64,000 nucleotides of DNA. Origin: Phyllobates terribilis (lineage: Eukaryota). Location: positions 421,166,001 through 421,230,000 of the forward strand of contig NW_027362767.1 of NCBI RefSeq assembly GCF_046119375.1, written 5' to 3'. Of this stretch, positions 1-64,000 are shown piece after piece. The notes below the pieces were generated by a model, which saw only the letters and a program-made list of their open reading frames with translations, made no database searches and was not told the DNA's origin. How positions within the stretch are numbered: the stretch's first letter is position 1; each line of letters opens with the position of its first letter. Both the position numbers and the translations under genes were made by a program.

Positions 1-85
1 CCGAGGATAGGTCATCAATATCATAGTCCTGGACCATCCCTTTAAGAAATTAAAGAGACAAACATGTGACAGAAGCTTTCCTCAC

Positions 86-3000
86 CTCTTCCATAGGCAG
101 AGGGGTAAACCCTTCCCCCAGTGCGGCCAGTGTGAATCTCACCCCGTTCCACACTTTGTTGCAGAAATGTCGCACAGCGAGAACCGAAGCGACGTCCAAA
201 TTAATGTCGTCACCTGGAAGCATAAAGGAGTATACGGCGTCTCATCTCAGGAAAATGGCAGAGACATAGACCGAAGCGTTGTTATATAATGGCAAAAAAG
301 TGTATGACAAAGCCACATGATCAAACCAAGCTGCAGTACCAGACACAGCCACATGATCAAACCAAGCTGCAGTACCAGACACAGCCACATGATCAAACCA
401 AGCTGCAGTACCAGACACAGCCACGTGATCAAACCAAGCTGCAGTACCAGACACAGCCACGTGATCAAACCAAGCTGCAATACCAGACACAGCCACGTGT
501 TCAAACCAAGCTGCAGTACCAGACACAGCCACGTGATCAAACCAAGCTGCAGTACCAGACACAGCCACATGATCAAACCAAGCTGCAGTACCAGACACAG
601 CCACATGATCAGGCCAAGCTCCAGTACCAGACACAGTCACATGATCAAACCAAGCTGCAATACCAGACACAGCCACATGATCAAACCAAGCTGCAGTACC
701 AGACACAGCCACATGATCAAACCAAGCTGCAGTATCAGACACAGCCACATGATCAAACCAAGCTGCAGTACCAGACACAGCCACATGATCAAACCAAGCT
801 GCAGTACCAGACACAGCCACATGATCAAACCAAGCTGCAGTACCAGACACAGCCACATTATCAAACCAAGTTGCAGTACCAGACACAACCACATGATCAA
901 ACCAAGCTGCAGTACCAGACACAGCCATGTGATCAAACCAAGCTGCAGTACCAGACACAGCCACATGATCAAACCAAGCTGCAGTACCAGACACAGCCAC
1001 ATGATCAAACCAAGCTGTAGTACCAGACACAGCCATATGATCAGGCCAAGCTTCAGTACCAGACACAGTCACATGATCAGGCCAAGCTGCAGTACCATAC
1101 ACAGCCACGGGAAAAAGGGGGGCGCTGTTTCAAGAAAAAAAAAAAAAGCGCCATCTCTAGCCCCATAGCTCTCCTTTCGGGATCATCAAGGCAGGTGAAA
1201 GGAGATTGAGCCTCACCTTGTACTCGATGAGAGCAGAGGGCAAATCTCAGGGCATCGGTGCCGCACTCCGGGATCCCATGGGGGTAATCCTTTACCTGGG
1301 AAAGGAATCAGACAAGAAATGATGAGGATGGTTAATGGGTCTTATAAACAGAAGGCGTATCATCTCAGTCCTGCCATCTGGCATCAGGGTTACAGGGACG
1401 GCAAAAGGGGCAAATGTCCAATAGGCCTCCACCACAGTGGGCCTCCACCGCAGGGATCTCCACAGCTAGGGCCTCCACCGCAGGGAGTCTCCACGGCAGG
1501 GGGGCCTCCACCGCAGGGGGCTTCGGCCCTAGAAGTCAATGATGTTTTACTTGAACCTGAGCAATGTTATCGTCAAACTTTACTGTGGCGTTTTTTTTTT
1601 TCCTGCAGTGTACGGCAGCATTTTAGGCACAATATAGCAGTATCATTTGAGCACTGTATGGTGGTATTATTTGTACATTTCTTAGCACTTTTTTTTAGGG
1701 GGGGGGGGAGGGGAGGTGGGGGTTGCAGAGTATAGAAGTGTGTTGTAATACCATAAAGCTTTTTTGTTTTTGGGCACTGCATGGCGGTATTATTTGTATT
1801 TGTGCCATACACTGCAAAAGCACCAGGAGTGTAATGTTTTTAGGCATCATATAGCTCTATTATTTTAGCGCTGCATAACAGTATCGTTTCACATTTCTGC
1901 AGTGAATGGCAGTATTTTCAGATACACAATGGCTCTATTATTACAGTATGGTATCGCGGTATGGTTTGTAAAATGTATAATAATGTTTTTTGCAGTATTA
2001 TTAGATACAGAATACCTCTATTAATTAGGCACTGAATGGCAGGAATTATTTGCGCCGTTATGGCAGCATTTGTTTCTAATTGGGCACTGTACGGAGGCCG
2101 TACAACACTTTTTTTTGCAACCTATGACACTAGGTACGATATAGCTCTATTATATCTGCACACTGTGTGGCGGTATTATTGGCATTTGTTATTTGTAGCG
2201 TATGGCAGTGTTTTCAGATACAATATAGTTTTATTATTTGGGCACTATATGGCGATATTATTTGTACATTGCATAGCACTGTGGTTTTTTTTTTGGTGAT
2301 ATTATTTGCGCATTTGATATCATTATTATTTCTAGGTTTTAGTCTTTGTTCCCCATTCACAAATGCATTTACCAAGTCTAAATAAACCCGTCCCATCTTA
2401 CCAGTCCGGACTCTGCTACTTTTAACTCTCGTGAGTCCAAATTTCCCTCCTTCAACTTTTCCTGCAGGTTCTGTGAAGATAAAATGAAGAACAATAATGA
2501 AGAGGTCTAGAAGTCCGATACAATTTGTGCACGCTGGAGCAGAAGTGTTTCAGGACAGAAACAAATGCAAAAGTCCGAGAGGTCCACACTTTGCTCTGCA
2601 CTGACGTTCTAAAATGTCACTGCAGAGTACAGCAGCTACACTGAATAGTGCAGCAGCGTGAGCGGGGAGACAACTGTCAGACACAGCCGAGCTTCCCAAA
2701 GAGAGGACAGAGATGGATTATAACCATCTCTGCCTTCCTCATCACTCTATACACAGTACAGAACAAGTGCCATGTATGCAGTATAAGAGGTGCTGTCTGC
2801 ATTTCCTCCTCCAAACTCAGCTGTCAAGGTAATCACAGGAGAGAGCAGGACCTGCTTGGTCCTTATAGACCCAGTCAGCTCCGCTGTGCAGCTAGGAAGC
2901 TACATTTCCCCTGTAACTAGGGCTAATGTACCAGCCCCAGTCACAGGGGAAAATGAAAAATAAATAATGTATTGATTATTTTAAAATGCCATAGTCAGTG

Positions 3001-6000
3001 ATACAAGACCGCTGTAGCAGGTTGTTCCATCAAGCGGAGGTACTAGGGAGCAGCACTCACCTCCAGGGAAATTCCGGTCATCACATCGAGAGGATCAAGA
3101 ACATTTCCTAGAGATTTGCTCATCTTCCGCCCGTGGGCATCTCGGACCATGGAGTGCAGGAACACCTGATGGGAAAGTGACCAGAGAGCAGCCAACGATA
3201 TGGATCACAAATCGCCAGAGGCAATGCTCAGGAGGCGAAGAATTAAAGGGGTTGTATGAGATTAAGTGAAATAATAGGGAGCATGACGCAGGATCGGGAG
3301 CTCACCCCGCACAGGGCAGGTGGCAGCCGAGGGCCGTGTCTGGGACTGCAGCTCAGCCCTAAATGGACAGAGGATCCAGAAACACAGAAACTAAGACGTG
3401 AGTATAAAAAAAATATATATATATTACAAAATCTCCCATTGGTCACAATGAGCTCACTGATGGATTCTCAGTTAGCCCATTCAGCAGCCAGCAATGGAAA
3501 GGAGGGGTACCGGAGGCAAACGGAGCTAAACATTTAATGACCCAATTGTAAAAATGATTTTTTTAACCAAAAGTATTTAAGAAAAAAAAAATTACTCTGA
3601 AAGGATGGACAATTTTTATAGTTGTAAAATCGCCTTAAAAGGCTTTTACACTTTCTATAGTTCTCTTTAGTTAGAAGCTACGGGGTCCAAGATCCCCACT
3701 GATCAGCAGAGATCTATGGAAATCACAACAGTTAGTGATGAACGTCCCTGCAGCTCCCCCGCAGGGGGAGTGAAGTATTACACAGTGACCAAGTAATGCT
3801 TAGACATGCCGGGTCCTCCAGAATGAAATGGACCCCCAAAGCGGGTTTAACAAAATGGGTTCTGAACGGTGGACACCCCCTTTGTTATCGAGGTACCTCT
3901 TTGAATGGTAACTGGCCTGTGAGCTGCTCTCCTAACATCACCATCCGGGCCACCCAGAAGAACAGGAGGTCACTGCCCGTCTCCAGGAGGGAGTTGGGGT
4001 AAAAGTCCTCAAGATCTTTAGTCTGCAGGGAAGAGACAAAGAGTAAAGTGAATGTCCGTCCTCCTTGCGAGGACGTGGATTTAACCCCCTCCAAAAAAAA
4101 CATAAACAGTAATAAACCCAAACCAAAGACATTGTAAGAAAAAGAAAAAAGGGGAAAATAAATAAGTTACGGCTTTTGGAAGAAGAGGAGGAAAAAAACA
4201 AAACCCAAATCAGTTCCTGCAGGTAGAGGAAATCAGTGCGACAGATGCTTGCAGCTGCCACTAGAGGGAGCTCAAGAGTTTCATACAGGCATTGTACTCT
4301 GCAATATCTCAGTATGCAGTGAGCTCCCCCTGGTGGCGACTGCAGGAAGCCAGAATGTCATGATATCAATCAGCGAAGGGAGATTAGTAATAAATCTTAG
4401 ATGTAATCCAGACTATAATGAGAAGGCACGCAGAACTCACCCGCTCCGGCCATCCCAGCATAGCAAATGGAAAAAGAGCCGATGAAAACCAAGTATCCAG
4501 AACGTCTTCATCTACATGGGAAAAGATCTATACAGTCACACTGCTTTATCCAACATCACAGGATAGGACATGTGCCGGATTAGCAGATATTCTGGATTAT
4601 TGGGCCGTTCTATAAAACTCATTAAGTCCTCACCTCTTCTAAGGATGACCTCGCACGCCGGTTTTCCTAATACGTTGGCGGCTTTCTTCCTGGCTTCTGA
4701 TTCGCTGTGAGCAGCTACCCAGAATCCTTCGCTTTCGTCCTTATTATCCTGTGGCGCACACGACAGGGGGTCAGCGACGAGCCGGTCTCTGATATACAGA
4801 CCGCACCGTTATACCGGAGGTCACTAACCTGGAGAAACACGAGATAAGCGGGAATCTGATGCCCCCACCACAGCTGCCGCGAGATGCACCAGTCGCTGGA
4901 ATAGGAGGATGTCCCAAAAACAGAACAAAGACACATTTATTAATAGGAATTGGTTCATTTTTCAAAATAGGGCATAACACCGACCATCAGTAATTGCATC
5001 ATTCTCTGAGAGCAGCCTGCAGTGTAAAGCATGGAGGTTTACATCACAGTCATGGTTACAGGATGCATGGCAATCCAGGGACATGCGTCCTCTAGTCCAG
5101 AGGCTTGTCAACTGTTCTAGCACTACAACTCCCAGCCTGACCTGAGATGCTAGAGGATATAGTTTTAGCCACTTTTCTGCTTGGCTGTGAAACTACAACT
5201 CCCAGCATGCCCCGATATGAGCCTACCTGATATTCGAGAGCCAGTTCTTCCAGTTTTTCTGGTGATAGGACGGCGTGATCTTCATCTGTCCCGACTCCAC
5301 GGCCTTGAGATAATATCACAACGGTCATATGAGAAGACACGGAGGGCGATGGGGAGGGACAGGATAATGTACATAACAGGTCCTACCCTTAGAGCTTTCT
5401 GGGCCATTTCCTCACAGTTCACAAACCACTGGCGCTTCAGTAAGTGTTCGATCACATCACCGGAGCGGCTGCAAGACACAAAGAAATGGGATAAAAGCTG
5501 CTTTACGGACTTATATGTTGTTCCTGCTGCCACCACCAGATGGAGCTCCCTGCACAGGGTTCCATTACAGTGAACATCTGTGATCAGTGAGCTCCCTCTA
5601 GTGGTGGCTGCAGGAATAGAATTGTATCATTGATCTCTTATAGGTGACAATTTGGCATTTGATAAAGAAAAAAAATAATCTGTATTTCTGAAGTCATTAA
5701 AATAAGGGTTTTATTATAAGATGAAATGGGAATCAATAACTCAGAAACTTAAGAAACCCATAGAGAAAATTCATCCATTAATATCCCTGATTGCAAGACT
5801 TAATGTCTGGGGTCTGAATTTCCTTATGATCTGACATCTTAGGTCGCCGTCTGGGTCTGACGTCAGCAGTTTGACTTCATTGTGGGGCTCTGACATTTGA
5901 GGTCCAGTTTAATTTCACAGCTTGGGTTCTAAATTAATTGTGCCGGGTCTCGAAAATTACTTTTTTTTTTTTCCTTCTCTTCTTCGCAAAGTATTAATTT

Positions 6001-9000
6001 GTAGGTCTCATAGTGTCTCCCCACTCAGAAAGTTTGTAAAGTTTGCTGTAATCTGCTGATGTGCCACCAGATGGCGCTGGTTGTAGTCAGTCATCGCCAC
6101 CTGGTGGCTGCACGGAGAACTACATCTGGATTGCGGATGTTCTTACCTACAGACGGGCAGCAGCATCGAATGCTCACGGTCTCCTCTATAAAGTCCTTTC
6201 TCCTTCAGTGCGGCCACAACCTGCTCCCGGGCGTCAAATCTTTTCACGCCCTGTAAGAATCCACTGACACACTGTAACGCTGACCGATACGAGAGAAGGG
6301 GAGGATAGATAGATGATCAGACCTGTATCCAATCCCCGCAGGCTTCCGTCATGGATCCGTCTTCCCCGATCACAGAAATCGATGGGAGCGCCAGGTCTTG
6401 TGCCATCTCGAAGTCCACCGGGCTGTGAGCGGGGGTCACCTTCACGGCTCCTACAAGAAAACATTGGCAGCGAGGATCACACTGCCACCTAGTGAGTCAT
6501 AGCTGTAACCACAGTGTGGAGCTGTACTGACCGGTGCCAAACTCCGGGTTCACCAGCCGATGGGCGACAACTGGAAGCAGACGGCCGGAGAAAGGGTGAC
6601 GGAGGCTTTTGCCGTGGAGGCTCTAAGAAAGAACGAGTCCAAGGTCAGTCACCTCCACGACATGCGGAGTGTCACCCAATCCCCCTCTGCCATGTACCAA
6701 TGTGTCCAGCAGCCACCACTAGGGGGAGCTCACTGCTGTCAGAGGCGGGCGCTGGATGTATCACACAGTCGGCACCGGCCCCATTACAGGACAGCAGGGA
6801 GTCCCGAGTCTGATACTCTGTGCGATTCCTCCTCACACTCACCAGGTACCGGGGGTCGTCCGGATGGACCGCCACGGCTGTGTCCCCCAGCAAGGTCTCC
6901 GGACGTGTGGTGGCCACAAGGATTTCACCATCTGCAAAGCAAGGAAGGCAGCTGAGTGATGGGGAGGCCGTTCTGAAGGGGGCGCCATCGGCTAAAGGAT
7001 CTACCTTCTTCTTCTGTGGGGTAAGCGAAGCTGAACAGGAGGCCGAAGGCGACTTTCTTCTCGTAGCCGGGAACAGTCAGGAAGGTTTTACCATCCAGCT
7101 GCCGACTCTCCACCTGTGGAAAGAGAACACTATGTGCGGTGTATGGTGAGAGCAGAGACGGACAATGAAGTCCACATCGAGAGGCGGCGGACAGGACGGT
7201 CTACGTCTCCTCTACATATCAAGAGGCGGTGGACGGGACGGTCCACGTCTCCTCTACACATCTAGAGGCGGCGGACAGGACGGTCTACGTCTCCTCTACA
7301 TATCAAGAGGCGGTGGACGGGACGGTCCACGTCTCCTCTACACATCTAGAGGCGGCGGACAGGACGGTCCACGTCTCCTCTACATATCGAGAGGCGGCGG
7401 ACAGGACGGTCCTCGTCTCCTCTACATATCGAGAGGCGGCGGACAGGACGGTCCACGTCTCCTCTACATATCAAGAGGCGGTGGACGGGACGGTCCACGT
7501 CTCCTCTACACATCTAGAGGCGGCGGACAGGACGGTCCACGTCTCCTCTACATATCGAGAGGCGGCGGACAGGACGGTCCTCGTCTCCTCTACATATCGA
7601 GAGGCGGCGGACAGGACGGTCCACGTCTCCTCTACATATCGAGAGGCGGCGGACAGGACGGTCTACGTCTCCTCTACATATCAAGAGGCGGTGGACGGGA
7701 CGGTCCACGTCTCCTCTACACATCTAGAGGCGGCGGACAGGACGGTCCACGTCTCCTCTACATATCGAGAGGCGGCAGACAGAACGGTCCTCGTCTCCTC
7801 TACATATCGAGAGGCGGCGGACAGGACGGTCCACGTCTCCTCTACATATCGAGAGGCGGCGGACAGGACGGTCCTCGTCTCCTCTACATATCGAGAGGCG
7901 GCGGACGGGACGGTCCACGTCTCCTCTACATATCGAGAGGCGGCGGACAGGACGGTCCACGTCTCCTCTACAGATCGAGAGGCGGCGGACGGGACGGTCC
8001 ACGTCTCCTCTACCTACCGAGAGGCGGCGGACAGGACGGTCCTCGTCTCCTCTACATATCGAGAGGCGGCGGACGGGACGGTCCACGTCTCCTCTACGTA
8101 TCGAGAGGCGGCGGACGGGACGGTCCACGACTCCTCTACATATCGAGAGGCGGCGGACGGGACGGTCCACAACTCCTCTACATATCGTGAGGCGGCGGAC
8201 GGGACGTTCCACAACTCCTCTACATATCGAGAGGCGGCGGACAGGACGGTCCACGTCTCCTCTACCTATCGAGAGGCGGCGGACGGGACGGTCCACGTCT
8301 CCTCTACCTACCGAGAGGCGGCGGACGGGACGGTCCACGTCTCCTCTACCTACCAAGAGGGGGCGGACGGGACGGTCCACATCTCCTCTACATATCGAGA
8401 GGCGGCGGACAGGACGGTCCACGTCTCCTCTACATATCAAGAGGTGGCGGACAGGACGGTCCACGTCTCCTCTACATATCAAGAGGTGGCGGACAGGACG
8501 GTCCACGTCTCCTCTACATATCGAGAGGCGGCGGACGGGACGGTCCACGTCTCTCCTCCATGACAAGGGGTGGTGGATGATAAATGCCTCCCCTCTATAT
8601 CAGAGGCGGCGGACGATCCACCACTTACCTCCCTATCAGAGGTGGTGGTCGGACGGCCATGTCTTACCTCAATATCAGAGGTGGAGGTCGGACGGCCATG
8701 TCTTATCTCCCTTTCAGAGGCGACGGTCAGACGGCCATGTCTTACCTCAATATCAGAGGTGGTGGTCGGACGGCCATGTCTTACCTCCCTTTCAGAGGTG
8801 GCGGTCGGACGGCCATGTCTTACCTCAATATCAGAGATGGCGGATCGGAGGGCACAGGACCAGTTCACAAGACGATGGCGGCGACGAACCAAACCGCTCT
8901 CATAGAGGTGGATGAAGGCTTCAGACACGGCACAAGAGAAACGCTGGAGAAGAAAGGAAGAGAATCAGGACTAGGAGAGGCGGCAATGATTACGGGGGAG

Positions 9001-12000
9001 GATGAGACTGTACTGCACCACGGAATAGGAAGGCTCTATAGAAATCAGTGCAATTCTATAGAAAGGCCCCTGGCGATCGGGACGTTCCAAGAATCTGTCC
9101 GGTGCCACAATAGTCCCACGTGCCGGATCTTGTCACCTAAGTGATGTTCTGAGAGATTCACAGCGACATTTCAATAGTTACACAGCAGCGATCAGAGCTC
9201 AGGTGCCGGCTGTATGACGCGGCCGGCCGGTACGGGGAGGGATCAGCGATGTCGCCATATAACGGGGTCTCACCTCGTCCATAGTGAAGCAGGAGCGGTC
9301 CCAGTCCAGAGACGCCCCCAGGGACCGCAGCTGGTGATAGATCCTGTCCCCTTTACTGCAGGAAGGAAGAAGGTCACAAAGTCAGAGACCCCGAGGCTCT
9401 GGCCGCGACCAGGACTGATTGCATCTCTTACCTCTCCGTCCATTGCCACACGGCCCTGAGAAACTCCTCCCGACCCAAATCGTGGCGAGAGACGCCGCCT
9501 TCTTTATACAGGTTCTTCTCCACCACGGTCTATGACGGGGAAACAGCAGCGAGTCAGCACAGACCCTGCGGTGGGACTACACCGCCCAGCATGTGGTCTC
9601 CTGCATTACTGCACTGTATACCTGTGCAGGATGGCAAAAACCCATCGCCAGCAGCCTGGTAACGGCGGCACAAGCCCCAGTCACATTCATGGGATGCGGA
9701 TTTTACAAGGATTTAGCCTTGGCATCAGTGATAAAATCCGCCTGAAATCTGATCATTTCCTTTAGATCCAGTGCCGTACCTGAGTGGCGATCCCCGCGTG
9801 ATCGGATCCAGGCACCCACAGCACCTTCTCCCCTAGCATCCTCCTCCTGACCAAGAAGAAAGCAGAGACACACAGGACCGTGATGCCACTTCATTCTGCT
9901 CTGATCGCTGCTGAATTAAAGAGGTTGTGCGGGATTCGAAAAAAAAAAAAAAGGGGTCTGCAATTTGTTTTCCTCCCAGAAACAGCTCCACACCAGCATA
10001 CAGGCCGGGTCTGGTATTACACAAAGGTATCACTTGAATGGGGATGAGCTGCAATACCGGTGTGAGGAAAGAATCCGCTGTGGCTCGACTTCTGCTTGTG
10101 ACAGGGCAGCTTTTCCACTGTCAGTTCATGACCACTGCTGTGTAGAGGGGACTGGCTGGCTGCTCTTTTCAATAGCTAAGCCAACCTCCTCCTAGGTCTA
10201 TATGTTGGCTGTGACAGTGCTGGCTGTGCTATGGAAATAAGCAGCCGGACGCCTTCACACAGGAAGACACAGGAAACGTTGCCTTTATCTCAAGCAGAAG
10301 CCGGAAGTTCGATAACGGAAATACATTAGAAAGTTGTATCATTTGCTCGTTGAGGCAAATAAGTATAATTGTTTTTTTCTAACTGGAAAATCCCTTTAAC
10401 TCATTGGACGGGGGGGAATTTTCATTTTTGTGGTGTAATTTTTTTTTTTTTTTTTATTTCAGTGGCGAAGGCTTTTTAATTTTTCTTTTTTTTAATGTGC
10501 CGAGCTGCAGCTTTTATTGGAACCATTTTGGGCTACATTTGTTTGGATCCATTAATCCATTTTTTGGGGTGGGTGGGGGGGGGGTATTTACAAGACAACA
10601 ATAGCACCAAGTCTGGCGTTTCCATTTTTAATTTCCCTCTCTTTTCGGTATTTATATCACCATAGGTTAGATTTTTACAAAAGGTGGCGAGACCAAATAT
10701 GGTTATTTCTTTATTTTTGGGGGGGGGGGAATAAACTTTTCAAACTTCCATTTACTTTTTCGCCCCTTCCCAAGAAGTTTGATCCTGTGATTGGTTGATC
10801 ATTTGTTCAATATAGTAAATATAGGCAGCGATGGGGAAAGGGGGGTCTTCATGGCAACCCACTGGCACCCTGAGGTCACATCATGGGGGGCTGATGGGCA
10901 GCGAGGGATAAAAACCCTTTAAATGTTGCAGTCAGAAGTTGACAGTGGCATCTAAGCGGTTACACAGCAGTGATCAGACCTTAGGTCTGTGCAGCTTTTC
11001 AGACGTGACGCTCCTACTCACCAGCGCACCAGACAGTCCTCTATGGCGACGGTGAGAGCGTGGCCCAGGTGGAGGGAGCCGGTGACGTTGGGCGGAGGGA
11101 TGCAGATTGAGAAGGTTTGAGGCCGGGCGTGGGGGAGACGATTCTGTGATGGGAGAAAGGAAAAATAAAATGCATATTTATCACGTTACATCCACATATC
11201 TGTACGTGCTGCGGATTTGGGGTCTTTTTCCCCCCTCTGCAGTTTTCGGTAATTCCCCGTACAGCGATGACGATGGAAAAAGGAGGAGGCAAAAACAAAA
11301 TACAAAGACAGAAAATGGCCGGATCCTGAACGGGTTAATTAGAAAGTGAGAATCTGCAGCTGCGTCTTCCTCTTCTCCCCTTGTTTTCTATTTAGCGCAA
11401 TGCATGGTCTGACAGTAGGGGGCGCTCCTCACTGTAATGGCGGTGCCGCCTCTCACACTTCCTCCTCACCTGGTGCTCCGGCTTGAAGAATCCTTGCTTC
11501 ACCCACCAGGAATACCAGGCGGCCTCCACGTATCGGGGACTGTACGCCACCGGCAGCGGCACACGGGTGTCTAGGCATGAAATATAAGGCATCAACAGAT
11601 AAGACGGCGAGGGCAGCAAGAGCAGGTGGCATATGGTCTACGTACTGCCATACTGTGCCCACACGGTGCCAGACAGGCCACAGATCATCATACACAGCCA
11701 ACATACTGCCATACAGTGCCCACATAGAGCCGCATGGTACCAGATATACCACGTATCATATAGAACCAACATACTGCCATACTGCGCCCACACGGTGCCA
11801 GACAGACCACAGGTCATCATACACAGCCAACATACTGCTATACTGTGCCCACCTAAAGCCAGACAGACCACAGTCATCATACACAGCCAACACACTGCCA
11901 TACAGTGCCCACGCGGTGCCAGACAGACCACAGTCATCATACACAGCCAACATACTGCCATACAGTGCCCACGCGGTGCCAGACAGACCACAGTCATCAT

Positions 12001-14490
12001 ACACAGCCAACATACTGCCATATAGTGCCCACATAGAGCCAGACAGACCACAGTCATCATACACAGCCAACATACTGCCATACTGTGCCAACATAAAGCC
12101 AGACAGACCACAGATCATCTTACACAGCCAACATACTGCCATACTGTTCCCACACGGTGCCAGACAGACCACAGATCATCATACACAGCCAACAGACTGC
12201 CATACTGTGCCCACGCGGTGCCAGACAGACCACAGTCATCATACACAGCCAACATACTGCCATACTGTGCCCACATAAAGCCAGACAGACCACAGATCAT
12301 CATACACAGCCAACATATTGCCATACAGTGCCCACACGGTGCCAGACAGACCACAGATTATCATACACAGCCAACATACTGCCATACTGTGCCCACGCGG
12401 TGCCAGACAGACCACAGTCATCATACACAGCCAACATACTGCCATACTGTGCCCACATAAAGCCAGACAGACCACAGTCATCATACACAGCCAACATACT
12501 GCCATACTGTGCCCACGTAAAGCCAGACAGACCACAGATCATCATACACAGCCAACATACTGCCATACAGTGCCCACACGGTGCCAGACAGACCACAGTC
12601 ATCATACACAGCCAACATACTGCCATACAGTGCCCACACGGTGCCAGACAGACCACAGTCATCATACCCAGCCAACATACTGCCATACTGTGCCCACATA
12701 AAGCCAGACAGACCACAGTCATCATACACAGCCAACATACTGCCATACTGTGCCCACATAAAGCCAGACAGACCACAGATCATCATACACAACCAACATA
12801 CTGCCATACTGTGCCCACATAAAGCCAGACAGACCACAGTCATCATACACAGCCAACACACTGCCATACAGTGCCCACACGGTGCCAGACAGACCACAGA
12901 TCATCATACACAGCCAACATACTGCCATACTGTGCCAACACGGTGCCAGACAGACCACAGATCATCATACACAGCCAACATACTGCCATACTGTGCCAAC
13001 ACGGTGCCAGACAGACCACAGATCATCATACACAGCCAACATACTGCCATACCGTGCCCACACGGTGCCAGACAGGCCACAGATCATCATACACAGCCAA
13101 CATACTGCCATACTGTGCCCACATAAAGCCAGACAGACCACAGTCATCATACACAGCCAACACACTGCCATACAGTGCCCACACAGCGCCAGACAGACCA
13201 CAGATCATCATACACAGCCAACATACTGCCATACAGTGCCCACATAGAGCCACATGGTACCAGACAGACCACATATCATATAGAACCAACATACTGCCAT
13301 ACTGTGCCCACACAGTGCCAGACAGACGATATAATGATCACAAACAGCTGACATACTGCCATACTGCGCCCACCCAGTGCCACAAAGTGCTAGATCATAC
13401 AAAGCTGTCAAAAAGCCATACCGTGCCCACAGAGCGGTGCAGTATCTGGCGGCATTATTTTGTCACGGAATGGCGCTGTATAGTAAGTATATAGGTGTTG
13501 CACAATGGCATCATTTAGACGCCGTCTATTATTTCGGTGTGATATTATACCGCCGCAGTCTGGGAGCGGACTATTTGGCGGCACTATGTATATACGGCTA
13601 GGGAGTATTATTTAGGAACGCTTGGGTACTTTCTGCGTTCATTACACGGGCGCATTCAGGATGTGTTTATTAGCAAATGAACGGTGGTATTGTTCAGCAC
13701 TATGTGGCGTTATGATAGGAGTTTACTATTTAGAAACAGTATGGTGGGATTATTTGTATCGCGTGGATACTATAGAGACATACAGGCACAATTTGTGAGT
13801 AAATAACTGTATGGCGCCATTATACGGGCACAGATAGGGCCGTGTATCGTCACATTAAGGTGCCATTACCTGTGCAATATATCTTAAACCCCCAAAAAAT
13901 GAACTGGAGTATAAATTGGTCTGAAGGCAGAAAAGGAGCGTGTTCACACTGGTCATCAGACAAAACCCAAGACAGGAACAAAATACACAAATACCCTGCT
14001 GCCTGAGATTCCCGCTTTACTCCCTCCCCGCTGATGTAGTAAGAATCACTGCCCCCTCAGGCACCGCCGCCATCTCTCATCATCCACTTTCCCATGGAGC
14101 TGTGACGCTGCCCTCTTGTGGCAGCAGCAGTATCACTGGTAATGCCTCGCTGATATCACTAGTCCTCCAGACTGATGGCGCCCGTTCTGCCGTCATACCT
14201 TTCTTTTCTCCTGGCGCCGTGCGACCTTCGTACTCGACGGTCTCCTTGTCTCGCCAGCGCCGGCCTTTCCCTGGAGCCTGTGGACACATAGCGCCTATTA
14301 GTGAGTATACGCTGTATACACTCGTACAGTATAATAAGGCGTCACTCACTGTCTCCAGCGCGGCATCCTCCTCCCGCTGACACTGCTGACGCCGCCGACG
14401 CTCGTCCCTCCTAGTCCGCTCTGTGACGTTAGCGGCGCTCCTGCAGGGCGCTCCCCCAATAACACCGTGGCCGCGTAAGAGGCGGAGCAT
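86..14490 (-). CDS. VARS2: Mitochondrial valyl-tRNA synthetase (class Ia aaRS); 5' 750 codons in 23 coding exons, 3' end outside the window
   Basis: Hand-spliced GT-AG exons, phases consistent, sum 2250 nt: 14490-14350, 14277-14199, 11570-11470, 11143-11022, 9846-9780, 9529-9432, 9355-9274, 8943-8824, 7113-7005, 6931-6843, 6622-6532, 6450-6323, 6250-6147, 5468-5387, 5303-5227, 4895-4829, 4748-4634, 4511-4441, 4022-3897, 3165-3061, 2470-2402, 1295-1217, 213-86. Motifs: [102 protein letters not shown]. The Arg-rich N-terminus (MLRLLRGH) without a GST-like domain and [11 protein letters not shown] indicate VARS2 rather than VARS1. Confidence 0.97.
312..1107. repeat. 36-bp minisatellite (~22 copies) in a VARS2 intron
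   Basis: Unit CCACATGATCAAACCAAGCTGCAGTACCAGACACAG; gives 12-aa periodic ORFs ([12 protein letters not shown]). Confidence 0.97.
1560..2330. repeat. Degenerate AT-rich low-complexity repeat (GGCACT..TATGGCGGTATTATT-like)
   Basis: Recurrent motifs ggcact/atggcggtattattt; related sequence at 13420-13900 and 14620-15300. Confidence 0.6.
4250..4345. mobile_element. ~95-bp hairpin mini-element with CTCF-like arms (second copy 5523-5614)
   Basis: Inverted arms GCAGCTGCCACTAGAGGGAGCTCA ... TGAGCTCCCCCTGGTGGCGACTGC; same layout at 5523-5614; solo arms at 6716-6730 and 57716-57731. Confidence 0.65.
7165..8850. repeat. CpG-rich minisatellite: ~33 x 42 bp (7165-8560) grading into ~6 x 39 bp (8620-8850) that overlaps a VARS2 exon end
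   Basis: 42-mer GAGAGGCGGCGGACAGGACGGTCCACGTCTCCTCTACATATC; 39-mer GTCTTACCTCAATATCAGAGGTGGAGGTCGGACGGCCAT. Confidence 0.96.
11630..13420. repeat. 60/61-bp minisatellite (~29 copies) in a VARS2 intron
   Basis: Unit CACAG(A)TCATCATACACAGCCAACATACTGCCATAC(T/A)GTGCCCAC(ACGGT/ATAAA)GCCAGACAGAC. Confidence 0.96.
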
Positions 14491-15060
14491 TGTAAGGGGG
14501 CGGGGGAGGGGGTCCTAAAAAATAAAAGAACCAAACCAATGTCATGAAAAAAAAGTGAAAATGTGTGGAGCCCCTTTAAGATATTAAACCACAACACAGC
14601 ACTATGGAGAATTCTCTGCAGGTATCAGGCAGCATTATTTTGGCAAGGAAAGGCGGTATTATGTGGCCGCTGTATATAGGTATTACATGATGGACGCTGT
14701 CTATTATTCAGGTGTAATATTATACCGGCGCAGTCTGGGAGTGGACTATTTGGCGGCACTACTATATACGGCTAGGGAGTATTACTTAGGGACTGCATGG
14801 CGGGTATATCTGGCTACATTCTGGGTGTATTATAGGGGCGCATTCAGGATGTGTTTATTAGCAAATGAATGGTGATATTATTCAGCACTATGTGGCGTTA
14901 TTATACGGGTTTACTATTCAGGGACGGTATGGCGGGATTATGTGTATTGTGTGGATACTATAGGGACATACAGGAACAATTTGTGAGTCAGTAACTGTAC
15001 GGCGCCATTATACGGGCACAGATAGGGCCATAGACTGCCACATTACCTGTGCAACATATG
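13515..15060. repeat. Pair of ~370-bp diverged direct repeats (13515-13880 and 14690-15060) bracketing the first two VARS2 coding exons
   Basis: Shared blocks in the same order and orientation, e.g. GCAGTCTGGGAG.GGACTATTTGGCGGCACTA, GGGCGCATTCAGGATGTGTTTATTAGCAAATGAA, GGCGCCATTATACGGGCACAGATAGGGCC. Confidence 0.9.
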
Positions 15061-15419
15061 GCGGCACTATATGACTAGAATTAGGGGTGATGTTTAGGAT
15101 CTATACTATGTGGGCGCGTTACAGGGGGTCATTTGCAGCTATATGGCGATATACTGCTGCCACACTGAGGACATATATCATACAGGACCTGCATGGCGGT
15201 ATTATTCAAGTGCCGTATAGAGATACTGTGCAGGAATAACTACAAAGGCCATCACTTAGGGTCTATATGGCAGTATAGTGTGGCAGGGGGAGTTCTGGGT
15301 TATTTAGGGCTATTGTGTGGGTACAAGTAGAGAATGGACATTGGGGCACAGTATGGCGGCATGAAGTCTGCCATGGACCGGTTATCACTGAGCTCCTCAC
15401 GTCCCTGCTCCGCCCTCAC

Positions 15420-15720
15420 ACTCACTGACCTCCTCGCCCCGGCTCAGTCTCCGCAGCGCAGCTCTCCTGACAACCGGAAGTCTCAGCGTGCGTTCCACCG
15501 TGCGTTCCAGCACAGAATCCACCAATAAGGACTCTTCGTTTCCATTCTGAAAGCGAGGCTTGCAAAAAAAAAAAAAAGTGCTCGGCCAACGAAAGAAAAG
15601 AAATCCCAGACATTCGTGGGCGTGGCCTCACTCTTTCCACCAATCAGAGTCCAGGTTTATTTCGTTCTTTGCTCTGGGGTTTTCTTAGGTTGGCGCAGCT
15701 CGTGTGATGCGGCGCAGGTA
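15420..15720. promoter_or_regulatory. Bidirectional promoter shared by VARS2 (-) and ZNF-A (+), with non-coding first exons
   Basis: Minus-strand donors at 15429-15428 (GTCAGT) or 15425-15424 (GTGAGT); plus-strand donor CAG|GTAGGA at 15718; ETS ACCGGAAGT 15473-15481, CCAAT 15522 and 15640, GC box GGGCGTGGC 15618; CpG-rich. The VARS2 ATG exon has its acceptor at 14516-14515. Confidence 0.8.
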
Positions 15721-15829
15721 GGAGCTGAGCTGCAGTGTCTGCACTGATCTGTGCGCGCAGGGGAAGGGGCGCGGTCAGTGCCGTGTGCAAGGGCAGGGAA
15801 TAGTGCAGGTCATAGCAGAGGGGGTCAGG

Positions 15830-16165
15830 AGCGAGCTCGGGGGGAACTGCAGGTCCGGTCGGGAGGCTGGAGGGGGACAAAAGGGCTGGTCAGTCGTGGG
15901 GGCTGGAGGGAGACAGAAGGTCCGGTGTGGGGGGGGTGGAAGGTCCTGTCCGGTTGGGGGGCTGGAGGGGGACGGAAGGTCTTGTCAGGTCGGGGGCTGG
16001 AGGGGGACGGAGGGTCCTGTCCGGTCGGGGGGACGGAAGGTCCTGTCCGGTCGGGGGGCTGGAGGGGGACGGAGGGTCCTGTCCGGTCGGGGGGCTGGAG
16101 GGGGACGGAGGGTCCTGTCCGGTCGGGGGGCCGGAGGGGGACGGCAGCTCCTGTCCGGTCGGGGC
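15830..16165 (+). repeat. 36-bp G-rich tandem repeat in ZNF-A intron 1
   Basis: Unit GGTCGGGGGGCTGGAGGGGGACGGAGGGTCCTGTCC; 12-aa periodic ORFs (GPVRSGGWRGTE). Confidence 0.92.
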
Positions 16166-16497
16166 TTCTCTTTTTCAGGAAAACAGTTGAACAAGACTAT
16201 ATAACATGTTTTTGTTTTCTAAAATGTCTCCACCTCTGTCTGGCATTACAGCACAGCCTCATTCACTTCAGTGGCGCTGAGCTGCAGTACCAGACACAAC
16301 CCATGGACTGGTGTGGCGCTGTATCTGGAAGCAGACATGTTTATCTAGTCATGGAGAACTTTAAGAATTGATTTTTCTCTTGATTATAGGCGTGAAACCC
16401 AACATGTAAGTGACTCCACTGGGCAGCAGGGGGCACTGCTGGTAACCTCCTGCCGCAATGTGACAGCAGGTCTAACCTCCTTCCTCCAGCCTTGGAC

Positions 16498-17361
16498 ATG
16501 AAAACGTCTTTTGGTCATGATGGACGACATGCACTAGATTTGAAAAGACAGGAAGAACTTCAACCATCCAAGAAGCCAGAGCCAGAGATGATCTCCAAAC
16601 TGTCTTGTGTAGCACCAGAAAATATGATGGAGGATTTAATCATGGATGACCATATCCTGACCGAGGACAGTAAGGAGGATGAGACCCGTGAACCACAGAT
16701 GGACGTCACGTACTACGCTGATGCTGGGGACAATGGCAGTGAAGAGTCCTTGGGTAACGTAGAAGACCCTTCTGAGATTGTGGAGGACGACAATGGAGAG
16801 GTCCGTTATGTCTGCTCCATCTGTGGGAAGATGTTCAAGCACATCGGTCACCTGAACCGACATAAGAAGAACCACTCTGGCCAGACTGCTTACAAATGTG
16901 AGGAGTGTGCTAAAAGCTTCTGCGATCAGCAAACGCTGGTGGTCCACCAGCGAGCCCACACCAGGGAGAAGCCATACAAGTGCTCCGAATGCGAGAAGAC
17001 CTTCGTCAACCAGTCCCACCTTACCGCCCACATGAGGATCCACACGGGGGTGAAGCCATTCATGTGCCCCATATGTAATCGCACTTTCACCAACTCATCC
17101 AGCCTAAAGAGGCATCAACAGACTCACACGGGGGATCGGCCGCACAAGTGCATGGAGTGCTCCAAAGCGTTCGGCCGGAGGGCCCACCTGGTGCGACACC
17201 TGAGGATACACACGGGCGAGAAACCCTATAAATGTTACAAGTGCGACAAGACGTTCAATAGGAAATTCTCTCTGGAAATGCACTACAGAGTTCATACGAA
17301 AGTAAGACCCCAGGCGGACCCCGAATCTTCTGGGAGCACAGACGATTCCGATGATTGGTGA
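16498..17361 (+). CDS. ZNF-A: C2H2 zinc-finger protein, 287 aa, acidic N-terminus plus 6 tandem fingers, single coding exon
   Basis: Acceptor ttcctccag|C at 16489/16490, ATG 16498; six C-x2-C-x12-H-x3-H fingers with TGEKP-type linkers; TGA at 17359-17361; no KRAB or FAX box. Confidence 0.93.
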   Translation: MKTSFGHDGRHALDLKRQEELQPSKKPEPEMISKLSCVAPENMMEDLIMDDHILTEDSKEDETREPQMDVTYYADAGDNGSEESLGNVEDPSEIVEDDNGEVRYVCSICGKMFKHIGHLNRHKKNHSGQTAYKCEECAKSFCDQQTLVVHQRAHTREKPYKCSECEKTFVNQSHLTAHMRIHTGVKPFMCPICNRTFTNSSSLKRHQQTHTGDRPHKCMECSKAFGRRAHLVRHLRIHTGEKPYKCYKCDKTFNRKFSLEMHYRVHTKVRPQADPESSGSTDDSDDW

Positions 17362-17479
17362 TCGCATGGTCCAAGAAGATCAGTAAAGAGCAAATCCCCC
17401 ATGAGTCACCTCCTTTCGTCAAAAAATATACGGCCACCGTGAGCTAGTTACTCAAGAAGAGAAATAATGTAACAATGTC

Positions 17480-18020
17480 ACCTAGTTACTAGGGGCTCAA
17501 TACCTAGAAACCAAAATATGGCCGCCATGACCTATTACTATAATAGAGGAATAATTCAGTAATATTAGCTTGTTACTAGGGGCACACTGCCTAGCAACCA
17601 AAATATGGCCGCCATGACTTAGGTACTATAATACAGGAATAAGAATAATGCAGCAATGTCACCTTGTTACTAGGGGCACACTGCCTCGCAACCAAAATAT
17701 GGCCGCTATGACCCAGTTACTCAAATAGAGGGGTAATGTCATTTGGTTACTAGGAGCACACTGCGTAGTAACCAAAATATGGCCTCTATGACCTAATTAC
17801 TATAATAGAGGAATAATGCAGTAATATCACCTGGTTACTAGGGGCACACTGCCTCGCAACCAAAATATGGCCGCCATGACCTAGTTACTATGGAATTGTA
17901 ACAACAATATCACCTTGTAACTAGGGGCACCATGCTTATCAACCACAATATGGCCGCTATGACCAAGTTCCTAAATTAGAGGGATAATGTCAACTGGTTA
18001 CTAGGGGCACACTGCCTAGT
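17480..18020. repeat. ~80-92-bp degenerate tandem repeat (~7 units) downstream of ZNF-A
   Basis: Recurring GTTACTAGGGGCACACTGCCT(A/C)GCAACCAAAATATGGCCGC(C/T)ATGAC. Confidence 0.88.
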
Positions 18021-18253
18021 AACCAGCCTAATCAACAGGGTCTTTACGCAGCAAGTCCACAGTAACCAGTCCACCTCATTTCTGAATGGACTCTTAGGCC
18101 TCATTCAGACGTATGTTTTTCGCACACAAGTTTTATCCGATTTCTTCATGGAGAATACTTGTATCTAGTACAGTCTGTGAGAGAGAAGTTCTCGCAAAAT
18201 CACTTGTCTGATATTGAACCGACTGTCACATCAAAATCCACAATGTAAGTCTA

Positions 18254-19877
18254 CAGTACAGACCAAAAGTTTGGACACACCTCATTTAAAGATTTTTCTG
18301 TATTTTCATGACTATGAAAATTGTACATTCACACTGAAGGCATCAAAACTATGAATTAACACATGTGGAATTATATACTTAACAAAAAAGTGTGAAACAA
18401 CTGAAAATATGTCTTATATTCTAGATTCTTCAAAGTAGCCACCTTTTGCTTTGATGACTGCTTTGCACACTCTTGGCATTCTCTTGATGAGCTTCAAGAG
18501 GTAGTCACCGGAAATGGTTTTCACTTCACAGGTGTGCCCTGTCAGGTTTAATAAGTGGGATTTCTTGCCTTATAAATGGGGTTGGGACCATCAGTTGTGT
18601 TGTGCAGAAGTCAGGTGGATACACAGCTGATAGTCCTACTGAATAGACTGTTAGAATTTGTATTATGGCAAGAAAAAAGCAGCTAAGTAAAGAAAAACGA
18701 GTGGCCATAATTACTTTAAGAAATGAAGGTCAGTCAGTGCGAAAAATTGGGAAAACTTTGAAAGTGTCCCCAAGTGCAGTTGCAAAAACCATCAAGCGCT
18801 ACAAAGAAACTGGCTAACATGAGGACCGCCCAAGGAAACGACCAAGAGTCACCTCTGCTTCTGAGGATAAGTTTATCCGAGTCACCAGCCTCAGAAATCG
18901 CAGGTTAACAGCAGCTCAGATTAGAGACCAGGTCAATGCCACACAGAGTTCTAGCAGCAGACACATCTCTACAACAACTGTTAAGAGGAGACTTTGTGCA
19001 GCAGGCCTTCATGGTAAAATAGCTGCTAGGAAACCTCTGCTAAGGACAGGCAACAAGCAGAAGAGACAAGTTTGGGCTAAAGAACACAATGAATGGACAT
19101 TAGACCACTGGAAATCTGTGCTTTGGTCTGATGAGTCCAAATTTGAGATCTTTGGTTCCAACCACCGTGTCTTTGTGCGACACAGAAAAGGTGAACGGAT
19201 GGACTCGACTTGCCTGGTTCCCACCGTGAAGCATGGAGGAGGAGGTGTGATGGTGTGGGGGTGCTTCGCTGGTGACACTGTTGGGGATTTATTCAAAATT
19301 GAAGGCATACTGAACCAGCATGGCTACCACAGCATCTTGCAGCGGCATGCTATTCCATCCGGTTTGCGTTTAGTTGGACCATCATTTATTTTTCAACAGG
19401 ACAATGACCCCAAACACATCTCCAGGCTGTGTAAGGGCTATTTGACCAAGAGGGAGAGTGATGGGGTGCTACGCAGGATGACCTGGCCTCCACAGTCACC
19501 AGACCTGAACCCAATCGAGATGGTTTGGGGTGAGCTGGACTGCAGAGTGAAGGCGAAAGGGCCAACAAGTGCTAAGCATCTCTGGGAACTCCTTCAAGAT
19601 TGTTGGAAGACCATTTCTGGTGACTACCTCTTGAAGCTCATCAAGAGAATGCCAAGAGTGTGCAAAGCAGTCATCAAAGCAAAAGGTGGCTACTTTGAAG
19701 AACCTAGAATATAAGACATATTTTCAGTTGTTTCACACTTTTTTGTTAAGTATATAATTCCACATGTGTTAATTCATAGTTTTGATGCCTTCAGTGTGAA
19801 TGTACAATTTTCATAGTCATGAAAATGCAGAAAAATCTTTAAATGAGAAGGTGTGTCCAAACTTTTGGTCTGTACTT
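18254..19877 (+). mobile_element. Tc1-like DNA transposon with DD38E transposase (Intruder-type spacing); full length, one nonsense codon
   Basis: TA at 18252-53 and 19878-79; ~265-bp TIRs starting CAGTACAGACCAAAAGTTTGGACACACC; transposase frame ATG 18665 to TAA 19714 with one in-frame TAA at 18815; [24 protein letters not shown]; 38 residues between the second D and E. Confidence 0.95.
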
Positions 19878-20146
19878 TATGTGTCCATGGTTTTCCACTG
19901 ATTGGAGAGAGAAGGTGGGGAACTTTTTTGTTTTTGTTCTGGCCAAATCTGAAGAAAATCTCTGATTGAACTAGAACAGTTTTTCTCGTACGCAAAAAAA
20001 AAAATGTGTCTGAGCCGTTATACTGACTTACAAAAGGTAAATTTGTCCTTTAACCCCCTCTCTGCTGGGTTGCCATTTTTCTTTTTCACGTTTTTGTTTT
20101 TCCTTCCACTTCTTCCAAGAGTTAAAACTTTTTTTTTCTTTTTTAA

Positions 20147-23100
20147 CCGGTTCCCGACCGCCCACTGTAGATAAACGTCGGCGCTTGCCGGGCTCTGTGC
20201 AGCGCCGACGTTTAAAACCGGTGGGTGGTCTCGCAGTGCTCAGGACCCCCAGGGTCCTGCAAGCACTGCGATTCCGGTGCAGAGCGTTAGCTCTGACAGG
20301 GTACATCATCGGGACCTGATTAGATCAGGTCCCAGTGATGTTAACCCTTTGCTGTCTTCTATATGCTGCGATCTATAGTGATTGCGGCATATAGGAGACA
20401 GCAAGAGGAGAGGGGGTCGTCTTACTTACCTCCGAAGACCTCCGTTTCGTTTGAGGACCTGGGGTTGCTATGGCAGCTGGAGGTCACATGACCGCCTCCA
20501 GCTCTGCCATATATGGTGTCCTTCCTGTCTGGCTTCAGCCTGTATGTAGCTGATTCCAGACAGGAGACTGAAACAGTCAGTGAAGATCTCATGTAATGTA
20601 ATATATGTCTATTACATTACATGAGATCAGTGATCAGAAAAATAAAAATTAATGTCCCATACAGGGACTAAGTAAAAATGTAAAAAAAAGTAAAAAAAAA
20701 GTTTTTAAACTATTAAAAAAAAAAATCACAAAATAAATAAAAATAAATAAATAAAATAATAAACCAATAAATCCGCATATTATTACAAAACCAAAAAAAG
20801 TACACATATTTGGTATCGCCGCGTCCGAAACAACCCGAGCTATAAAACTGTCACACTAATTAACTCCTTCTGTGCACACCGTAATAAAAATAAATAAAAA
20901 ACGGAGCAAAAAAATATGCTTTTTCATCATATCGCCAAACAAAAAGTGGAAAAAAATGCGATCAAAAAGCAGAATAGAAATAAAAATGGTACCACTGAAA
21001 ACTTCATCTTGTTCCGCAAAAAAAAGCCGCCATACAGCTCCATTAGCCGAAAAATAAAAAAGTTATAGCGCTCAGAATAAAGCAATGCAAAAAAAATATT
21101 TTTTTTTCTATAAAATTGTTTTATTGTGTAAAAGCACCAAAACATGAAAAAAATACAGTAAGTGTAGTATCGCTGTAAACGTACTGACCCCAAGAATAAC
21201 GCTGCCTGATCACTTTTACCACACGCAGAACGGCATAAAAAAAAACTCAAAAAACAATTCCTGAAGTGTTTGTTTTTGTTAACTTTACCTCCCAAAAAAC
21301 GGAATAGAAAGCGATCAAAAAATGTCACGTACCCAAAAATGGTTCCAATAAAAATGTCAACTCGTCCCGCAAAAAAAAAGCCGTCACATGACTCTATCGG
21401 CCGAAATATGGAAAAATTATAGCTCTCAAAATATGGTGATGCAAAAACTAGATTTTGCAAAAAAAGCGTATTTTAGTGTGTGACAGCTGCCAAACATAAA
21501 AACCCGATATAAATCTGGTATCTCTGTAATCGCACCGACCCGAAGAATAAAGTAATCTAATCAGTTATATCACACTAGGAACGGCGTAAAAAATAAATAA
21601 AACAAATATTATTCACCTGCTACTGATTTGTTTATTATGTCTCCCAAAGATCCCAGTAAGGCTCTGCCCACATTTATCCTGCGCTCTGCGCTGAGCACTT
21701 ACACCAGAGTTTCCGTGTAAATCTCTGAAATACGTGATTCAGCCAGAACCCATGATGGAAGATTTCCTGTAATGAGGCAGATATAGGCCACTGTGGACGC
21801 CGTCTAGCCTGGGATCCCACGGTGTCATTTGTTTTAGGCGTGCATAAAAGTGCGGTTGGCCACAGTTTTGTGCACTTCTGAAAAAAAGGACACCACTAAA
21901 CAGAGGCCAGACGGAGTCCAGAGTAACTCAGCTGCCTAATTATAGTGAATGGATCCCGCAGGGGTTTCATCTGAATTACATCACTTGGAAATTTAGATGG
22001 AAACCCCGATGTAAGTGCTCAGCCTAGAGCGCCGGATAAATGTTACGTAAAATGTTCCCAATAAACGCTTCAACTCAGTCCTCAAAAAAAGCTAGTCCCC
22101 ACTCAGGTCCATCATCTGTTAAAAATATAAGGGACTTCCAAGTTACTGGTAGCAGAAAGGCTCTGGAAAAGCAAAATGGTCCTTGCCCCCCAAAAGAAAT
22201 TCAGAAAATTTTGTGCTCCCAAATCCAAATGCCTATTCTACAATAATTTGTTCTCCAATTGTGAAATACCACTCCGTCCCCCCCAGATCTCGCCATATGG
22301 CTGAGCGGTACGATGCAGCCACATATGGGGTATTGACACTTTTAGAAGAAATTGTGTGACACATTTCGGCACCATTTTTACCCATTGCCCTGTGTGAAAA
22401 TGTAAAATCTGAGGGTAAAACATTTTTTTGTGGTAAAAATATAATTATGCTTTTTTCACTGCCCAATGGTATAAATTTAAAAATTAAAAAATGCTCACTA
22501 CTTCCCTAGATGAATTCCTTGAGAGGTGTAGTTTACAAAATGGGGTCACTTGTGGGGGTTTCTGCTGTTTCGGCATGTCAGCAACTCTTCAAATGTGACA
22601 TGGTGTCTGCTGCCTTTCCCAGCCAACATAGCGCTTCTTTCTCTTCCGAACCCTGCCGTACACCAAAGCAGTGGTTTTCCCCCACATATGGGGTATCGGC
22701 GTACTCAGGAGAAATTGTACAACAAATTTCATGGTGCAATTTATCCTGTTACCCTTATGATAATGCAAAATTAGGGAATGAAAAACATTTTTTATGGGAA
22801 AAATGTGAAAATTTTATTTTTACGGCTCAATATTATAAACTTCTGTGAAGCAGCTGGGGGTGCAAGGTGCTCACCACACATCTAGATAAGTTCCCTAAGG
22901 GGTATAGTTTCCAAAATGGTGGCACTTGTGGGGGGTTTCCACTGTTTAGTCACATTAGGGGCTCCCCAAATGCGACATGGCGTCTGCTAATTATTCAAAC
23001 AAATTTTACATTCAAAAAGTCAAATGGCGCTCCTTCCCTTTCAAACCCTGCCATGCGCCCAAACAGTAATTTGCCTCCACATATGGGGTATCGGCGTGTT

Positions 23101-24588
23101 CAGGAGAAATTGCAGAACAAATTTCATGGTGCAATTTATCCTGTTACCCTTATGATAATACAAAATTAGGGAATGAAAAACATTTTTTGAGGGAAAAATG
23201 TGAAAATTTTATTTTTACGGCTCAATATTATAAACTTCTGTGAAGCAGCTGGGGGTGCAAGGTGCTCACCACACATCTAGATAAGTTCCCTAAGGGGTCT
23301 AGTTTCCAAAATGGTGGCACTTGTGGGGGGTTTCCACTGTTTAGTCACATTAGGGGCTCCCCAAATGCGACATGGCGTCTGCTAATTATTCAAACAAATT
23401 TTACATTCAAAAAGTCAAATGGCCCTCCTTCCCTTTCAAACCCTGCCATGTGCCCAAACAGTAATTTGCCTCCACATATGGGGTATCAGCGTGTTCAGGA
23501 GAAATTGCATGACAAATTTCATGGTGCAATTTATCCTATTACCCTTATGATAATGCAAAATTAAGGGATGAAAAACGGTTTTGTGGGAAAAATGTGAAAA
23601 TTTTATTTTTACAGCTCAATATTATAAACTTCTGTGAAGCACCTTGGGGTTCAAGGTGCTCACCACACATCTAGATAAGTTCCCTAAGGGGTCTAGTTTC
23701 CAAAATGGTGTCACTTGTGGGGGGTTTCCACTGTTTAGGCACATCAGGAGCTCTCCAAACGCAACATAGCGTCTGCTAATTATTCAGACAAATTTTACAT
23801 TCAAAAAGTCTAATGGCGCTCCTTCCCTTCCGAACCCTGCCGTGCGCCCAAACAGTGGTTTTCCCTCACATATGGGGTATCAGCACACTCAAGAGAAATT
23901 GCACAAAAAATTTGGGGTCCATTTTTTCATGTTACCCCTGTAAAAATAAAAAAAATTGGGTCTAAAGTAACATTTTTGTGAAAAAAGTTAAATGTTAATT
24001 TTTTTCTTCCACATTCCAAAAATTCCTGTGAAGCACCTGAAGGGTTAATAAAGTTCTTGAATGTGGTTTTGAGCACCTTGGGGGGTGCAGTTTTTAGAAT
24101 GGTGTCACTTTTGGGTATTTTCTGTCATAAAGACCCCTCAAAGTGACTTCAAATATGATGTGGTCCCTAAAAAAATGTTTTTTGTAAATTTTGTTGGAAA
24201 AATGAGAAATCGCTGGTCAACTTTTAACCCTTATAGCTCCCTAACAAAAATTGTGCTGATGTAAAGTAGACATGTGGGAAATGTTATTTATTAACTATTT
24301 TGTGTGACATATCTCTCTGATTTAAGGGCATGAAAATTCAAAGTTTGAAAATTGCAAAATTTTCAAAATTTTCGCCAAATTTCCGATTTTTTTTTACAAA
24401 TAAACACAAGTTATATCGAAGAAATTTTACCACTATCATGAAGTACAATATGTCACGAAAAAACAACTACAGAATCAGGGGAATACGTTGAAGCGTTCCA
24501 GAGTAATTACTTCATAAACTGGCAGTGGTCAGAATTGAAAAAATTGGCCCGGTCACGAAGGCAAAAACAGGCTCTGGCGCCGAATTGG
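20147..24588. mobile_element. ~4.4-kb non-autonomous TTAA-target DNA element with an internal 395-bp tandem array, nested in a shorter TTAA-family element (~20050-24700)
   Basis: TTAA at 20143-46 and 24589-92; termini CCGGTTCCCGACC / GGCGCCGAATTGG match only weakly; 395-bp period (ORF copies at 22867 and 23262; units at ~22781, 23176, 23571); the two flanks join into one sequence resembling the 36203 element. The superfamily (piggyBac or Kolobok) cannot be fixed. Confidence 0.75.
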
Positions 24589-24746
24589 TTAATCTTTCTG
24601 TCCAACATCGCCGTATCAGGGTTTGTCGTTTTGTAGGACCTCTTGTAGTTTATTTTGACATAATTCATTTAACCATTTCATTTACCGAAAGATGGAAAAA
24701 TATTAGAACCTAATTCCTCATTTACTTGGCCGTCTGGTACAGTCAT

Positions 24747-25016
24747 TCATCTGGTAAGAGGTGAATCCATGTCCTCCAGCTCATCCTCTTGTGCAGACTG
24801 TGTCTGAACCACTGATGGATCTCCGAGAAATCCGGTCTCCTCAGTGATCCGGCCTGAAGACGAGGGTGGGAGCGAAGCGTCAGCACTTTCCAACGTCTTC
24901 CCAGTATCGGGCGGCGCACAGTATACATGGCCGGTCTCCCAGACTCCATTCATGGTACAAATAATCTCAACTGGAACCGGCCGAGGCATCGACGTAACGC
25001 AGACCAAAGAGGAAGC
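24747..25016 (-). other. Candidate orphan terminal coding exon (89 aa) resembling the C-terminal half of a sushi/CCP module plus an acidic tail
   Basis: Acceptor ttattattgtgcag|GCT at 25018-17; frame ASSLVCVTSMPRPVPVEIICTMNGVWETGHVYC...; C-x13-C-x3-G-x-W-x6-C spacing; TGA 24749-47; AATAAA at 24654-49 (inside repeat-derived sequence). Upstream exons not identified. Confidence 0.35.
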
Positions 25017-26429
25017 CTGCACAATAATAATAAAGATTCTAATATGTCCTCCATAGTTAGCTGAAGTATCCCCTCCGCGCACCACACTCTGGAGCTCTTA
25101 CTTTTTTTTATCCTTCTGTCCAACTCCACCATACAAAGTCTTGTTTTTTGCAGGACGTGTTGTAGTTTTAATTGACACCATTCATTTTACAGTATCGTGT
25201 ACTGAAAGACGGAAAAAAGGGAGAAGAAATGGTGGGAAAGAGAAAAGCATTCCGCCATTCGGACACAAATGGCAAGAGGGATCAAAATCGGACAATTTTT
25301 CTTTTGCTCATCCGAACCCGACCTTTGGCGGCCTTTAATTACCGCGGGATCCTACCTGCCCTTTTATAGTTGTAGCATTTGGCCCAGGAGAGACATATCT
25401 GATAAATATTAAGTTTAAGGTCCGGTCATCGCCTTGTCGTGGCTGGTGGGCTCTCATGAATTGGCCAATTTCTGTGCTTTTTACCTTCATTCTCTAGGTC
25501 TGGTCCATACGGCCGTAACGTCTTTGCTTTTAGCGTCTGCTTATTGCTGCTGCACTTTTTTTTTTATTAAAACCCAAGGCCATTATTTATCTAAAAAATA
25601 GATGTCACCATCCGATCACAGTACATTTATTACTAATTATTGGAGATATATAATTTTTTTATTAGTTTTGGCAAAAGAGGGTGACTAGAGCATCTAGAAT
25701 TTTTTTTTTATTTAAAGGAGAAATGTTCTTGTACAACTGATTACTGTATTATGGATTTTTTTTTAATGATAAGTAGTGTTACATGTATTTATTGACAGAT
25801 AAGCTATAACCGGACACTTTAGTAAAAAAATCTATATATTATGAAGAGTTCTGGCTCCGAGGGGGTGGATATCTTGGGTCAGGCCCCACCCCTGAGGTCC
25901 TGCGTTCAGACCAATATCCCTTCTCATTGTGAGTCTGGTTCTTGCTACTGAGTTGTTTCCTGATATAATAATGCATGGTCGGGGGGAGGGAGGGGATTCT
26001 TTAGTCGCAGTCAGATGTCGCGCAGAGGACGGAGTTTTATCATTGGTGCCGCTGCTGTATCATATCCTGTACTGTATTATTACCCTATCTGTGATGTTCT
26101 GCGTGCAGTATTAAAGTGAAGCTGATCAGAGCCACTGTGAAGAGTCTCTCTCCCATTTATTTAAGGGGAAATTTGCAGGTGCCTATGGCTTTCCTGATGA
26201 CCGGGTAGGGGTACAATAGCAGCTGGACCCCCAGTGATCAGTGTTGGATGCTGCGCCCTTCAGGTCACATCACCCTCCTTTCCCAGTGTCTCTGGCTGCC
26301 ACCAGGGCTCGGCGTCATGGCGGATAGAGGAACAGAGCATCATTCACATGAGTCAGCCCACCACTCTGGAGCACAGCACCAGGCCATGGGGGACTTTGGG
26401 CCTGGGAGTCCTCGTGCTTTTTGAGTCAA

Positions 26430-26697
26430 GTATTTTTTAAATTTATTTTGCTCACTTATATAGCGCCATTAATTCCACAGCACTTTACATACATCATCAT
26501 CACTGTCCCCATTGGGGCTCACAATCTACATTCCCTATCAGTTTGTCTATGGAGTGTGGGAGAAAACCTGGAGGAAACCCACGCAAACAGTGGGAGAACG
26601 TACAAACTCCTTGCAGATGTTGTCCTTGGTTGGATTTGAACCCACAACACCAGCGCTGCAAGGCAGCAGTGCTAACCACTGAGCCACCATGCTGCCC
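26430..26697 (-). mobile_element. tRNA-derived SINE (V-SINE-like) with an L2-type tail
   Basis: 5' GGGCAGCATGGTGGCTCAGTGGTTAGCACTG (A box), GGTTCAAATCC (B box), core GGAGTTTGTACGTTCTCCC..GTGGGTTTCCTCC, tail GTAAAGTGCTGTGGAATTAATGGCGCTATATAAG. Confidence 0.9.
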
Positions 26698-26768
26698 ACT
26701 GTACAGTGCTAAGCACTGAGCCACCATGCTCTCCAAGTATGTCAATAAAGCTTGCTTTTCAAGGCCAT

Positions 26769-26959
26769 GGCCCCACTATCAGTATTCGGTCAGTATTTGG
26801 TCAGTATTTTTTCTCAGGAGTGGGTGCCAAAACCAGGAATGATTGATAAATGCAGAATTGGTGACTGGTTTCTATTATACCTTTTCTCTGATTGTTCCTC
26901 ACCTGGTTTTGGCTCCCACTCCTGAGAAAAAATACTGATCGAATACTGATAGTGGGGCC
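26769..26959. mobile_element. Palindromic MITE (~190 bp)
   Basis: Long inverted arms GGCCCCACTATCAGTATTCG..TATTTTTTCTCAGGAGTGGG.GCCAAAACCAGG and their reverse complement. Confidence 0.85.
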
Positions 26960-26970
26960 TACTACTGCAA

Positions 26971-27811
26971 CTCCGCTTGCAGTGCATTCTTGCAGATCTC
27001 CGCTTGCAGTGCATTCTTTCAGATCTCCGCTTGCAGTGCATTCTTACAGATCTCCGCTTGCAGTGCATTCTTTCAGATCTCCGCTTGCAGTGCATTCTTG
27101 CAGATCTCCGCATGCAGTGCATTCTTACAGATCTCCGCTTGCAGTGCATTCTGACAGATCTCCGCTTGCAGTGCATTCTGACAGATCTCCGCTTGCAGTG
27201 CATTCTTACAGATCTCCGCTTGCAGTGCTTTCTTACAGATCTCCGCTTGCTGTGCATTCTTGCAGATCTCCGCTTGCAGTGCATTCTGCCATCTCTGCTT
27301 GCAATGCATTCTGACAGATCTCCGCTTGCAGTGCATTCTTGCAGATCTCCGCTTGCAGTGCATTCTTGCAGATCTCCGCTTGCAGTGCATTCTTGCAGAT
27401 CTCCGCTTGCAGTGCATTCTGACAGATCTCCGCTTGCAGTGCATTCTGACAGATCTCCGCTTGCAGTGCATTCTTGCAGATCTCCGCTTGCAGTGCATTC
27501 TTGCAGATCTCCGCTTGCTGTGCATTCTTGCAGATCTCCGCTTGCAGTGCATTCTGCCATCTCCGCTTGCAGTGCATTCTTGCAGATCTCCGCTTGCAGT
27601 GCATTCTTGCAGATCTCCGCTTGCAGTGCATTCTGACAGATCTCCGCTTGCAGTGCATTCTTGCAGATCTCCGCTTGCAGTGCATTCTTGCAGATCTCCG
27701 CTTGCAGTGCATTCTTTCAGATCTCCGCTTGCAGTGCATTCTTTCAGATCTCCGCATGCAGTGCATTCTTGCAGATCTCCGCTTGCATTGCATTCTGGGA
27801 GATCTCCACTT
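26971..27811. repeat. 27-bp minisatellite (~31 copies)
   Basis: Unit CTCCGCTTGCAGTGCATTCTTGCAGAT with 26-bp variants. Confidence 0.96.
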
Positions 27812-27931
27812 GCTTTCAGTGAGTTTTAATTAACATCCATAACCAAGAATCAGATCCATCGAACCGATACTTTGTAGTGAACTGTCTGGCCGATCAGGAC
27901 AAGTCATTGTCTTGTTGCCATACACTGACAG

Positions 27932-30233
27932 TAATAATATAATAATAATAATTTTTATTTATATAGCGCCAACATATTCCGCAGCACTTTACAATTAAGT
28001 GGGGACATGTAAACAGTTACATTAGGAGAGAGGTCCCTGCTCGCAAGCTTACAATCTACAAGGAAATGGGGGGACACAATAGGTGGAAAGTGCTTGTTAT
28101 TTCAGGTCAGGCAATTATAATAAGGCTGTGTGCACACGATGCGTTTTTAATGCGTTTCCGCGGCGTTTCTGCAGCTGCGGAAACGCATTAAAAACGCATG
28201 GTAGAAGGGCAGCAATGTTCCCCAATGGAAATCCGCATGCGCTGTGCCCATGATGCGGATTTTTCCGCAGCGTAAACGCGATCAAAGATCCGCAGCATGT
28301 CCATTAATTTTGCAGAAATGCTGCTTTTTCGCCGCCATTGACTTGCATTAGAACGCATGGAATCCGCATCACTGTATATGTAGATGCGCATTCCATGCGT
28401 TCTAATGTGCGGATGGACTCTCATCCAGACCCAGGTACCATTAAAAAAAAAGAATAAAATAAAAAATATATATATACTCACCTTCTGGCGTCCCGCGCTG
28501 CGTCCTCCTGGCTTCCCGGGCACTTCGCGGTTGAATGAAGGACCTACGCTGACGTCAGAGTCATGTGACGGGTCACGTGACGCTGACGTCGGCAGGTCCT
28601 TCAGTCTTACACTGCCGGCAGCCGGGACGGAGGGAAGCATGACACCGGAGGGCCATCGGAGGGTAGTATATATTTATTTTTTTATTTTTTGACATTCACA
28701 CACTATATAAATGCATGCCGGTTGCATGGATTTATATAGTGTGACCAAGTTGTCAAGCACTTTCCAAGTGATGCTAAAATCGCTTGGAAAGCGCTTGTCA
28801 ACCCGCATGCGGAAATGAAAGTGAAGAACGCTTCACATCCGCATGTCCCTGGCAGGAAAATGCATGTACAATCCGCATGTACAATCCGCATGTGTTTTTT
28901 CCTGCCAGGGAGATGCAGAAACGCTCAGGAAAAAATCCTGAGCATTTCTGCATCGTGTGCACATACCCTAAATCGGGATTATCATATAAAGCTGTATGAT
29001 CCGGTCATCAGCCTGTATGTTCAAGTGCAATACTCAATTACCGAGTGCAGTTATCGTGTGCATGGAGGGTGTAGAGACAGATGAACAGTGGGGGGCAGAA
29101 TCTGAATAGTATTTAGGAGGGAACAGGGGAAAGTTAGTTTACTGGGTAGTTGAGGTGGTAGGCTTGTTTAAAGAGATGGGTTTTTAAAGCGCGCTTGAAG
29201 ACATCGGGGCAAGGCATCAATCGGATCGTCTGGGGTAGAGCATTCCAGAGAACTGGCGCAGCACGAGAGAAGTCTTGGAGACGGAGGTGCGAGGTTCGGA
29301 TTATGGGGGATGTTAGTCTTAGGTCATTTGTGGAACGGAGGGCACGTGTAGGACGATAGACTGAGATGAGAGAGGAGATATAAGGTGGTGCAGAACTGTG
29401 GAGAGCTTTGTGGGTGAGAGTGATGAGTTTATATTGGACCCTGTAGCGAATGGATAACCAGTGTAATGACTGGCACAAGGTGGAGGCATCGGTGAAGCGG
29501 CTGGACAGAAATACCACCCTGGCTGCCGCATTCAGGACAGATTGGAGAGGGGAAATTTTGGTAAGAGGGAGACCGATCAGGAGAGAGTTGCCGTAGTCCA
29601 GACGAGAGTGAATAAGATCGACAGTAAGAGTTTTAGCAGTGAGAAAAGATCGGATTCTGGAGATGTTTTTAAGATGCAGGTGACAAGAGCGAGTGAGTGA
29701 TCGGATAAAGGGAGTAAAGGAAAGGTTAGTGTCGAATATGACCCCGAGGCAGCGGGCGTGCTGCTTGGGAGTTATGGTTGAACCCTCCAAGGTAATTTCG
29801 ATGTTAGGTAGAGTTAGGTTAGTAGAGGGGGGAAACACAAGAAGTTCAGTTTTGGAGAGATTCAGTTTAAGATAGAGGGAGGACATGATGCTAGACACAG
29901 CAGACAAACAATCCTTGGTATTTTGTATTAGGGTAGGGGTGATGTCACGGGAAGAAGTGTATAATTGGGTGTCGTCAGCATAGAGATGATACTGGAACCC
30001 AAATCTGCTGATTGTTTGTCCAATAGGGGCAGTGTATAGAGAGAAGAGGAGGGGGCCTAGGACTGAGCCCTGCGGAACCCCGATAGTAAGGGGATGAGGA
30101 GGGGAAGAGGAGCCGGCAAAAGATACAGTGAAGGAGCGGTCAGAGAGGTAGGAGGAGAACCAGGAGAGAACAGTGTCCTTGAGGCCAATAGTGCAGAGCA
30201 TAGTGAGGAGGAGCTGGTGATCCACAGTGTCAA
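27932..30233 (-). mobile_element. 5'-truncated L2-clade LINE; RT C-terminal part open for 363 codons (30225-29134); 3' UTR interrupted by a MITE
   Basis: [44 protein letters not shown]; L2-type tail ..GGCGCTATATAAATAAAAATTATTATT at 27932-27975. Confidence 0.95.
28124..28968. mobile_element. PIF/Harbinger-like MITE (~845 bp) inserted in the L2 3' UTR
   Basis: TIRs GGCTGTGTGCACACGATGC / GCATCGTGTGCACATACCC; TAA target duplication at both ends; same family as 33303-34089. Confidence 0.9.
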
Positions 30234-30709
30234 ATAAGTAAGCAGAGATCTTTAGAATTAAAGAGTAAATTAGAGCTGCAGAGAATTTAAGGGTTGTTCT
30301 AGTTTACAACCTCTTTATTATTGGCCAATTTTTCATTTTTGTGCTTTCGTTTTTTTTTCTCCTTATATTCTTCTATAATGTTGGCGGAAAAGAAAAGCAA
30401 CTCCACCATTGTTCTTGGGTTTTATGGCCTTTGTTTCCGCAGACTCCAGGCTCCTCCCGATGCGCTGGGTTACTTTATACCCAGAGTAGGTAGGTCAGAA
30501 GGTCTCCATGTCCGGACTTTAGGACATCACCTCTACTGACCCCAAAACACAAAGTTGCTTTTGGTATGCTGAAAACCATGGAAATAATCACAGATGTTTT
30601 GGGATTCTCTTCTGTGGAGTCGTGAAACAAAACTACAACCTTTTGGGACTATGGATCAGCTGTGTGTTGGGAGAAGGAAAGTTGAAGCATATGCTCAAAA
30701 GAAAAGCAT

Positions 30710-31810
30710 GGCAGGGGCTCGGTGATGCCTACAGTAAATGATGGTGGAGCTCGATGCCTACAGTGAACGATGATGGGGGCTCAGCGATACCTACAGTGAA
30801 GCATGGTGGGGTGCTTGGTGACGCCTACAGTGAAAGATGGCAGGAGCTTAGTGATGCTTGCAGTGAACTGTGGCAGGGGCTCGGTGACTCTTACATTGAA
30901 ATGTGGCAGGGGCTCGGTGACTCTTACATTGAAATGTGGCAGGGGCTCGGTGATGCCTACGGTGAAAGATGGCGGGGGATCGGTGACGCCTACAGTGAAA
31001 GATGGCGGAGCTCGGTGACGCCTAAAGTGAAAGATGGCAGAGCTCGGTGATGCCTAAAGTGAAAGATGGCGGGGCTCAATGATACCTACAGTGAAAGATG
31101 GCGGGGTCTCGGTCATGCCTACAGTGAAAGATGGTGGGGCTCGGTGACACCTACAGTGAAAGATGGCAGGGGCTCGGTGACTCCTACAGTGAAAGATGGC
31201 AGGGGCTCGGTGACTCCTACAGTGAAAGATGGCAGGGGCTCGGTGACTCCTACAGTGAAAGATGGTGGAGGCTCTGTGACGCCTACAGTGAAAGATGGCA
31301 GGGACTCAGTGACGCCTACAGTGAAAGATGGCGGAGGCTCTGTGACGCCTACAGTGAAAGATGGCAGGGGCTCGGTGACGCCTACAGTGAAAGATGGCAG
31401 GGGCTCGGTGACGCCTACAGTGAAAGATGGCAGGGTCTCGGTGACTCCTACAGTGAAAGATGGCAGGGTCTCGGTGACTCCTACAGTGAAAGATGGCGGA
31501 AGCTCTGTGATGCCTACAGTGAAAGATGGCAGGGGCTCGGTGACGCCTACAGTGAAAGATGGCGGCGGCTCGGTGATGCCCACAGTGAAAGATGGCGGAG
31601 GCTCGGTGACTCCTACAGTGAAAGATGGCGGGGCTCGGTGACGCCTACAGTGAAAGATGGCGGGGCTCGGTGACACCTACAGTGAAAGATGGCGGAGGCT
31701 CGGTGACTCCTACAGTGAAAGATGGCGGAGGCTCGGTGACGCCTACAGTGAAAGATGGCAGCGGCTCGGTGACGCCTACAGTGAAAGATGGTGGAGGCTC
31801 TGTGACGCCT
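30710..31810. repeat. 33-bp minisatellite (~33 copies)
   Basis: Unit GGCTCGGTGACGCCTACAGTGAAAGATGGCAGG; 11-aa periodic ORFs. Confidence 0.96.
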
Positions 31811-32189
31811 GACAACAGCTGATTGGCGGTGACCTCAGTGGTTTTGATGCCCCATAGCATCAGTGATCGGCATGGCGGCCGTGTCTCCTGACGTTGCCTC
31901 GTTCCTGGTCGGATATACCCTAGCACCCTGGCTGGCCTGCAGACCCCGGACAGGCACTTTTTTAATTTTTCACAGTCATTATCTGATTGAGGTCAGTTAG
32001 GAGACAAGTATATTGTAGTTTATCAGGTAACTGAGTAATCCTGGGCGTTGTAGTTCTTCACGATCTGTCGCCTACAGAGAGAGCACAGGCTTATCAGAAT
32101 CCCGCCTCCTCCCTCTGCTGCACAGCAGGCGCCTTTCAGACAGTTTATAGCGCAGCAGATGCCATATACAGAGCGATCACATCTGTCAG

Positions 32190-32640
32190 CGAGAACTACA
32201 ACTCCCAGCATGCATCGCCTGCCCTACATCGCGCGCATCCCTTCAGTCTTGTGAGCCAATCACAGCGCTGCTTATAACTCTGCTTCTGCGCGTCACCCCG
32301 ACCTCAGAGAAGTCACTGGATCAGAAGCAGCCAATCACAGGGCAGCAAGGCTGAAATCCAGGACCGAGACTGAGCGGCGCAGTGCGCACATCCCCGGCCG
32401 GGAGAAGCTGCTGGGGGGACGCAGGTGAGTGCTGGGGGGCTTGTGAGAGGCGGGACCCCCGATTATTCTACACAGCTCAGGGTGGCCATGCTGGGACTTG
32501 TAGTGCCTGTGCTGGTGATGTCCAGGTTTCTACTTCTCCCATCGCATTACAATAAGGATTACCAGGTAATCAATGCAATGTGCAAAGCAGATCAAGGAAG
32601 GGGGACCTGTATCTGCAGGACTACAACTCCCAGCATGCTC
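32190..32640 (+). promoter_or_regulatory. Putative promoter and non-coding exon 1 of ZNF-B
   Basis: CpG-rich; CCAAT boxes at ~32255 and ~32332; ZNF143/SBS-type ACTACAACTCCCAGCATGC at ~32194 and ~32621, plus a reverse copy at ~32487; donor CAG|GTGAGT at 32425. Confidence 0.7.
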
Positions 32641-32779
32641 CGATAGCCGCCCACTGTATGCAGGTAGTACACACCGGGGGCATAGGATAGTTTATTTTTA
32701 TTAATAATGGCGGCCCGGGCTGAAGACCACCATAATATGTATAATGGTGGTTATATACATCAGAGAACGGCATACACTG

Positions 32780-35700
32780 AGAAATCCGCCCCATAGGAAC
32801 GACGCTAAGAAGATGCCCCAGGAACGACCCTAAGAAGATGCCCCAAAGGAACGACACTAAGAAGATGCCCCAGGAACTACCCTAAGAAGATGCCCCATAG
32901 GAACGACACTAAGAAGATGCCCCAAAGGAACGACACTAAGAAGATGCCCCAGGAACTACCCTAAGAAGATGCCCCATAGGAACGACACTAAGAAGATGCC
33001 CCAAAGGAACGACACTAAGAAGATGCCCCAGGAACTACCCTAAGAAGATGCCCCAAAGGAACGACACTAAGAAGATGCCCCAGGAACTACCCTAAGAAGA
33101 TGCCCCATAGGAACGACACTAAGAAGATGCCCCAGGAACGACCCTAAGAAGATGCCCCAAAGGAACGACACTAAGAAGATGCCCCAGGAACTACCCTAAG
33201 AAGATGCCCCATAGGAACGACACTAAGAAGATGCTCCATAGGAACGACACTAAGAAGATGCCCCAGGAACGACCTTAAGAAAATGCCCCATAGGAACGAC
33301 ACTGGCTGCGTGCACACAATGCGTTTTTCATGCGTTTCCCCTGCGGAATTTCCGAAGCGGAAACGCATCAAAAACGCTTGGTAATCCGCACCCCATGGTC
33401 CCCAAGGGGATTCCGCAATGTCAATGCCCATGCTGCGGATTTTTCCGCAGCGTTTCTGCAGCGCTCATAAATCCGCAGCATGTTCATTAATTTTGCGGAA
33501 GCGCAGCGGAATTGCCGCCATTGACTTGCATTGAGATGCATAGAATCCGTGTCTGTACATTTGTACAAGCGGATAATATGCGTCTCTATGTGCGGATGGT
33601 ACCCAGTTCTGGAGGAGAGAAGACTCTCATCCAGACCTGGGTACCATTGTACCTGTAAAAAAAAGAATAAAATAATAAATAAAGTTTATATTCACCTGTC
33701 CGGCGGCCCCTGCAGCGCTTCTCCTTCCAGGACCTGAGATGACGTCGCGGTCATGTGACCGCAGGCTGTCTCACGAGATGCCGGCAACCCGGAAGAAGCC
33801 AGGACGAGCGCGACAGCACACGCGGCAGGGGATGGGGGGTAAGTATAGCTTTATTTTTTTATTTTTACAGTCACACTATATAAATCCATGCCTTTTGCAT
33901 GGATTTATATAGTGTGACCTAGTTGTCAAGCACTTTCCAAGTGATGCTATCGCCTGTGGGTTAACGCATGTGGGTACGCATGTATTCTGCAGGAAAAACG
34001 CATGCACAATCTGCATGCGTTTTTTCTGCCAGGGAGATGCAGAAATGCTGCAGAAATTTTCTGCTTCATTTCTGCATCGTGGGCACAGAAGATGCCGCAT
34101 AGGAACGACACTAAGAAGATGCCGCATAGGAACGACACTAAGAAGATGCCCCAGGACCGACCCTAAGAAGATGCCCCATAGGAACGACACTAGGAAGATG
34201 CTCCAGGAATGACACTAAGGAGATGCTCCAGGAACGACACTAGGAAGATGCTCCAGGAACGACACTAAGGAGATGCTCCAGGAACGACACTAAGGAGATG
34301 CTCCAGGAACGACACTAAGGAGATGCTCCAGGGACGAGACTAAGGAGATGCTCCAGGGACGAGACTAAGGAGATGCTCCAGGGACGAGACTAAGGAGATG
34401 CTCCAGGAACGACACTAAGGAGATGCCCCAGGAACGACACTAAGGAGATGCTCCAGGAACGACACTAGGAAGATGCTCCAGGAACGACACTAAGGAGATG
34501 CTCCAGGAACGACACTAAGGAGATGCTCCAGGAACGACACTAAGGAGATGCTCCAGGAACGACACTAGGAAGATGCTCCAGGAACGACACTAAGGAGATG
34601 CTCCAGGAACGACACTAAGAAGATGCTCCAGGAACGAGACTAAGGAGATGTTCCTGGAGCGACACTAAGGAGATGCCCCAGGAACGACACTAGGAAGATG
34701 CTCCAGGAACGACACTAAGGAGATGCTCCAGGAACGAGACTAAGGAGATGCCCCAGGAACGACACTAGGAAGATGCTCCAGGAACGACACTAAGGAGATG
34801 CCCCAGGAACGACACTAAGAAGATGCTCCAGGAACGACACTAAGGAGATGTTCCAGGAACGACACTAAGGAGATGCCCCAGGAACGACACTAGGAAGATG
34901 CTCCAGGAATGACACTAAGGAGATGCTCCAGGAACGACACTAGGAAGATGCTCCAGGAACGACACTAAGGAGATGCTCCAGGAACGACACTAAGGAGATG
35001 CTCCAGGAACGACACTAAGGAGATGCTCCAGGGACAAGACTAAGGAGATGCTCCAGGGACGAGACTAAGGAGATGCTCCAGGGACGAGACTAAGGAGATG
35101 CTCCAGGGACGAGACTAAGGAGATGCTCCAGGGATGAGACTAAGGAGATGCTCCAGGAACGACACTAAGGAGATGCCCCAGGAACGACACTAGGAAGATG
35201 CTCCAGGAACGACACTAAGGAGATGCTCCAGGAACGACACTAAGGAGATGCTCCAGGAACGACACTAAGGAGATGCTCCAGGAACGACACTAGGAAGATG
35301 CTCCAGGAACGACACTAAGGAGATGCTCCAGGAACGACACTAAGGAGATGCTCCAGGAACGACACTAGGAAGATGCTCCAGGAACGACACTAAGGAGATG
35401 CTCCAGGAACGACACTAAGAAGATGCTCCAGGAACGAGACTAAGGAGATGTTCCAGGAACGACACTAAGGAGATGCTCCAGGAACGACACTAAGGAGATG
35501 CCCCAGGAACGACACTAGGAAGATGCTCCAGGAACGACACTAAGGAGATGCTCCAGGAACGACACTAAGGAGATGTTCCAGGAACGACACTAAGGAGATG
35601 TTCCAGGAACGACACTAAGGAGATGCTCCAGGAACGACACTAAGGAGATGCTCCAGGAACGACACTAAGGAGATTCTCCAGGAACGACACTAAGGAGATG

Positions 35701-35870
35701 TTCCAGGAACGACACTAAGGAGATGTTCCAGGAACGACACCAAGGAGATGCTCCAGGAACGACACTAAGGAGATGCTCCAGGAACGACACTAAGGAGATG
35801 CTCCAGGAACGACACTAAGGAGATGCTCCCGGAACGACACTAAGAAGATGCTCCAGGAACGACACTAAGA
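32780..35870. repeat. 25/27-bp minisatellite (~90 copies) split by a MITE
   Basis: Left units CTAAGAAGATGCCCC(AT)AGGAAC(G/T)AC(A/C); right units GACACTAAGGAGATGCTCCAGGAAC. Confidence 0.96.
33303..34089. mobile_element. Harbinger-like MITE (family of 28124-28968) inside the 25-bp array; right TIR clipped
   Basis: Starts GGCTGCGTGCACACAATGCG and ends GCATCGTGGGCACAG; shares CACTATATAAAT..GCATGGATTTATATAGTGTGACC..GTTGTCAAGCACTTTCCAAGTGATGCTA with the first copy. Confidence 0.88.
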
Positions 35871-36202
35871 CGTCGTGTGCTCATGTCCTTTAGTGCAAGT
35901 CCCTAAGTCTTCATAAAACAATATATAAAATAAAAAATGAGTTATATTTACCCCAAATAATGCTAAAACCTCTAATTTCTCATATCTGTGCTTAATAGAA
36001 AAATATAAAAACGTTTTTGATCTCAAAATACAGAAACACAAATATACACTATATTTTTTTATAGAACTTTTTCACTTGCTAAATCGTAAAAAGTACAAAA
36101 CGAATATATATTGCAGTAATTATACTGACACATATTAGGGGTATTATTTATACCGCAGGACATGGCATATGGACAAAACCACCATAACAAGAATGCTGTT
36201 AA

Positions 36203-37286
36203 CCCCTTCACTACCTTTTGATTTTAGGTTTTCATTTTTTTCTTCCCAGAGCCATAACTTTTTTATTTTTCCTTCAATATGGCTGTGTAAGGACTTGTTT
36301 TTCCGGGACGAGTTGTACCTTTGATTGACGCCATTGATTTTACCATATCGTGTACGGGAAAATGAGAATAAAATTCCAAGTGCGGTGAAATTGCAAAAAA
36401 AAGTGCAATTCCACAATTGTTTTTTGTTTTGTTTTTGTATAGGTTCTTTTTTATTTAATTGGTGAAAAAAAAAATCCAAAATTTGTGAGAAACAAATATT
36501 TCACTTTTGTCGCCATTTTCTGAGACCCGTAGCTATTCCGTTTCTCAAGATCTGGGGTCGGGTGAGGGATTATTTTTTGCGCCGAGCTGACGTTTTTATT
36601 GCTACCATTTTGGGGTAGATACAATGTTTTGATCGCCTGTTATTGCAGTGTTGCGGTGGCCAAAAGCATTCTAGAATTCTGACATTTTGATATTTTTCTC
36701 GTTATGCCGTTTACCGATTGGAATAATTTACTTTATTTTTTGATAGCTCGGGCGATTCTGAACAAGGCGATACCAAATGTATTTTTTATTTATTTTTTTT
36801 CAGTGAGGGGGGCAATTTTGAAGTTTTATGGTTTTTTTTCATATTTTTAAAAACTTTTTTTTCACACTTTGCACTGTCTTCAATAGTCTCCTCAGGGGAC
36901 CTGAAGCTGCGATCGTCCGATCACTTGTGCTACACATAGCAGGGCTTCAGCACTGCTATGTATAGCAGAAATCATCATTTCCTGTGAACGCCAGCCACGA
37001 GCCGCCATTCACAGGAGTATCGTGATAACAGGCACAGGGGTCTTCTGCAGAACCCCAGCTGTCATGACAATCCATAGGCGCCCCGTGATCACGTGACGGG
37101 TGCTAACGGGCGAGACTTGTGAGGCGTTTCCGGCTGGACACCTGGATTTAACACGTTAACAGGCCCTTGATGATTAAATCAGCCATCGAGTGCGGAGAAA
37201 GATGTATGTTCAGTGTCGGAGCCCACATCAAAGATAGGGATACGACCTTATACATATATAAATATACATCAAAGGTCATGAAGGGG
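36203..37286. mobile_element. Non-autonomous TTAA-target element (~1.08 kb)
   Basis: TTAA-CCCCTTCA ... TGAAGGGG-TTAA; related copies at 40125-40661 and ~51211-52260. Confidence 0.85.
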
Positions 37287-37598
37287 TTAAAGATAAAGAG
37301 TTATAAACTCACGTATACCCATAAAAGATGCTGTTAGGGTGATAATTTGTATTTTTGTGCTTCTGTCCAGCAGATCCTAATCATCCAGTCCAGTTGACGT
37401 TCTGCAAAGTTGGAGAAGAGCAAGGTTGTATAATTAAGAAGCCCATGGAAAAAGCAAGGAAAAGAGCTTCCATAGAAACTTCCCTAAAAACATCAACTGA
37501 ATTGAAGAAGTCGAAATCCATTGATTCGTTGTTGCCCGCATTCTCCACCATTTGTGGTGGGAAGTGTCCTGACGAGGACAACCTTTGTAAGACTGACC

Positions 37599-38789
37599 AT
37601 GGAAGCAGAAGTAATGGGAGAGTCTAGCGAAACTAAAAAAGAACTCACTTGGAGTGATGCAGACTGTGTTAGTAAGGAAAGCCCCGGTTGTATTGTCAGT
37701 GAAACCATAGAAGATCCGTCAACAGCATTCCATAAAGTTGACGATAATCCTGAAGAAACTCGGGCGGGTTTGTTTACTGAACAGATCCATACAACAGTGA
37801 AGACTGGACTTCAGAAAACTATAAAAGAAGAGAAAAGTGACCAGGAAGAAAACCCCGAAGAGACCAAAGTTACCAAAAAAAAGCAAAACCAGCAACCAAG
37901 GTCCTACACCTGTGCGTGTGGTAAAAGCTACTCCAGCAGCTCTCATCTCCACAGACACCAGAAGACTCACGTAGGGAATCAGGAGATGAATAGTGGTCGT
38001 GCTGTTGGAGAACGTGATGAAGTGAAGGTTACAAGTGAAAAATCTTTTCCATGCGTCTGTGGGAAGAGCTACACCACCATTTCTCATCTCCACCAACATC
38101 AGATGACATGCCAAGCTGGTTCGTTGGCCAACCTTGAGTCTGAGCATAAAGAAGGTCGATTGAAACCATATCTCTGCGCTTGTGGGAAACGTTACACGTG
38201 CAGCTCTCATCTCTACAGACATCAGAGATCTCACTTAGAAGGACCTAAGCAAAGTGTCAGTCCTTACATATGTGATTGTGGGAAGCCGTTCAGCAGGATG
38301 TCACATCTGAATCGGCACCAGAAGACCCATACCCTACAGAAGGTCCAGATAGAAGAACGTGGAGGTGACTCTGTGGAGGACACAGAGCTGGAGACTCAGG
38401 GGAGGATGAAGCCATACGTATGCACGTGTGGGAAAAGCTACACGTCCAGTTCTCATCTCTACCGACATCAAAGGACTCACCAAGATATCTCTGCAAGCTC
38501 AAGTTCTCGGGCTAGAGACAGTAATCTGGAGAAACCTTACAAATGTGAGTGCGGTAAAAGTTACACCTGCTCGTCCCACCTGTATAGACACCAGAGAACG
38601 CATAAGACGCAGGAGCTTCTTGTCAATGATCTCGACGGTAACAGTGATGTCCTCTTTGAGGAATCTGGAGATAAGCCTTACCAGTGCGAGTGTGGGAAAA
38701 GCTTCATACTGTGGTTTTCACTGATGGTACACAAAAGGGTTCATTGTAAAGTCCAGCGTCAGTCCTCCGCAGGGCAGGAATGTTCTTGA
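37599..38789 (+). CDS. ZNF-B: 396-aa protein with 7 dispersed non-canonical C-x1-C zinc fingers (six C2H2, one C2HC)
   Basis: Acceptor ttctgtccag|CAG at 37370/71; ATG in ACCATGG context at 37599; fingers YTCACGKSY, FPCVCGKSY, YLCACGKRY, YICDCGKPF, YVCTCGKSY, YKCECGKSY, YQCECGKSF; TGA 38787-89. The true N-terminus is uncertain (see findings). Confidence 0.9.
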   Translation: MEAEVMGESSETKKELTWSDADCVSKESPGCIVSETIEDPSTAFHKVDDNPEETRAGLFTEQIHTTVKTGLQKTIKEEKSDQEENPEETKVTKKKQNQQPRSYTCACGKSYSSSSHLHRHQKTHVGNQEMNSGRAVGERDEVKVTSEKSFPCVCGKSYTTISHLHQHQMTCQAGSLANLESEHKEGRLKPYLCACGKRYTCSSHLYRHQRSHLEGPKQSVSPYICDCGKPFSRMSHLNRHQKTHTLQKVQIEERGGDSVEDTELETQGRMKPYVCTCGKSYTSSSHLYRHQRTHQDISASSSSRARDSNLEKPYKCECGKSYTCSSHLYRHQRTHKTQELLVNDLDGNSDVLFEESGDKPYQCECGKSFILWFSLMVHKRVHCKVQRQSSAGQECS

Positions 38790-40124
38790 TTCCAGACTCT
38801 TCCATAACCAGGTCGTACAAACTTTTCTGTCCGGGAAAACATCAGTCCATTACTTTGATGACGTTTAAGGATCTGAAAGTTTTGAAGATGGGAAGATCTG
38901 GATGGCACAAATGCCCAGATATGGGGCAGTACTGTAAGGAACAAGATGGGGATGAGGATGATCGTAGCACTCACCTGTAGGGGTTGTATAAGGAAACAAC
39001 ACCTGTAGGGGTTGTATAAGGAAACAACACCTGTAGAAGCCTGATGTGCCCTAGCTGAAGCCCCATGGCTGGAGAAGAGTGTTGTTCAGATTGCAGTTTG
39101 GCAAAGTGGAGATATCCCGATGTGCGGGCTACACTCACAGAATTGGAAGAGATCCGGAGAGTATAAGCAAGGTTTTCTATTTAACCAATGCGTTTCGGTG
39201 CCTTTCTCAAGGGGAAATAACAAATATTTGGGTTTTTTATCTTGAGAAAGTCACCGAAAAGCGTTGGTGTGAATAGAAAGCCTTGCTTCTACTGTCCAGA
39301 TCTCGTCCTTTCCATGAGCGCAGCCCGCACATCGTGATGATCTCTGCTTTGCCAGAAACCTTTCAAGATGGCATATAAATGTCCCGGACGTAATAATGGG
39401 ACGATAACTGATCATGTTACGGTTTTATTATAATTCTATCATGAACGAGAGAGGATTCATTTTTTGTTCTCGTGTACAGGAAACCAGTTGTTATGTACCC
39501 TCATTCTGGACTAGAAAATAAGGGAGTCTTTTATTAGGGGGGAATCTGTGGAGGAGCCATAAGTAACATCTCTTGTTCTGGAGGACCCGGTATGTCTGGC
39601 AATACACTGATAGTCCACACATTTCAATGTAAACTGTGTAATTCTTCATTTCGGCTGTGGAGGCGCTGTGGGACAATTACGCCCCTGATCAGGCGATCGC
39701 TGGAGGTCCCAGCGGCTGGACACCATACAATGCCATAATATTGTGCTGTCCGTTGATGGGGGTTTTTTTTCCGCTAAATTCTTCCATCATCGCCACGTGA
39801 TTCATGAATTTTGCGCGAAATAAAAATTTTTTTTTTAAAAAAAAATTTGTGCAAAAAAATTCCAGGGTAGGCGGAGGGGAGACTGAGGGAAAAAATGAGC
39901 GACTTAAAAAGGTCATAATTGATAGTTCAGACAAAAACATTTGGGGAAAACAAAAACCTCGCCCGCATCGATGAACGTCCAAAATTCAGGAAAGCAAATA
40001 TAAAATAGACTTAAAAAAAAATTAAAAAGGCGAAAAATATCAAAAACTAGACAAAAGGTGCAAATGCAATAATGAATCGGGGCCCATAGTTTCAGTTTTT
40101 CACATTTTTAGTAGTTTTTTTTAA

Positions 40125-40661
40125 CCCCTTCAAAACCTTTGATGTATAGCCGGAAGGCACTTCACAAATCCTGCTCGTGTGATCGCGGGGGGCCGATGGG
40201 CTGTCATGACAGATTAAAGTCTCTTAAGGGGACTATTATATGAAGTAAAAAAAAAATATATGAAAAAAATAAAATTATTGCACTTTTTTTTTTTCTTACA
40301 AATTTCAGAATTTATTTTTTCACCGCTTAAAATAAAAAAAATAAAATAAACCTATTCATGTTTGGTATCTGCGTAATCGTACCGAGCTGGAGAATCATAA
40401 TGGCAGGTCAGTTTTACCATATAGTGAACGTGGTAACATAAAAAAAAAAATACAAAGAACTATTGTGGAATTGCACTTTTTTTTTGCAATTTCAACGCAC
40501 TTGGATTTTTTTTCCCCCCGTCCAACTCATCCCGCAAAAAAAAAAGCAAACCTTCATACAGCTATGTGGATGGAAAAATAAATAAGTACTGGCTCTAGGA
40601 AGAAGGGGGGGGGGGTAAAAGGAAAGCGCAAAAATGGAAAAATCGCAAGGTGGTGAAGGGG
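40125..40661. mobile_element. Internally deleted TTAA-target element
   Basis: TTAA-CCCCTTCA ... TGAAGGGG-TTAA at 40121-24 and 40662-65. Confidence 0.8.
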
Positions 40662-41949
40662 TTAAAGGGCCAATGTTGGATTTTAGTGCTCCTCCCAATA
40701 GGTGGCACTAGAGAGCCTCTCCTTTTCCTTCATACTTGAGTGTTCAGAACATGAGAGAATACACTGTAATGTTCATATGCCCCCTCCCCCATAGGAAATT
40801 GGAGGTACGACAGGACCCCTATATTGGAGACCATTATAAGCCGTCCCCCAATGATAAAGTAGAGCTCTACCTTAAACCGAGAATGTGGGGGTTCACATAC
40901 TATAATCCCATTCAGACACATAGAGTTAGATGTGGTCACAGCCATAGGAAAACCCCGGCTGCTCACAGTCAGCACCGCACATTGATGCAGGAGCCAGACG
41001 CCGCCCCCTGGTGGACATTTAGGCTACACTGCTTCGTAAGGAAGGATGGAGGCAGAGGTCAGACCGCCACTTGTAAGGTGAGGAACATACTCATCGCTTT
41101 ATTTAGGGGAATACCTCTTTAATTTTTATTTAAAGGGATACCCTATTATAAAAATTCACCTTTGGGCACAGTTTTTTTTTTTTTTAACTGAAGGGGATGG
41201 ATTTTGGCCTAAAAAATCATTTTGCAATTGAGTTTCATTAATAATATTGCACCTCCGGCCTCTGTGCTGCACTGAGTGTCTATTGCTGGCTGCAGGATGA
41301 GTTAACTGAGAATTCATCAGCGAGCTCATTCCAATGGGAAGATTATGACCATTATATCTGTCTTTTTCTGAGCTTCTCGCCGCTGATTTATGACCAAAGT
41401 TGAATGTGCAGGAAACAAAGAGCCTGGAAAAGCCAAACGGCGCAAAAGGTTCAACGAAACCCAATTGCAAAAGATGTTTTTTAGCCCCAAATGCATCAAT
41501 GTAAGCAAAAAAATGTCCTCCAAAGGTGCACTTTACCTTTAAGCTTAAAGGGGTTGTCCACTATTTAACTACCCATCATTAACAGCCACAAGGTGCTACA
41601 TAAATCAATAGGTATACATTACTTATAGACTGGCGCTGCTCCTGCCAATCACATGACCACTGCAGACAATCATCGGCTGCAGTGGTCACATAACGTTCCC
41701 TCTTTAATAGAGGGTCTACGCTGGTCCGGTAGTTTTGATTTTGTTTTTTACTACCCTGGGCCTATTAATCCTTTATAAGGAGTGGACAGCCTCTCTAATA
41801 CCCCGTATTCAAGGACAGGTTTTCAGCCACTGGTGTTGTAAAAACTGTTTCCAGTCACTTAACAGCAAGCAGAAGACCAGACAATGGGGAGCACAGCTGT
41901 CAGGACCACGGCTGGGAATCGATCGCTGCCGCAGAACTATATATCCCAA

Positions 41950-42400
41950 CAGGCAGCCAATCAAAGCTCTAATACCACTGTGGAATCTTGGGATTTGTAG
42001 TCCAGTCACTGTTGTAACCAAGCCTTCAATAAGTGACGTAGAACTACACGGCCCGACGCGCACAGGGCGAAAGAAAATAGCCAATCAACGATGAGAAGCC
42101 GCTTAGAACGCCGGGAATTGTAGTTCATCGCTCGATACATACTAATGATCATCGCTCAGCATAGAACTACATATCCCGTGTTTATATGAATGGACGGAAA
42201 TTAAAGGCGCGGAAGCCCCGCAGTGAATGTCGGGAGTTGTAGTTTAGGAGAGAACGCGATTGCCCGTTGGAATATCAGGGAACAACTACTAGTCCCAGAA
42301 AGCTTTTCGGAGGCGTTAAATAAAGAGCCAATAGGAGTGTGAGAGTCGGCAAGCCCGCCCACTCACATGGTCGGAGAAGGTAGGAGCTTTGTGCTTGGGC
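41950..42400. promoter_or_regulatory. CpG-rich promoter with clustered ZNF143/SBS-type and CCAAT motifs; probable promoter of ZNF-C
   Basis: ACTACA-N2/3-TCCC motifs at ~41991(-), 42112(-), 42165(+), 42231(-), 42284(+); CCAAT at ~41956, 42082, 42328; donor AAG|GTAGGA at 42380. Confidence 0.72.
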
Positions 42401-43204
42401 TGGAAAGTGTTTACATGTGAGCGGAGACGGGAGGGCGCGCTGGCGTTATATACAGGGGCGGCAGGAGGTCGGCGCGGACTGATGTGCCCGATCTATGGGG
42501 AGAGCTGAGAAATGGGCTTGTTGCCCGTAGCAACCGGAATCAGGCTGCTGATTGGTTGCTACGTGCAAGGTCTCCCTTTCAAATTTGCATATATGAATGG
42601 GGTGCACTTATTTATTTATTTTTTTTTTTACTTGAGAGTCACAATGTGACGTCTGTACGAGGAGAAACGCTCCAAATCGCCCTTCGTTACCTTGTGTTTA
42701 AGATGGAAACTCGCAGATTGGTGGAAAATGTGCGCGAAGCCTCTGAGCGGCGGCCGGTGCAGCGGGGGGATAAGTTATTAGAGATGTATAAAAGTAGCTT
42801 ACCCGCGCCCCCATTATACAAGAATAAAAGCTGGTGTCCACCGATCTGGAAGAAAGGACGGAAAAAGTCCAATCGTCAACGCTACAAGATGAAGCGATAT
42901 CAAAGTATTTGGTAAAGAAGAAAAAAATCGTAATGTCAGGAATTAATAATAATAATAGTCATAATCTTGTATCCAACCCAAAGTGGGAGCAATGAAAACG
43001 ACATCTCGCCCTGCAGAAAAGTTCCATCACATCTGATAACACGGTGACAAGAAGCACATTGATATTTTTTTTTTAAACGCAAAAATAATAATCTAAACAT
43101 GTTTGGTATCACGGTACCCGTACTGGCCACGAGGATCGTGACGAAAGGTCCAACACCACGAACGAACTCTGGGTAACAAAAAAACTGGAGGAATTGTGGC
43201 TTTT

Positions 43205-43206
<2 letters not shown>

Positions 43207-43246
<40 letters not shown>
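43207..43246. repeat. (TG)n microsatellite
   Basis: About 20 TG units. Confidence 0.98.
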
Positions 43247-43247
<1 letters not shown>

Positions 43248-43269
43248 AAGTGAAACTTATATTGTATTA

Positions 43270-44379
43270 CCGTATTTTTCGGACTATAAGACCCACCTAG
43301 GTTTTAGAGGAGGAAAATAATAATAAAAAAAAAAAAAATGTAAGCAAAAAATGTGGTCATGATGCACTTTTAAGGGGGAGGGGGTCTTCTGCTGACACTG
43401 GTATAAGGGTAATGTCCTCCAATTCTGACAATATCCCCCATCCTGGTATATATGCCCCCCCCCCCTCCTTCCTTTAATACGTGGTCCTCATCCTTATCCT
43501 GGTATGCATGGCTCCCCTCATCCTTATCCTGGTATGCATGGCACAGTAATCCCCAATCCTGGTATGCATGGCACCCCTCATCTTTATCCTGGTATGCATT
43601 GCACCCCTCATCTTTATCCTGGTATGCATGGCACCCCTAATCCCTGTCCTGGTATGCATGGCACAGTAATCCCCATCCTGGTATGCATGGCACCCCTCAT
43701 CTTTATCCTGGTATGCATGGCACCCCTCATCTTTATCCTGGTATGCATGGCACCCCTCATCTTTTTCCTGGTATGCATGGCACCCCTAATCCCAGTCCTG
43801 GTATGCGTGGCACACCTAATCCCCATCAAGATGCACATACAAAAAAAAAAAATAAACACTCCTACTCACCTCTCTTCTCTCCTCCAGCGCTGCGTCCTGT
43901 CTGCCTGCACTGATCTGTCCATGTGAGCCGCGCATGACATCACTGCCATGCGCGGCTCACAAGTAGAGATCAGCTGTCGGAAGTCACTGCTCCCCACGCC
44001 GGGACTGTGTGTGCGGGGAGCAGTGACTTCACTCTCCTTCATAGCCTGTACACAGCGGCTCCTGCTGCTGCCGACTACCTCTCGTGCCCGCTCATTAAAG
44101 GGCATGAATATTCACCCCTCTCCACTCCCATGGGCGTGGAGAGAGGTTGAATATTCATGCCCTTTAACAGCGGGCACACGCGATTCCGGCAGCAGCAGGA
44201 GTTGCGCTTCGCTCTGCTGTGTGCTGCTATTAAGGAGCATGAATATTCAGTGCTCCCGACGCCCAATGGGCGTGGGGAGCAGTGAATATTCATTTTCTTT
44301 AGCAGCGGGGACAGTGTAGGCTGCAGGGTAGCTGCTGCCTCCTGTGCCCCGCTCCTCCACCGCTACTGCTCCCCCCCAC

Positions 44380-44464
<85 letters not shown>

Positions 44465-44562
44465 TCCCCCCCCCCCCCAACATTCGGACTATAAGACGCA
44501 CCCCCCATTTTCCTCCAAAATTTTGGAGGAGTAAAGTGCGTCTTATGGTCCGAAAAATACGG
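43270..44562. mobile_element. Non-autonomous TA-target (Tc1/mariner-pogo type) element, 1.29 kb, holding a 30-bp tandem repeat and (TA)n
   Basis: TA-CCGTATTTTTCGGACTATAAGAC ... GTCTTATGGTCCGAAAAATACGG-TA; internal ATCCTGGTATGCATGGCACCCCTCATCTTT repeats ~43490-43830; (TA)n ~44385-44455. Confidence 0.9.
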
Positions 44563-44579
44563 TAAGTCATTACAAACAG

Positions 44580-45130
44580 AGTGATCTATTGAAAGTGTTT
44601 ATATTTCTGTTAATGTTGATGATTATGGCTTACAGCCAATGAAAACACAAAAGTCATTATCTCAGTAAATTAGAATAATTAACAAAAAACACCTGCATAG
44701 GCTTCCTAAGCGTTTAAAAAGGTCCCTTGGTCTGTTTCAGTAGACTTCACAATCACGGTGAAGACTGCTGACTTGACAGATGTCCAGAAGGCAGTCATTG
44801 ACACACTCCACAAGGTCCCAGAGTCTGAAGGAAGAGTGGAGAGGCCACAATCCAAGCTGCTGGAGGTCTTTTTGATGATATTCTAATTTAGTGAGAGGCA
44901 CTTAGATGTATGTATAATATATAGATATATATATATATCTATAGTTTCCATACACTATGAGAAGACACATGTGCATGTATTTATGTATTTCTCAATATCT
45001 GACATGAAATCAGAATAAACCTTTCAGTAAGTAATAAAAATGCCTTAACCCTTCTCTCTCTCTCTCTCTCATTATTCTGGCATTTGGGAAATCATAAACA
45101 TTCTGGTAATCCTCATGGACCTAAAGCGGG
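44580..45130. mobile_element. Mosaic of degraded Tc1-like fragments
   Basis: Relic transposase start (KTADLTDVQKAVIDTLHK) at ~44755-44815 and TIR-like remnants. Confidence 0.6.
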
Positions 45131-45972
45131 AAAGGTTTCTTCTGATCTCATGTCAGATCCTGAGCCAGGCCTGCAGATGTGTCTTCTTATATAGTGTCAC
45201 CATTTCACCTTATTTGGATCTTTTTTCCCACTTTTCAGTTCGTTATCGTTCACAACTTCAACTTGTCCCACAAAAAAAAAAAATCCAAGCCCTAGTACGA
45301 CTCTGGGGACAGAAAAATAAAAAGTCATGTCTCTGAAGAAAGGGAGAACAAAAGCCACCGTGATAAACGTTTGCATCCTGACTGGGTCGGAAGGGCTGAC
45401 CCGTCCTGTCCACGCTCCGGCAGATTTCTTACATCCGGCTCCGTTCTCCTCCTCTCGTGTTTTCATCCTTTTCTCCAGAATATCCGGTTCTTACCTCCTC
45501 CATGCACCCCCCCCCCCCCCATGAGAGCTGGAGGGTGGCGCACCGGGGCTGAGTCCCTAAATAGCGGAAGCTGAGCACCAAGGATGGGGCGCAGACCCCA
45601 ACCTCTGGAACATGGGGGGGGGGGGGGGGGGGTCCCAGCGATCATCATTACATTGTGTATAGGGGATAACTTGATTGATTTTTTTTTTTTTTTTTTTTTT
45701 TTTTGTAGTATGAAGTCCCCAGTTGCCCCCTCCCCCACCTTCCTAACCCCCTCAATTCCTACATCTATCGTTCACATCACCCACCACTTCTGCCAGTCAG
45801 TGGTGATGATGACCTCTGTGGCCAGTGATTGGCTGCAGCGTTCCTGTGACGTGAGGGATGAGGAGAGACCCCTCCTGTAACTGCCCCCGACAGACCCTCG
45901 TCTACAGCTACGTCCTCTTCTCTTTCCAGGGCGGTGAACATTCGGAGACGGATCCATGTGTATGAGGAGACG

Positions 45973-48900
45973 ATGGAGAAGGCAGAGGCCATATTGAACC
46001 ACACCCTGGAGATCATCTGCCTCCTGACTACAGAGGTGAGGAGCCACGTATTACCGTGCCCGGGAGTACACGGCCCCCGACTGTGCCTGAAGAGATGGCC
46101 ACCTTTTGAGGGGCATGTATTTTATGCATTTGCTTCTTATCAAAAACCTTCCTCTACAGCCTCGGTATCTCACTGTCTATAGCTGCCTGCAGAGTGATGT
46201 AACTGAGAATCCATCAGTGAGCTCTCTCTGCTGGGATAGTTTATATCCTCTCCACTGATCTTTGAGGCCAAGAAGAGCTCGGAAGAAAGAAGAGTCATGG
46301 ACGCTCCCGGCAGAGCGAGCTCACTGACGGCTTCAAGTTCTGTGGCTTACACCAAGTTGAAGGGTAAGTTTGCATCTTTATTACCGGGGGATGGGGGGTA
46401 GTAACTTTGGATCGGAGGGGCACATAAGGAAAATAAAAGCTGTTCCAAAATCAGTGGAGCAGCGGCCATTGGAGGAGAAGCTCCGAAACCATCGCTGGGG
46501 TGAGGACTCCAAAAACGATGAGCAAGACTAGTGAGCAATCCTAGAAAACAGAAGCCGCTCCCTGAATCCTAGACAATGGCTCGGTCAGTGGTTTTATGTC
46601 TCTTCCTCCCAGGATTATATACTTGTGAAGAGAGAGGCCGATGGAGACGAGTGCGTCTACAGCCTCCGCACGGCCGAAGTTCACCACGACGGCCCGGACT
46701 CCTCAGCAACGCCATCGGATCTCTCATTCACCCTCCTGGGATTACAGGACCGAAATCAGAAGAAGATCCTGGAGCTGACCAATCAGATGATCCGGCTGCT
46801 GACCTGTGAGGTGGGGAATTCAGGGCAGAGGATTCTGAAAAAAGCCATTTAAAGGGGTCGTCCAAAAACAGAGCATCCTTCTCTAAAAGCACCAAACACT
46901 CAAAATGTACCATCTTCAGAAAATTTCCCAAGATGGTAAACTTTTCTCTCTATCTAGCATAGGGGAAACCTCATTGATGGCCGGGGGTCTGACCCCCTGT
47001 GTTTGGTGCTCTCCTAAAGCGTAAATGGAGCACAAGTGCTCACACTCAACCTCAATTTTTTTGAGGTCAATGGGTGTCCCTGCTGTCGGACCTTCAGCGA
47101 TCGCAGATAACTTGTACTGTCTGCTCTGTACAAAACCCTTCAAAGCCGGTCCCATCTTGCTGCTTGTTTTTCAGGTGCCCTTAAAGTGTCAAGATGTGGC
47201 GGTTTATTTCTCCAAGGAAGAATGGGAATATCTGGAAGGACACGGAGAACATTACAACTACAAGCGAACGGGCGAAGCCAAAGGTAAGTTGTAGCTCGCA
47301 GGCGGGCGTGACTGTCAGGATTTCTGTTGCCTTCTACAGTTTGACTACTAGTGGCCACTACTGTTCACTTTGATAGTTGTGCTGCAGTTTCACACCTTAC
47401 CACTGGAGGCTGATGTTGTGTGCTGCACTTGCCCTTTACCAAGATGGCGGGTTCTGAATCTATGGAATCCATCTTGTTTCCTGTTTGGGCTTTCTTAAAT
47501 CCGCATGGACCTCTCACTCGTTGCTTGAGTATTGTGTCTATCTATTAGCCTAGTTCCAGTCTCCAGCTCCTGAACATTCTTACCCATACTGTTCTAAATT
47601 CATCTACGGATTGTTTCTTACAACTCCTTGCTAACTTCAAGAACTTCTACCGCTTGCTGTTCCTTCTTGTGCTCCTTTTGGACACTGGTTTCCAGCAGTA
47701 TTACGCCAGTATCGTATCAGTGACTTGGAGCCCGCTGGTCTGATCTGCATCCCAACTACTAAGAAGGCTTGAGGAGGAACACTCCATTTAAAGGGGGTTT
47801 TCCATCTCAACGAACCTGTATAAAAATGGTCACCAAGTAATGCTTGTTAAAGGCATGGTCCCAAAACCGAAACGGATCATATATTCTTGTGATGTGCTTG
47901 TTTGCGGGGGGTCCCATGGGGGTTTGTAGAAATTCATTGTCTAAAGACTGATGGAGATTGTAGGGCTTGGCGATCGGTCAGACCCATATGGAGTAAATGT
48001 CGCAGGAGGGCACATGCACAGACAACACGGGGTCTCATAATCGCTCATGGACCCAGCCCACCCTACTCTATCAGAAACTTTTCTATCACATCAGTGGGCG
48101 ATGAGTTTTGACTTTGAGAAAATCTCTTAATCTCCCGCAGATCCTCTTTCCATGAACCACCAGGACATTGACCGGAGTCTCCCAGCGCAGCACCGTATTA
48201 AAGAGGAGCCGGACACCAGAGAATACGAGGGTAAGGCTCAAACATCGGGAAAGGGGGAAGATTCGCCTGGATCTCCCTGGCAGTCTTCACTCTTGTGGCC
48301 GCCTCAGATATTTCCTGAGCCCCATGACGTCCTGCAAGCTCATTCCCATTCATATCAATGAGTGGCCTGTAACACAGGCCGGGTCCTGCAGAGCGAGAGA
48401 CGTCTTTCTGGCCGAGCATCAGGAATGAGAACACTGGACCCTCTTTTTATCACCTCAGAATTAATCATTGGTTGTATTTTACATTTTTTTTCTCTCTACC
48501 CTTTAGTTAGAAGGAATATCTATGACCCGGGAGACCAGCTCCGCTGATATGTACCATCATTCTGATTTTTAGAAGTTCAGCCGACATGTCTACCCCTGTG
48601 TCATGTGAAGTCTGAGCCTGGGGACGGCGACAATGAGGAGGCAGCGGACAGAATCTACGCAGGTAAAGTCGCCAACAATGTTTAGCAGCCATGTCCTCAG
48701 ACTTGGGCAGGACTGGCATCTGATGTGTATGGGGGGGGGGTCTCCCGAGTTGGGGGAGAGAAGGATCAGACAGTCGGATTATAATTTCCCGATGATTTCT
48801 CCGGGGCAATGATAGATGGCTGTCAGACGGACAAGCACCTTATGTGTAACCATTGCTGTACTGTCCCTTTAGGTTCTCCTCAATGTTTGTCTTCTGTCAT

Positions 48901-50322
48901 AAGTCACATCTCGGAAAAGCCTGACGTCTACAACGCCCGGCTGACTGCACTAGGTAAAATATCTGTATCTGGGTGGTATATAGATGGGAGTCGTCCGATT
49001 ACCTGCATCACCAGCGAGCCGCTGTTTACTTTGCCTACAATCACGAGGGAAATTAAAGGGATTGTCCACTACTTTAAATATGGAATCAGATTGGTTGGTG
49101 TCCAATATCTGGTGCCAAAATCGATCGGCTGGATGTAAATGGTGTATGGTGCCGTCTAACCACAGCTCTATGCACTTACTAGTGGTTGTTTTCGGGTCCT
49201 TCAGTCCAACTCCCATTCACTTCAATAGAAGTTGATCTCCAGTACCTGAGAACGGCCACTACACAGCTCCGTACCTTGCTCACATAGTCAGAGGCGGAGA
49301 TAACAGGTGATCAGTGGGAGTTTTGAGTGTCAGCCCCAACCGATCTGATATCTATGACCCATACTGAGGAAAGACCATCAATATCGAAGTAGTGGACCAT
49401 CCCTTTATGCATTACATGAAGTAACTTTACCATCTGTGTAATGCATGGGCACGCTGGGTCCTCCACAATGGATAATTAATGGGGTCCCTTCCACCTAAAA
49501 GACTCGTTTGTCATCAGTCTGAAATAATTTATTCAGATGGTGGCAGAGGATAAACGTTCTGACTTTTTCCTTTTCTTGCCTCCTTTCCCCCTTTTTCTCC
49601 CCTTCCCCCTTTTCTCCCCTCGCCTCCTATCAGATAATGACTTCATCAAAGATCCGACTGTGAAATCCGAAATAATCTACCAATTAACAGTCACCGATAA
49701 AAGATGCCGAAAATCGAGGTCAGGAGCAAAGACTTCTCCATGTGGGCTGTGCAGGAAAAGATTCTCCAGCAAGGCGTCTCTCAGCCGCCACCTGAAACTT
49801 CACTTGGGGGAGAAGGCATTTCCATGTCACACGTGCGGGAAGAGGTTTTCCTGCAAGAATCATGTGGACGCCCACCTACGGATCCACACCGGGGAGAGAC
49901 CATTCTCCTGCGCGGAGTGTGGACGGAGATTCACAAACCATTCCCATCTGGTGCTCCACAAGGTCGTCCACACCAAAGAGAAGCCGTACACGTGTCCAGT
50001 TTGCGGGAGAGGATTCACTAGGCAATCAAGTGTGGTCAAGCACGCTGGGATCCATGCGGAAAAGAAACCATTCGTGTGCAACGAGTGCGGCAAAAGTTAC
50101 TGCCAGTATGCTAACTTGGTGGTCCACAAACGATTGCATTCTGGGGAGAAGCCGTTCTCCTGCAAACATTGCGAGAAAGGGTTTATCTGTAAAGCCACCA
50201 TGCAGAGGCACGAGCTGTCACACACTGGAGAGAAGCCGTTCGCCTGTCCCCAGTGCGAGAAGTGTTTCGTTGACAACTCAACTCTCAACAAACACAAACG
50301 GAGAGTCCACATCAATTCCTAG
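45973..50322 (+). CDS. ZNF-C: 439-aa FAX-type/KRAB-A-like C2H2 zinc-finger protein (Xenopus oocyte zinc-finger-like), 7 coding exons, 7 fingers
   Basis: Exons 45973(ATG; acceptor 45930)-46035, 46613-46810, 47175-47283, 48141-48230, 48573-48662, 48873-48953, 49634-50322; sum 1320 nt, in frame, all GT-AG. Boxes ILNHTLEIICLLTTE, KKILELTNQMIRLLTCE, VPLKCQDVAVYFSKEEWEYLEGH; seven tandem C2H2 fingers; AATAAA ~50629. Confidence 0.92.
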
Positions 50323-51210
50323 CAGACCAACGGTGGCAGCTTGCTGGGAGAGAGGAGACGTGAGGCCACAACATGGCATTATGTGTAATGACTGCTCTGC
50401 TTGGGGGTCCTTGAAGAGAATGAAGAGCCCGCGATGAGTAGACTAGACAGTAGTATGGTATCTTCTCGACAGAGAGCCCCGGTGGTCGACTGGTTGGTCT
50501 GGAGGAGCCTCAACTTGGCCAAGGTCTTGGGATGTATCAACAATTACGTGATGTTTTTCAGAAAGGTCATAATTTGGATTGGATTTTTCTTTCCAGTGTA
50601 AATCACTGTTTCTGTTCCAAAGATATAAAATAAAATAAAATTATGTTAAATCACTGTGTGTTGTATCATCGAGAGGGGACAGGGGGTAAACGGGACCAGA
50701 GTTACCCAAGTAGGTAGATCGAAGGCAGGAAACAACAATGACTCGGTGCAACACGGCTCTCTGCAGATGGGAGGCGTTTTGGAGTTGATCCACTTCAAAA
50801 ATGGTTTACAAACTCTTGAAAGACTCTTCGCTTCTCTTGTAAAAAAAACGCTTTGGTCACATGTTCAATCTTTTGAGCGTTTTTAGGCTTCTGCTTCAAG
50901 TTTTGCAAAACCTCTGGTGGATGGGGAAAGAAAAAGTGCACGTCACGTCTTCATAGCGGCTTTTCATGGAATTCGCTCCACACTACGCACCATCCAATCA
51001 AAAGGCTCCTAGAAAACCTTTAGGGAGAAAAATAACTTTCCAAAAAGTTCTAGGAATCTAATAACTCTCCCAAAAAATAAAAGTTCCTGACGTGGTTTCC
51101 ATGAAACCTGTGTTAACATGGCCGAAAAAAGTAGTAGGATGTTGCCATCATGTCTCAGAGTTCTTTCTAGATTGCTCGCCCGATAGTAGCCATACAAAGA
51201 GGCCTGACAC

Positions 51211-52260
51211 TAACACATTCACCCCTGGCCATTTTCCGTTTTTGACCTTTCGTGTTTTGCTCCCCTTCCTCCCAGAGTCATAACTTTTTTTTTTTTATTG
51301 GTCAATATGGCCATGTGAGGGTGTTTTTTGCCGGACGAGTTGTACTTTAGAACGACACCCTTGGTTTTACCATATCATGTACTGGAAAACGGGGAAAAAA
51401 TTCCAAGTACGGTGAAATTGCAAAAAAAAAAGTGCAATTACACAGTCGTGGGTTGTTTTTTTTTTTTTTTTTTACCGTGTTCACTGAATGCTAAAACTGA
51501 CCTGCCATTATTATTCTCCAGGTCATTACGAGTTCGTAGATACCAAACATGTATAGGTTATTTTTTTTATTTAAGTGGTGAAAAAAAATACAAAGTTTGT
51601 TAAAAAAAAAGTCGCCATTTTCTGAGACCCGTAGCGTCTCCATTTTTCGGGTTCTGGGGCCGGGTGATGGCTTAATGATTGCGCCCTGAGCTGACGTTTT
51701 TTTTAATGAGATCACCTTGAGGTAGATGCGATGTTTTGATCACCCGTTATTACATTTTATTGTAGTGTTGCGGCAACCAAAAAAAAACGTAATTCTGGCG
51801 TATTGATTTTAATTTTCACATTACGCCGTTTAACCGATCGGATTAATTCTTTTTATATATCGATAGATCGGGCGATTCTGAATGTGGCGATACCAAATAT
51901 GTGTATATTTGATTTTTTTTTTTTCTGTTTTATTTTGAAGGGGGCGAAAGTGGGGTGATTTAAACTTTTTTTTATATATATTTTTTTTCATATTTTTAAA
52001 ACCATTTCTTTTTTACTTGCTGCAATAGTCTCCATGCGAGACTAGAAGCTGCGATCATCAGGTTGCCTGTGTCTAGCAGAAATGATCACTTGCTATAAGT
52101 GCCGACCACTGGTCATGCCAATCCATCGGCGACCGGTGGTCGTCTGACATGGGCTCCGATGGGCAGGACTAGTGACGTCCTTCCTCCGTAGCCATGTTTA
52201 AATGCCGCTGTCAGCGGCATTTAACTTAACAGCTGCGGGAAGATCGCGATTCCACCCGCG
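51211..52260. mobile_element. Non-autonomous TTAA-family element (relative of 36203-37286)
   Basis: Shared blocks CCCAGAGTCATAACTTTTT, GGACGAGTTGTAC, AATTCCAAGT.CGGTGAAATTGCAAAAAAA; right end unclear. Confidence 0.65.
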
Positions 52261-52269
52261 GCTGTTAGG

Positions 52270-53200
52270 GGCGTGTGACAGTAACCCTGTTACTGCCTCG
52301 TTGACTGAATTATCAGTTTACAACACAGAAATTCAGGTTCTGAAATAGAAAGTAATTACTGTGAGCCGGGTCTGGACTGTAGAGTGGACGGTAAAGCTCC
52401 ATGAAGACACATTCACTGTGAGCTCGCGCATTGTGGTGGAGCAGCAACACACCTGCGTCGTTTCTCTGTGGTTCCTCACATTACGCCTTCACTGTTATAG
52501 CAGAGGGGTCTCCAGTAATTGTCTTGTGTGGCATGAATTCTAGTAATAAAACGCCTTCTGTATCCTGAAAAACTGTTGCCATGATCTTTCCAGCTGCCGG
52601 CTTGACAAAATTTCTTTGGAGTTGGTGACTCCTTGTCCTTCCAGTGCGTGGACTCTTGTTCGGTTTCAGGATCATGGTGGTGGGCCCATGTTTTATCAAT
52701 CGTAATAATTCGAGAGTAGAAGTCTCCTGGATTTTCTCTAAGCATGCCTAAATTCTCTTGGCTAAATTGCTGGCTTCTACATTCATGGGAACTGACCTTT
52801 CACATCATCAAAACTTCATGAATGATGGTGGAAACCGTGCAGGCAAAAGAAATTGGTGACCGGTGACCCCCCCCCCCTACTTGTGCTTCCATTGCATGGA
52901 CTCTTGTTTTGTCTCAGGATCATGGTTTTATCACCCATAATAAATTGATAATAGTAGTCTTTTGGATTGTCTCGAAGCATGGCTAAATTGCTTGTGCCGT
53001 CTTTTTTTTTTTTTGTTCAGGCATCAACATTTGTGGCAACCACCAGGAACTGACCTTCGACATCATGAATGCTACTGGAAACCGTGCCTACGGAAATGCC
53101 TAATTCATGACCTATCACACTTACACACATGGTCCCCACTTTACAGCACAATTCCACTTAAGATACTTTGATGGGTCACCCTGAACGTGGGTCATCTTTA
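52270..53200 (-). pseudogene. Degenerate mariner-type transposase relic with a partial tandem duplication
   Basis: Frameshifted SRIITIDKTWAHHHDPETEQESTHWKDKESPTPKKF / AGKIMATVFQDTEGVLLLEF; more decayed second copy ~52880-53110. Confidence 0.8.
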
Positions 53201-53899
53201 ATTGATTTCCTACCCCGTGTAAACTGCTTGGCCCAAAACTTTACTTGATAGTAGGAAGGTGTATTCATCACCATATGGAGCAATCATCCTTTCATGGACT
53301 TCTCTAGGCTTCTTTTCTTCCTTTGTAAGGAATTTAATCAAGAAAACAAAGCTCCAAATCCCTTAGTTTCCTGGTAGAGCCGCACTGTACTGCACTTGCC
53401 ACCCTGTCACTTCCACTGCTTTCATCAGACTGAACTTCTATTGTGTCTTTTGCAAATGTGTCTCAACATGCACAGAAAAGCAAAAAAAAAAAAAGCCTAC
53501 CAATCAGTGATGTAACCTGTGCTTGTCATATGGCCACTCAAGAAACCATGTTGTGTTGCGTCCCCTGAGGCTCGCCGACTATTTCACCTGCAAGTTCTCT
53601 AAAGTTTCTGCACAACAGGTGACGTCTGTTGTTTCTACAATCCTTGACGTTGAAATTGCAACCAAAAAGGACAAGCTGTAGGGTTCTGCAAACCGAGAAA
53701 GTAGCCGGATTCGCTAACATGCTGAAAAGTCTCAAGCACTGAGATCCAATCTGTCATGTTGTAGGGAAATAAAAGACAGATTGAAATGCTTTTTTTAGCC
53801 TCTCGAAACCTCAACAATCGGATTATGTCATGTAGGATGATTGTGCGAGGTGTCCTATTTGTCAAAGTACCCATCATCGCCACTTGTCAAATCTGACAA

Positions 53900-55008
53900 T
53901 ATATTTAATATATTTATTAATGATCTAGTGGAAGGGTTGCATAGTAAAATAGCAATATTTGCAGATGATACTAAACTTTGTAAAGTAGTTAATACAGATG
54001 AGGATAGGGCACAGCTACAGGAGGATTTAGATAAATTGGGGAGTTGGGCCAAAAAATGGCAAATGGGGTTCAATGCCGATAAATGTAAGGTCATGCACAT
54101 GGGAAAGAAAAACAGCAGTCACACATACATATTAAATGGGAAACCGTTGGGGAAATCTGACATGGAGAAGGACCTGGGCGTCTTGGTTAACAGCAAATTA
54201 AATTGGAGTGCCCAGTGTCAGGCAGCAGCTGCGAAGGCAAATAGAGTCATGGCATGCATCAGAAGAGGAATAGGGGCATATGATGAGAACATTGTTCTTC
54301 CTCTGTATAAAGCTCTGGTAAGGCCGCACTTAGAATATTGTGCACAGTTCTGGGCTCCGGTGCTCAGGAAAGACATATTGGAGCTAGAGAGGGTACAAAG
54401 GAGGGCGACTAAGGTAATAAAGGGAATGGAGGGACTAGAATACCCAGAGAGGTTGTCCAAATTAGGCCTATTTACGTTGGAAAAGAGAAGGCTTAGGGGA
54501 GACCTCATAAACATGTATAAATACATCAGGGGGCTGTACAGAGATCTCTCCCATGACCTGTTTATACCAAGGATGGTGACAAAGACGAGGGGGCACACTA
54601 TGCGTCTGGAGGAAAGGAGGTTCCTGCACCAGCATAGAAGGGGATTCTTTACGGTCAGAGCTGTGAGACTCTGGAACTCTCTGGGAGAGGAAGTGGTGAT
54701 GTCCAACTCACTTAATGAGTTCAAGAGAGGCCTGGACGCCTTTCTGGAGAACAATAAAATTACATCTTATGCTTAGTGATAGTTAATTAATCCAGGGATT
54801 TAATCTGACTGCCAGATTGGTGTCGGGAAGTGAATTTTTCCTCAATGATGTAAATTGGCCTATACCGCATGTTTTTTTTTTGTTTTTTTTGCCTTGCCCT
54901 GGATCAACGCTGCGGAATAGCTGCAGTGCACAAGAAATAGGCTGAACTGGATGGACGCTTGTCTTTTTTTGGCCTTATAAACTATGTAACTATGTCTATG
55001 TAACTATG
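53900..55008 (+). mobile_element. 5'-truncated CR1-clade LINE; RT C-terminus open to TAG at 54776
   Basis: IFNIFINDL, IFADDTKL, EKDLGVLV, LYKALVRPHLEYCAQFWAP, LEKRRLRGDLI; 3' tail (TAACTATG)n at ~54978-55008. Confidence 0.95.
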
Positions 55009-55009
55009 A

Positions 55010-55740
55010 GACAGAGGCCTTGGTTTATCACTCATGCAGATGGCAATGCGCTAGATGCCAGTGCTGTTTATGGTTGTGTGTCCGGGTGTTTAGGAGAACA
55101 ATGACCACCTCGAATGGCAGAAAGAAGTCTACAGAGGTGAATCTCTGTGCGGATGGATCATCGGATTACAAGAATGGTGCATAGTGATCCATCCTGGGCT
55201 GCAGGTGAAATTAGACCTCACATACCGAGCCTAAGGCATCTGAAGGGACTATGAGCCAGACGTACAACTACAGGTGGCCATTGACCTCAAGCCATAGCTC
55301 TCAAAGCTTTTCATGGTGGAACAAGACAGTCATTGAGGTCTCTCCTTTTTATTATCCCGATGTCTCGGACACAATGAGAGCAGATTGGGCTGCAGACTAC
55401 ATGTCCAATGCCACGAAGAAGCTGTAATGAGAGAACGTCAGATCCTACTCCCAGAATTATGGTGTGGGGTGACGTAATATACAGTAACCTGACCCTTCTA
55501 GCAATTTACCAACACCTCTCCAGGTCTAATGTTGCTTGTGCTACTGTGAGCAGTCTACATGATCTAAACCTGCTCCCGTGGCTGCAGCATCTCCGGACTT
55601 GTCTCCATCGAGCACATCTGGGACGTCATTGGTCGCTGATTACACCAGGGCAGCCAGCAGAGGATCTTGATGATTTTCCCAAGTGCATTCAGCGGCAGAA
55701 CCTTCCTCAGACAACATTAATAACCTCAGTGACAGCAGCC
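55010..55740 (+). mobile_element. Highly degraded Tc1-like fragment
   Basis: Relic PRIMVWG and LLPWLQHLRTCLHRAHLGRHW (frameshifted LLPWP..SPDLSPIEH.W). Confidence 0.65.
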
Positions 55741-56069
55741 AAGGCTGGAAGTGCCGGGATTTCTGCACGAGGCTCAGACCCCAGACCGAAGAAATCCAAA
55801 GGTTTTGAATGTTGTTTAATTTTTTTCCTCATTTGCAGGTCAGTGAGTGATCGCCAGAATTCTACGACTTTTCCTTCTTCATGTTGCAATTTCCATGACA
55901 AGAAGTGTACAAGATACATAATGTGCAAATCACTGTTTAAAATTGTCATATTACATCAGAAAATCCCTCCAAGGCCCCAGCCACTAAGTGTCTCTGCTTA
56001 GTCTTCTTGATCACTGCCTGTTGTCAAGTGTAATCCATCTCTAGCTGCGGAGACACAGAGATGGAGTAC

Positions 56070-57000
56070 AGGAAGCGGGGGTGGGGCTCTGTCCCTACAG
56101 GAAGTGGGAGCAGGGCTCTGCCTACAGGAGGCGGGGCTTTGTCTCTGCAGGAAGTCGATGGGGCTCTGCCTACAGGAGGAGGGGCTTTGTCTCTACAGGA
56201 AGTGAGGATTGTGCATCTAGAGTAAGCAGGAGTGGCGCTTTCTCGCTACAGGAAGCGGGACTTTGTATCTACAGCAAGCAGGAGTGGGACCTTGTTTCTG
56301 CAGGAAGTGGGGCTTTGCATCTCCAGCAAGGAGGGGTGGGACCTTGTTTCTGCAGGAAGTGGGGCTTTGCATCTCCAGCAAGCAGGGGTGGGACCTTGTT
56401 TCTGCAGGAAGTGGGGCTTTGCATCTCCAGCGAGCAGCGGTGGGACCTTGTTTCTGCAGGAAGTGGGGCTTTGCATCTACAGCGAGCAGCGGTGGGACCT
56501 TGTTTCTGCTGGAAGTGGGGCTTTGCATCTCCAGCAAGCAGGGGTGGGACCTTGTTTCTGCAGGAAGTGGGGCTTTGCATCTACAGTAAACAGCGGTGGG
56601 ACCTTGTAGCTACAGTAAGCAGGGGTGGGACCTTGTTTCTGCAGGAAGTGGGGCTTTGCATCTACAGCAAGCAGGGGTGGGACCTTGTTTCTGCAGGAAG
56701 TGGGGCTTTGCATCTACAGTAAACAGCGGTGGGACCTTGTAGCTACAGTAAGCAGGGGTGGGACCTTGTTTCTGCAGGAAGTGGGGCTTTGCATCTACAG
56801 AAAGCAGCGGTGGGACCTTGTTTCTGCAGGAAGTGGGGCTTTGCATCTACAGCAAGCAGGGGTGGGACCTTGTTTCTGCAGGAAGTGGGGCTTTGCATCT
56901 ACAGTAAGCAGGGGTGGGACTCTACAGTAAGTGGAGGTTGAGCTTTGTATTTACAGGAAGTGGGGTGGGGTTTGTTTCTAGAGGAAGCAGGGTCACGGCT
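56070..57000. repeat. 52-bp minisatellite (~17 copies)
   Basis: Unit AGCAAGCAGGGGTGGGACCTTGTTTCTGCAGGAAGTGGGGCTTTGCATCT(C/A)C. Confidence 0.95.
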
Positions 57001-59281
57001 TTGTATCTACAGTAAACACAGGTGGGGCTTGGTCTCTGTGTCTCCTCTCTTGTTAAGCTTAATAGAAGCAGACCAGAAAGTCAGCGTTCAGTTCAGGACA
57101 GGTAAGCCATTGGACAATGACAGTCACATTGAATGCTGAGAAGTTGGAGAAAAGAAAGTTCCAGAACTTATAGTGCTGGTGAAGAGGAGCATCCCACTCA
57201 AGAAGAGTCGGTGACAGGTTATAAAGCAAAGGAATGGTGACAGTGCCTGGACATAAACTGATAAGTGCACCAAAAGCAGTTTTGCGTTGCGAGGGATGAA
57301 GACGGGGACGATCATGTTACTGTGGTTCTCAGGGCTGTCACAATCTCCTAATGTTAAGGTCTCGATAGGACGAGATCGGAGCAGCTGTCAATCGCTTCTG
57401 TCGGCATAAGAGCGGCCATGTCTGACCCGGTCCCGGAGGAAAAAGTGCAGGTCGTGGACCCTTCACTTCTGAGCAGTGATTCTTTTATTTTATTGGACCT
57501 TTTAATTACAAAAAAAGTCTAATCGAAGTCTTACAAAAGAAATAAAACATTTTTAAGCACTTTTCATTGTATAGAATTACAAAAAATGCAAATGATCAAA
57601 TCTTCCTCCTACAAGACCCCGCCCCCTGCTTAACATAGGACCACTCATAAACCACACAAAATGCAGGACAGAAAAACCAACGTCCGATGCCATCACATCC
57701 TGAAGAATGTGCAGGGAGCTCCCCCTAGTGGTGGTTCCAGAAGGCCACATTATCATTCCACGCTCTGGTTTATATGAAGGCAGCTCTGACCCGTATCATA
57801 TTCTGCCAATGATGGTTTAAAACATGATAAATAAAAAAAATAGAAGCCACACAACATCCGGCTGCTGCCATATTACAATGTTTCCATGTGACTAGCGCCA
57901 GGAGGGAAAGGAGGTGCAGAAACTCCCACCAAAAAAAATGCAGCAATAATTAAGTACACCCTCTCCACTCCGTTACCACAGTGCCCTCTAGTGGTCAATG
58001 TGAGAACTGTAGGAATAACAAAAGTGATTTTTTTTCTCTACATCGAGGTTGTAGGTTTAACTCTTGCAAATATTGTAGCTTCATTCCAGATCTCTGGGAC
58101 TTTTTTTTACATTTTCAGCTCAGATTATCATTGACCATCATTATAGAAGCCATCCAGGGCTTTGATATTAATCAGGGGGGTGGCGGATTTTGGACTTCTA
58201 TCACTCGGCTATTACCTGGACCCATTGCTGTTGGAAATGCAGAGTCCTGTTCACTGTCGCCGTTCTAGGTACTGCAGCTCATCGCCTGCAATAGTGAATG
58301 TCATCAGAACTGCAGTACCCGGGAAGGACCACTAGATGGAGTACAGAGCTGAGCTGTTCTGCTGGATCTGGCAAAAACTGATCATAGGGGGTGTGAGGGT
58401 CCTACTTTTCCACGAATGTGACATTGATGACCTAACGTAAGGATTGTTTATCCATATCCGAGTTCTAGACAACCTTTGATTTTCTACTTTTTACGTAAAA
58501 CATAAGTTTTGCCTTTTTTTTTAGTCCAATTTTAAATCCATTTTGTTCCTTAATGGGGTTGTCTTCAAATTACAATTTACAAAGGGCTGATTGATAGCGA
58601 GAACCAGGGTGCCAGCGCTGGGCTCGGCGCCCTCTGGGAGCCAGCGCTGGGCTCGGCGCCCTCAGGCTGTCAGTCCCATAGACAATGAATGGGACCCCTC
58701 TTCTCGTGAGTCCCTGAAGTGGAGCCCCCTGCAATCGCACACTTATTGCCTATCTAAAAAGAGGTGGGGGAGAAGTTGTAATGGTGGACAACCCCTTTAA
58801 GGGCAGCTCATTTATCTTCTCTTCCTGCAGAACGATCAGTAAATGTGAGTCCTTAAGTCAGCTTTGTCCAAGGAAGTTCCCGATTGTGGAAGGTTGGGTG
58901 CCGGCCCATCGGGCGACCTGCACAGCGCCCACCCAGCTTTTCGATAGTCCTCTATACAATGATACACATCTTAACTGGTCTGTTTCAGCACTCGGGAGAA
59001 GCGGGGTGTACAACAGAGGATTAAAGCATTGATATGGATGCAGGATAATGATCTCAGCTCCAGCAGGGACCCCATGATTGATTACAGGCATGGAGGCAGG
59101 CCATTGTCTCTTTACAGCAGGTGAGCTATAGTTCCAGCACCCATAATGCTGGCAGAATGCCGACGAAGAGAAGCAGTCCACTAGCAAAAAAAAAATGGCT
59201 GCCAGATTAGAGTGTGAGAATTAAGATGATTCCTGGAAATATCAGACAAGGACTTGAGGACAGAAAGAAAAATGCCTATTT

Positions 59282-62200
59282 TTAAACACTGAACCCCCCT
59301 TGATCATCCCAGAAGTCCTTGGCATTTTTGCGGGGGTTGCACTTGTGGACGACTGCTTTGAATTTGGTGGAGAACCTGCGGCCGCAGTCATTGCACTGGT
59401 GGGGCTTCACCCCGTGCACAACGCTGTAATGTCTGACCGCGCTGGACTTGTGCTTGAACATCTGTCCACAAGCGATGCAGCGGAACGGCTTCTCCTCCAA
59501 GGCGATCTGGTTGAGGAACTGCAGGCGGGAGGGATCGGGGGGCTTCTCCTCGGTGGCAGGTTTTATGGGCGGGTACGGGTCGTAGGGTCTACTGCTGCTG
59601 GAGCAGATGAACCGCTCACTGATGCTCCAGATGTTCGGGTGCCAGCGATAATGGGGGGTGCCCACCTTGTCTGGGGAGCGTGTCTTGTTGGCGAGACTTT
59701 CATACGTCCCGTCCTCCTTTATCTCCTCAGTCATCTCCACCTTGATTTCACTTTCATCCAACAGAGGAGGCCGAGAGTAACAGTCATCTACACCCGACCG
59801 AAACCGCCCGGCTGGGGAGAAGACACAGAACGTCAGGCTTCAGAGCAGAAATCAGCCACCAGCAGAATAGTGAGTGCAGCTCTGGAGTATAATAGAGGAT
59901 GTAACTCAGGATCAGTAATGTATGTACACAGTGACTGCACCAGCAGAATAGTGAGTGCAGCTCTGGAGTATAATACAGGATGTAACTCAGGATGAGTAAT
60001 GTAATGTATGTACACAGTGACTGCACGAGCAGAATAGTGAGTGCAGCTCTGGAGTATAATACAGGATGTAACTCAGGATCAGTACAGGATAAGTAATGTA
60101 TGTACACAGTGACCGCACCAGCAGAATAGTGAGTGCAGCTCTGGAGTATAATAGAGGATGTAACTCAGGATCAGTAATGTATGTACACAGTGACTGCACC
60201 AGCAGAATAGTGAGTGCAGCTCTGGAGTATAATACAGGATGTAACTCAGGATGAGTAATGTAATGTATGTACACAGTGACTGCACGAGCAGAATAGTGAG
60301 TGCAGCTCTGGAGTATAATACAGGATGTAACTCAGGATCAGTACAGGATAAGTAATGTATGTACACAGTGACCGCACCAGCAGAATAGTGAGTGCAGCTC
60401 TGGAGTATAATAGAGGATGTAACTCAGGATCAGTAATGTATGTACACAGTGATTGCACCAGCAGAATAGTGAGTGCAGCTCTGGAGTATAATACAGGATG
60501 TAAGTCAGGATCAATACAGGATCAGTAATGTAATGTATGTACACAGTGACTGCACCAGCAGAATAGTGAGTGCAGCTCTGGAGTATAATACAGGATGTAA
60601 GTCAGGATCAGTAATGTATGTACACAGTGACTGCACCAGCAGAATAGTGAGTGCAGCTCTGGAGTATAATACAGGATAGGTAATGTAATCAGTGCCATTT
60701 GTCCGTTACTTACCTGCAGAGGTTCCCGGGGATCCACTACTCCGCTCATATTTGCATTTGTCCTTGCCGTGTTCATCCTCATCATCGTCCTCATCCTCCT
60801 TCCCACTCGTGGACTCGTAGTCTATTTCTTCCACATTCAGGTCTGATAATTCTGAATACAGATTGAGCACACAATACACAGTCACAGATGTCACCAGCGC
60901 AGTTATAGGAGCCCCATCCCTCCATTATATTGGGGGGCAGACCCCCTGAACCCGCACAGACAGAGCTGCAGGTTGGGTTGTGCCCGTCCTACCATCACCA
61001 GGAGAGCGGCTTTCCTGCACGTCCTGAGTTACACCCAAGTCCGTGGCGTCCATCTTGTCACTGAGCGGCTCGGTCTCCGTTATGACGCTTTGGTATTGTT
61101 GCTTGTGTCCTTTCACGTAGTCCCACTCCTCCATAGAGAAATAGACGGCCACGTCGTCACACTTCACTGGCACCTAGAACAGAAGCCGTGGCCCAGGTGG
61201 CCGCTGTTAGCACAAGAGACTAACGTGTTCACACCAGGTGAAGGATCAGCGGCTGTGAATGTGGCAAAAAAAATAAAAAATCAGCTTCAAAATCAGCGCG
61301 GAACTCGCTGATTGTGTCACTGATCTTACCCCATTGCACAAAGAGGCCACGAGCAAGGGGAGATCTGTGATGGAAATATGTGCAGGGGGCACGCGGAGCG
61401 CAGGGGGACACGCGGAGCGCGCTGCAGATTATCCGCAGATTTCTCAGCTGCATGTGGACGGGGTTATGAAAACCCTGTGTTCATCCTGAGTGTGCGGCGC
61501 AGCCTTCACGCACCGCCACATTTCCTGCTGCAGATTTGATGTGGATGTTACGTGCGGATTTGCCACAGACTTCACCTGCAGCCCAAAGTGACACATGAAT
61601 GGAGCCACCTCCAGAAGCTAGGGGGGGGACGAAGGAACAGGCGACCTGCCATACAACGGATGGCGGGGGTGGGCTGGATGGGCGACCTGTCACACGACAG
61701 ATGGGGGGCGCCACGAGCTGTACAATGGACAAGGATGGGGTGGGGGGGTGAAGGGTGATGTGCCATACAACGGACGATCGGGACGTGCGACCTGCCATAC
61801 AACGGACGGGGAAGGGGGGAGGGGGCAGACAGGTGACCTGCCATACAAAGGATGGGGCGACTGGCGACCTGTTACATGATAGACGGAGGGTTATGGGGGT
61901 GGCTGATGATGTGCTGTACAATGGACAGGGGTGGGGGGGACTAGTGACCTGTCATACAATGGACGGGGGATGGGGAGGCCGGGGGAAAGGGCGGCATGTC
62001 ATAAGACAGAGGGGTGGCACGTCGTACAACAGCAGGGGCACGGGCGGTCTGGGGATTATGTAATGTAACGGACGCTCACCGTCCCGGACTCCGGGTGGAT
62101 GCAGCAGTGCGGCGACGTCTTCTTCACCAGGACATATTTCTACAAGACAGAAGCAGCAGAGAGTTCTGGTCCGTCATCAGTGATGATGGTGGAATATACC

Positions 62201-63002
62201 AGGGAAAATCATTGTTATACACTGATCCGCCAGAGCAATGACCCCACTGAGCAGATAACGCCGATAATCGGGGACATGGCGCCTGTCAGGGGATATAGCA
62301 GGCAGGACGCCATCAGTCGCTTCTAGAAGATGAGGTGTTGAAACTAGAAAAAAAAAACAAGTGACTGACAAAGGATCCATCATCTCGTGTAGACGATCGG
62401 CACAAATCAACCCCACAGAGCGGGTTTTGTGGGGCATTCGAGTCAGAACCCGAAAGGAGCAATGGAAGATGGCGCCTGGTCTGATCAATCTTGTATTCTT
62501 CTCACTTATTTGGGGAAGAGATGGCACCAGAGATGGGAGAGGCGGCAGGGAAGTGTGAGGGGGCAACGTCCTGCGGGAAACCTTGTCCTGGCATCACGTG
62601 GACGTGACACCCACCTATCATGGTACAGACCAAGCACCCACGTCATGGCAGCGGGATCCCTAATTTCCGGGCATCATCCAGCAAATAACAGTCAGGAATG
62701 GTCTGAGGAACATGCGAAACATCAAGGTGACGACTTGTCTCCAAATTTCTCGGATCGATCGTCTGTGGGACGGGATGGAGGACGAGACGGACTCACTAAG
62801 CAGCGACCAGGACTTGTAGGAGACCACAGGAGCCCCAGACCAGGTAATACGGCTGATCAGTGTGGACACGTACATACTATGTATATCTCACCTCGCCTGT
62901 CAGCAGGTAGATAATCTCCAGCGCGTGATTGAGGATCTTCTCAGAGATCTTCTCCTTGGAGATGGTCATATCCGTCACTGAGGAAGCAATGTGATCCAGC
63001 AT
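59282..63002 (-). CDS. ZNF-D: 339-aa FAX-type/KRAB-A-like protein with about 2 zinc fingers, 5 coding exons
   Basis: Exons 63002(ATG)-62892, 62139-62080, 61173-60993, 60851-60714, 59811-59282; sum 1020 nt, in frame, all GT-AG. Boxes KILNHALEIIYLLTGE, KYVLVKK, VPVKCDDVAVYFSMEEWDYVKGH; fingers FRCIACGQMF..RHYSVVH and HQCNDCGRRF..VHKC. Confidence 0.88.
59855..60680. repeat. ~80-95-bp tandem repeat in the last intron of ZNF-D
   Basis: Unit CACCAGCAGAATAGTGAGTGCAGCTCTGGAGTATAATACAGGATGTAACTCAGGATCAGTAATGTATGTACACAGTGACTG with variants. Confidence 0.95.
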
Positions 63003-63054
63003 CGCTCTGTAGGACTGAGAAGAAGAGACGTTATGTACCCTTATATACATATAC

Positions 63055-64000
63055 AGCGAGGAATTTTGGTCCACTCCTCTTTGCAGATAATCTCTAAATC
63101 ATTAAGATTTTGAGGCTGTCGCTTGGCAACTCGGAGCTTCAACTGCCTCCATAAGATTAAGGTCTGGAGACTGGCTAGGCCACTCGATGACCTTACTGTG
63201 CTTCTTTTTGAGCCACTCCTTTGTTGCCTTGGTTGTATGTTTTGGGTCATTGTCTTGCTGGAAGACCCAGCCATGCCCATCTTCAATGCTCTTACTGGGG
63301 GAAGGAGGTTGTTGGCCAAAATTACGCGATACACGACCCCATCCATCTTCCCTTCAGTACAGTGCAGTTGTCATGTCCCCTTTGCAGAAAAGCACCCCCA
63401 AAGTATAATGTTTCCCCCACCATGCTTCACGCTTGGGACGACGTTCTTAGGGTTGTACTCATCCTTCTTCTTCCTCCAAACACGGCAAGTTGAGTTAATG
63501 CCAAAGAGATCAATTTTTGTCTCATCTGACCACAGCACCTTCTCCCAATAACTCACAGAATCATCCAGGTGTTCATTGGCAAACTTCAGACGGGCCTGCA
63601 CATGTGCCTTCTTGAGCAGGGGGACCTTGCGGGCACTGCAGGATTTTAAACCTTTAAGGCTTAATATGTTACCATTGGTTTTCTTGGTGACTGTGGTCCC
63701 AGCTGCCTTGAGATTATTAACAAGTCCCCCCCCCATGTAGTTTAGGCTGATCTCTCGCCTTCCTCATGATCAAGGATACCCCACAAGGTGAGATTTTGCA
63801 TGGTGTCCCAGATCGATGTCGATTGACAGGTATTTTCTATTTCTTCCATTTTCTTACTGTTGCACCAACAGTTGTCTCCTTCTCACCCAGCTTCTTACTT
63901 ATGGTTTTGTAGCCCTTTGCAGCTTTGTGCAGGTCTATGACCTTGTCCCCGACATCCTTAGAAAGCTCTTTGGTCTTGCCCATGGTGTAGAGGTCAGAGT
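63055..64000 (-). mobile_element. Degenerate Tc1 transposon (conventional DD34E-type), runs out of the window
   Basis: [62 protein letters not shown]; frameshifts, and a deletion removes the PIE motif. Confidence 0.9.

What the first reader, a model, noticed from the sequence alone, without database searches (positions are those of the whole stretch)
8627..8830. In-frame ladder of duplicated 5' splice sites on a VARS2 exon
Seen: the donor ending exon 8943-8824 (GAG|GTAAGA) repeats every 39 nt. Intact copies give exon ends at 8785, 8746, 8668 (GAG|GTAAGA) and 8629 (GAG|GTAAGT, full consensus); the copy at 8707 is mutated to AT. The extension is stop-free and in frame ([30 protein letters not shown]...), so each alternative donor would add 13, 26, 52 or 65 aa just before the CP1 editing region. 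The most distal donor is closest to consensus. Inference: this allows length-tunable, possibly VNTR-genotype-dependent isoforms of an essential mitochondrial synthetase, or it needs active suppression of the extra donors.
Basis: partly seen in the sequence, partly recalled or inferred. Interest (0 to 1): 0.72.

Follow-up and report, generated by a model that had tools for sequence, protein, structure and literature searches.

The report
Silent splice-donor repeats in frog VARS2
A 39-base repeat copied from the end of a frog valyl-tRNA synthetase exon plus its splice signal puts four extra intact splice donors in the next intron, but the assembled RNA from four runs splices only at the first one, as in known human cases such as the F7 gene.

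Summary
On the minus strand, ValRS exon 8943-8824 ends GAG|GTAAGA. That junction is the first unit of a 39-nt tandem array (8853-8624, 5.9 copies). It gives in-frame donor copies at 8785, 8746 and 8668 (19 nt identical to the authentic site), a stronger one at 8629 (GTAAGT) and a dead one at 8707 (AT). The array continues as 33 copies of a homologous 42-nt unit whose donor is GA in every copy, so about 94% of the 1710-nt intron descends from the junction.

The isoform-ladder reading is not borne out. In four transcriptome assemblies from two studies, the only mRNA contig joins 8824 to the acceptor at 7113. No contig uses another donor. The extension shows no coding constraint (0 synonymous against 11 nonsynonymous codon differences).

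This is a known kind of structure: a minisatellite whose first monomer spans an exon-intron boundary (human F7 IVS7, IFI6, CBS, LMNB2; PMC1557585). In F7, only the most upstream donor is used. The scan found the same thing twice before elsewhere in this genome (BSPRY, EMC1).

Rare use of the extra donors cannot be excluded, because only contigs were available, not raw reads. Array length polymorphism could not be tested.

The parts
8824..8943 (-). ValRS (VARS2-like) exon, 120 nt, ending ...AISDIE
   Evidence: Pfam tRNA-synt_1 E=4e-8. Aligns to 1GAX ValRS residues 150-187. Both ends are supported by spliced RNA contigs in 4 runs.
8818..8826 (-). Authentic 5' splice site GAG|GTAAGA, the only one seen in use
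   Evidence: The mRNA contigs end their match at 8822, and their overhang maps exactly to 7082-7111. The 2 shared bases (GT) place the junction at 8824|7113.
8624..8853 (-). 39-nt minisatellite, 5.9 copies (78-nt two-unit period). Its first unit is the last 29 nt of the exon plus the first 10 nt of the intron.
   Evidence: TRF. The founder copy aligns to the next copy with 29/39 ungapped identity, more with one indel.
8779..8787 (-). Pseudo-donor 1, GAG|GTAAGA (+13 aa if used)
   Evidence: U1 duplex -9.6 kcal/mol, equal to the authentic site. No RNA contig uses it.
8740..8748 (-). Pseudo-donor 2, GAG|GTAAGA (+26 aa if used)
   Evidence: Not used in the RNA contigs.
8701..8709 (-). Dead copy, GAG|ATAAGA
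   Evidence: U1 duplex -3.2 kcal/mol.
8662..8670 (-). Pseudo-donor 3, GAG|GTAAGA (+52 aa if used)
   Evidence: Not used in the RNA contigs.
8623..8631 (-). Pseudo-donor 4, GAG|GTAAGT, the strongest (+65 aa if used)
   Evidence: 8 of 9 matches to the consensus. U1 duplex -11.8 kcal/mol. A depth-4 contig in run X6 reads straight through it unspliced.
8554..8622 (-). Transition stretch with one more degenerate unit (GAG|GGGAGG at 8593) and a short non-repeat stretch
7176..8553 (-). 42-nt minisatellite, 32.8 copies, homologous to the 39-nt unit. The donor position reads GA in all 32 units counted.
   Evidence: TRF. Consensus alignment scores 22 against -19 +/- 6 for shuffles. Donor-position census.
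7114..8823 (-). The intron, 1710 nt, of which about 94% is junction-derived repeat
7005..7113 (-). Next exon ([36 protein letters not shown]). The acceptor at 7113 is RNA-supported; the 3' end at 7005 is read from the sequence only.

Best explanation
This is a junction-derived intronic minisatellite. A tandem duplication of about 39 nt, covering the last 29 nt of the ValRS exon and the first 10 nt of the intron, seeded an array. The array then grew by replication slippage or unequal exchange. It first became a two-variant 78-nt unit. Later a 42-nt derivative that had lost the GT expanded to about 33 copies. Together these now make up nearly the whole intron. The four intact donor copies are pseudo-sites. 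The spliceosome uses the most upstream donor, the one that closes the 120-nt exon, and the rest are removed with the intron. The most likely reason is positional preference (5'-to-3' selection of the first competent donor, or exon definition), as shown experimentally for the human F7 IVS7 minisatellite. Dedicated repression is less likely. The in-frame, stop-free extension is inherited from the coding origin of the unit and is not maintained by selection. Shown here: the anatomy, the homology of the two arrays, and exclusive contig-level use of the first donor. Inferred: the mode of origin and the positional-selection mechanism.
For: The 39-nt and 42-nt consensus units align far better than shuffles, 22 against -19 +/- 6 with a shuffle maximum of 5. 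In RNA from four runs of two studies, one spliced mRNA contig per run (depth 53-92) shows five upstream canonical junctions and ends at 8822, with an overhang that maps exactly to 7082-7111. The bin depths for 8768-8871 equal main-contig depth x 50/104 in every run, so nothing else covers the first extension. The only contig inside the array (X6, 8608-8750, depth 4) runs unspliced across donors 8746 to 8629. It resembles the low-depth contigs in the neighbouring intron at 8976-9258, so it is most likely pre-mRNA. The extra donors are as strong as donors the gene does use: U1 duplex -9.6 and -11.8 kcal/mol against -7.3 to -11.6. Weakness therefore does not explain their silence. The extension shows no coding constraint: 0 synonymous against 11 nonsynonymous codon differences, and variable columns fall 3/3/2 by codon position. 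No protein of 85-270 aa in the 5.8-billion-protein collection carries the repeat peptide. Precedent and mechanism come from PMC1557585. The same architecture is noted twice more in this genome. About 19% of this window is minisatellite, so a seed landing on a donor by chance is not surprising.
Against: Only assembled contigs were available, not raw reads. Contigs drop rare variants, so use of the extra donors below roughly 5-10% would go unseen. Tissue and condition of the runs are unknown. In two of the human precedents (IFI6, CBS) the first two pseudo-sites are used constitutively, so silence is not universal for this architecture. In F7 minigenes, pseudo-sites with a perfect consensus did compete, and the 8629 copy is close to consensus. 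The positional mechanism was shown in mammalian cells and is carried over to frog by inference.
Confidence: 0.8

Rival explanations
1. The ladder is used at a low level or in some conditions. A minority of transcripts would splice from 8785 (and perhaps 8746 and beyond), giving ValRS isoforms with +13, +26 and larger insertions, as happens at the IFI6 and CBS junction minisatellites.
For: The donors are identical to the authentic one over 19 nt and equal or better in U1 pairing. The products are in frame and so would escape nonsense-mediated decay. [quoted passage not shown] Contigs cannot show absence.
Against: No contig in four runs from two studies covers the first extension or carries an alternative junction. 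The inserted peptide shows no coding constraint. The insertion would fall right after the SDIE residues that align to 1GAX 184-187, at the entry to the editing domain. By established knowledge of class Ia synthetases this is a conserved connecting strand, so it is likely harmful (plus inference).
Confidence: 0.13
2. The reiterated donors have a function as U1 snRNP binding sites inside the intron. They would reinforce definition of the upstream exon or protect the nascent transcript, and are kept for that reason.
For: Four of five extra copies in the 39-nt array keep an intact GT, and the 21 nt following the cut are the least variable part of the unit. Downstream U1 sites are known to influence splicing of upstream sites (general knowledge).
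Against: The great majority of the array, 32 of 32 counted 42-nt units, has lost the GT. The part that expanded is therefore the donor-dead one. With only five copies in a two-unit higher-order repeat, conservation is explained by recent common descent. The exon already has a strong donor.
Confidence: 0.05
3. The array is an assembly artefact, with copy number or order not real.
For: Tandem arrays are prone to collapse or expansion in assemblies, and no DNA run was available for a check.
Against: An independent RNA-run contig (X6) matches 8608-8750 with 0 differences across more than three units. The exon-to-first-unit junction is matched without difference in all four runs.
Confidence: 0.02

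Closest known systems
Human F7 intron 7 37-bp VNTR (Borensztajn et al. 2006, PMC1557585)
   Same: It is a minisatellite whose first monomer spans the exon-intron boundary. The authentic donor is followed by several pseudo-sites of identical sequence, and only the most upstream donor is used.
   Different: The F7 unit is 37 bp with only 4 exonic bp, so most pseudo-sites shift the frame. Here the unit is 39 nt with 29 exonic nt and every step is in frame. The F7 donor is weak (consensus value 74) whereas this one is strong. Here the array continues as a donor-dead 42-nt derivative that fills the intron. Neither polymorphism nor activation of the pseudo-sites after mutation has been tested here.
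Human IFI6 (6-16) intron 2 and CBS intron 13 junction minisatellites (as summarised in PMC1557585)
   Same: The donor is reiterated by a junction-spanning minisatellite.
   Different: [quoted passage not shown] In the frog ValRS gene no such transcripts appear in four RNA assemblies.
Human LMNB2 (100-bp unit) and PDGF intron 4 (81-bp unit) junction minisatellites (PMC1557585)
   Same: Only the authentic donor is used despite reiterated copies.
   Different: The unit sizes and host genes differ. No mechanism was studied for them.
Junction minisatellites noted earlier in this same frog genome (BSPRY exon 5, EMC1 intron 20; scan notes s1-211421, s1-224835)
   Same: An exon end plus its donor is copied in tandem and fills most of the next intron. 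For BSPRY the assembled RNA used only the first copy.
   Different: The genes, unit lengths (60 nt for BSPRY; not given for EMC1) and copy numbers differ. I did not re-examine those loci.

Membership tests
Junction-spanning minisatellite with reiterated 5' pseudo-splice sites (F7 IVS7 type) | Tandem array whose first monomer spans an exon-intron boundary | tested here: met
   The TRF array 8624-8853 starts 30 nt inside the exon. The founder copy aligns to the next copy.
Junction-spanning minisatellite with reiterated 5' pseudo-splice sites (F7 IVS7 type) | The donor sequence is repeated identically in the following intron | tested here: met
   Three copies are identical over 19 nt, one has a better consensus and one is dead.
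Junction-spanning minisatellite with reiterated 5' pseudo-splice sites (F7 IVS7 type) | Only the most upstream donor is used physiologically | tested here: met
   Met at the level of assembled contigs in four runs from two studies. Rare use is not excluded.
Junction-spanning minisatellite with reiterated 5' pseudo-splice sites (F7 IVS7 type) | Pseudo-sites are competent and take over when the upstream site is inactivated | not testable with these tools
   This needs minigene mutagenesis. Only strength was computed.
Junction-spanning minisatellite with reiterated 5' pseudo-splice sites (F7 IVS7 type) | Copy-number polymorphism (VNTR) | not tested
Isoform-producing junction minisatellite (IFI6 / CBS type) | Transcripts spliced from the second or third donor copy alongside the first | tested here: not met
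   No contig covers 8768-8821 beyond the main mRNA contig, and no alternative junction is seen. Contigs show presence rather than absence, so this holds only for abundant isoforms.
Valyl-tRNA synthetase, class Ia (host gene) | Class I synthetase catalytic core with a ValRS-like sequence at this exon | tested here: met
   Pfam PF00133. Alignment to 1GAX ValRS residues 150-187. Word-search hits are ValRS fragments sharing [17 protein letters not shown].
Mitochondrial paralogue (VARS2) as opposed to cytosolic VARS1 | Short N-terminus with a targeting sequence and no GST-like N-terminal domain | tested here: inconclusive
   The mRNA contigs extend only 291-334 nt 5' of exon 11470-11572 in all four runs. 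Exon 1 (14201-14490) opens MLRLLRGHG. No orthology search with a full-length model was done, because exons were not joined.

The most novel reading that the evidence does not exclude
The extra in-frame donors are used at a low level or in particular tissues, stages or genotypes. That would give a mitochondrial ValRS with 13-65 aa inserted at the entry to its editing domain, with isoform length depending on array copy number. This would be a frog counterpart of the IFI6 ladder in an essential housekeeping enzyme.
Probability: 0.08. Interest if true: 0.5.

Novelty: new member of a known kind. Interest (0 to 1): 0.25.

Why it matters
As it stands the finding is a tidy natural example and not a surprise. 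It shows once more that the spliceosome picks the first of several identical, strong donors and ignores a better one 195 nt downstream. It extends to an amphibian a rule worked out on the human F7 gene. This genome now has at least three such loci (VARS2, BSPRY, EMC1). That makes it a convenient natural panel for testing positional 5' splice-site choice with different unit lengths, donor strengths and reading frames. For annotation, the practical lesson is that gene predictors may extend this exon through the open frame or choose the consensus-like distal donor, and the RNA evidence says they should not.

Tried and rejected
1. RNA secondary structure as the reason for silence. Local accessibility of every donor 9-mer, the authentic one included, came out near zero (0.0006 against 0.0000-0.0001). 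This does not discriminate, so I dropped it.

2. Donor weakness as the reason. The copies equal or exceed used donors in U1 pairing, so this is rejected.

3. The open frame as a sign of coding. There are 0 synonymous against 11 nonsynonymous codon differences, and all three plus-strand frames are open as well, so this is rejected.

4. Word search with the read-through ORF 8482-8943. It found only ValRS fragments matching the 40-aa exon part, and none carried the repeat peptide. Several of these fragments look mammalian, and I did not pursue them further.

5. The second exon alone against the PDB gave no hit.

6. Steps left out. I left the 42-nt array and the downstream exon out of the reads call to avoid the tool's bar on long repeats, so the acceptor was identified from the contig overhang instead. 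MaxEntScan models are not installed. I used consensus matches and U1 duplex energy instead.

Full report
**What is in the sequence**

Read on the minus strand, the stretch 8943-8824 is an exon encoding [40 protein letters not shown].
- It matches Pfam tRNA-synt_1 at E=4e-8.
- It aligns to Thermus thermophilus ValRS (1GAX) residues 150-187, ending at SDLE.
- The exon ends GAG|GTAAGA.

Tandem Repeats Finder reports a 39-nt array at 8624-8853 with 5.9 copies, 84% matches and no indels. A 78-nt two-unit period fits better, at 90%.

The first unit consists of the last 29 nt of the exon plus the first 10 nt of the intron. It aligns to the next unit with 29/39 ungapped identity, and more with one indel.

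| Last exonic base | Site | State |
|---|---|---|
| 8824 | GAG\|GTAAGA | authentic donor |
| 8785 | GAG\|GTAAGA | intact copy |
| 8746 | GAG\|GTAAGA | intact copy |
| 8707 | GAG\|ATAAGA | dead |
| 8668 | GAG\|GTAAGA | intact copy |
| 8629 | GAG\|GTAAGT | intact copy, closer to consensus |
| 8593 | GAG\|GGGAGG | dead, degenerate unit |

A 19-nt pattern around the donor occurs five times in the window against none expected.

The exon frame stays open through the array to a stop at 8479-8481. Each step is 39 nt, which is 13 codons.

**The wider structure**

- From 8553 to 7176 the intron is 32.8 copies of a 42-nt unit.
- The consensus of that unit aligns to the 39-nt unit with score 22. Rotated shuffles gave -19 +/- 6, with a maximum of 5.
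- At the position homologous to the donor, all 32 units counted read GA in place of GT.
- About 94% of the 1710-nt intron (7114-8823) therefore descends from the exon-intron junction.
- The donor-dead variant is the one that expanded. The donor-live variant stayed at five extra copies.

The next exon begins at 7113 behind a good acceptor (a pyrimidine tract followed by CAG). It reads [32 protein letters not shown], the expected continuation of a ValRS.

**The gene**

Spliced contigs define the upstream exons 9274-9355, 9432-9529, 9780-9845, 11021/2-11143 and 11470-11572. The contig overhang 5' of 11572 maps to 14201-14230. This lies in an open frame that starts at 14490 with MLRLLRGHG.

In all four runs the mRNA contig ends 291-334 nt upstream of exon 11470-11572. 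The protein therefore has only about 100 residues before the catalytic core. This fits the mitochondrial paralogue (VARS2) and not cytosolic VARS1 with its long N-terminal domain. That comparison rests on my knowledge of the human proteins.

No full-length orthology search was made, and each exon was searched singly by reference. An earlier scan note identifies the genome as a frog.

**RNA evidence**

The run search returned eight runs from two studies. Each holds about 0.22 of the sampled words, which is about the share I would expect exons to make up of the query. Their contigs are spliced, so they are RNA. I laid X1 and X2 (study P1) and X5 and X6 (study P2) on 8560-11650.

- **Main mRNA contig.** In every run one mRNA contig (depth 53-92) crosses five canonical introns. 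X5 carries it in two pieces that break inside the exon at 8906/8908.
- **The junction.** The contig stops matching at 8822 with a long overhang. The 30-nt overhang consensus maps exactly and uniquely to 7082-7111. The two bases GT are shared by the intron start and the next exon, so the junction is 8824|7113.
- **No room for other contigs.** The depth in bin 8768-8871 equals main-contig depth x 50/104 in each run (44.1, 36.8, 28.3, 25.7). No other contig touches the first extension.
- **No coverage deeper in the array.** Bins 8560-8767 are empty in three runs.
- **One intronic contig.** In X6 a 151-nt contig of depth 4 covers 8608-8750 without a difference. It runs unspliced across the donors at 8746, 8707, 8668 and 8629 and 21 nt beyond the last.
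- **Background level.** Contigs of similar depth (2-4.4) lie in the neighbouring intron at 8976-9258. This is most simply pre-mRNA background.

Contigs drop rare variants, and the tissues are unknown to me. Use below roughly 5-10% stays open.

**Why the copies are silent**

Weakness is not the reason. The computed U1 5'-end duplex energies are:

| Site | U1 duplex energy (kcal/mol) |
|---|---|
| Authentic site and its three identical copies | -9.6 |
| Copy at 8629 | -11.8 |
| Other donors this gene uses | -7.3 to -11.6 |
| Dead copy at 8707 | -3.2 |
| 42-nt units | -3.1 |

Predicted local accessibility is near zero for all the donors, the authentic one included. It does not discriminate.

The best available explanation comes from the literature. 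Borensztajn et al. 2006 (PMC1557585) dissected the human F7 intron 7 37-bp VNTR, whose first monomer spans the exon 7 boundary.
- All its pseudo-sites are functional.
- Only the most upstream competent site is used, in several cell types.
- Pseudo-sites raised to a consensus value of 91 still do not compete. Only perfect-consensus sites do.
- No autonomous intronic silencer was found.

The authors interpret this as 5'-to-3' oriented selection, partly overlapping with exon definition. I carry that mechanism over to the frog gene by inference.

**Is the open frame meaningful?**

No.
- The unit is 29 nt of in-frame coding sequence plus three new codons (GTA AGA CAT). Every copy is therefore open by descent.
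- Among the five extension units there are 0 synonymous and 11 nonsynonymous codon differences from the consensus.
- Variable columns fall 3/3/2 by codon position.
- All three plus-strand frames are also stop-free.
- A word search of 5.8 billion proteins with the read-through ORF found only ValRS fragments matching the exon part. None carried the VRHGRPT... repeat.
- Several of those fragments from other animals read through the same SDIE|V boundary. The intron position therefore appears to be old.

**Comparison with what is known**

The PMC1557585 introduction lists the class: minisatellites whose first monomer spans an exon-intron boundary, so that the donor is reiterated.
- IFI6 (6-16) has 25 pseudo-sites, and the two most proximal are used constitutively.
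- CBS intron 13 also uses two pseudo-sites.
- In LMNB2, PDGF and F7 only the authentic site is used.

The frog ValRS locus meets the structural criteria and behaves like the F7 group. The in-frame period is a small twist and nothing more.

The scan's own notes record two more loci of the same architecture in this genome, BSPRY and EMC1. I did not re-examine them.

About 19% of this window is minisatellite, by my sum of the arrays. Four arrays lie within the visible part of this gene alone. A rough estimate takes 17 donors x 39 nt over 14.5 kb, which is about 5% per array. On that estimate a seed landing on a donor is no great coincidence. This is inference.

**Verdict**

The isoform-ladder reading is not supported at contig level. 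The structure is a new member of a known kind and most likely a tolerated by-product of repeat-prone DNA. The open points are rare or conditional use of the extra donors and copy-number polymorphism. Both need raw reads or bench work.

Noticed in passing
window 8608-8750 (run X6, contig record 9): The low-depth intronic contig carries an 8-letter overhang at 8750 (plus strand ATCTCCTC) that does not match the assembly. It could be a contig-end artefact or an allele with a different unit order in the array.
   Followed up: no
window 306-1108, 11736-13382, 22649-23913, 26971-27813, 30756-31810, 32788-33303, 34101-35869, 56067-56920, 59857-60677: The window is unusually rich in long minisatellites with periods of 25-395 nt. 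By my sum of the TRF rows they cover about 19% of the window. Two more of them lie in introns of the same ValRS gene.
   Followed up: partly
window 14201-14490 (-): This is the first coding exon of the ValRS gene. It opens MLRLLRGHG..., which is arginine-rich and looks like a mitochondrial presequence. The RNA contigs end about 45 nt upstream of the ATG.
   Followed up: partly
window 16492-17361 (+): A 289-aa ORF with six or so C2H2 zinc fingers (Pfam zf-C2H2, zf-H2C2_2) lies just upstream of the ValRS promoter on the opposite strand.
   Followed up: no
window 19118-19714 (+): A Tc1/mariner-type transposase fragment (Pfam DDE_3, just below the cut-off). The scan has already noted it (s1-209237).
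   Followed up: no
window 8016-8352 (-): A few 42-nt units carry a variant ...TCGGTAGGTAGAGG. This creates moderate GT sites (for example TCG|GTAGGT) that are absent from the consensus unit. No RNA data were laid on this part.
   Followed up: no

Follow-up and report, generated by a model that had tools for sequence, protein, structure and literature searches.

A frog family of zinc-finger proteins with one residue between the knuckle cysteines, and its frameshifted copy in the poison frog Phyllobates terribilis

Introduction

Can a C2H2 zinc finger be built with a single residue between its two cysteines, and if so, is such a finger kept as a working module or merely left over from duplication? 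The question is raised by an open reading frame in a 64,000-nt stretch of the Phyllobates terribilis genome (positions 421,166,001 to 421,230,000 of contig NW_027362767.1, assembly GCF_046119375.1; hereafter the window). Fingers in classical arrays are separated by a seven-residue spacer (the TGEKP-type linker), and the PROSITE pattern PS00028 places two to four residues between the cysteines. An original prediction, made from the DNA letters alone, had read the frame as seven dispersed fingers, each with a C-x1-C (CxC) knuckle. From the retention of this knuckle in every duplicate, together with an intact reading frame and a promoter of its own, it had argued for a selected and possibly undescribed finger subtype; a profile search for relatives, dN/dS estimates, and structure prediction were among the checks it proposed.

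Results and Discussion

Anatomy of the fingers

Translation of 37599..38789 (+ strand) yields 396 amino acids and a stop, beginning in a shifted frame (see below) at an ATG in the strong context ACCATGG. A regular-expression scan finds exactly seven fingers, with their first cysteines at residues 105, 152, 193, 225, 275, 316, and 363; six have the spacing C-x1-C-x12-H-x3-H, and the second ends in H-x3-C (C2HC). Along the + strand these are F1 (CACGKSYSSSSHLHRHQKTH, 37911..37970), F2 (CVCGKSYTTISHLHQHQMTC, 38052..38111, the C2HC finger, found by the pattern scan and by AlphaFold2), F3 (CACGKRYTCSSHLYRHQRSH, 38175..38234, the most conserved, with 88% mean between-species identity), F4 (CDCGKPFSRMSHLNRHQKTH, 38271..38330), F5 (CTCGKSYTSSSHLYRHQRTH, 38421..38480), F6 (CECGKSYTCSSHLYRHQRTH, 38544..38603; like F5 identified by the pattern scan and in between-species finger comparisons), and F7 (CECGKSFILWFSLMVHKRVH(C), 38685..38747, with a distinct hydrophobic helix, LWFSLMV, and 84% conserved between species). 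Helix positions -1/2/3/6 read SSHR, TSHQ, CSHR, RSHR, SSHR, CSHR, and LFSV from F1 to F7, and the core aromatic position is Tyr in five of the seven; the original prediction had both right, as it had the count of CxC fingers. From the last ligand of one finger to the first Cys of the next there are 27, 21, 12, 30, 21, and 27 residues, mildly acidic and rich in Ser and Thr (net charge -5 to +1 per spacer, -9 for the N-terminal region), with (K/E)KPY as the only linker remnants, so the long acidic/Ser-rich spacers without TGEKP that had been described are also real.

The protein matches Pfam zf-C2H2 (PF00096) at 77.4 bits against a gathering cut-off of 25.2, in seven stretches, the best-scoring of which begins at profile position 5, that is, past the first Cys. 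Aligned to ZFP568 and PRDM9 by HMMER, the knuckle shows a gap of one residue ('C.EC' vs. 'CKEC'), and none of the seven fingers matches the C-x(2,4)-C spacing of PS00028. The other features of PF00096-type fingers are kept: 12 residues between the second Cys and first His, the conserved aromatic and Leu, and H-x3-H (H-x3-C in F2). No KRAB, SCAN, BTB, SET, or other non-C2H2 Pfam domain was found in the window protein, nor any non-C2H2 Pfam domain in the Dendrobates tinctorius orthologue or in the Bombina and Discoglossus proteins introduced below.

AlphaFold2, run with an 18-sequence alignment, predicts seven separate beta-beta-alpha units (EE-----EE--HHHH in each finger), with ten-residue block-mean pLDDT of 79-90 within the fingers (82-86 in F1) and pLDDT below 50 in the first 98 residues and in the middle of every spacer. 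Each finger is thus predicted to fold alone as a beta-beta-alpha module between disordered spacers. In the PDB, Foldseek matches the model best to classical arrays bound to DNA (ZFP568, PRDM9, Aart, and CTCF), and an ESM Atlas feature search returned generic ZNF clusters only.

A family of relatives in frogs

A word-indexed search found 17 frog proteins with 41-77% identity to the window protein, from Dendrobates, Ranitomeya, Anomaloglossus, Engystomops, Leptodactylus, Hyla, Eleutherodactylus, Bufo, Hyperolius, Rana, Mantella, Pyxicephalus, Pseudophryne, Rhinophrynus, and Pelobates, along with two transcript contigs. They align finger by finger with the window protein, all of their fingers are CxC, and identity declines in parallel with frog phylogeny. 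Next in the ranking came ordinary poly-ZNFs, at abruptly lower scores. A profile of the family alignment, searched without length limit against 1.84 billion protein representatives, added only three more: a 2646-aa protein from Bombina bombina with 17 CxC fingers and one CxxC finger, a 2087-aa protein from Discoglossus pictus with 16 CxC fingers and four classical TGEKP-linked ones at the C-terminus, and a further Logan transcript contig (694 aa, nine CxC fingers). Since the Discoglossus gene model contains introns and extends over 12.7 kb, a fused neighboring gene could be the source of its classical C-terminal fingers.

Among the 1.84 billion representatives no CxC protein was found outside frogs, whether in salamanders, caecilians, or other vertebrates, and no family member in Xenopus; a second search, with the Rhinophrynus protein as query, likewise found no non-frog CxC protein. 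This absence is one from predicted proteomes, as distinct from genome-level searches. The proposed profile search therefore did find relatives, a family in frogs whose fingers are CxC throughout. By sequence comparison the family is present across frogs and not detected elsewhere, and would date back at least to the split between Bombina/Discoglossus and the neobatrachians.

Over the 21 frog proteins the CxC knuckle is found in 152 of 152 family fingers, as are the two Cys, the Gly that follows, and the first His, with Leu in 150; the consensus is Y-x-C-x-C-G-K-S-Y-T-(S/C)-S-S-H-L-Y-R-H-Q-(R/K)-T-H. That CxC might be common in classical ZNFs was considered and rejected: most apparent matches are 'CCxC', which is really CxxC, and true CxC occurs in about 5 of some 4,070 fingers in the classical ZNF matches (~0.1%). 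Seven of seven in one protein is thus well outside what chance would give.

The window gene might belong to a vertebrate ZNF gene that is already characterized, as NCBI automatic names for the relatives (ZNF436-like, ZNF883-like, ZNF263-like, PRDM9-like) would have it. These names conflict with one another, however, and reflect generic finger similarity only. With the Rhinophrynus query there is a steep drop in score between the frog family, at 160 bits or more, and classical ZNFs, at 127 bits or less; KRAB, SCAN, and SET domains are absent; and in the mammalian proteins of those names the fingers are CxxC and TGEKP-linked. No characterized orthologue was found in protein and literature searches, and membership in a known gene is highly improbable.

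Selection on fingers and spacers

dN/dS was estimated by the Nei-Gojobori method for the window gene and three orthologous Logan transcript contigs (L001, L002, and L003). Finger codons gave 0.09 (window vs. L001) and 0.07 (L002 vs. L003), and spacers 0.48 and 0.44 for the same pairs, at dS values of 1.0-1.7 that are near saturation (other pairs are saturated) and with uncertain spacer alignments. Fingers are under strong purifying selection and spacers evolve fast; neutral evolution, which this check might have revealed, is not what is seen.

Between species, a finger is closer to its orthologues than to other fingers (0.88 for F3, 0.82 for F6, and 0.84 for F7), and paralogous fingers are no closer within a species than across species (F3-F5, 0.78 vs. 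0.80). The helix (C/S)SSHLYR of F3, F5, and F6 is common to every species, and F7 has its own conserved hydrophobic helix. Because paralogues are equally alike within and across species, the shared helix appears to have been kept by selection on each finger. Gene conversion or concerted evolution was examined as a source of the repeated helix and rejected, the within-species paralogue identity being equal to the between-species value.

Selection on the knuckle itself is a separate matter. All the fingers trace back to a single CxC ancestor, the change from CxxC to CxC is seen in only ~0.1% of classical fingers, and going back would take an insertion of exactly 3 nt. Retention alone is therefore no evidence of selection for CxC over CxxC; what is selected is the finger as a whole. 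The argument from retention in every duplicate to a selected subtype holds up insofar as the gene is real and its fingers are constrained, but retention is mainly a matter of common descent.

At the other extreme, a CxC knuckle might be unable to bind zinc, with the fingers as degenerate relics and their pattern a by-product of recent duplication. CxC does fail the PROSITE-type C-x(2,4)-C pattern, and the sporadic CxC fingers of classical arrays could be degenerate. Against this, the ligands are invariant in 152 fingers from Bombina and Discoglossus through the neobatrachians, finger dN/dS is 0.07-0.09 with no concerted evolution, AlphaFold2 predicts the beta-beta-alpha fold confidently, and a CX1C finger is folded in a plant crystal structure (PMC5873383; PMC11610476). 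Degeneracy is hardly credible on this evidence. Ligand invariance and, by analogy, the folded plant finger argue instead for fingers that would bind Zn(II) tetrahedrally.

Transcription and the 3' region

RNA contigs define a single coding exon and the start of the 3' UTR at 37371..39104 (+ strand), with a splice acceptor AG at 37369-37370. Long contigs from RNA run X5 and from X14 cover 37370-39001 with 0 gaps, and a contig from X11 spans 37426-39001; X5 and X11 are same-species RNA, and X14 is a run from the sister species whose kind of library is not recorded. Contigs of all three resume at 39007 (to 39104 in X5 and X11) past a break in a 28-bp repeat. The transcript was assembled in both RNA runs examined and is indexed in two more; in D. 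tinctorius, gene calling gives the orthologue one coding exon of 1341 nt. Transcription and splicing of the gene are established; the original prediction had reckoned with an unexpressed gene as a reason to abandon it, and this is not the case, since spliced RNA contigs cover the exon.

The promoter had been placed next to the reading frame, and here the prediction fails. The X5 and X14 contigs carry 96 and 57 additional 5' letters that are not located on 36000-37370, so the coding exon begins at the acceptor at 37369-37370, where the RNA contigs enter it, and the promoter lies elsewhere. The stretch directly upstream, 36150-37056, is a very high-copy repeat.

Beyond the stop codon, in what is probably 3' UTR, lies a near-perfect palindromic hairpin of about 265 nt (39097..39353, + strand; dG -160 kcal/mol, z -17.5). 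Clustered A>G differences in the RNA contigs fall within it.

Ancestral start codon and frameshift

The ATG at 37599 is not the one from which the gene was originally translated. An ATG at 37445, 154 nt upstream and in a different frame, opens a translation that matches the orthologue N-termini; its Kozak context, AAGCCCATGGA, is identical in the orthologue mRNA L001, and in-frame stops lie upstream of it in three of three orthologue mRNAs. These stops and the common context mark ATG 37445 as the ancestral start codon. In the window it begins a separate 60-codon ORF (37445..37627, + strand) that encodes the conserved N-terminal segment MEKARKRAS...KKSK and ends at TAG 37625-37627. Its RKRAS...KKSK portion resembles a bipartite nuclear localization signal, and may well be one.

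The two frames are separated by a one-base insertion at 37618..37619 (+ strand), between ...SNG and ESS..., where orthologues read through as ...SNGESS...: the window has two bases where orthologues predict one. Assembly error was rejected as its cause, since two RNA runs, an independent DNA run, and the sister species all agree with the window, with no indel at 37618/37619; the same site in RNA, DNA, and sister species makes the shift real and fixed. The insertion has detached the conserved basic N-terminus from the fingers in the P. terribilis lineage. The reading frame called intact in the original prediction is indeed open, but the ancestral coding sequence has been cut N-terminally.

How the fingers would now be translated depends on the two start codons. 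The context of AUG 37445 is weak (C at -3) and that of AUG 37599 strong (A at -3, G at +4). With such contexts the 396-aa protein could still arise by leaky scanning, with translation from AUG 37599. In P. terribilis a seven-finger protein would be made only in this way, by scanning past AUG 37445 to AUG 37599.

The window copy could instead be a young unitary pseudogene, its long ORF surviving because too little time has elapsed. The insertion that splits the ancestral coding sequence is confirmed in RNA, DNA, and the sister species; simple reinitiation at AUG 37599 is ruled out by its overlap with the upstream 60-codon ORF; and at a sister-species divergence of ~0.4% a frame of 396 codons should still be open with or without selection. 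On the other side, the transcript is still made and spliced, the start codon contexts permit leaky scanning, and the N-terminal motif is missing as well from the gene models of Pseudophryne, Rhinophrynus, and Pelobates. The few variants spare finger amino acids as well: of six relative to the sister species and another individual, the four non-synonymous ones are all outside the fingers and the two synonymous ones both within them, which suggests that constraint continues, though with six variants this is not significant (P about 0.14). A gene already dead is unlikely on balance, and the P. terribilis copy may be on its way to loss.

Comparison with known finger systems

In most respects the frog fingers resemble those of classical Krüppel-type poly-ZNFs such as ZFP568, PRDM9, and ZNF263: they share the x12 spacing, H-x3-H, the aromatic and Leu core, GK past the second Cys, a SHLxRHQRTH-type helix, KPY remnants, and the predicted fold, and such proteins are the best matches in both sequence and fold. 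They differ in having one residue rather than two to four between the cysteines of every finger, in their disordered spacers of 12-30 residues, and in contact residues that are near-identical instead of diversified. Unlike KRAB-ZNFs, the frog proteins are without a KRAB, SCAN, or BTB domain.

Xenopus dsRBP-ZFa and JAZ/ZNF346, which bind dsRNA through C-x2-C-x12-H-x5-H fingers, also have about seven of them on long linkers. The likeness ends with finger number and linker length, since the frog fingers have H-x3-H, and neither PF12171 nor PF12874 matches them.

The CX1C knuckle itself has a plant counterpart, in group A1 of the C2H2 proteins, which we take to be the IDD factors from their four-finger layout. 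The fourth finger of this group is CX1C-X12-H-X3-C (PMC11610476, Table 1), in a layout of C2H2-C2H2-C2HC-C2HC, as in IDD factors (PMC6539433). In the crystal structure of ZF3-ZF4 of JKD the fold is that of a normal beta-beta-alpha finger, with a helix that binds SHORT-ROOT (SHR) and not DNA; the SHR-binding motif is R(K/R)DxxITHxAFCD (PMC5873383). All seven window fingers share CX1C-X12-H-X3 with this fourth BIRD/IDD finger (PF22992), but F2 alone has Cys as its last ligand, and the plant finger is a single C-terminal C2HC in a four-finger domain of otherwise CxxC/Cx4C fingers, and binds protein. The resemblance is weak by Pfam as well: against a cut-off of 26.3 bits, PF22992 scores F4 at 12.4 bits (E 0.15) in the window protein and 17.5 bits (E 0.0039) in the D. 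tinctorius orthologue. The JKD ZF4 chain is absent among the best 60 matches of a PDB sequence search, which are classical ZNF chains. By sequence the frog-plant resemblance looks convergent, with no apparent homology beyond that of a generic finger.

Full-text literature searches for CX1C C2H2 fingers returned plant papers only, with no description in animals. The suggestion of a possibly undescribed subtype thus stands for animals, in which an all-CX1C zinc-finger family is apparently undescribed, and falls for the finger type as such, plant IDD finger 4 being already CX1C.

What the fingers may bind

The reading preferred here, with a probability of about 0.6, is that the window gene is the poison-frog-lineage copy of a frog CxC family, its CxC knuckle inherited and its fingers acting singly, in a multivalent protein, as readers of one short ligand. 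A Krüppel-derived C2H2 finger would have lost one knuckle residue, from C-x2-C to C-x1-C, before fingers were amplified within the gene, so that every finger inherited CxC; the zinc ligands, the Gly after the second Cys, and the helix core would then have been held by strong purifying selection. Spacers of this length do not let the fingers wrap contiguously around DNA, so the fingers would most likely be several independent readers of the same ligand.

Under canonical recognition rules, His3 with Arg6 specifies a GG-containing step. F3, F5, and F6 have this pair, and could read such a step in DNA, binding through avidity at clustered sites; the hydrophobic helix of F7 probably serves some other purpose, perhaps contact with a protein. 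A point against a DNA ligand is the usually weak DNA binding of isolated fingers. Within the family-level model, multivalent reading of a short GG-containing DNA element by single fingers is the favored if tentative proposal, given slightly less than even odds. A connection to the neighboring G-rich minisatellites, on which the original prediction had wanted binding tried, found no support.

In the main rival reading, the same fingers would instead be protein- or RNA-binding modules, with the conserved helix meeting a repeated protein surface or an RNA; proteins with dispersed fingers often bind one or the other. Long disordered spacers bar canonical tandem wrapping of DNA, identical helices in F3, F5, and F6 would suit a repeated non-DNA ligand equally well, the helix of F7 (LWFSLMV) is hydrophobic, and the JKD ZF4 helix docks in a groove of SHR and is dispensable for DNA binding (PMC5873383). 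Yet the classical DNA-reading consensus is kept (SHLxRHQRTH, H-x3-H, KPY remnants), the nearest relatives are DNA-binding poly-ZNFs, no Pfam model of RNA-type fingers (zf-met, JAZ) matches, and the SHR-binding motif is absent from the helices. A protein or RNA ligand is on these grounds doubtful, if plausible.

A further reading makes the family an ancient frog finger class in which CX1C is obligatory, the near-identical fingers are separate readers of one ligand, and the knuckle alters docking; this is rather unlikely.

Implications

For annotation, detection by the C-x(2,4)-C pattern misses every finger of the family, and since the best Pfam match begins past the first Cys as well, the family is likely to be under-annotated or misnamed (PRDM9-like, ZNF436-like). 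That no member turned up in Xenopus may account for its having been overlooked. In the window copy, a conserved gene has plainly had its N-terminus severed by a recent, verified frameshift.

With 152 constrained fingers, the frog family indicates that an animal C2H2 finger can be conserved with one residue in its knuckle, a point of relevance to finger engineering and to how far the zinc-finger fold can be varied. Helices that are identical yet set far apart by their spacers may indicate an unusual multivalent recognition; if true, reading by single fingers in multivalent combination would be a binding mode distinct from the contiguous reading of tandem arrays.

Repeats flanking the CxC gene

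The seven-finger CxC gene (ORF 37599-38789, plus strand) lies among repeats of several kinds. Immediately 5′ of its coding exon is a very high-copy interspersed repeat (36150-37056), at whose peak the summed contig depth in the DNA run reaches ~1e5, vs. ~13 across the gene itself. Farther upstream are four minisatellite arrays, with units of 27 bp (31 copies, 26971-27813), 33 bp (32 copies, 30756-31810), 52/79 bp (32788-33303), and 25 bp (71 copies, 34101-35869), which together fill a large share of the upstream 10 kb.

Shortly past the stop codon is an exact 28-bp tandem duplication of 2.3 copies (38972-39036), and all of the transcript contigs break inside it, at 39001. By folding energy, the sequence at 39097-39353, probably within the 3′ UTR, forms a near-perfect palindromic hairpin of ~265 nt (dG −160 kcal/mol, z −17.5), resembling a MITE. 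A>G differences cluster at 39131-39314 in contigs from RNA libraries and are mostly absent from the DNA run, which makes the hairpin a candidate for ADAR hyper-editing, although the RNA and DNA are from different individuals.

Related and neighboring zinc-finger proteins

Giant versions of the CxC family are found in Bombina bombina (P0121, 2646 aa) and Discoglossus pictus (P0122, 2087 aa), both early-branching frogs. They are built of repeated two-finger CxC units, and many of their fingers terminate in H-x5-C. The Discoglossus model has four classical TGEKP-linked fingers at its C-terminus, either a relic of a classical ancestor or a gene-model fusion.

In the P. terribilis window, ORFs encoding classical CxxC, TGEKP-linked finger arrays lie on either side of the CxC gene and on the same strand, one with six fingers (16492-17361) and one with seven (49537-50322). 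The CxC gene therefore belongs to a small ZNF cluster.
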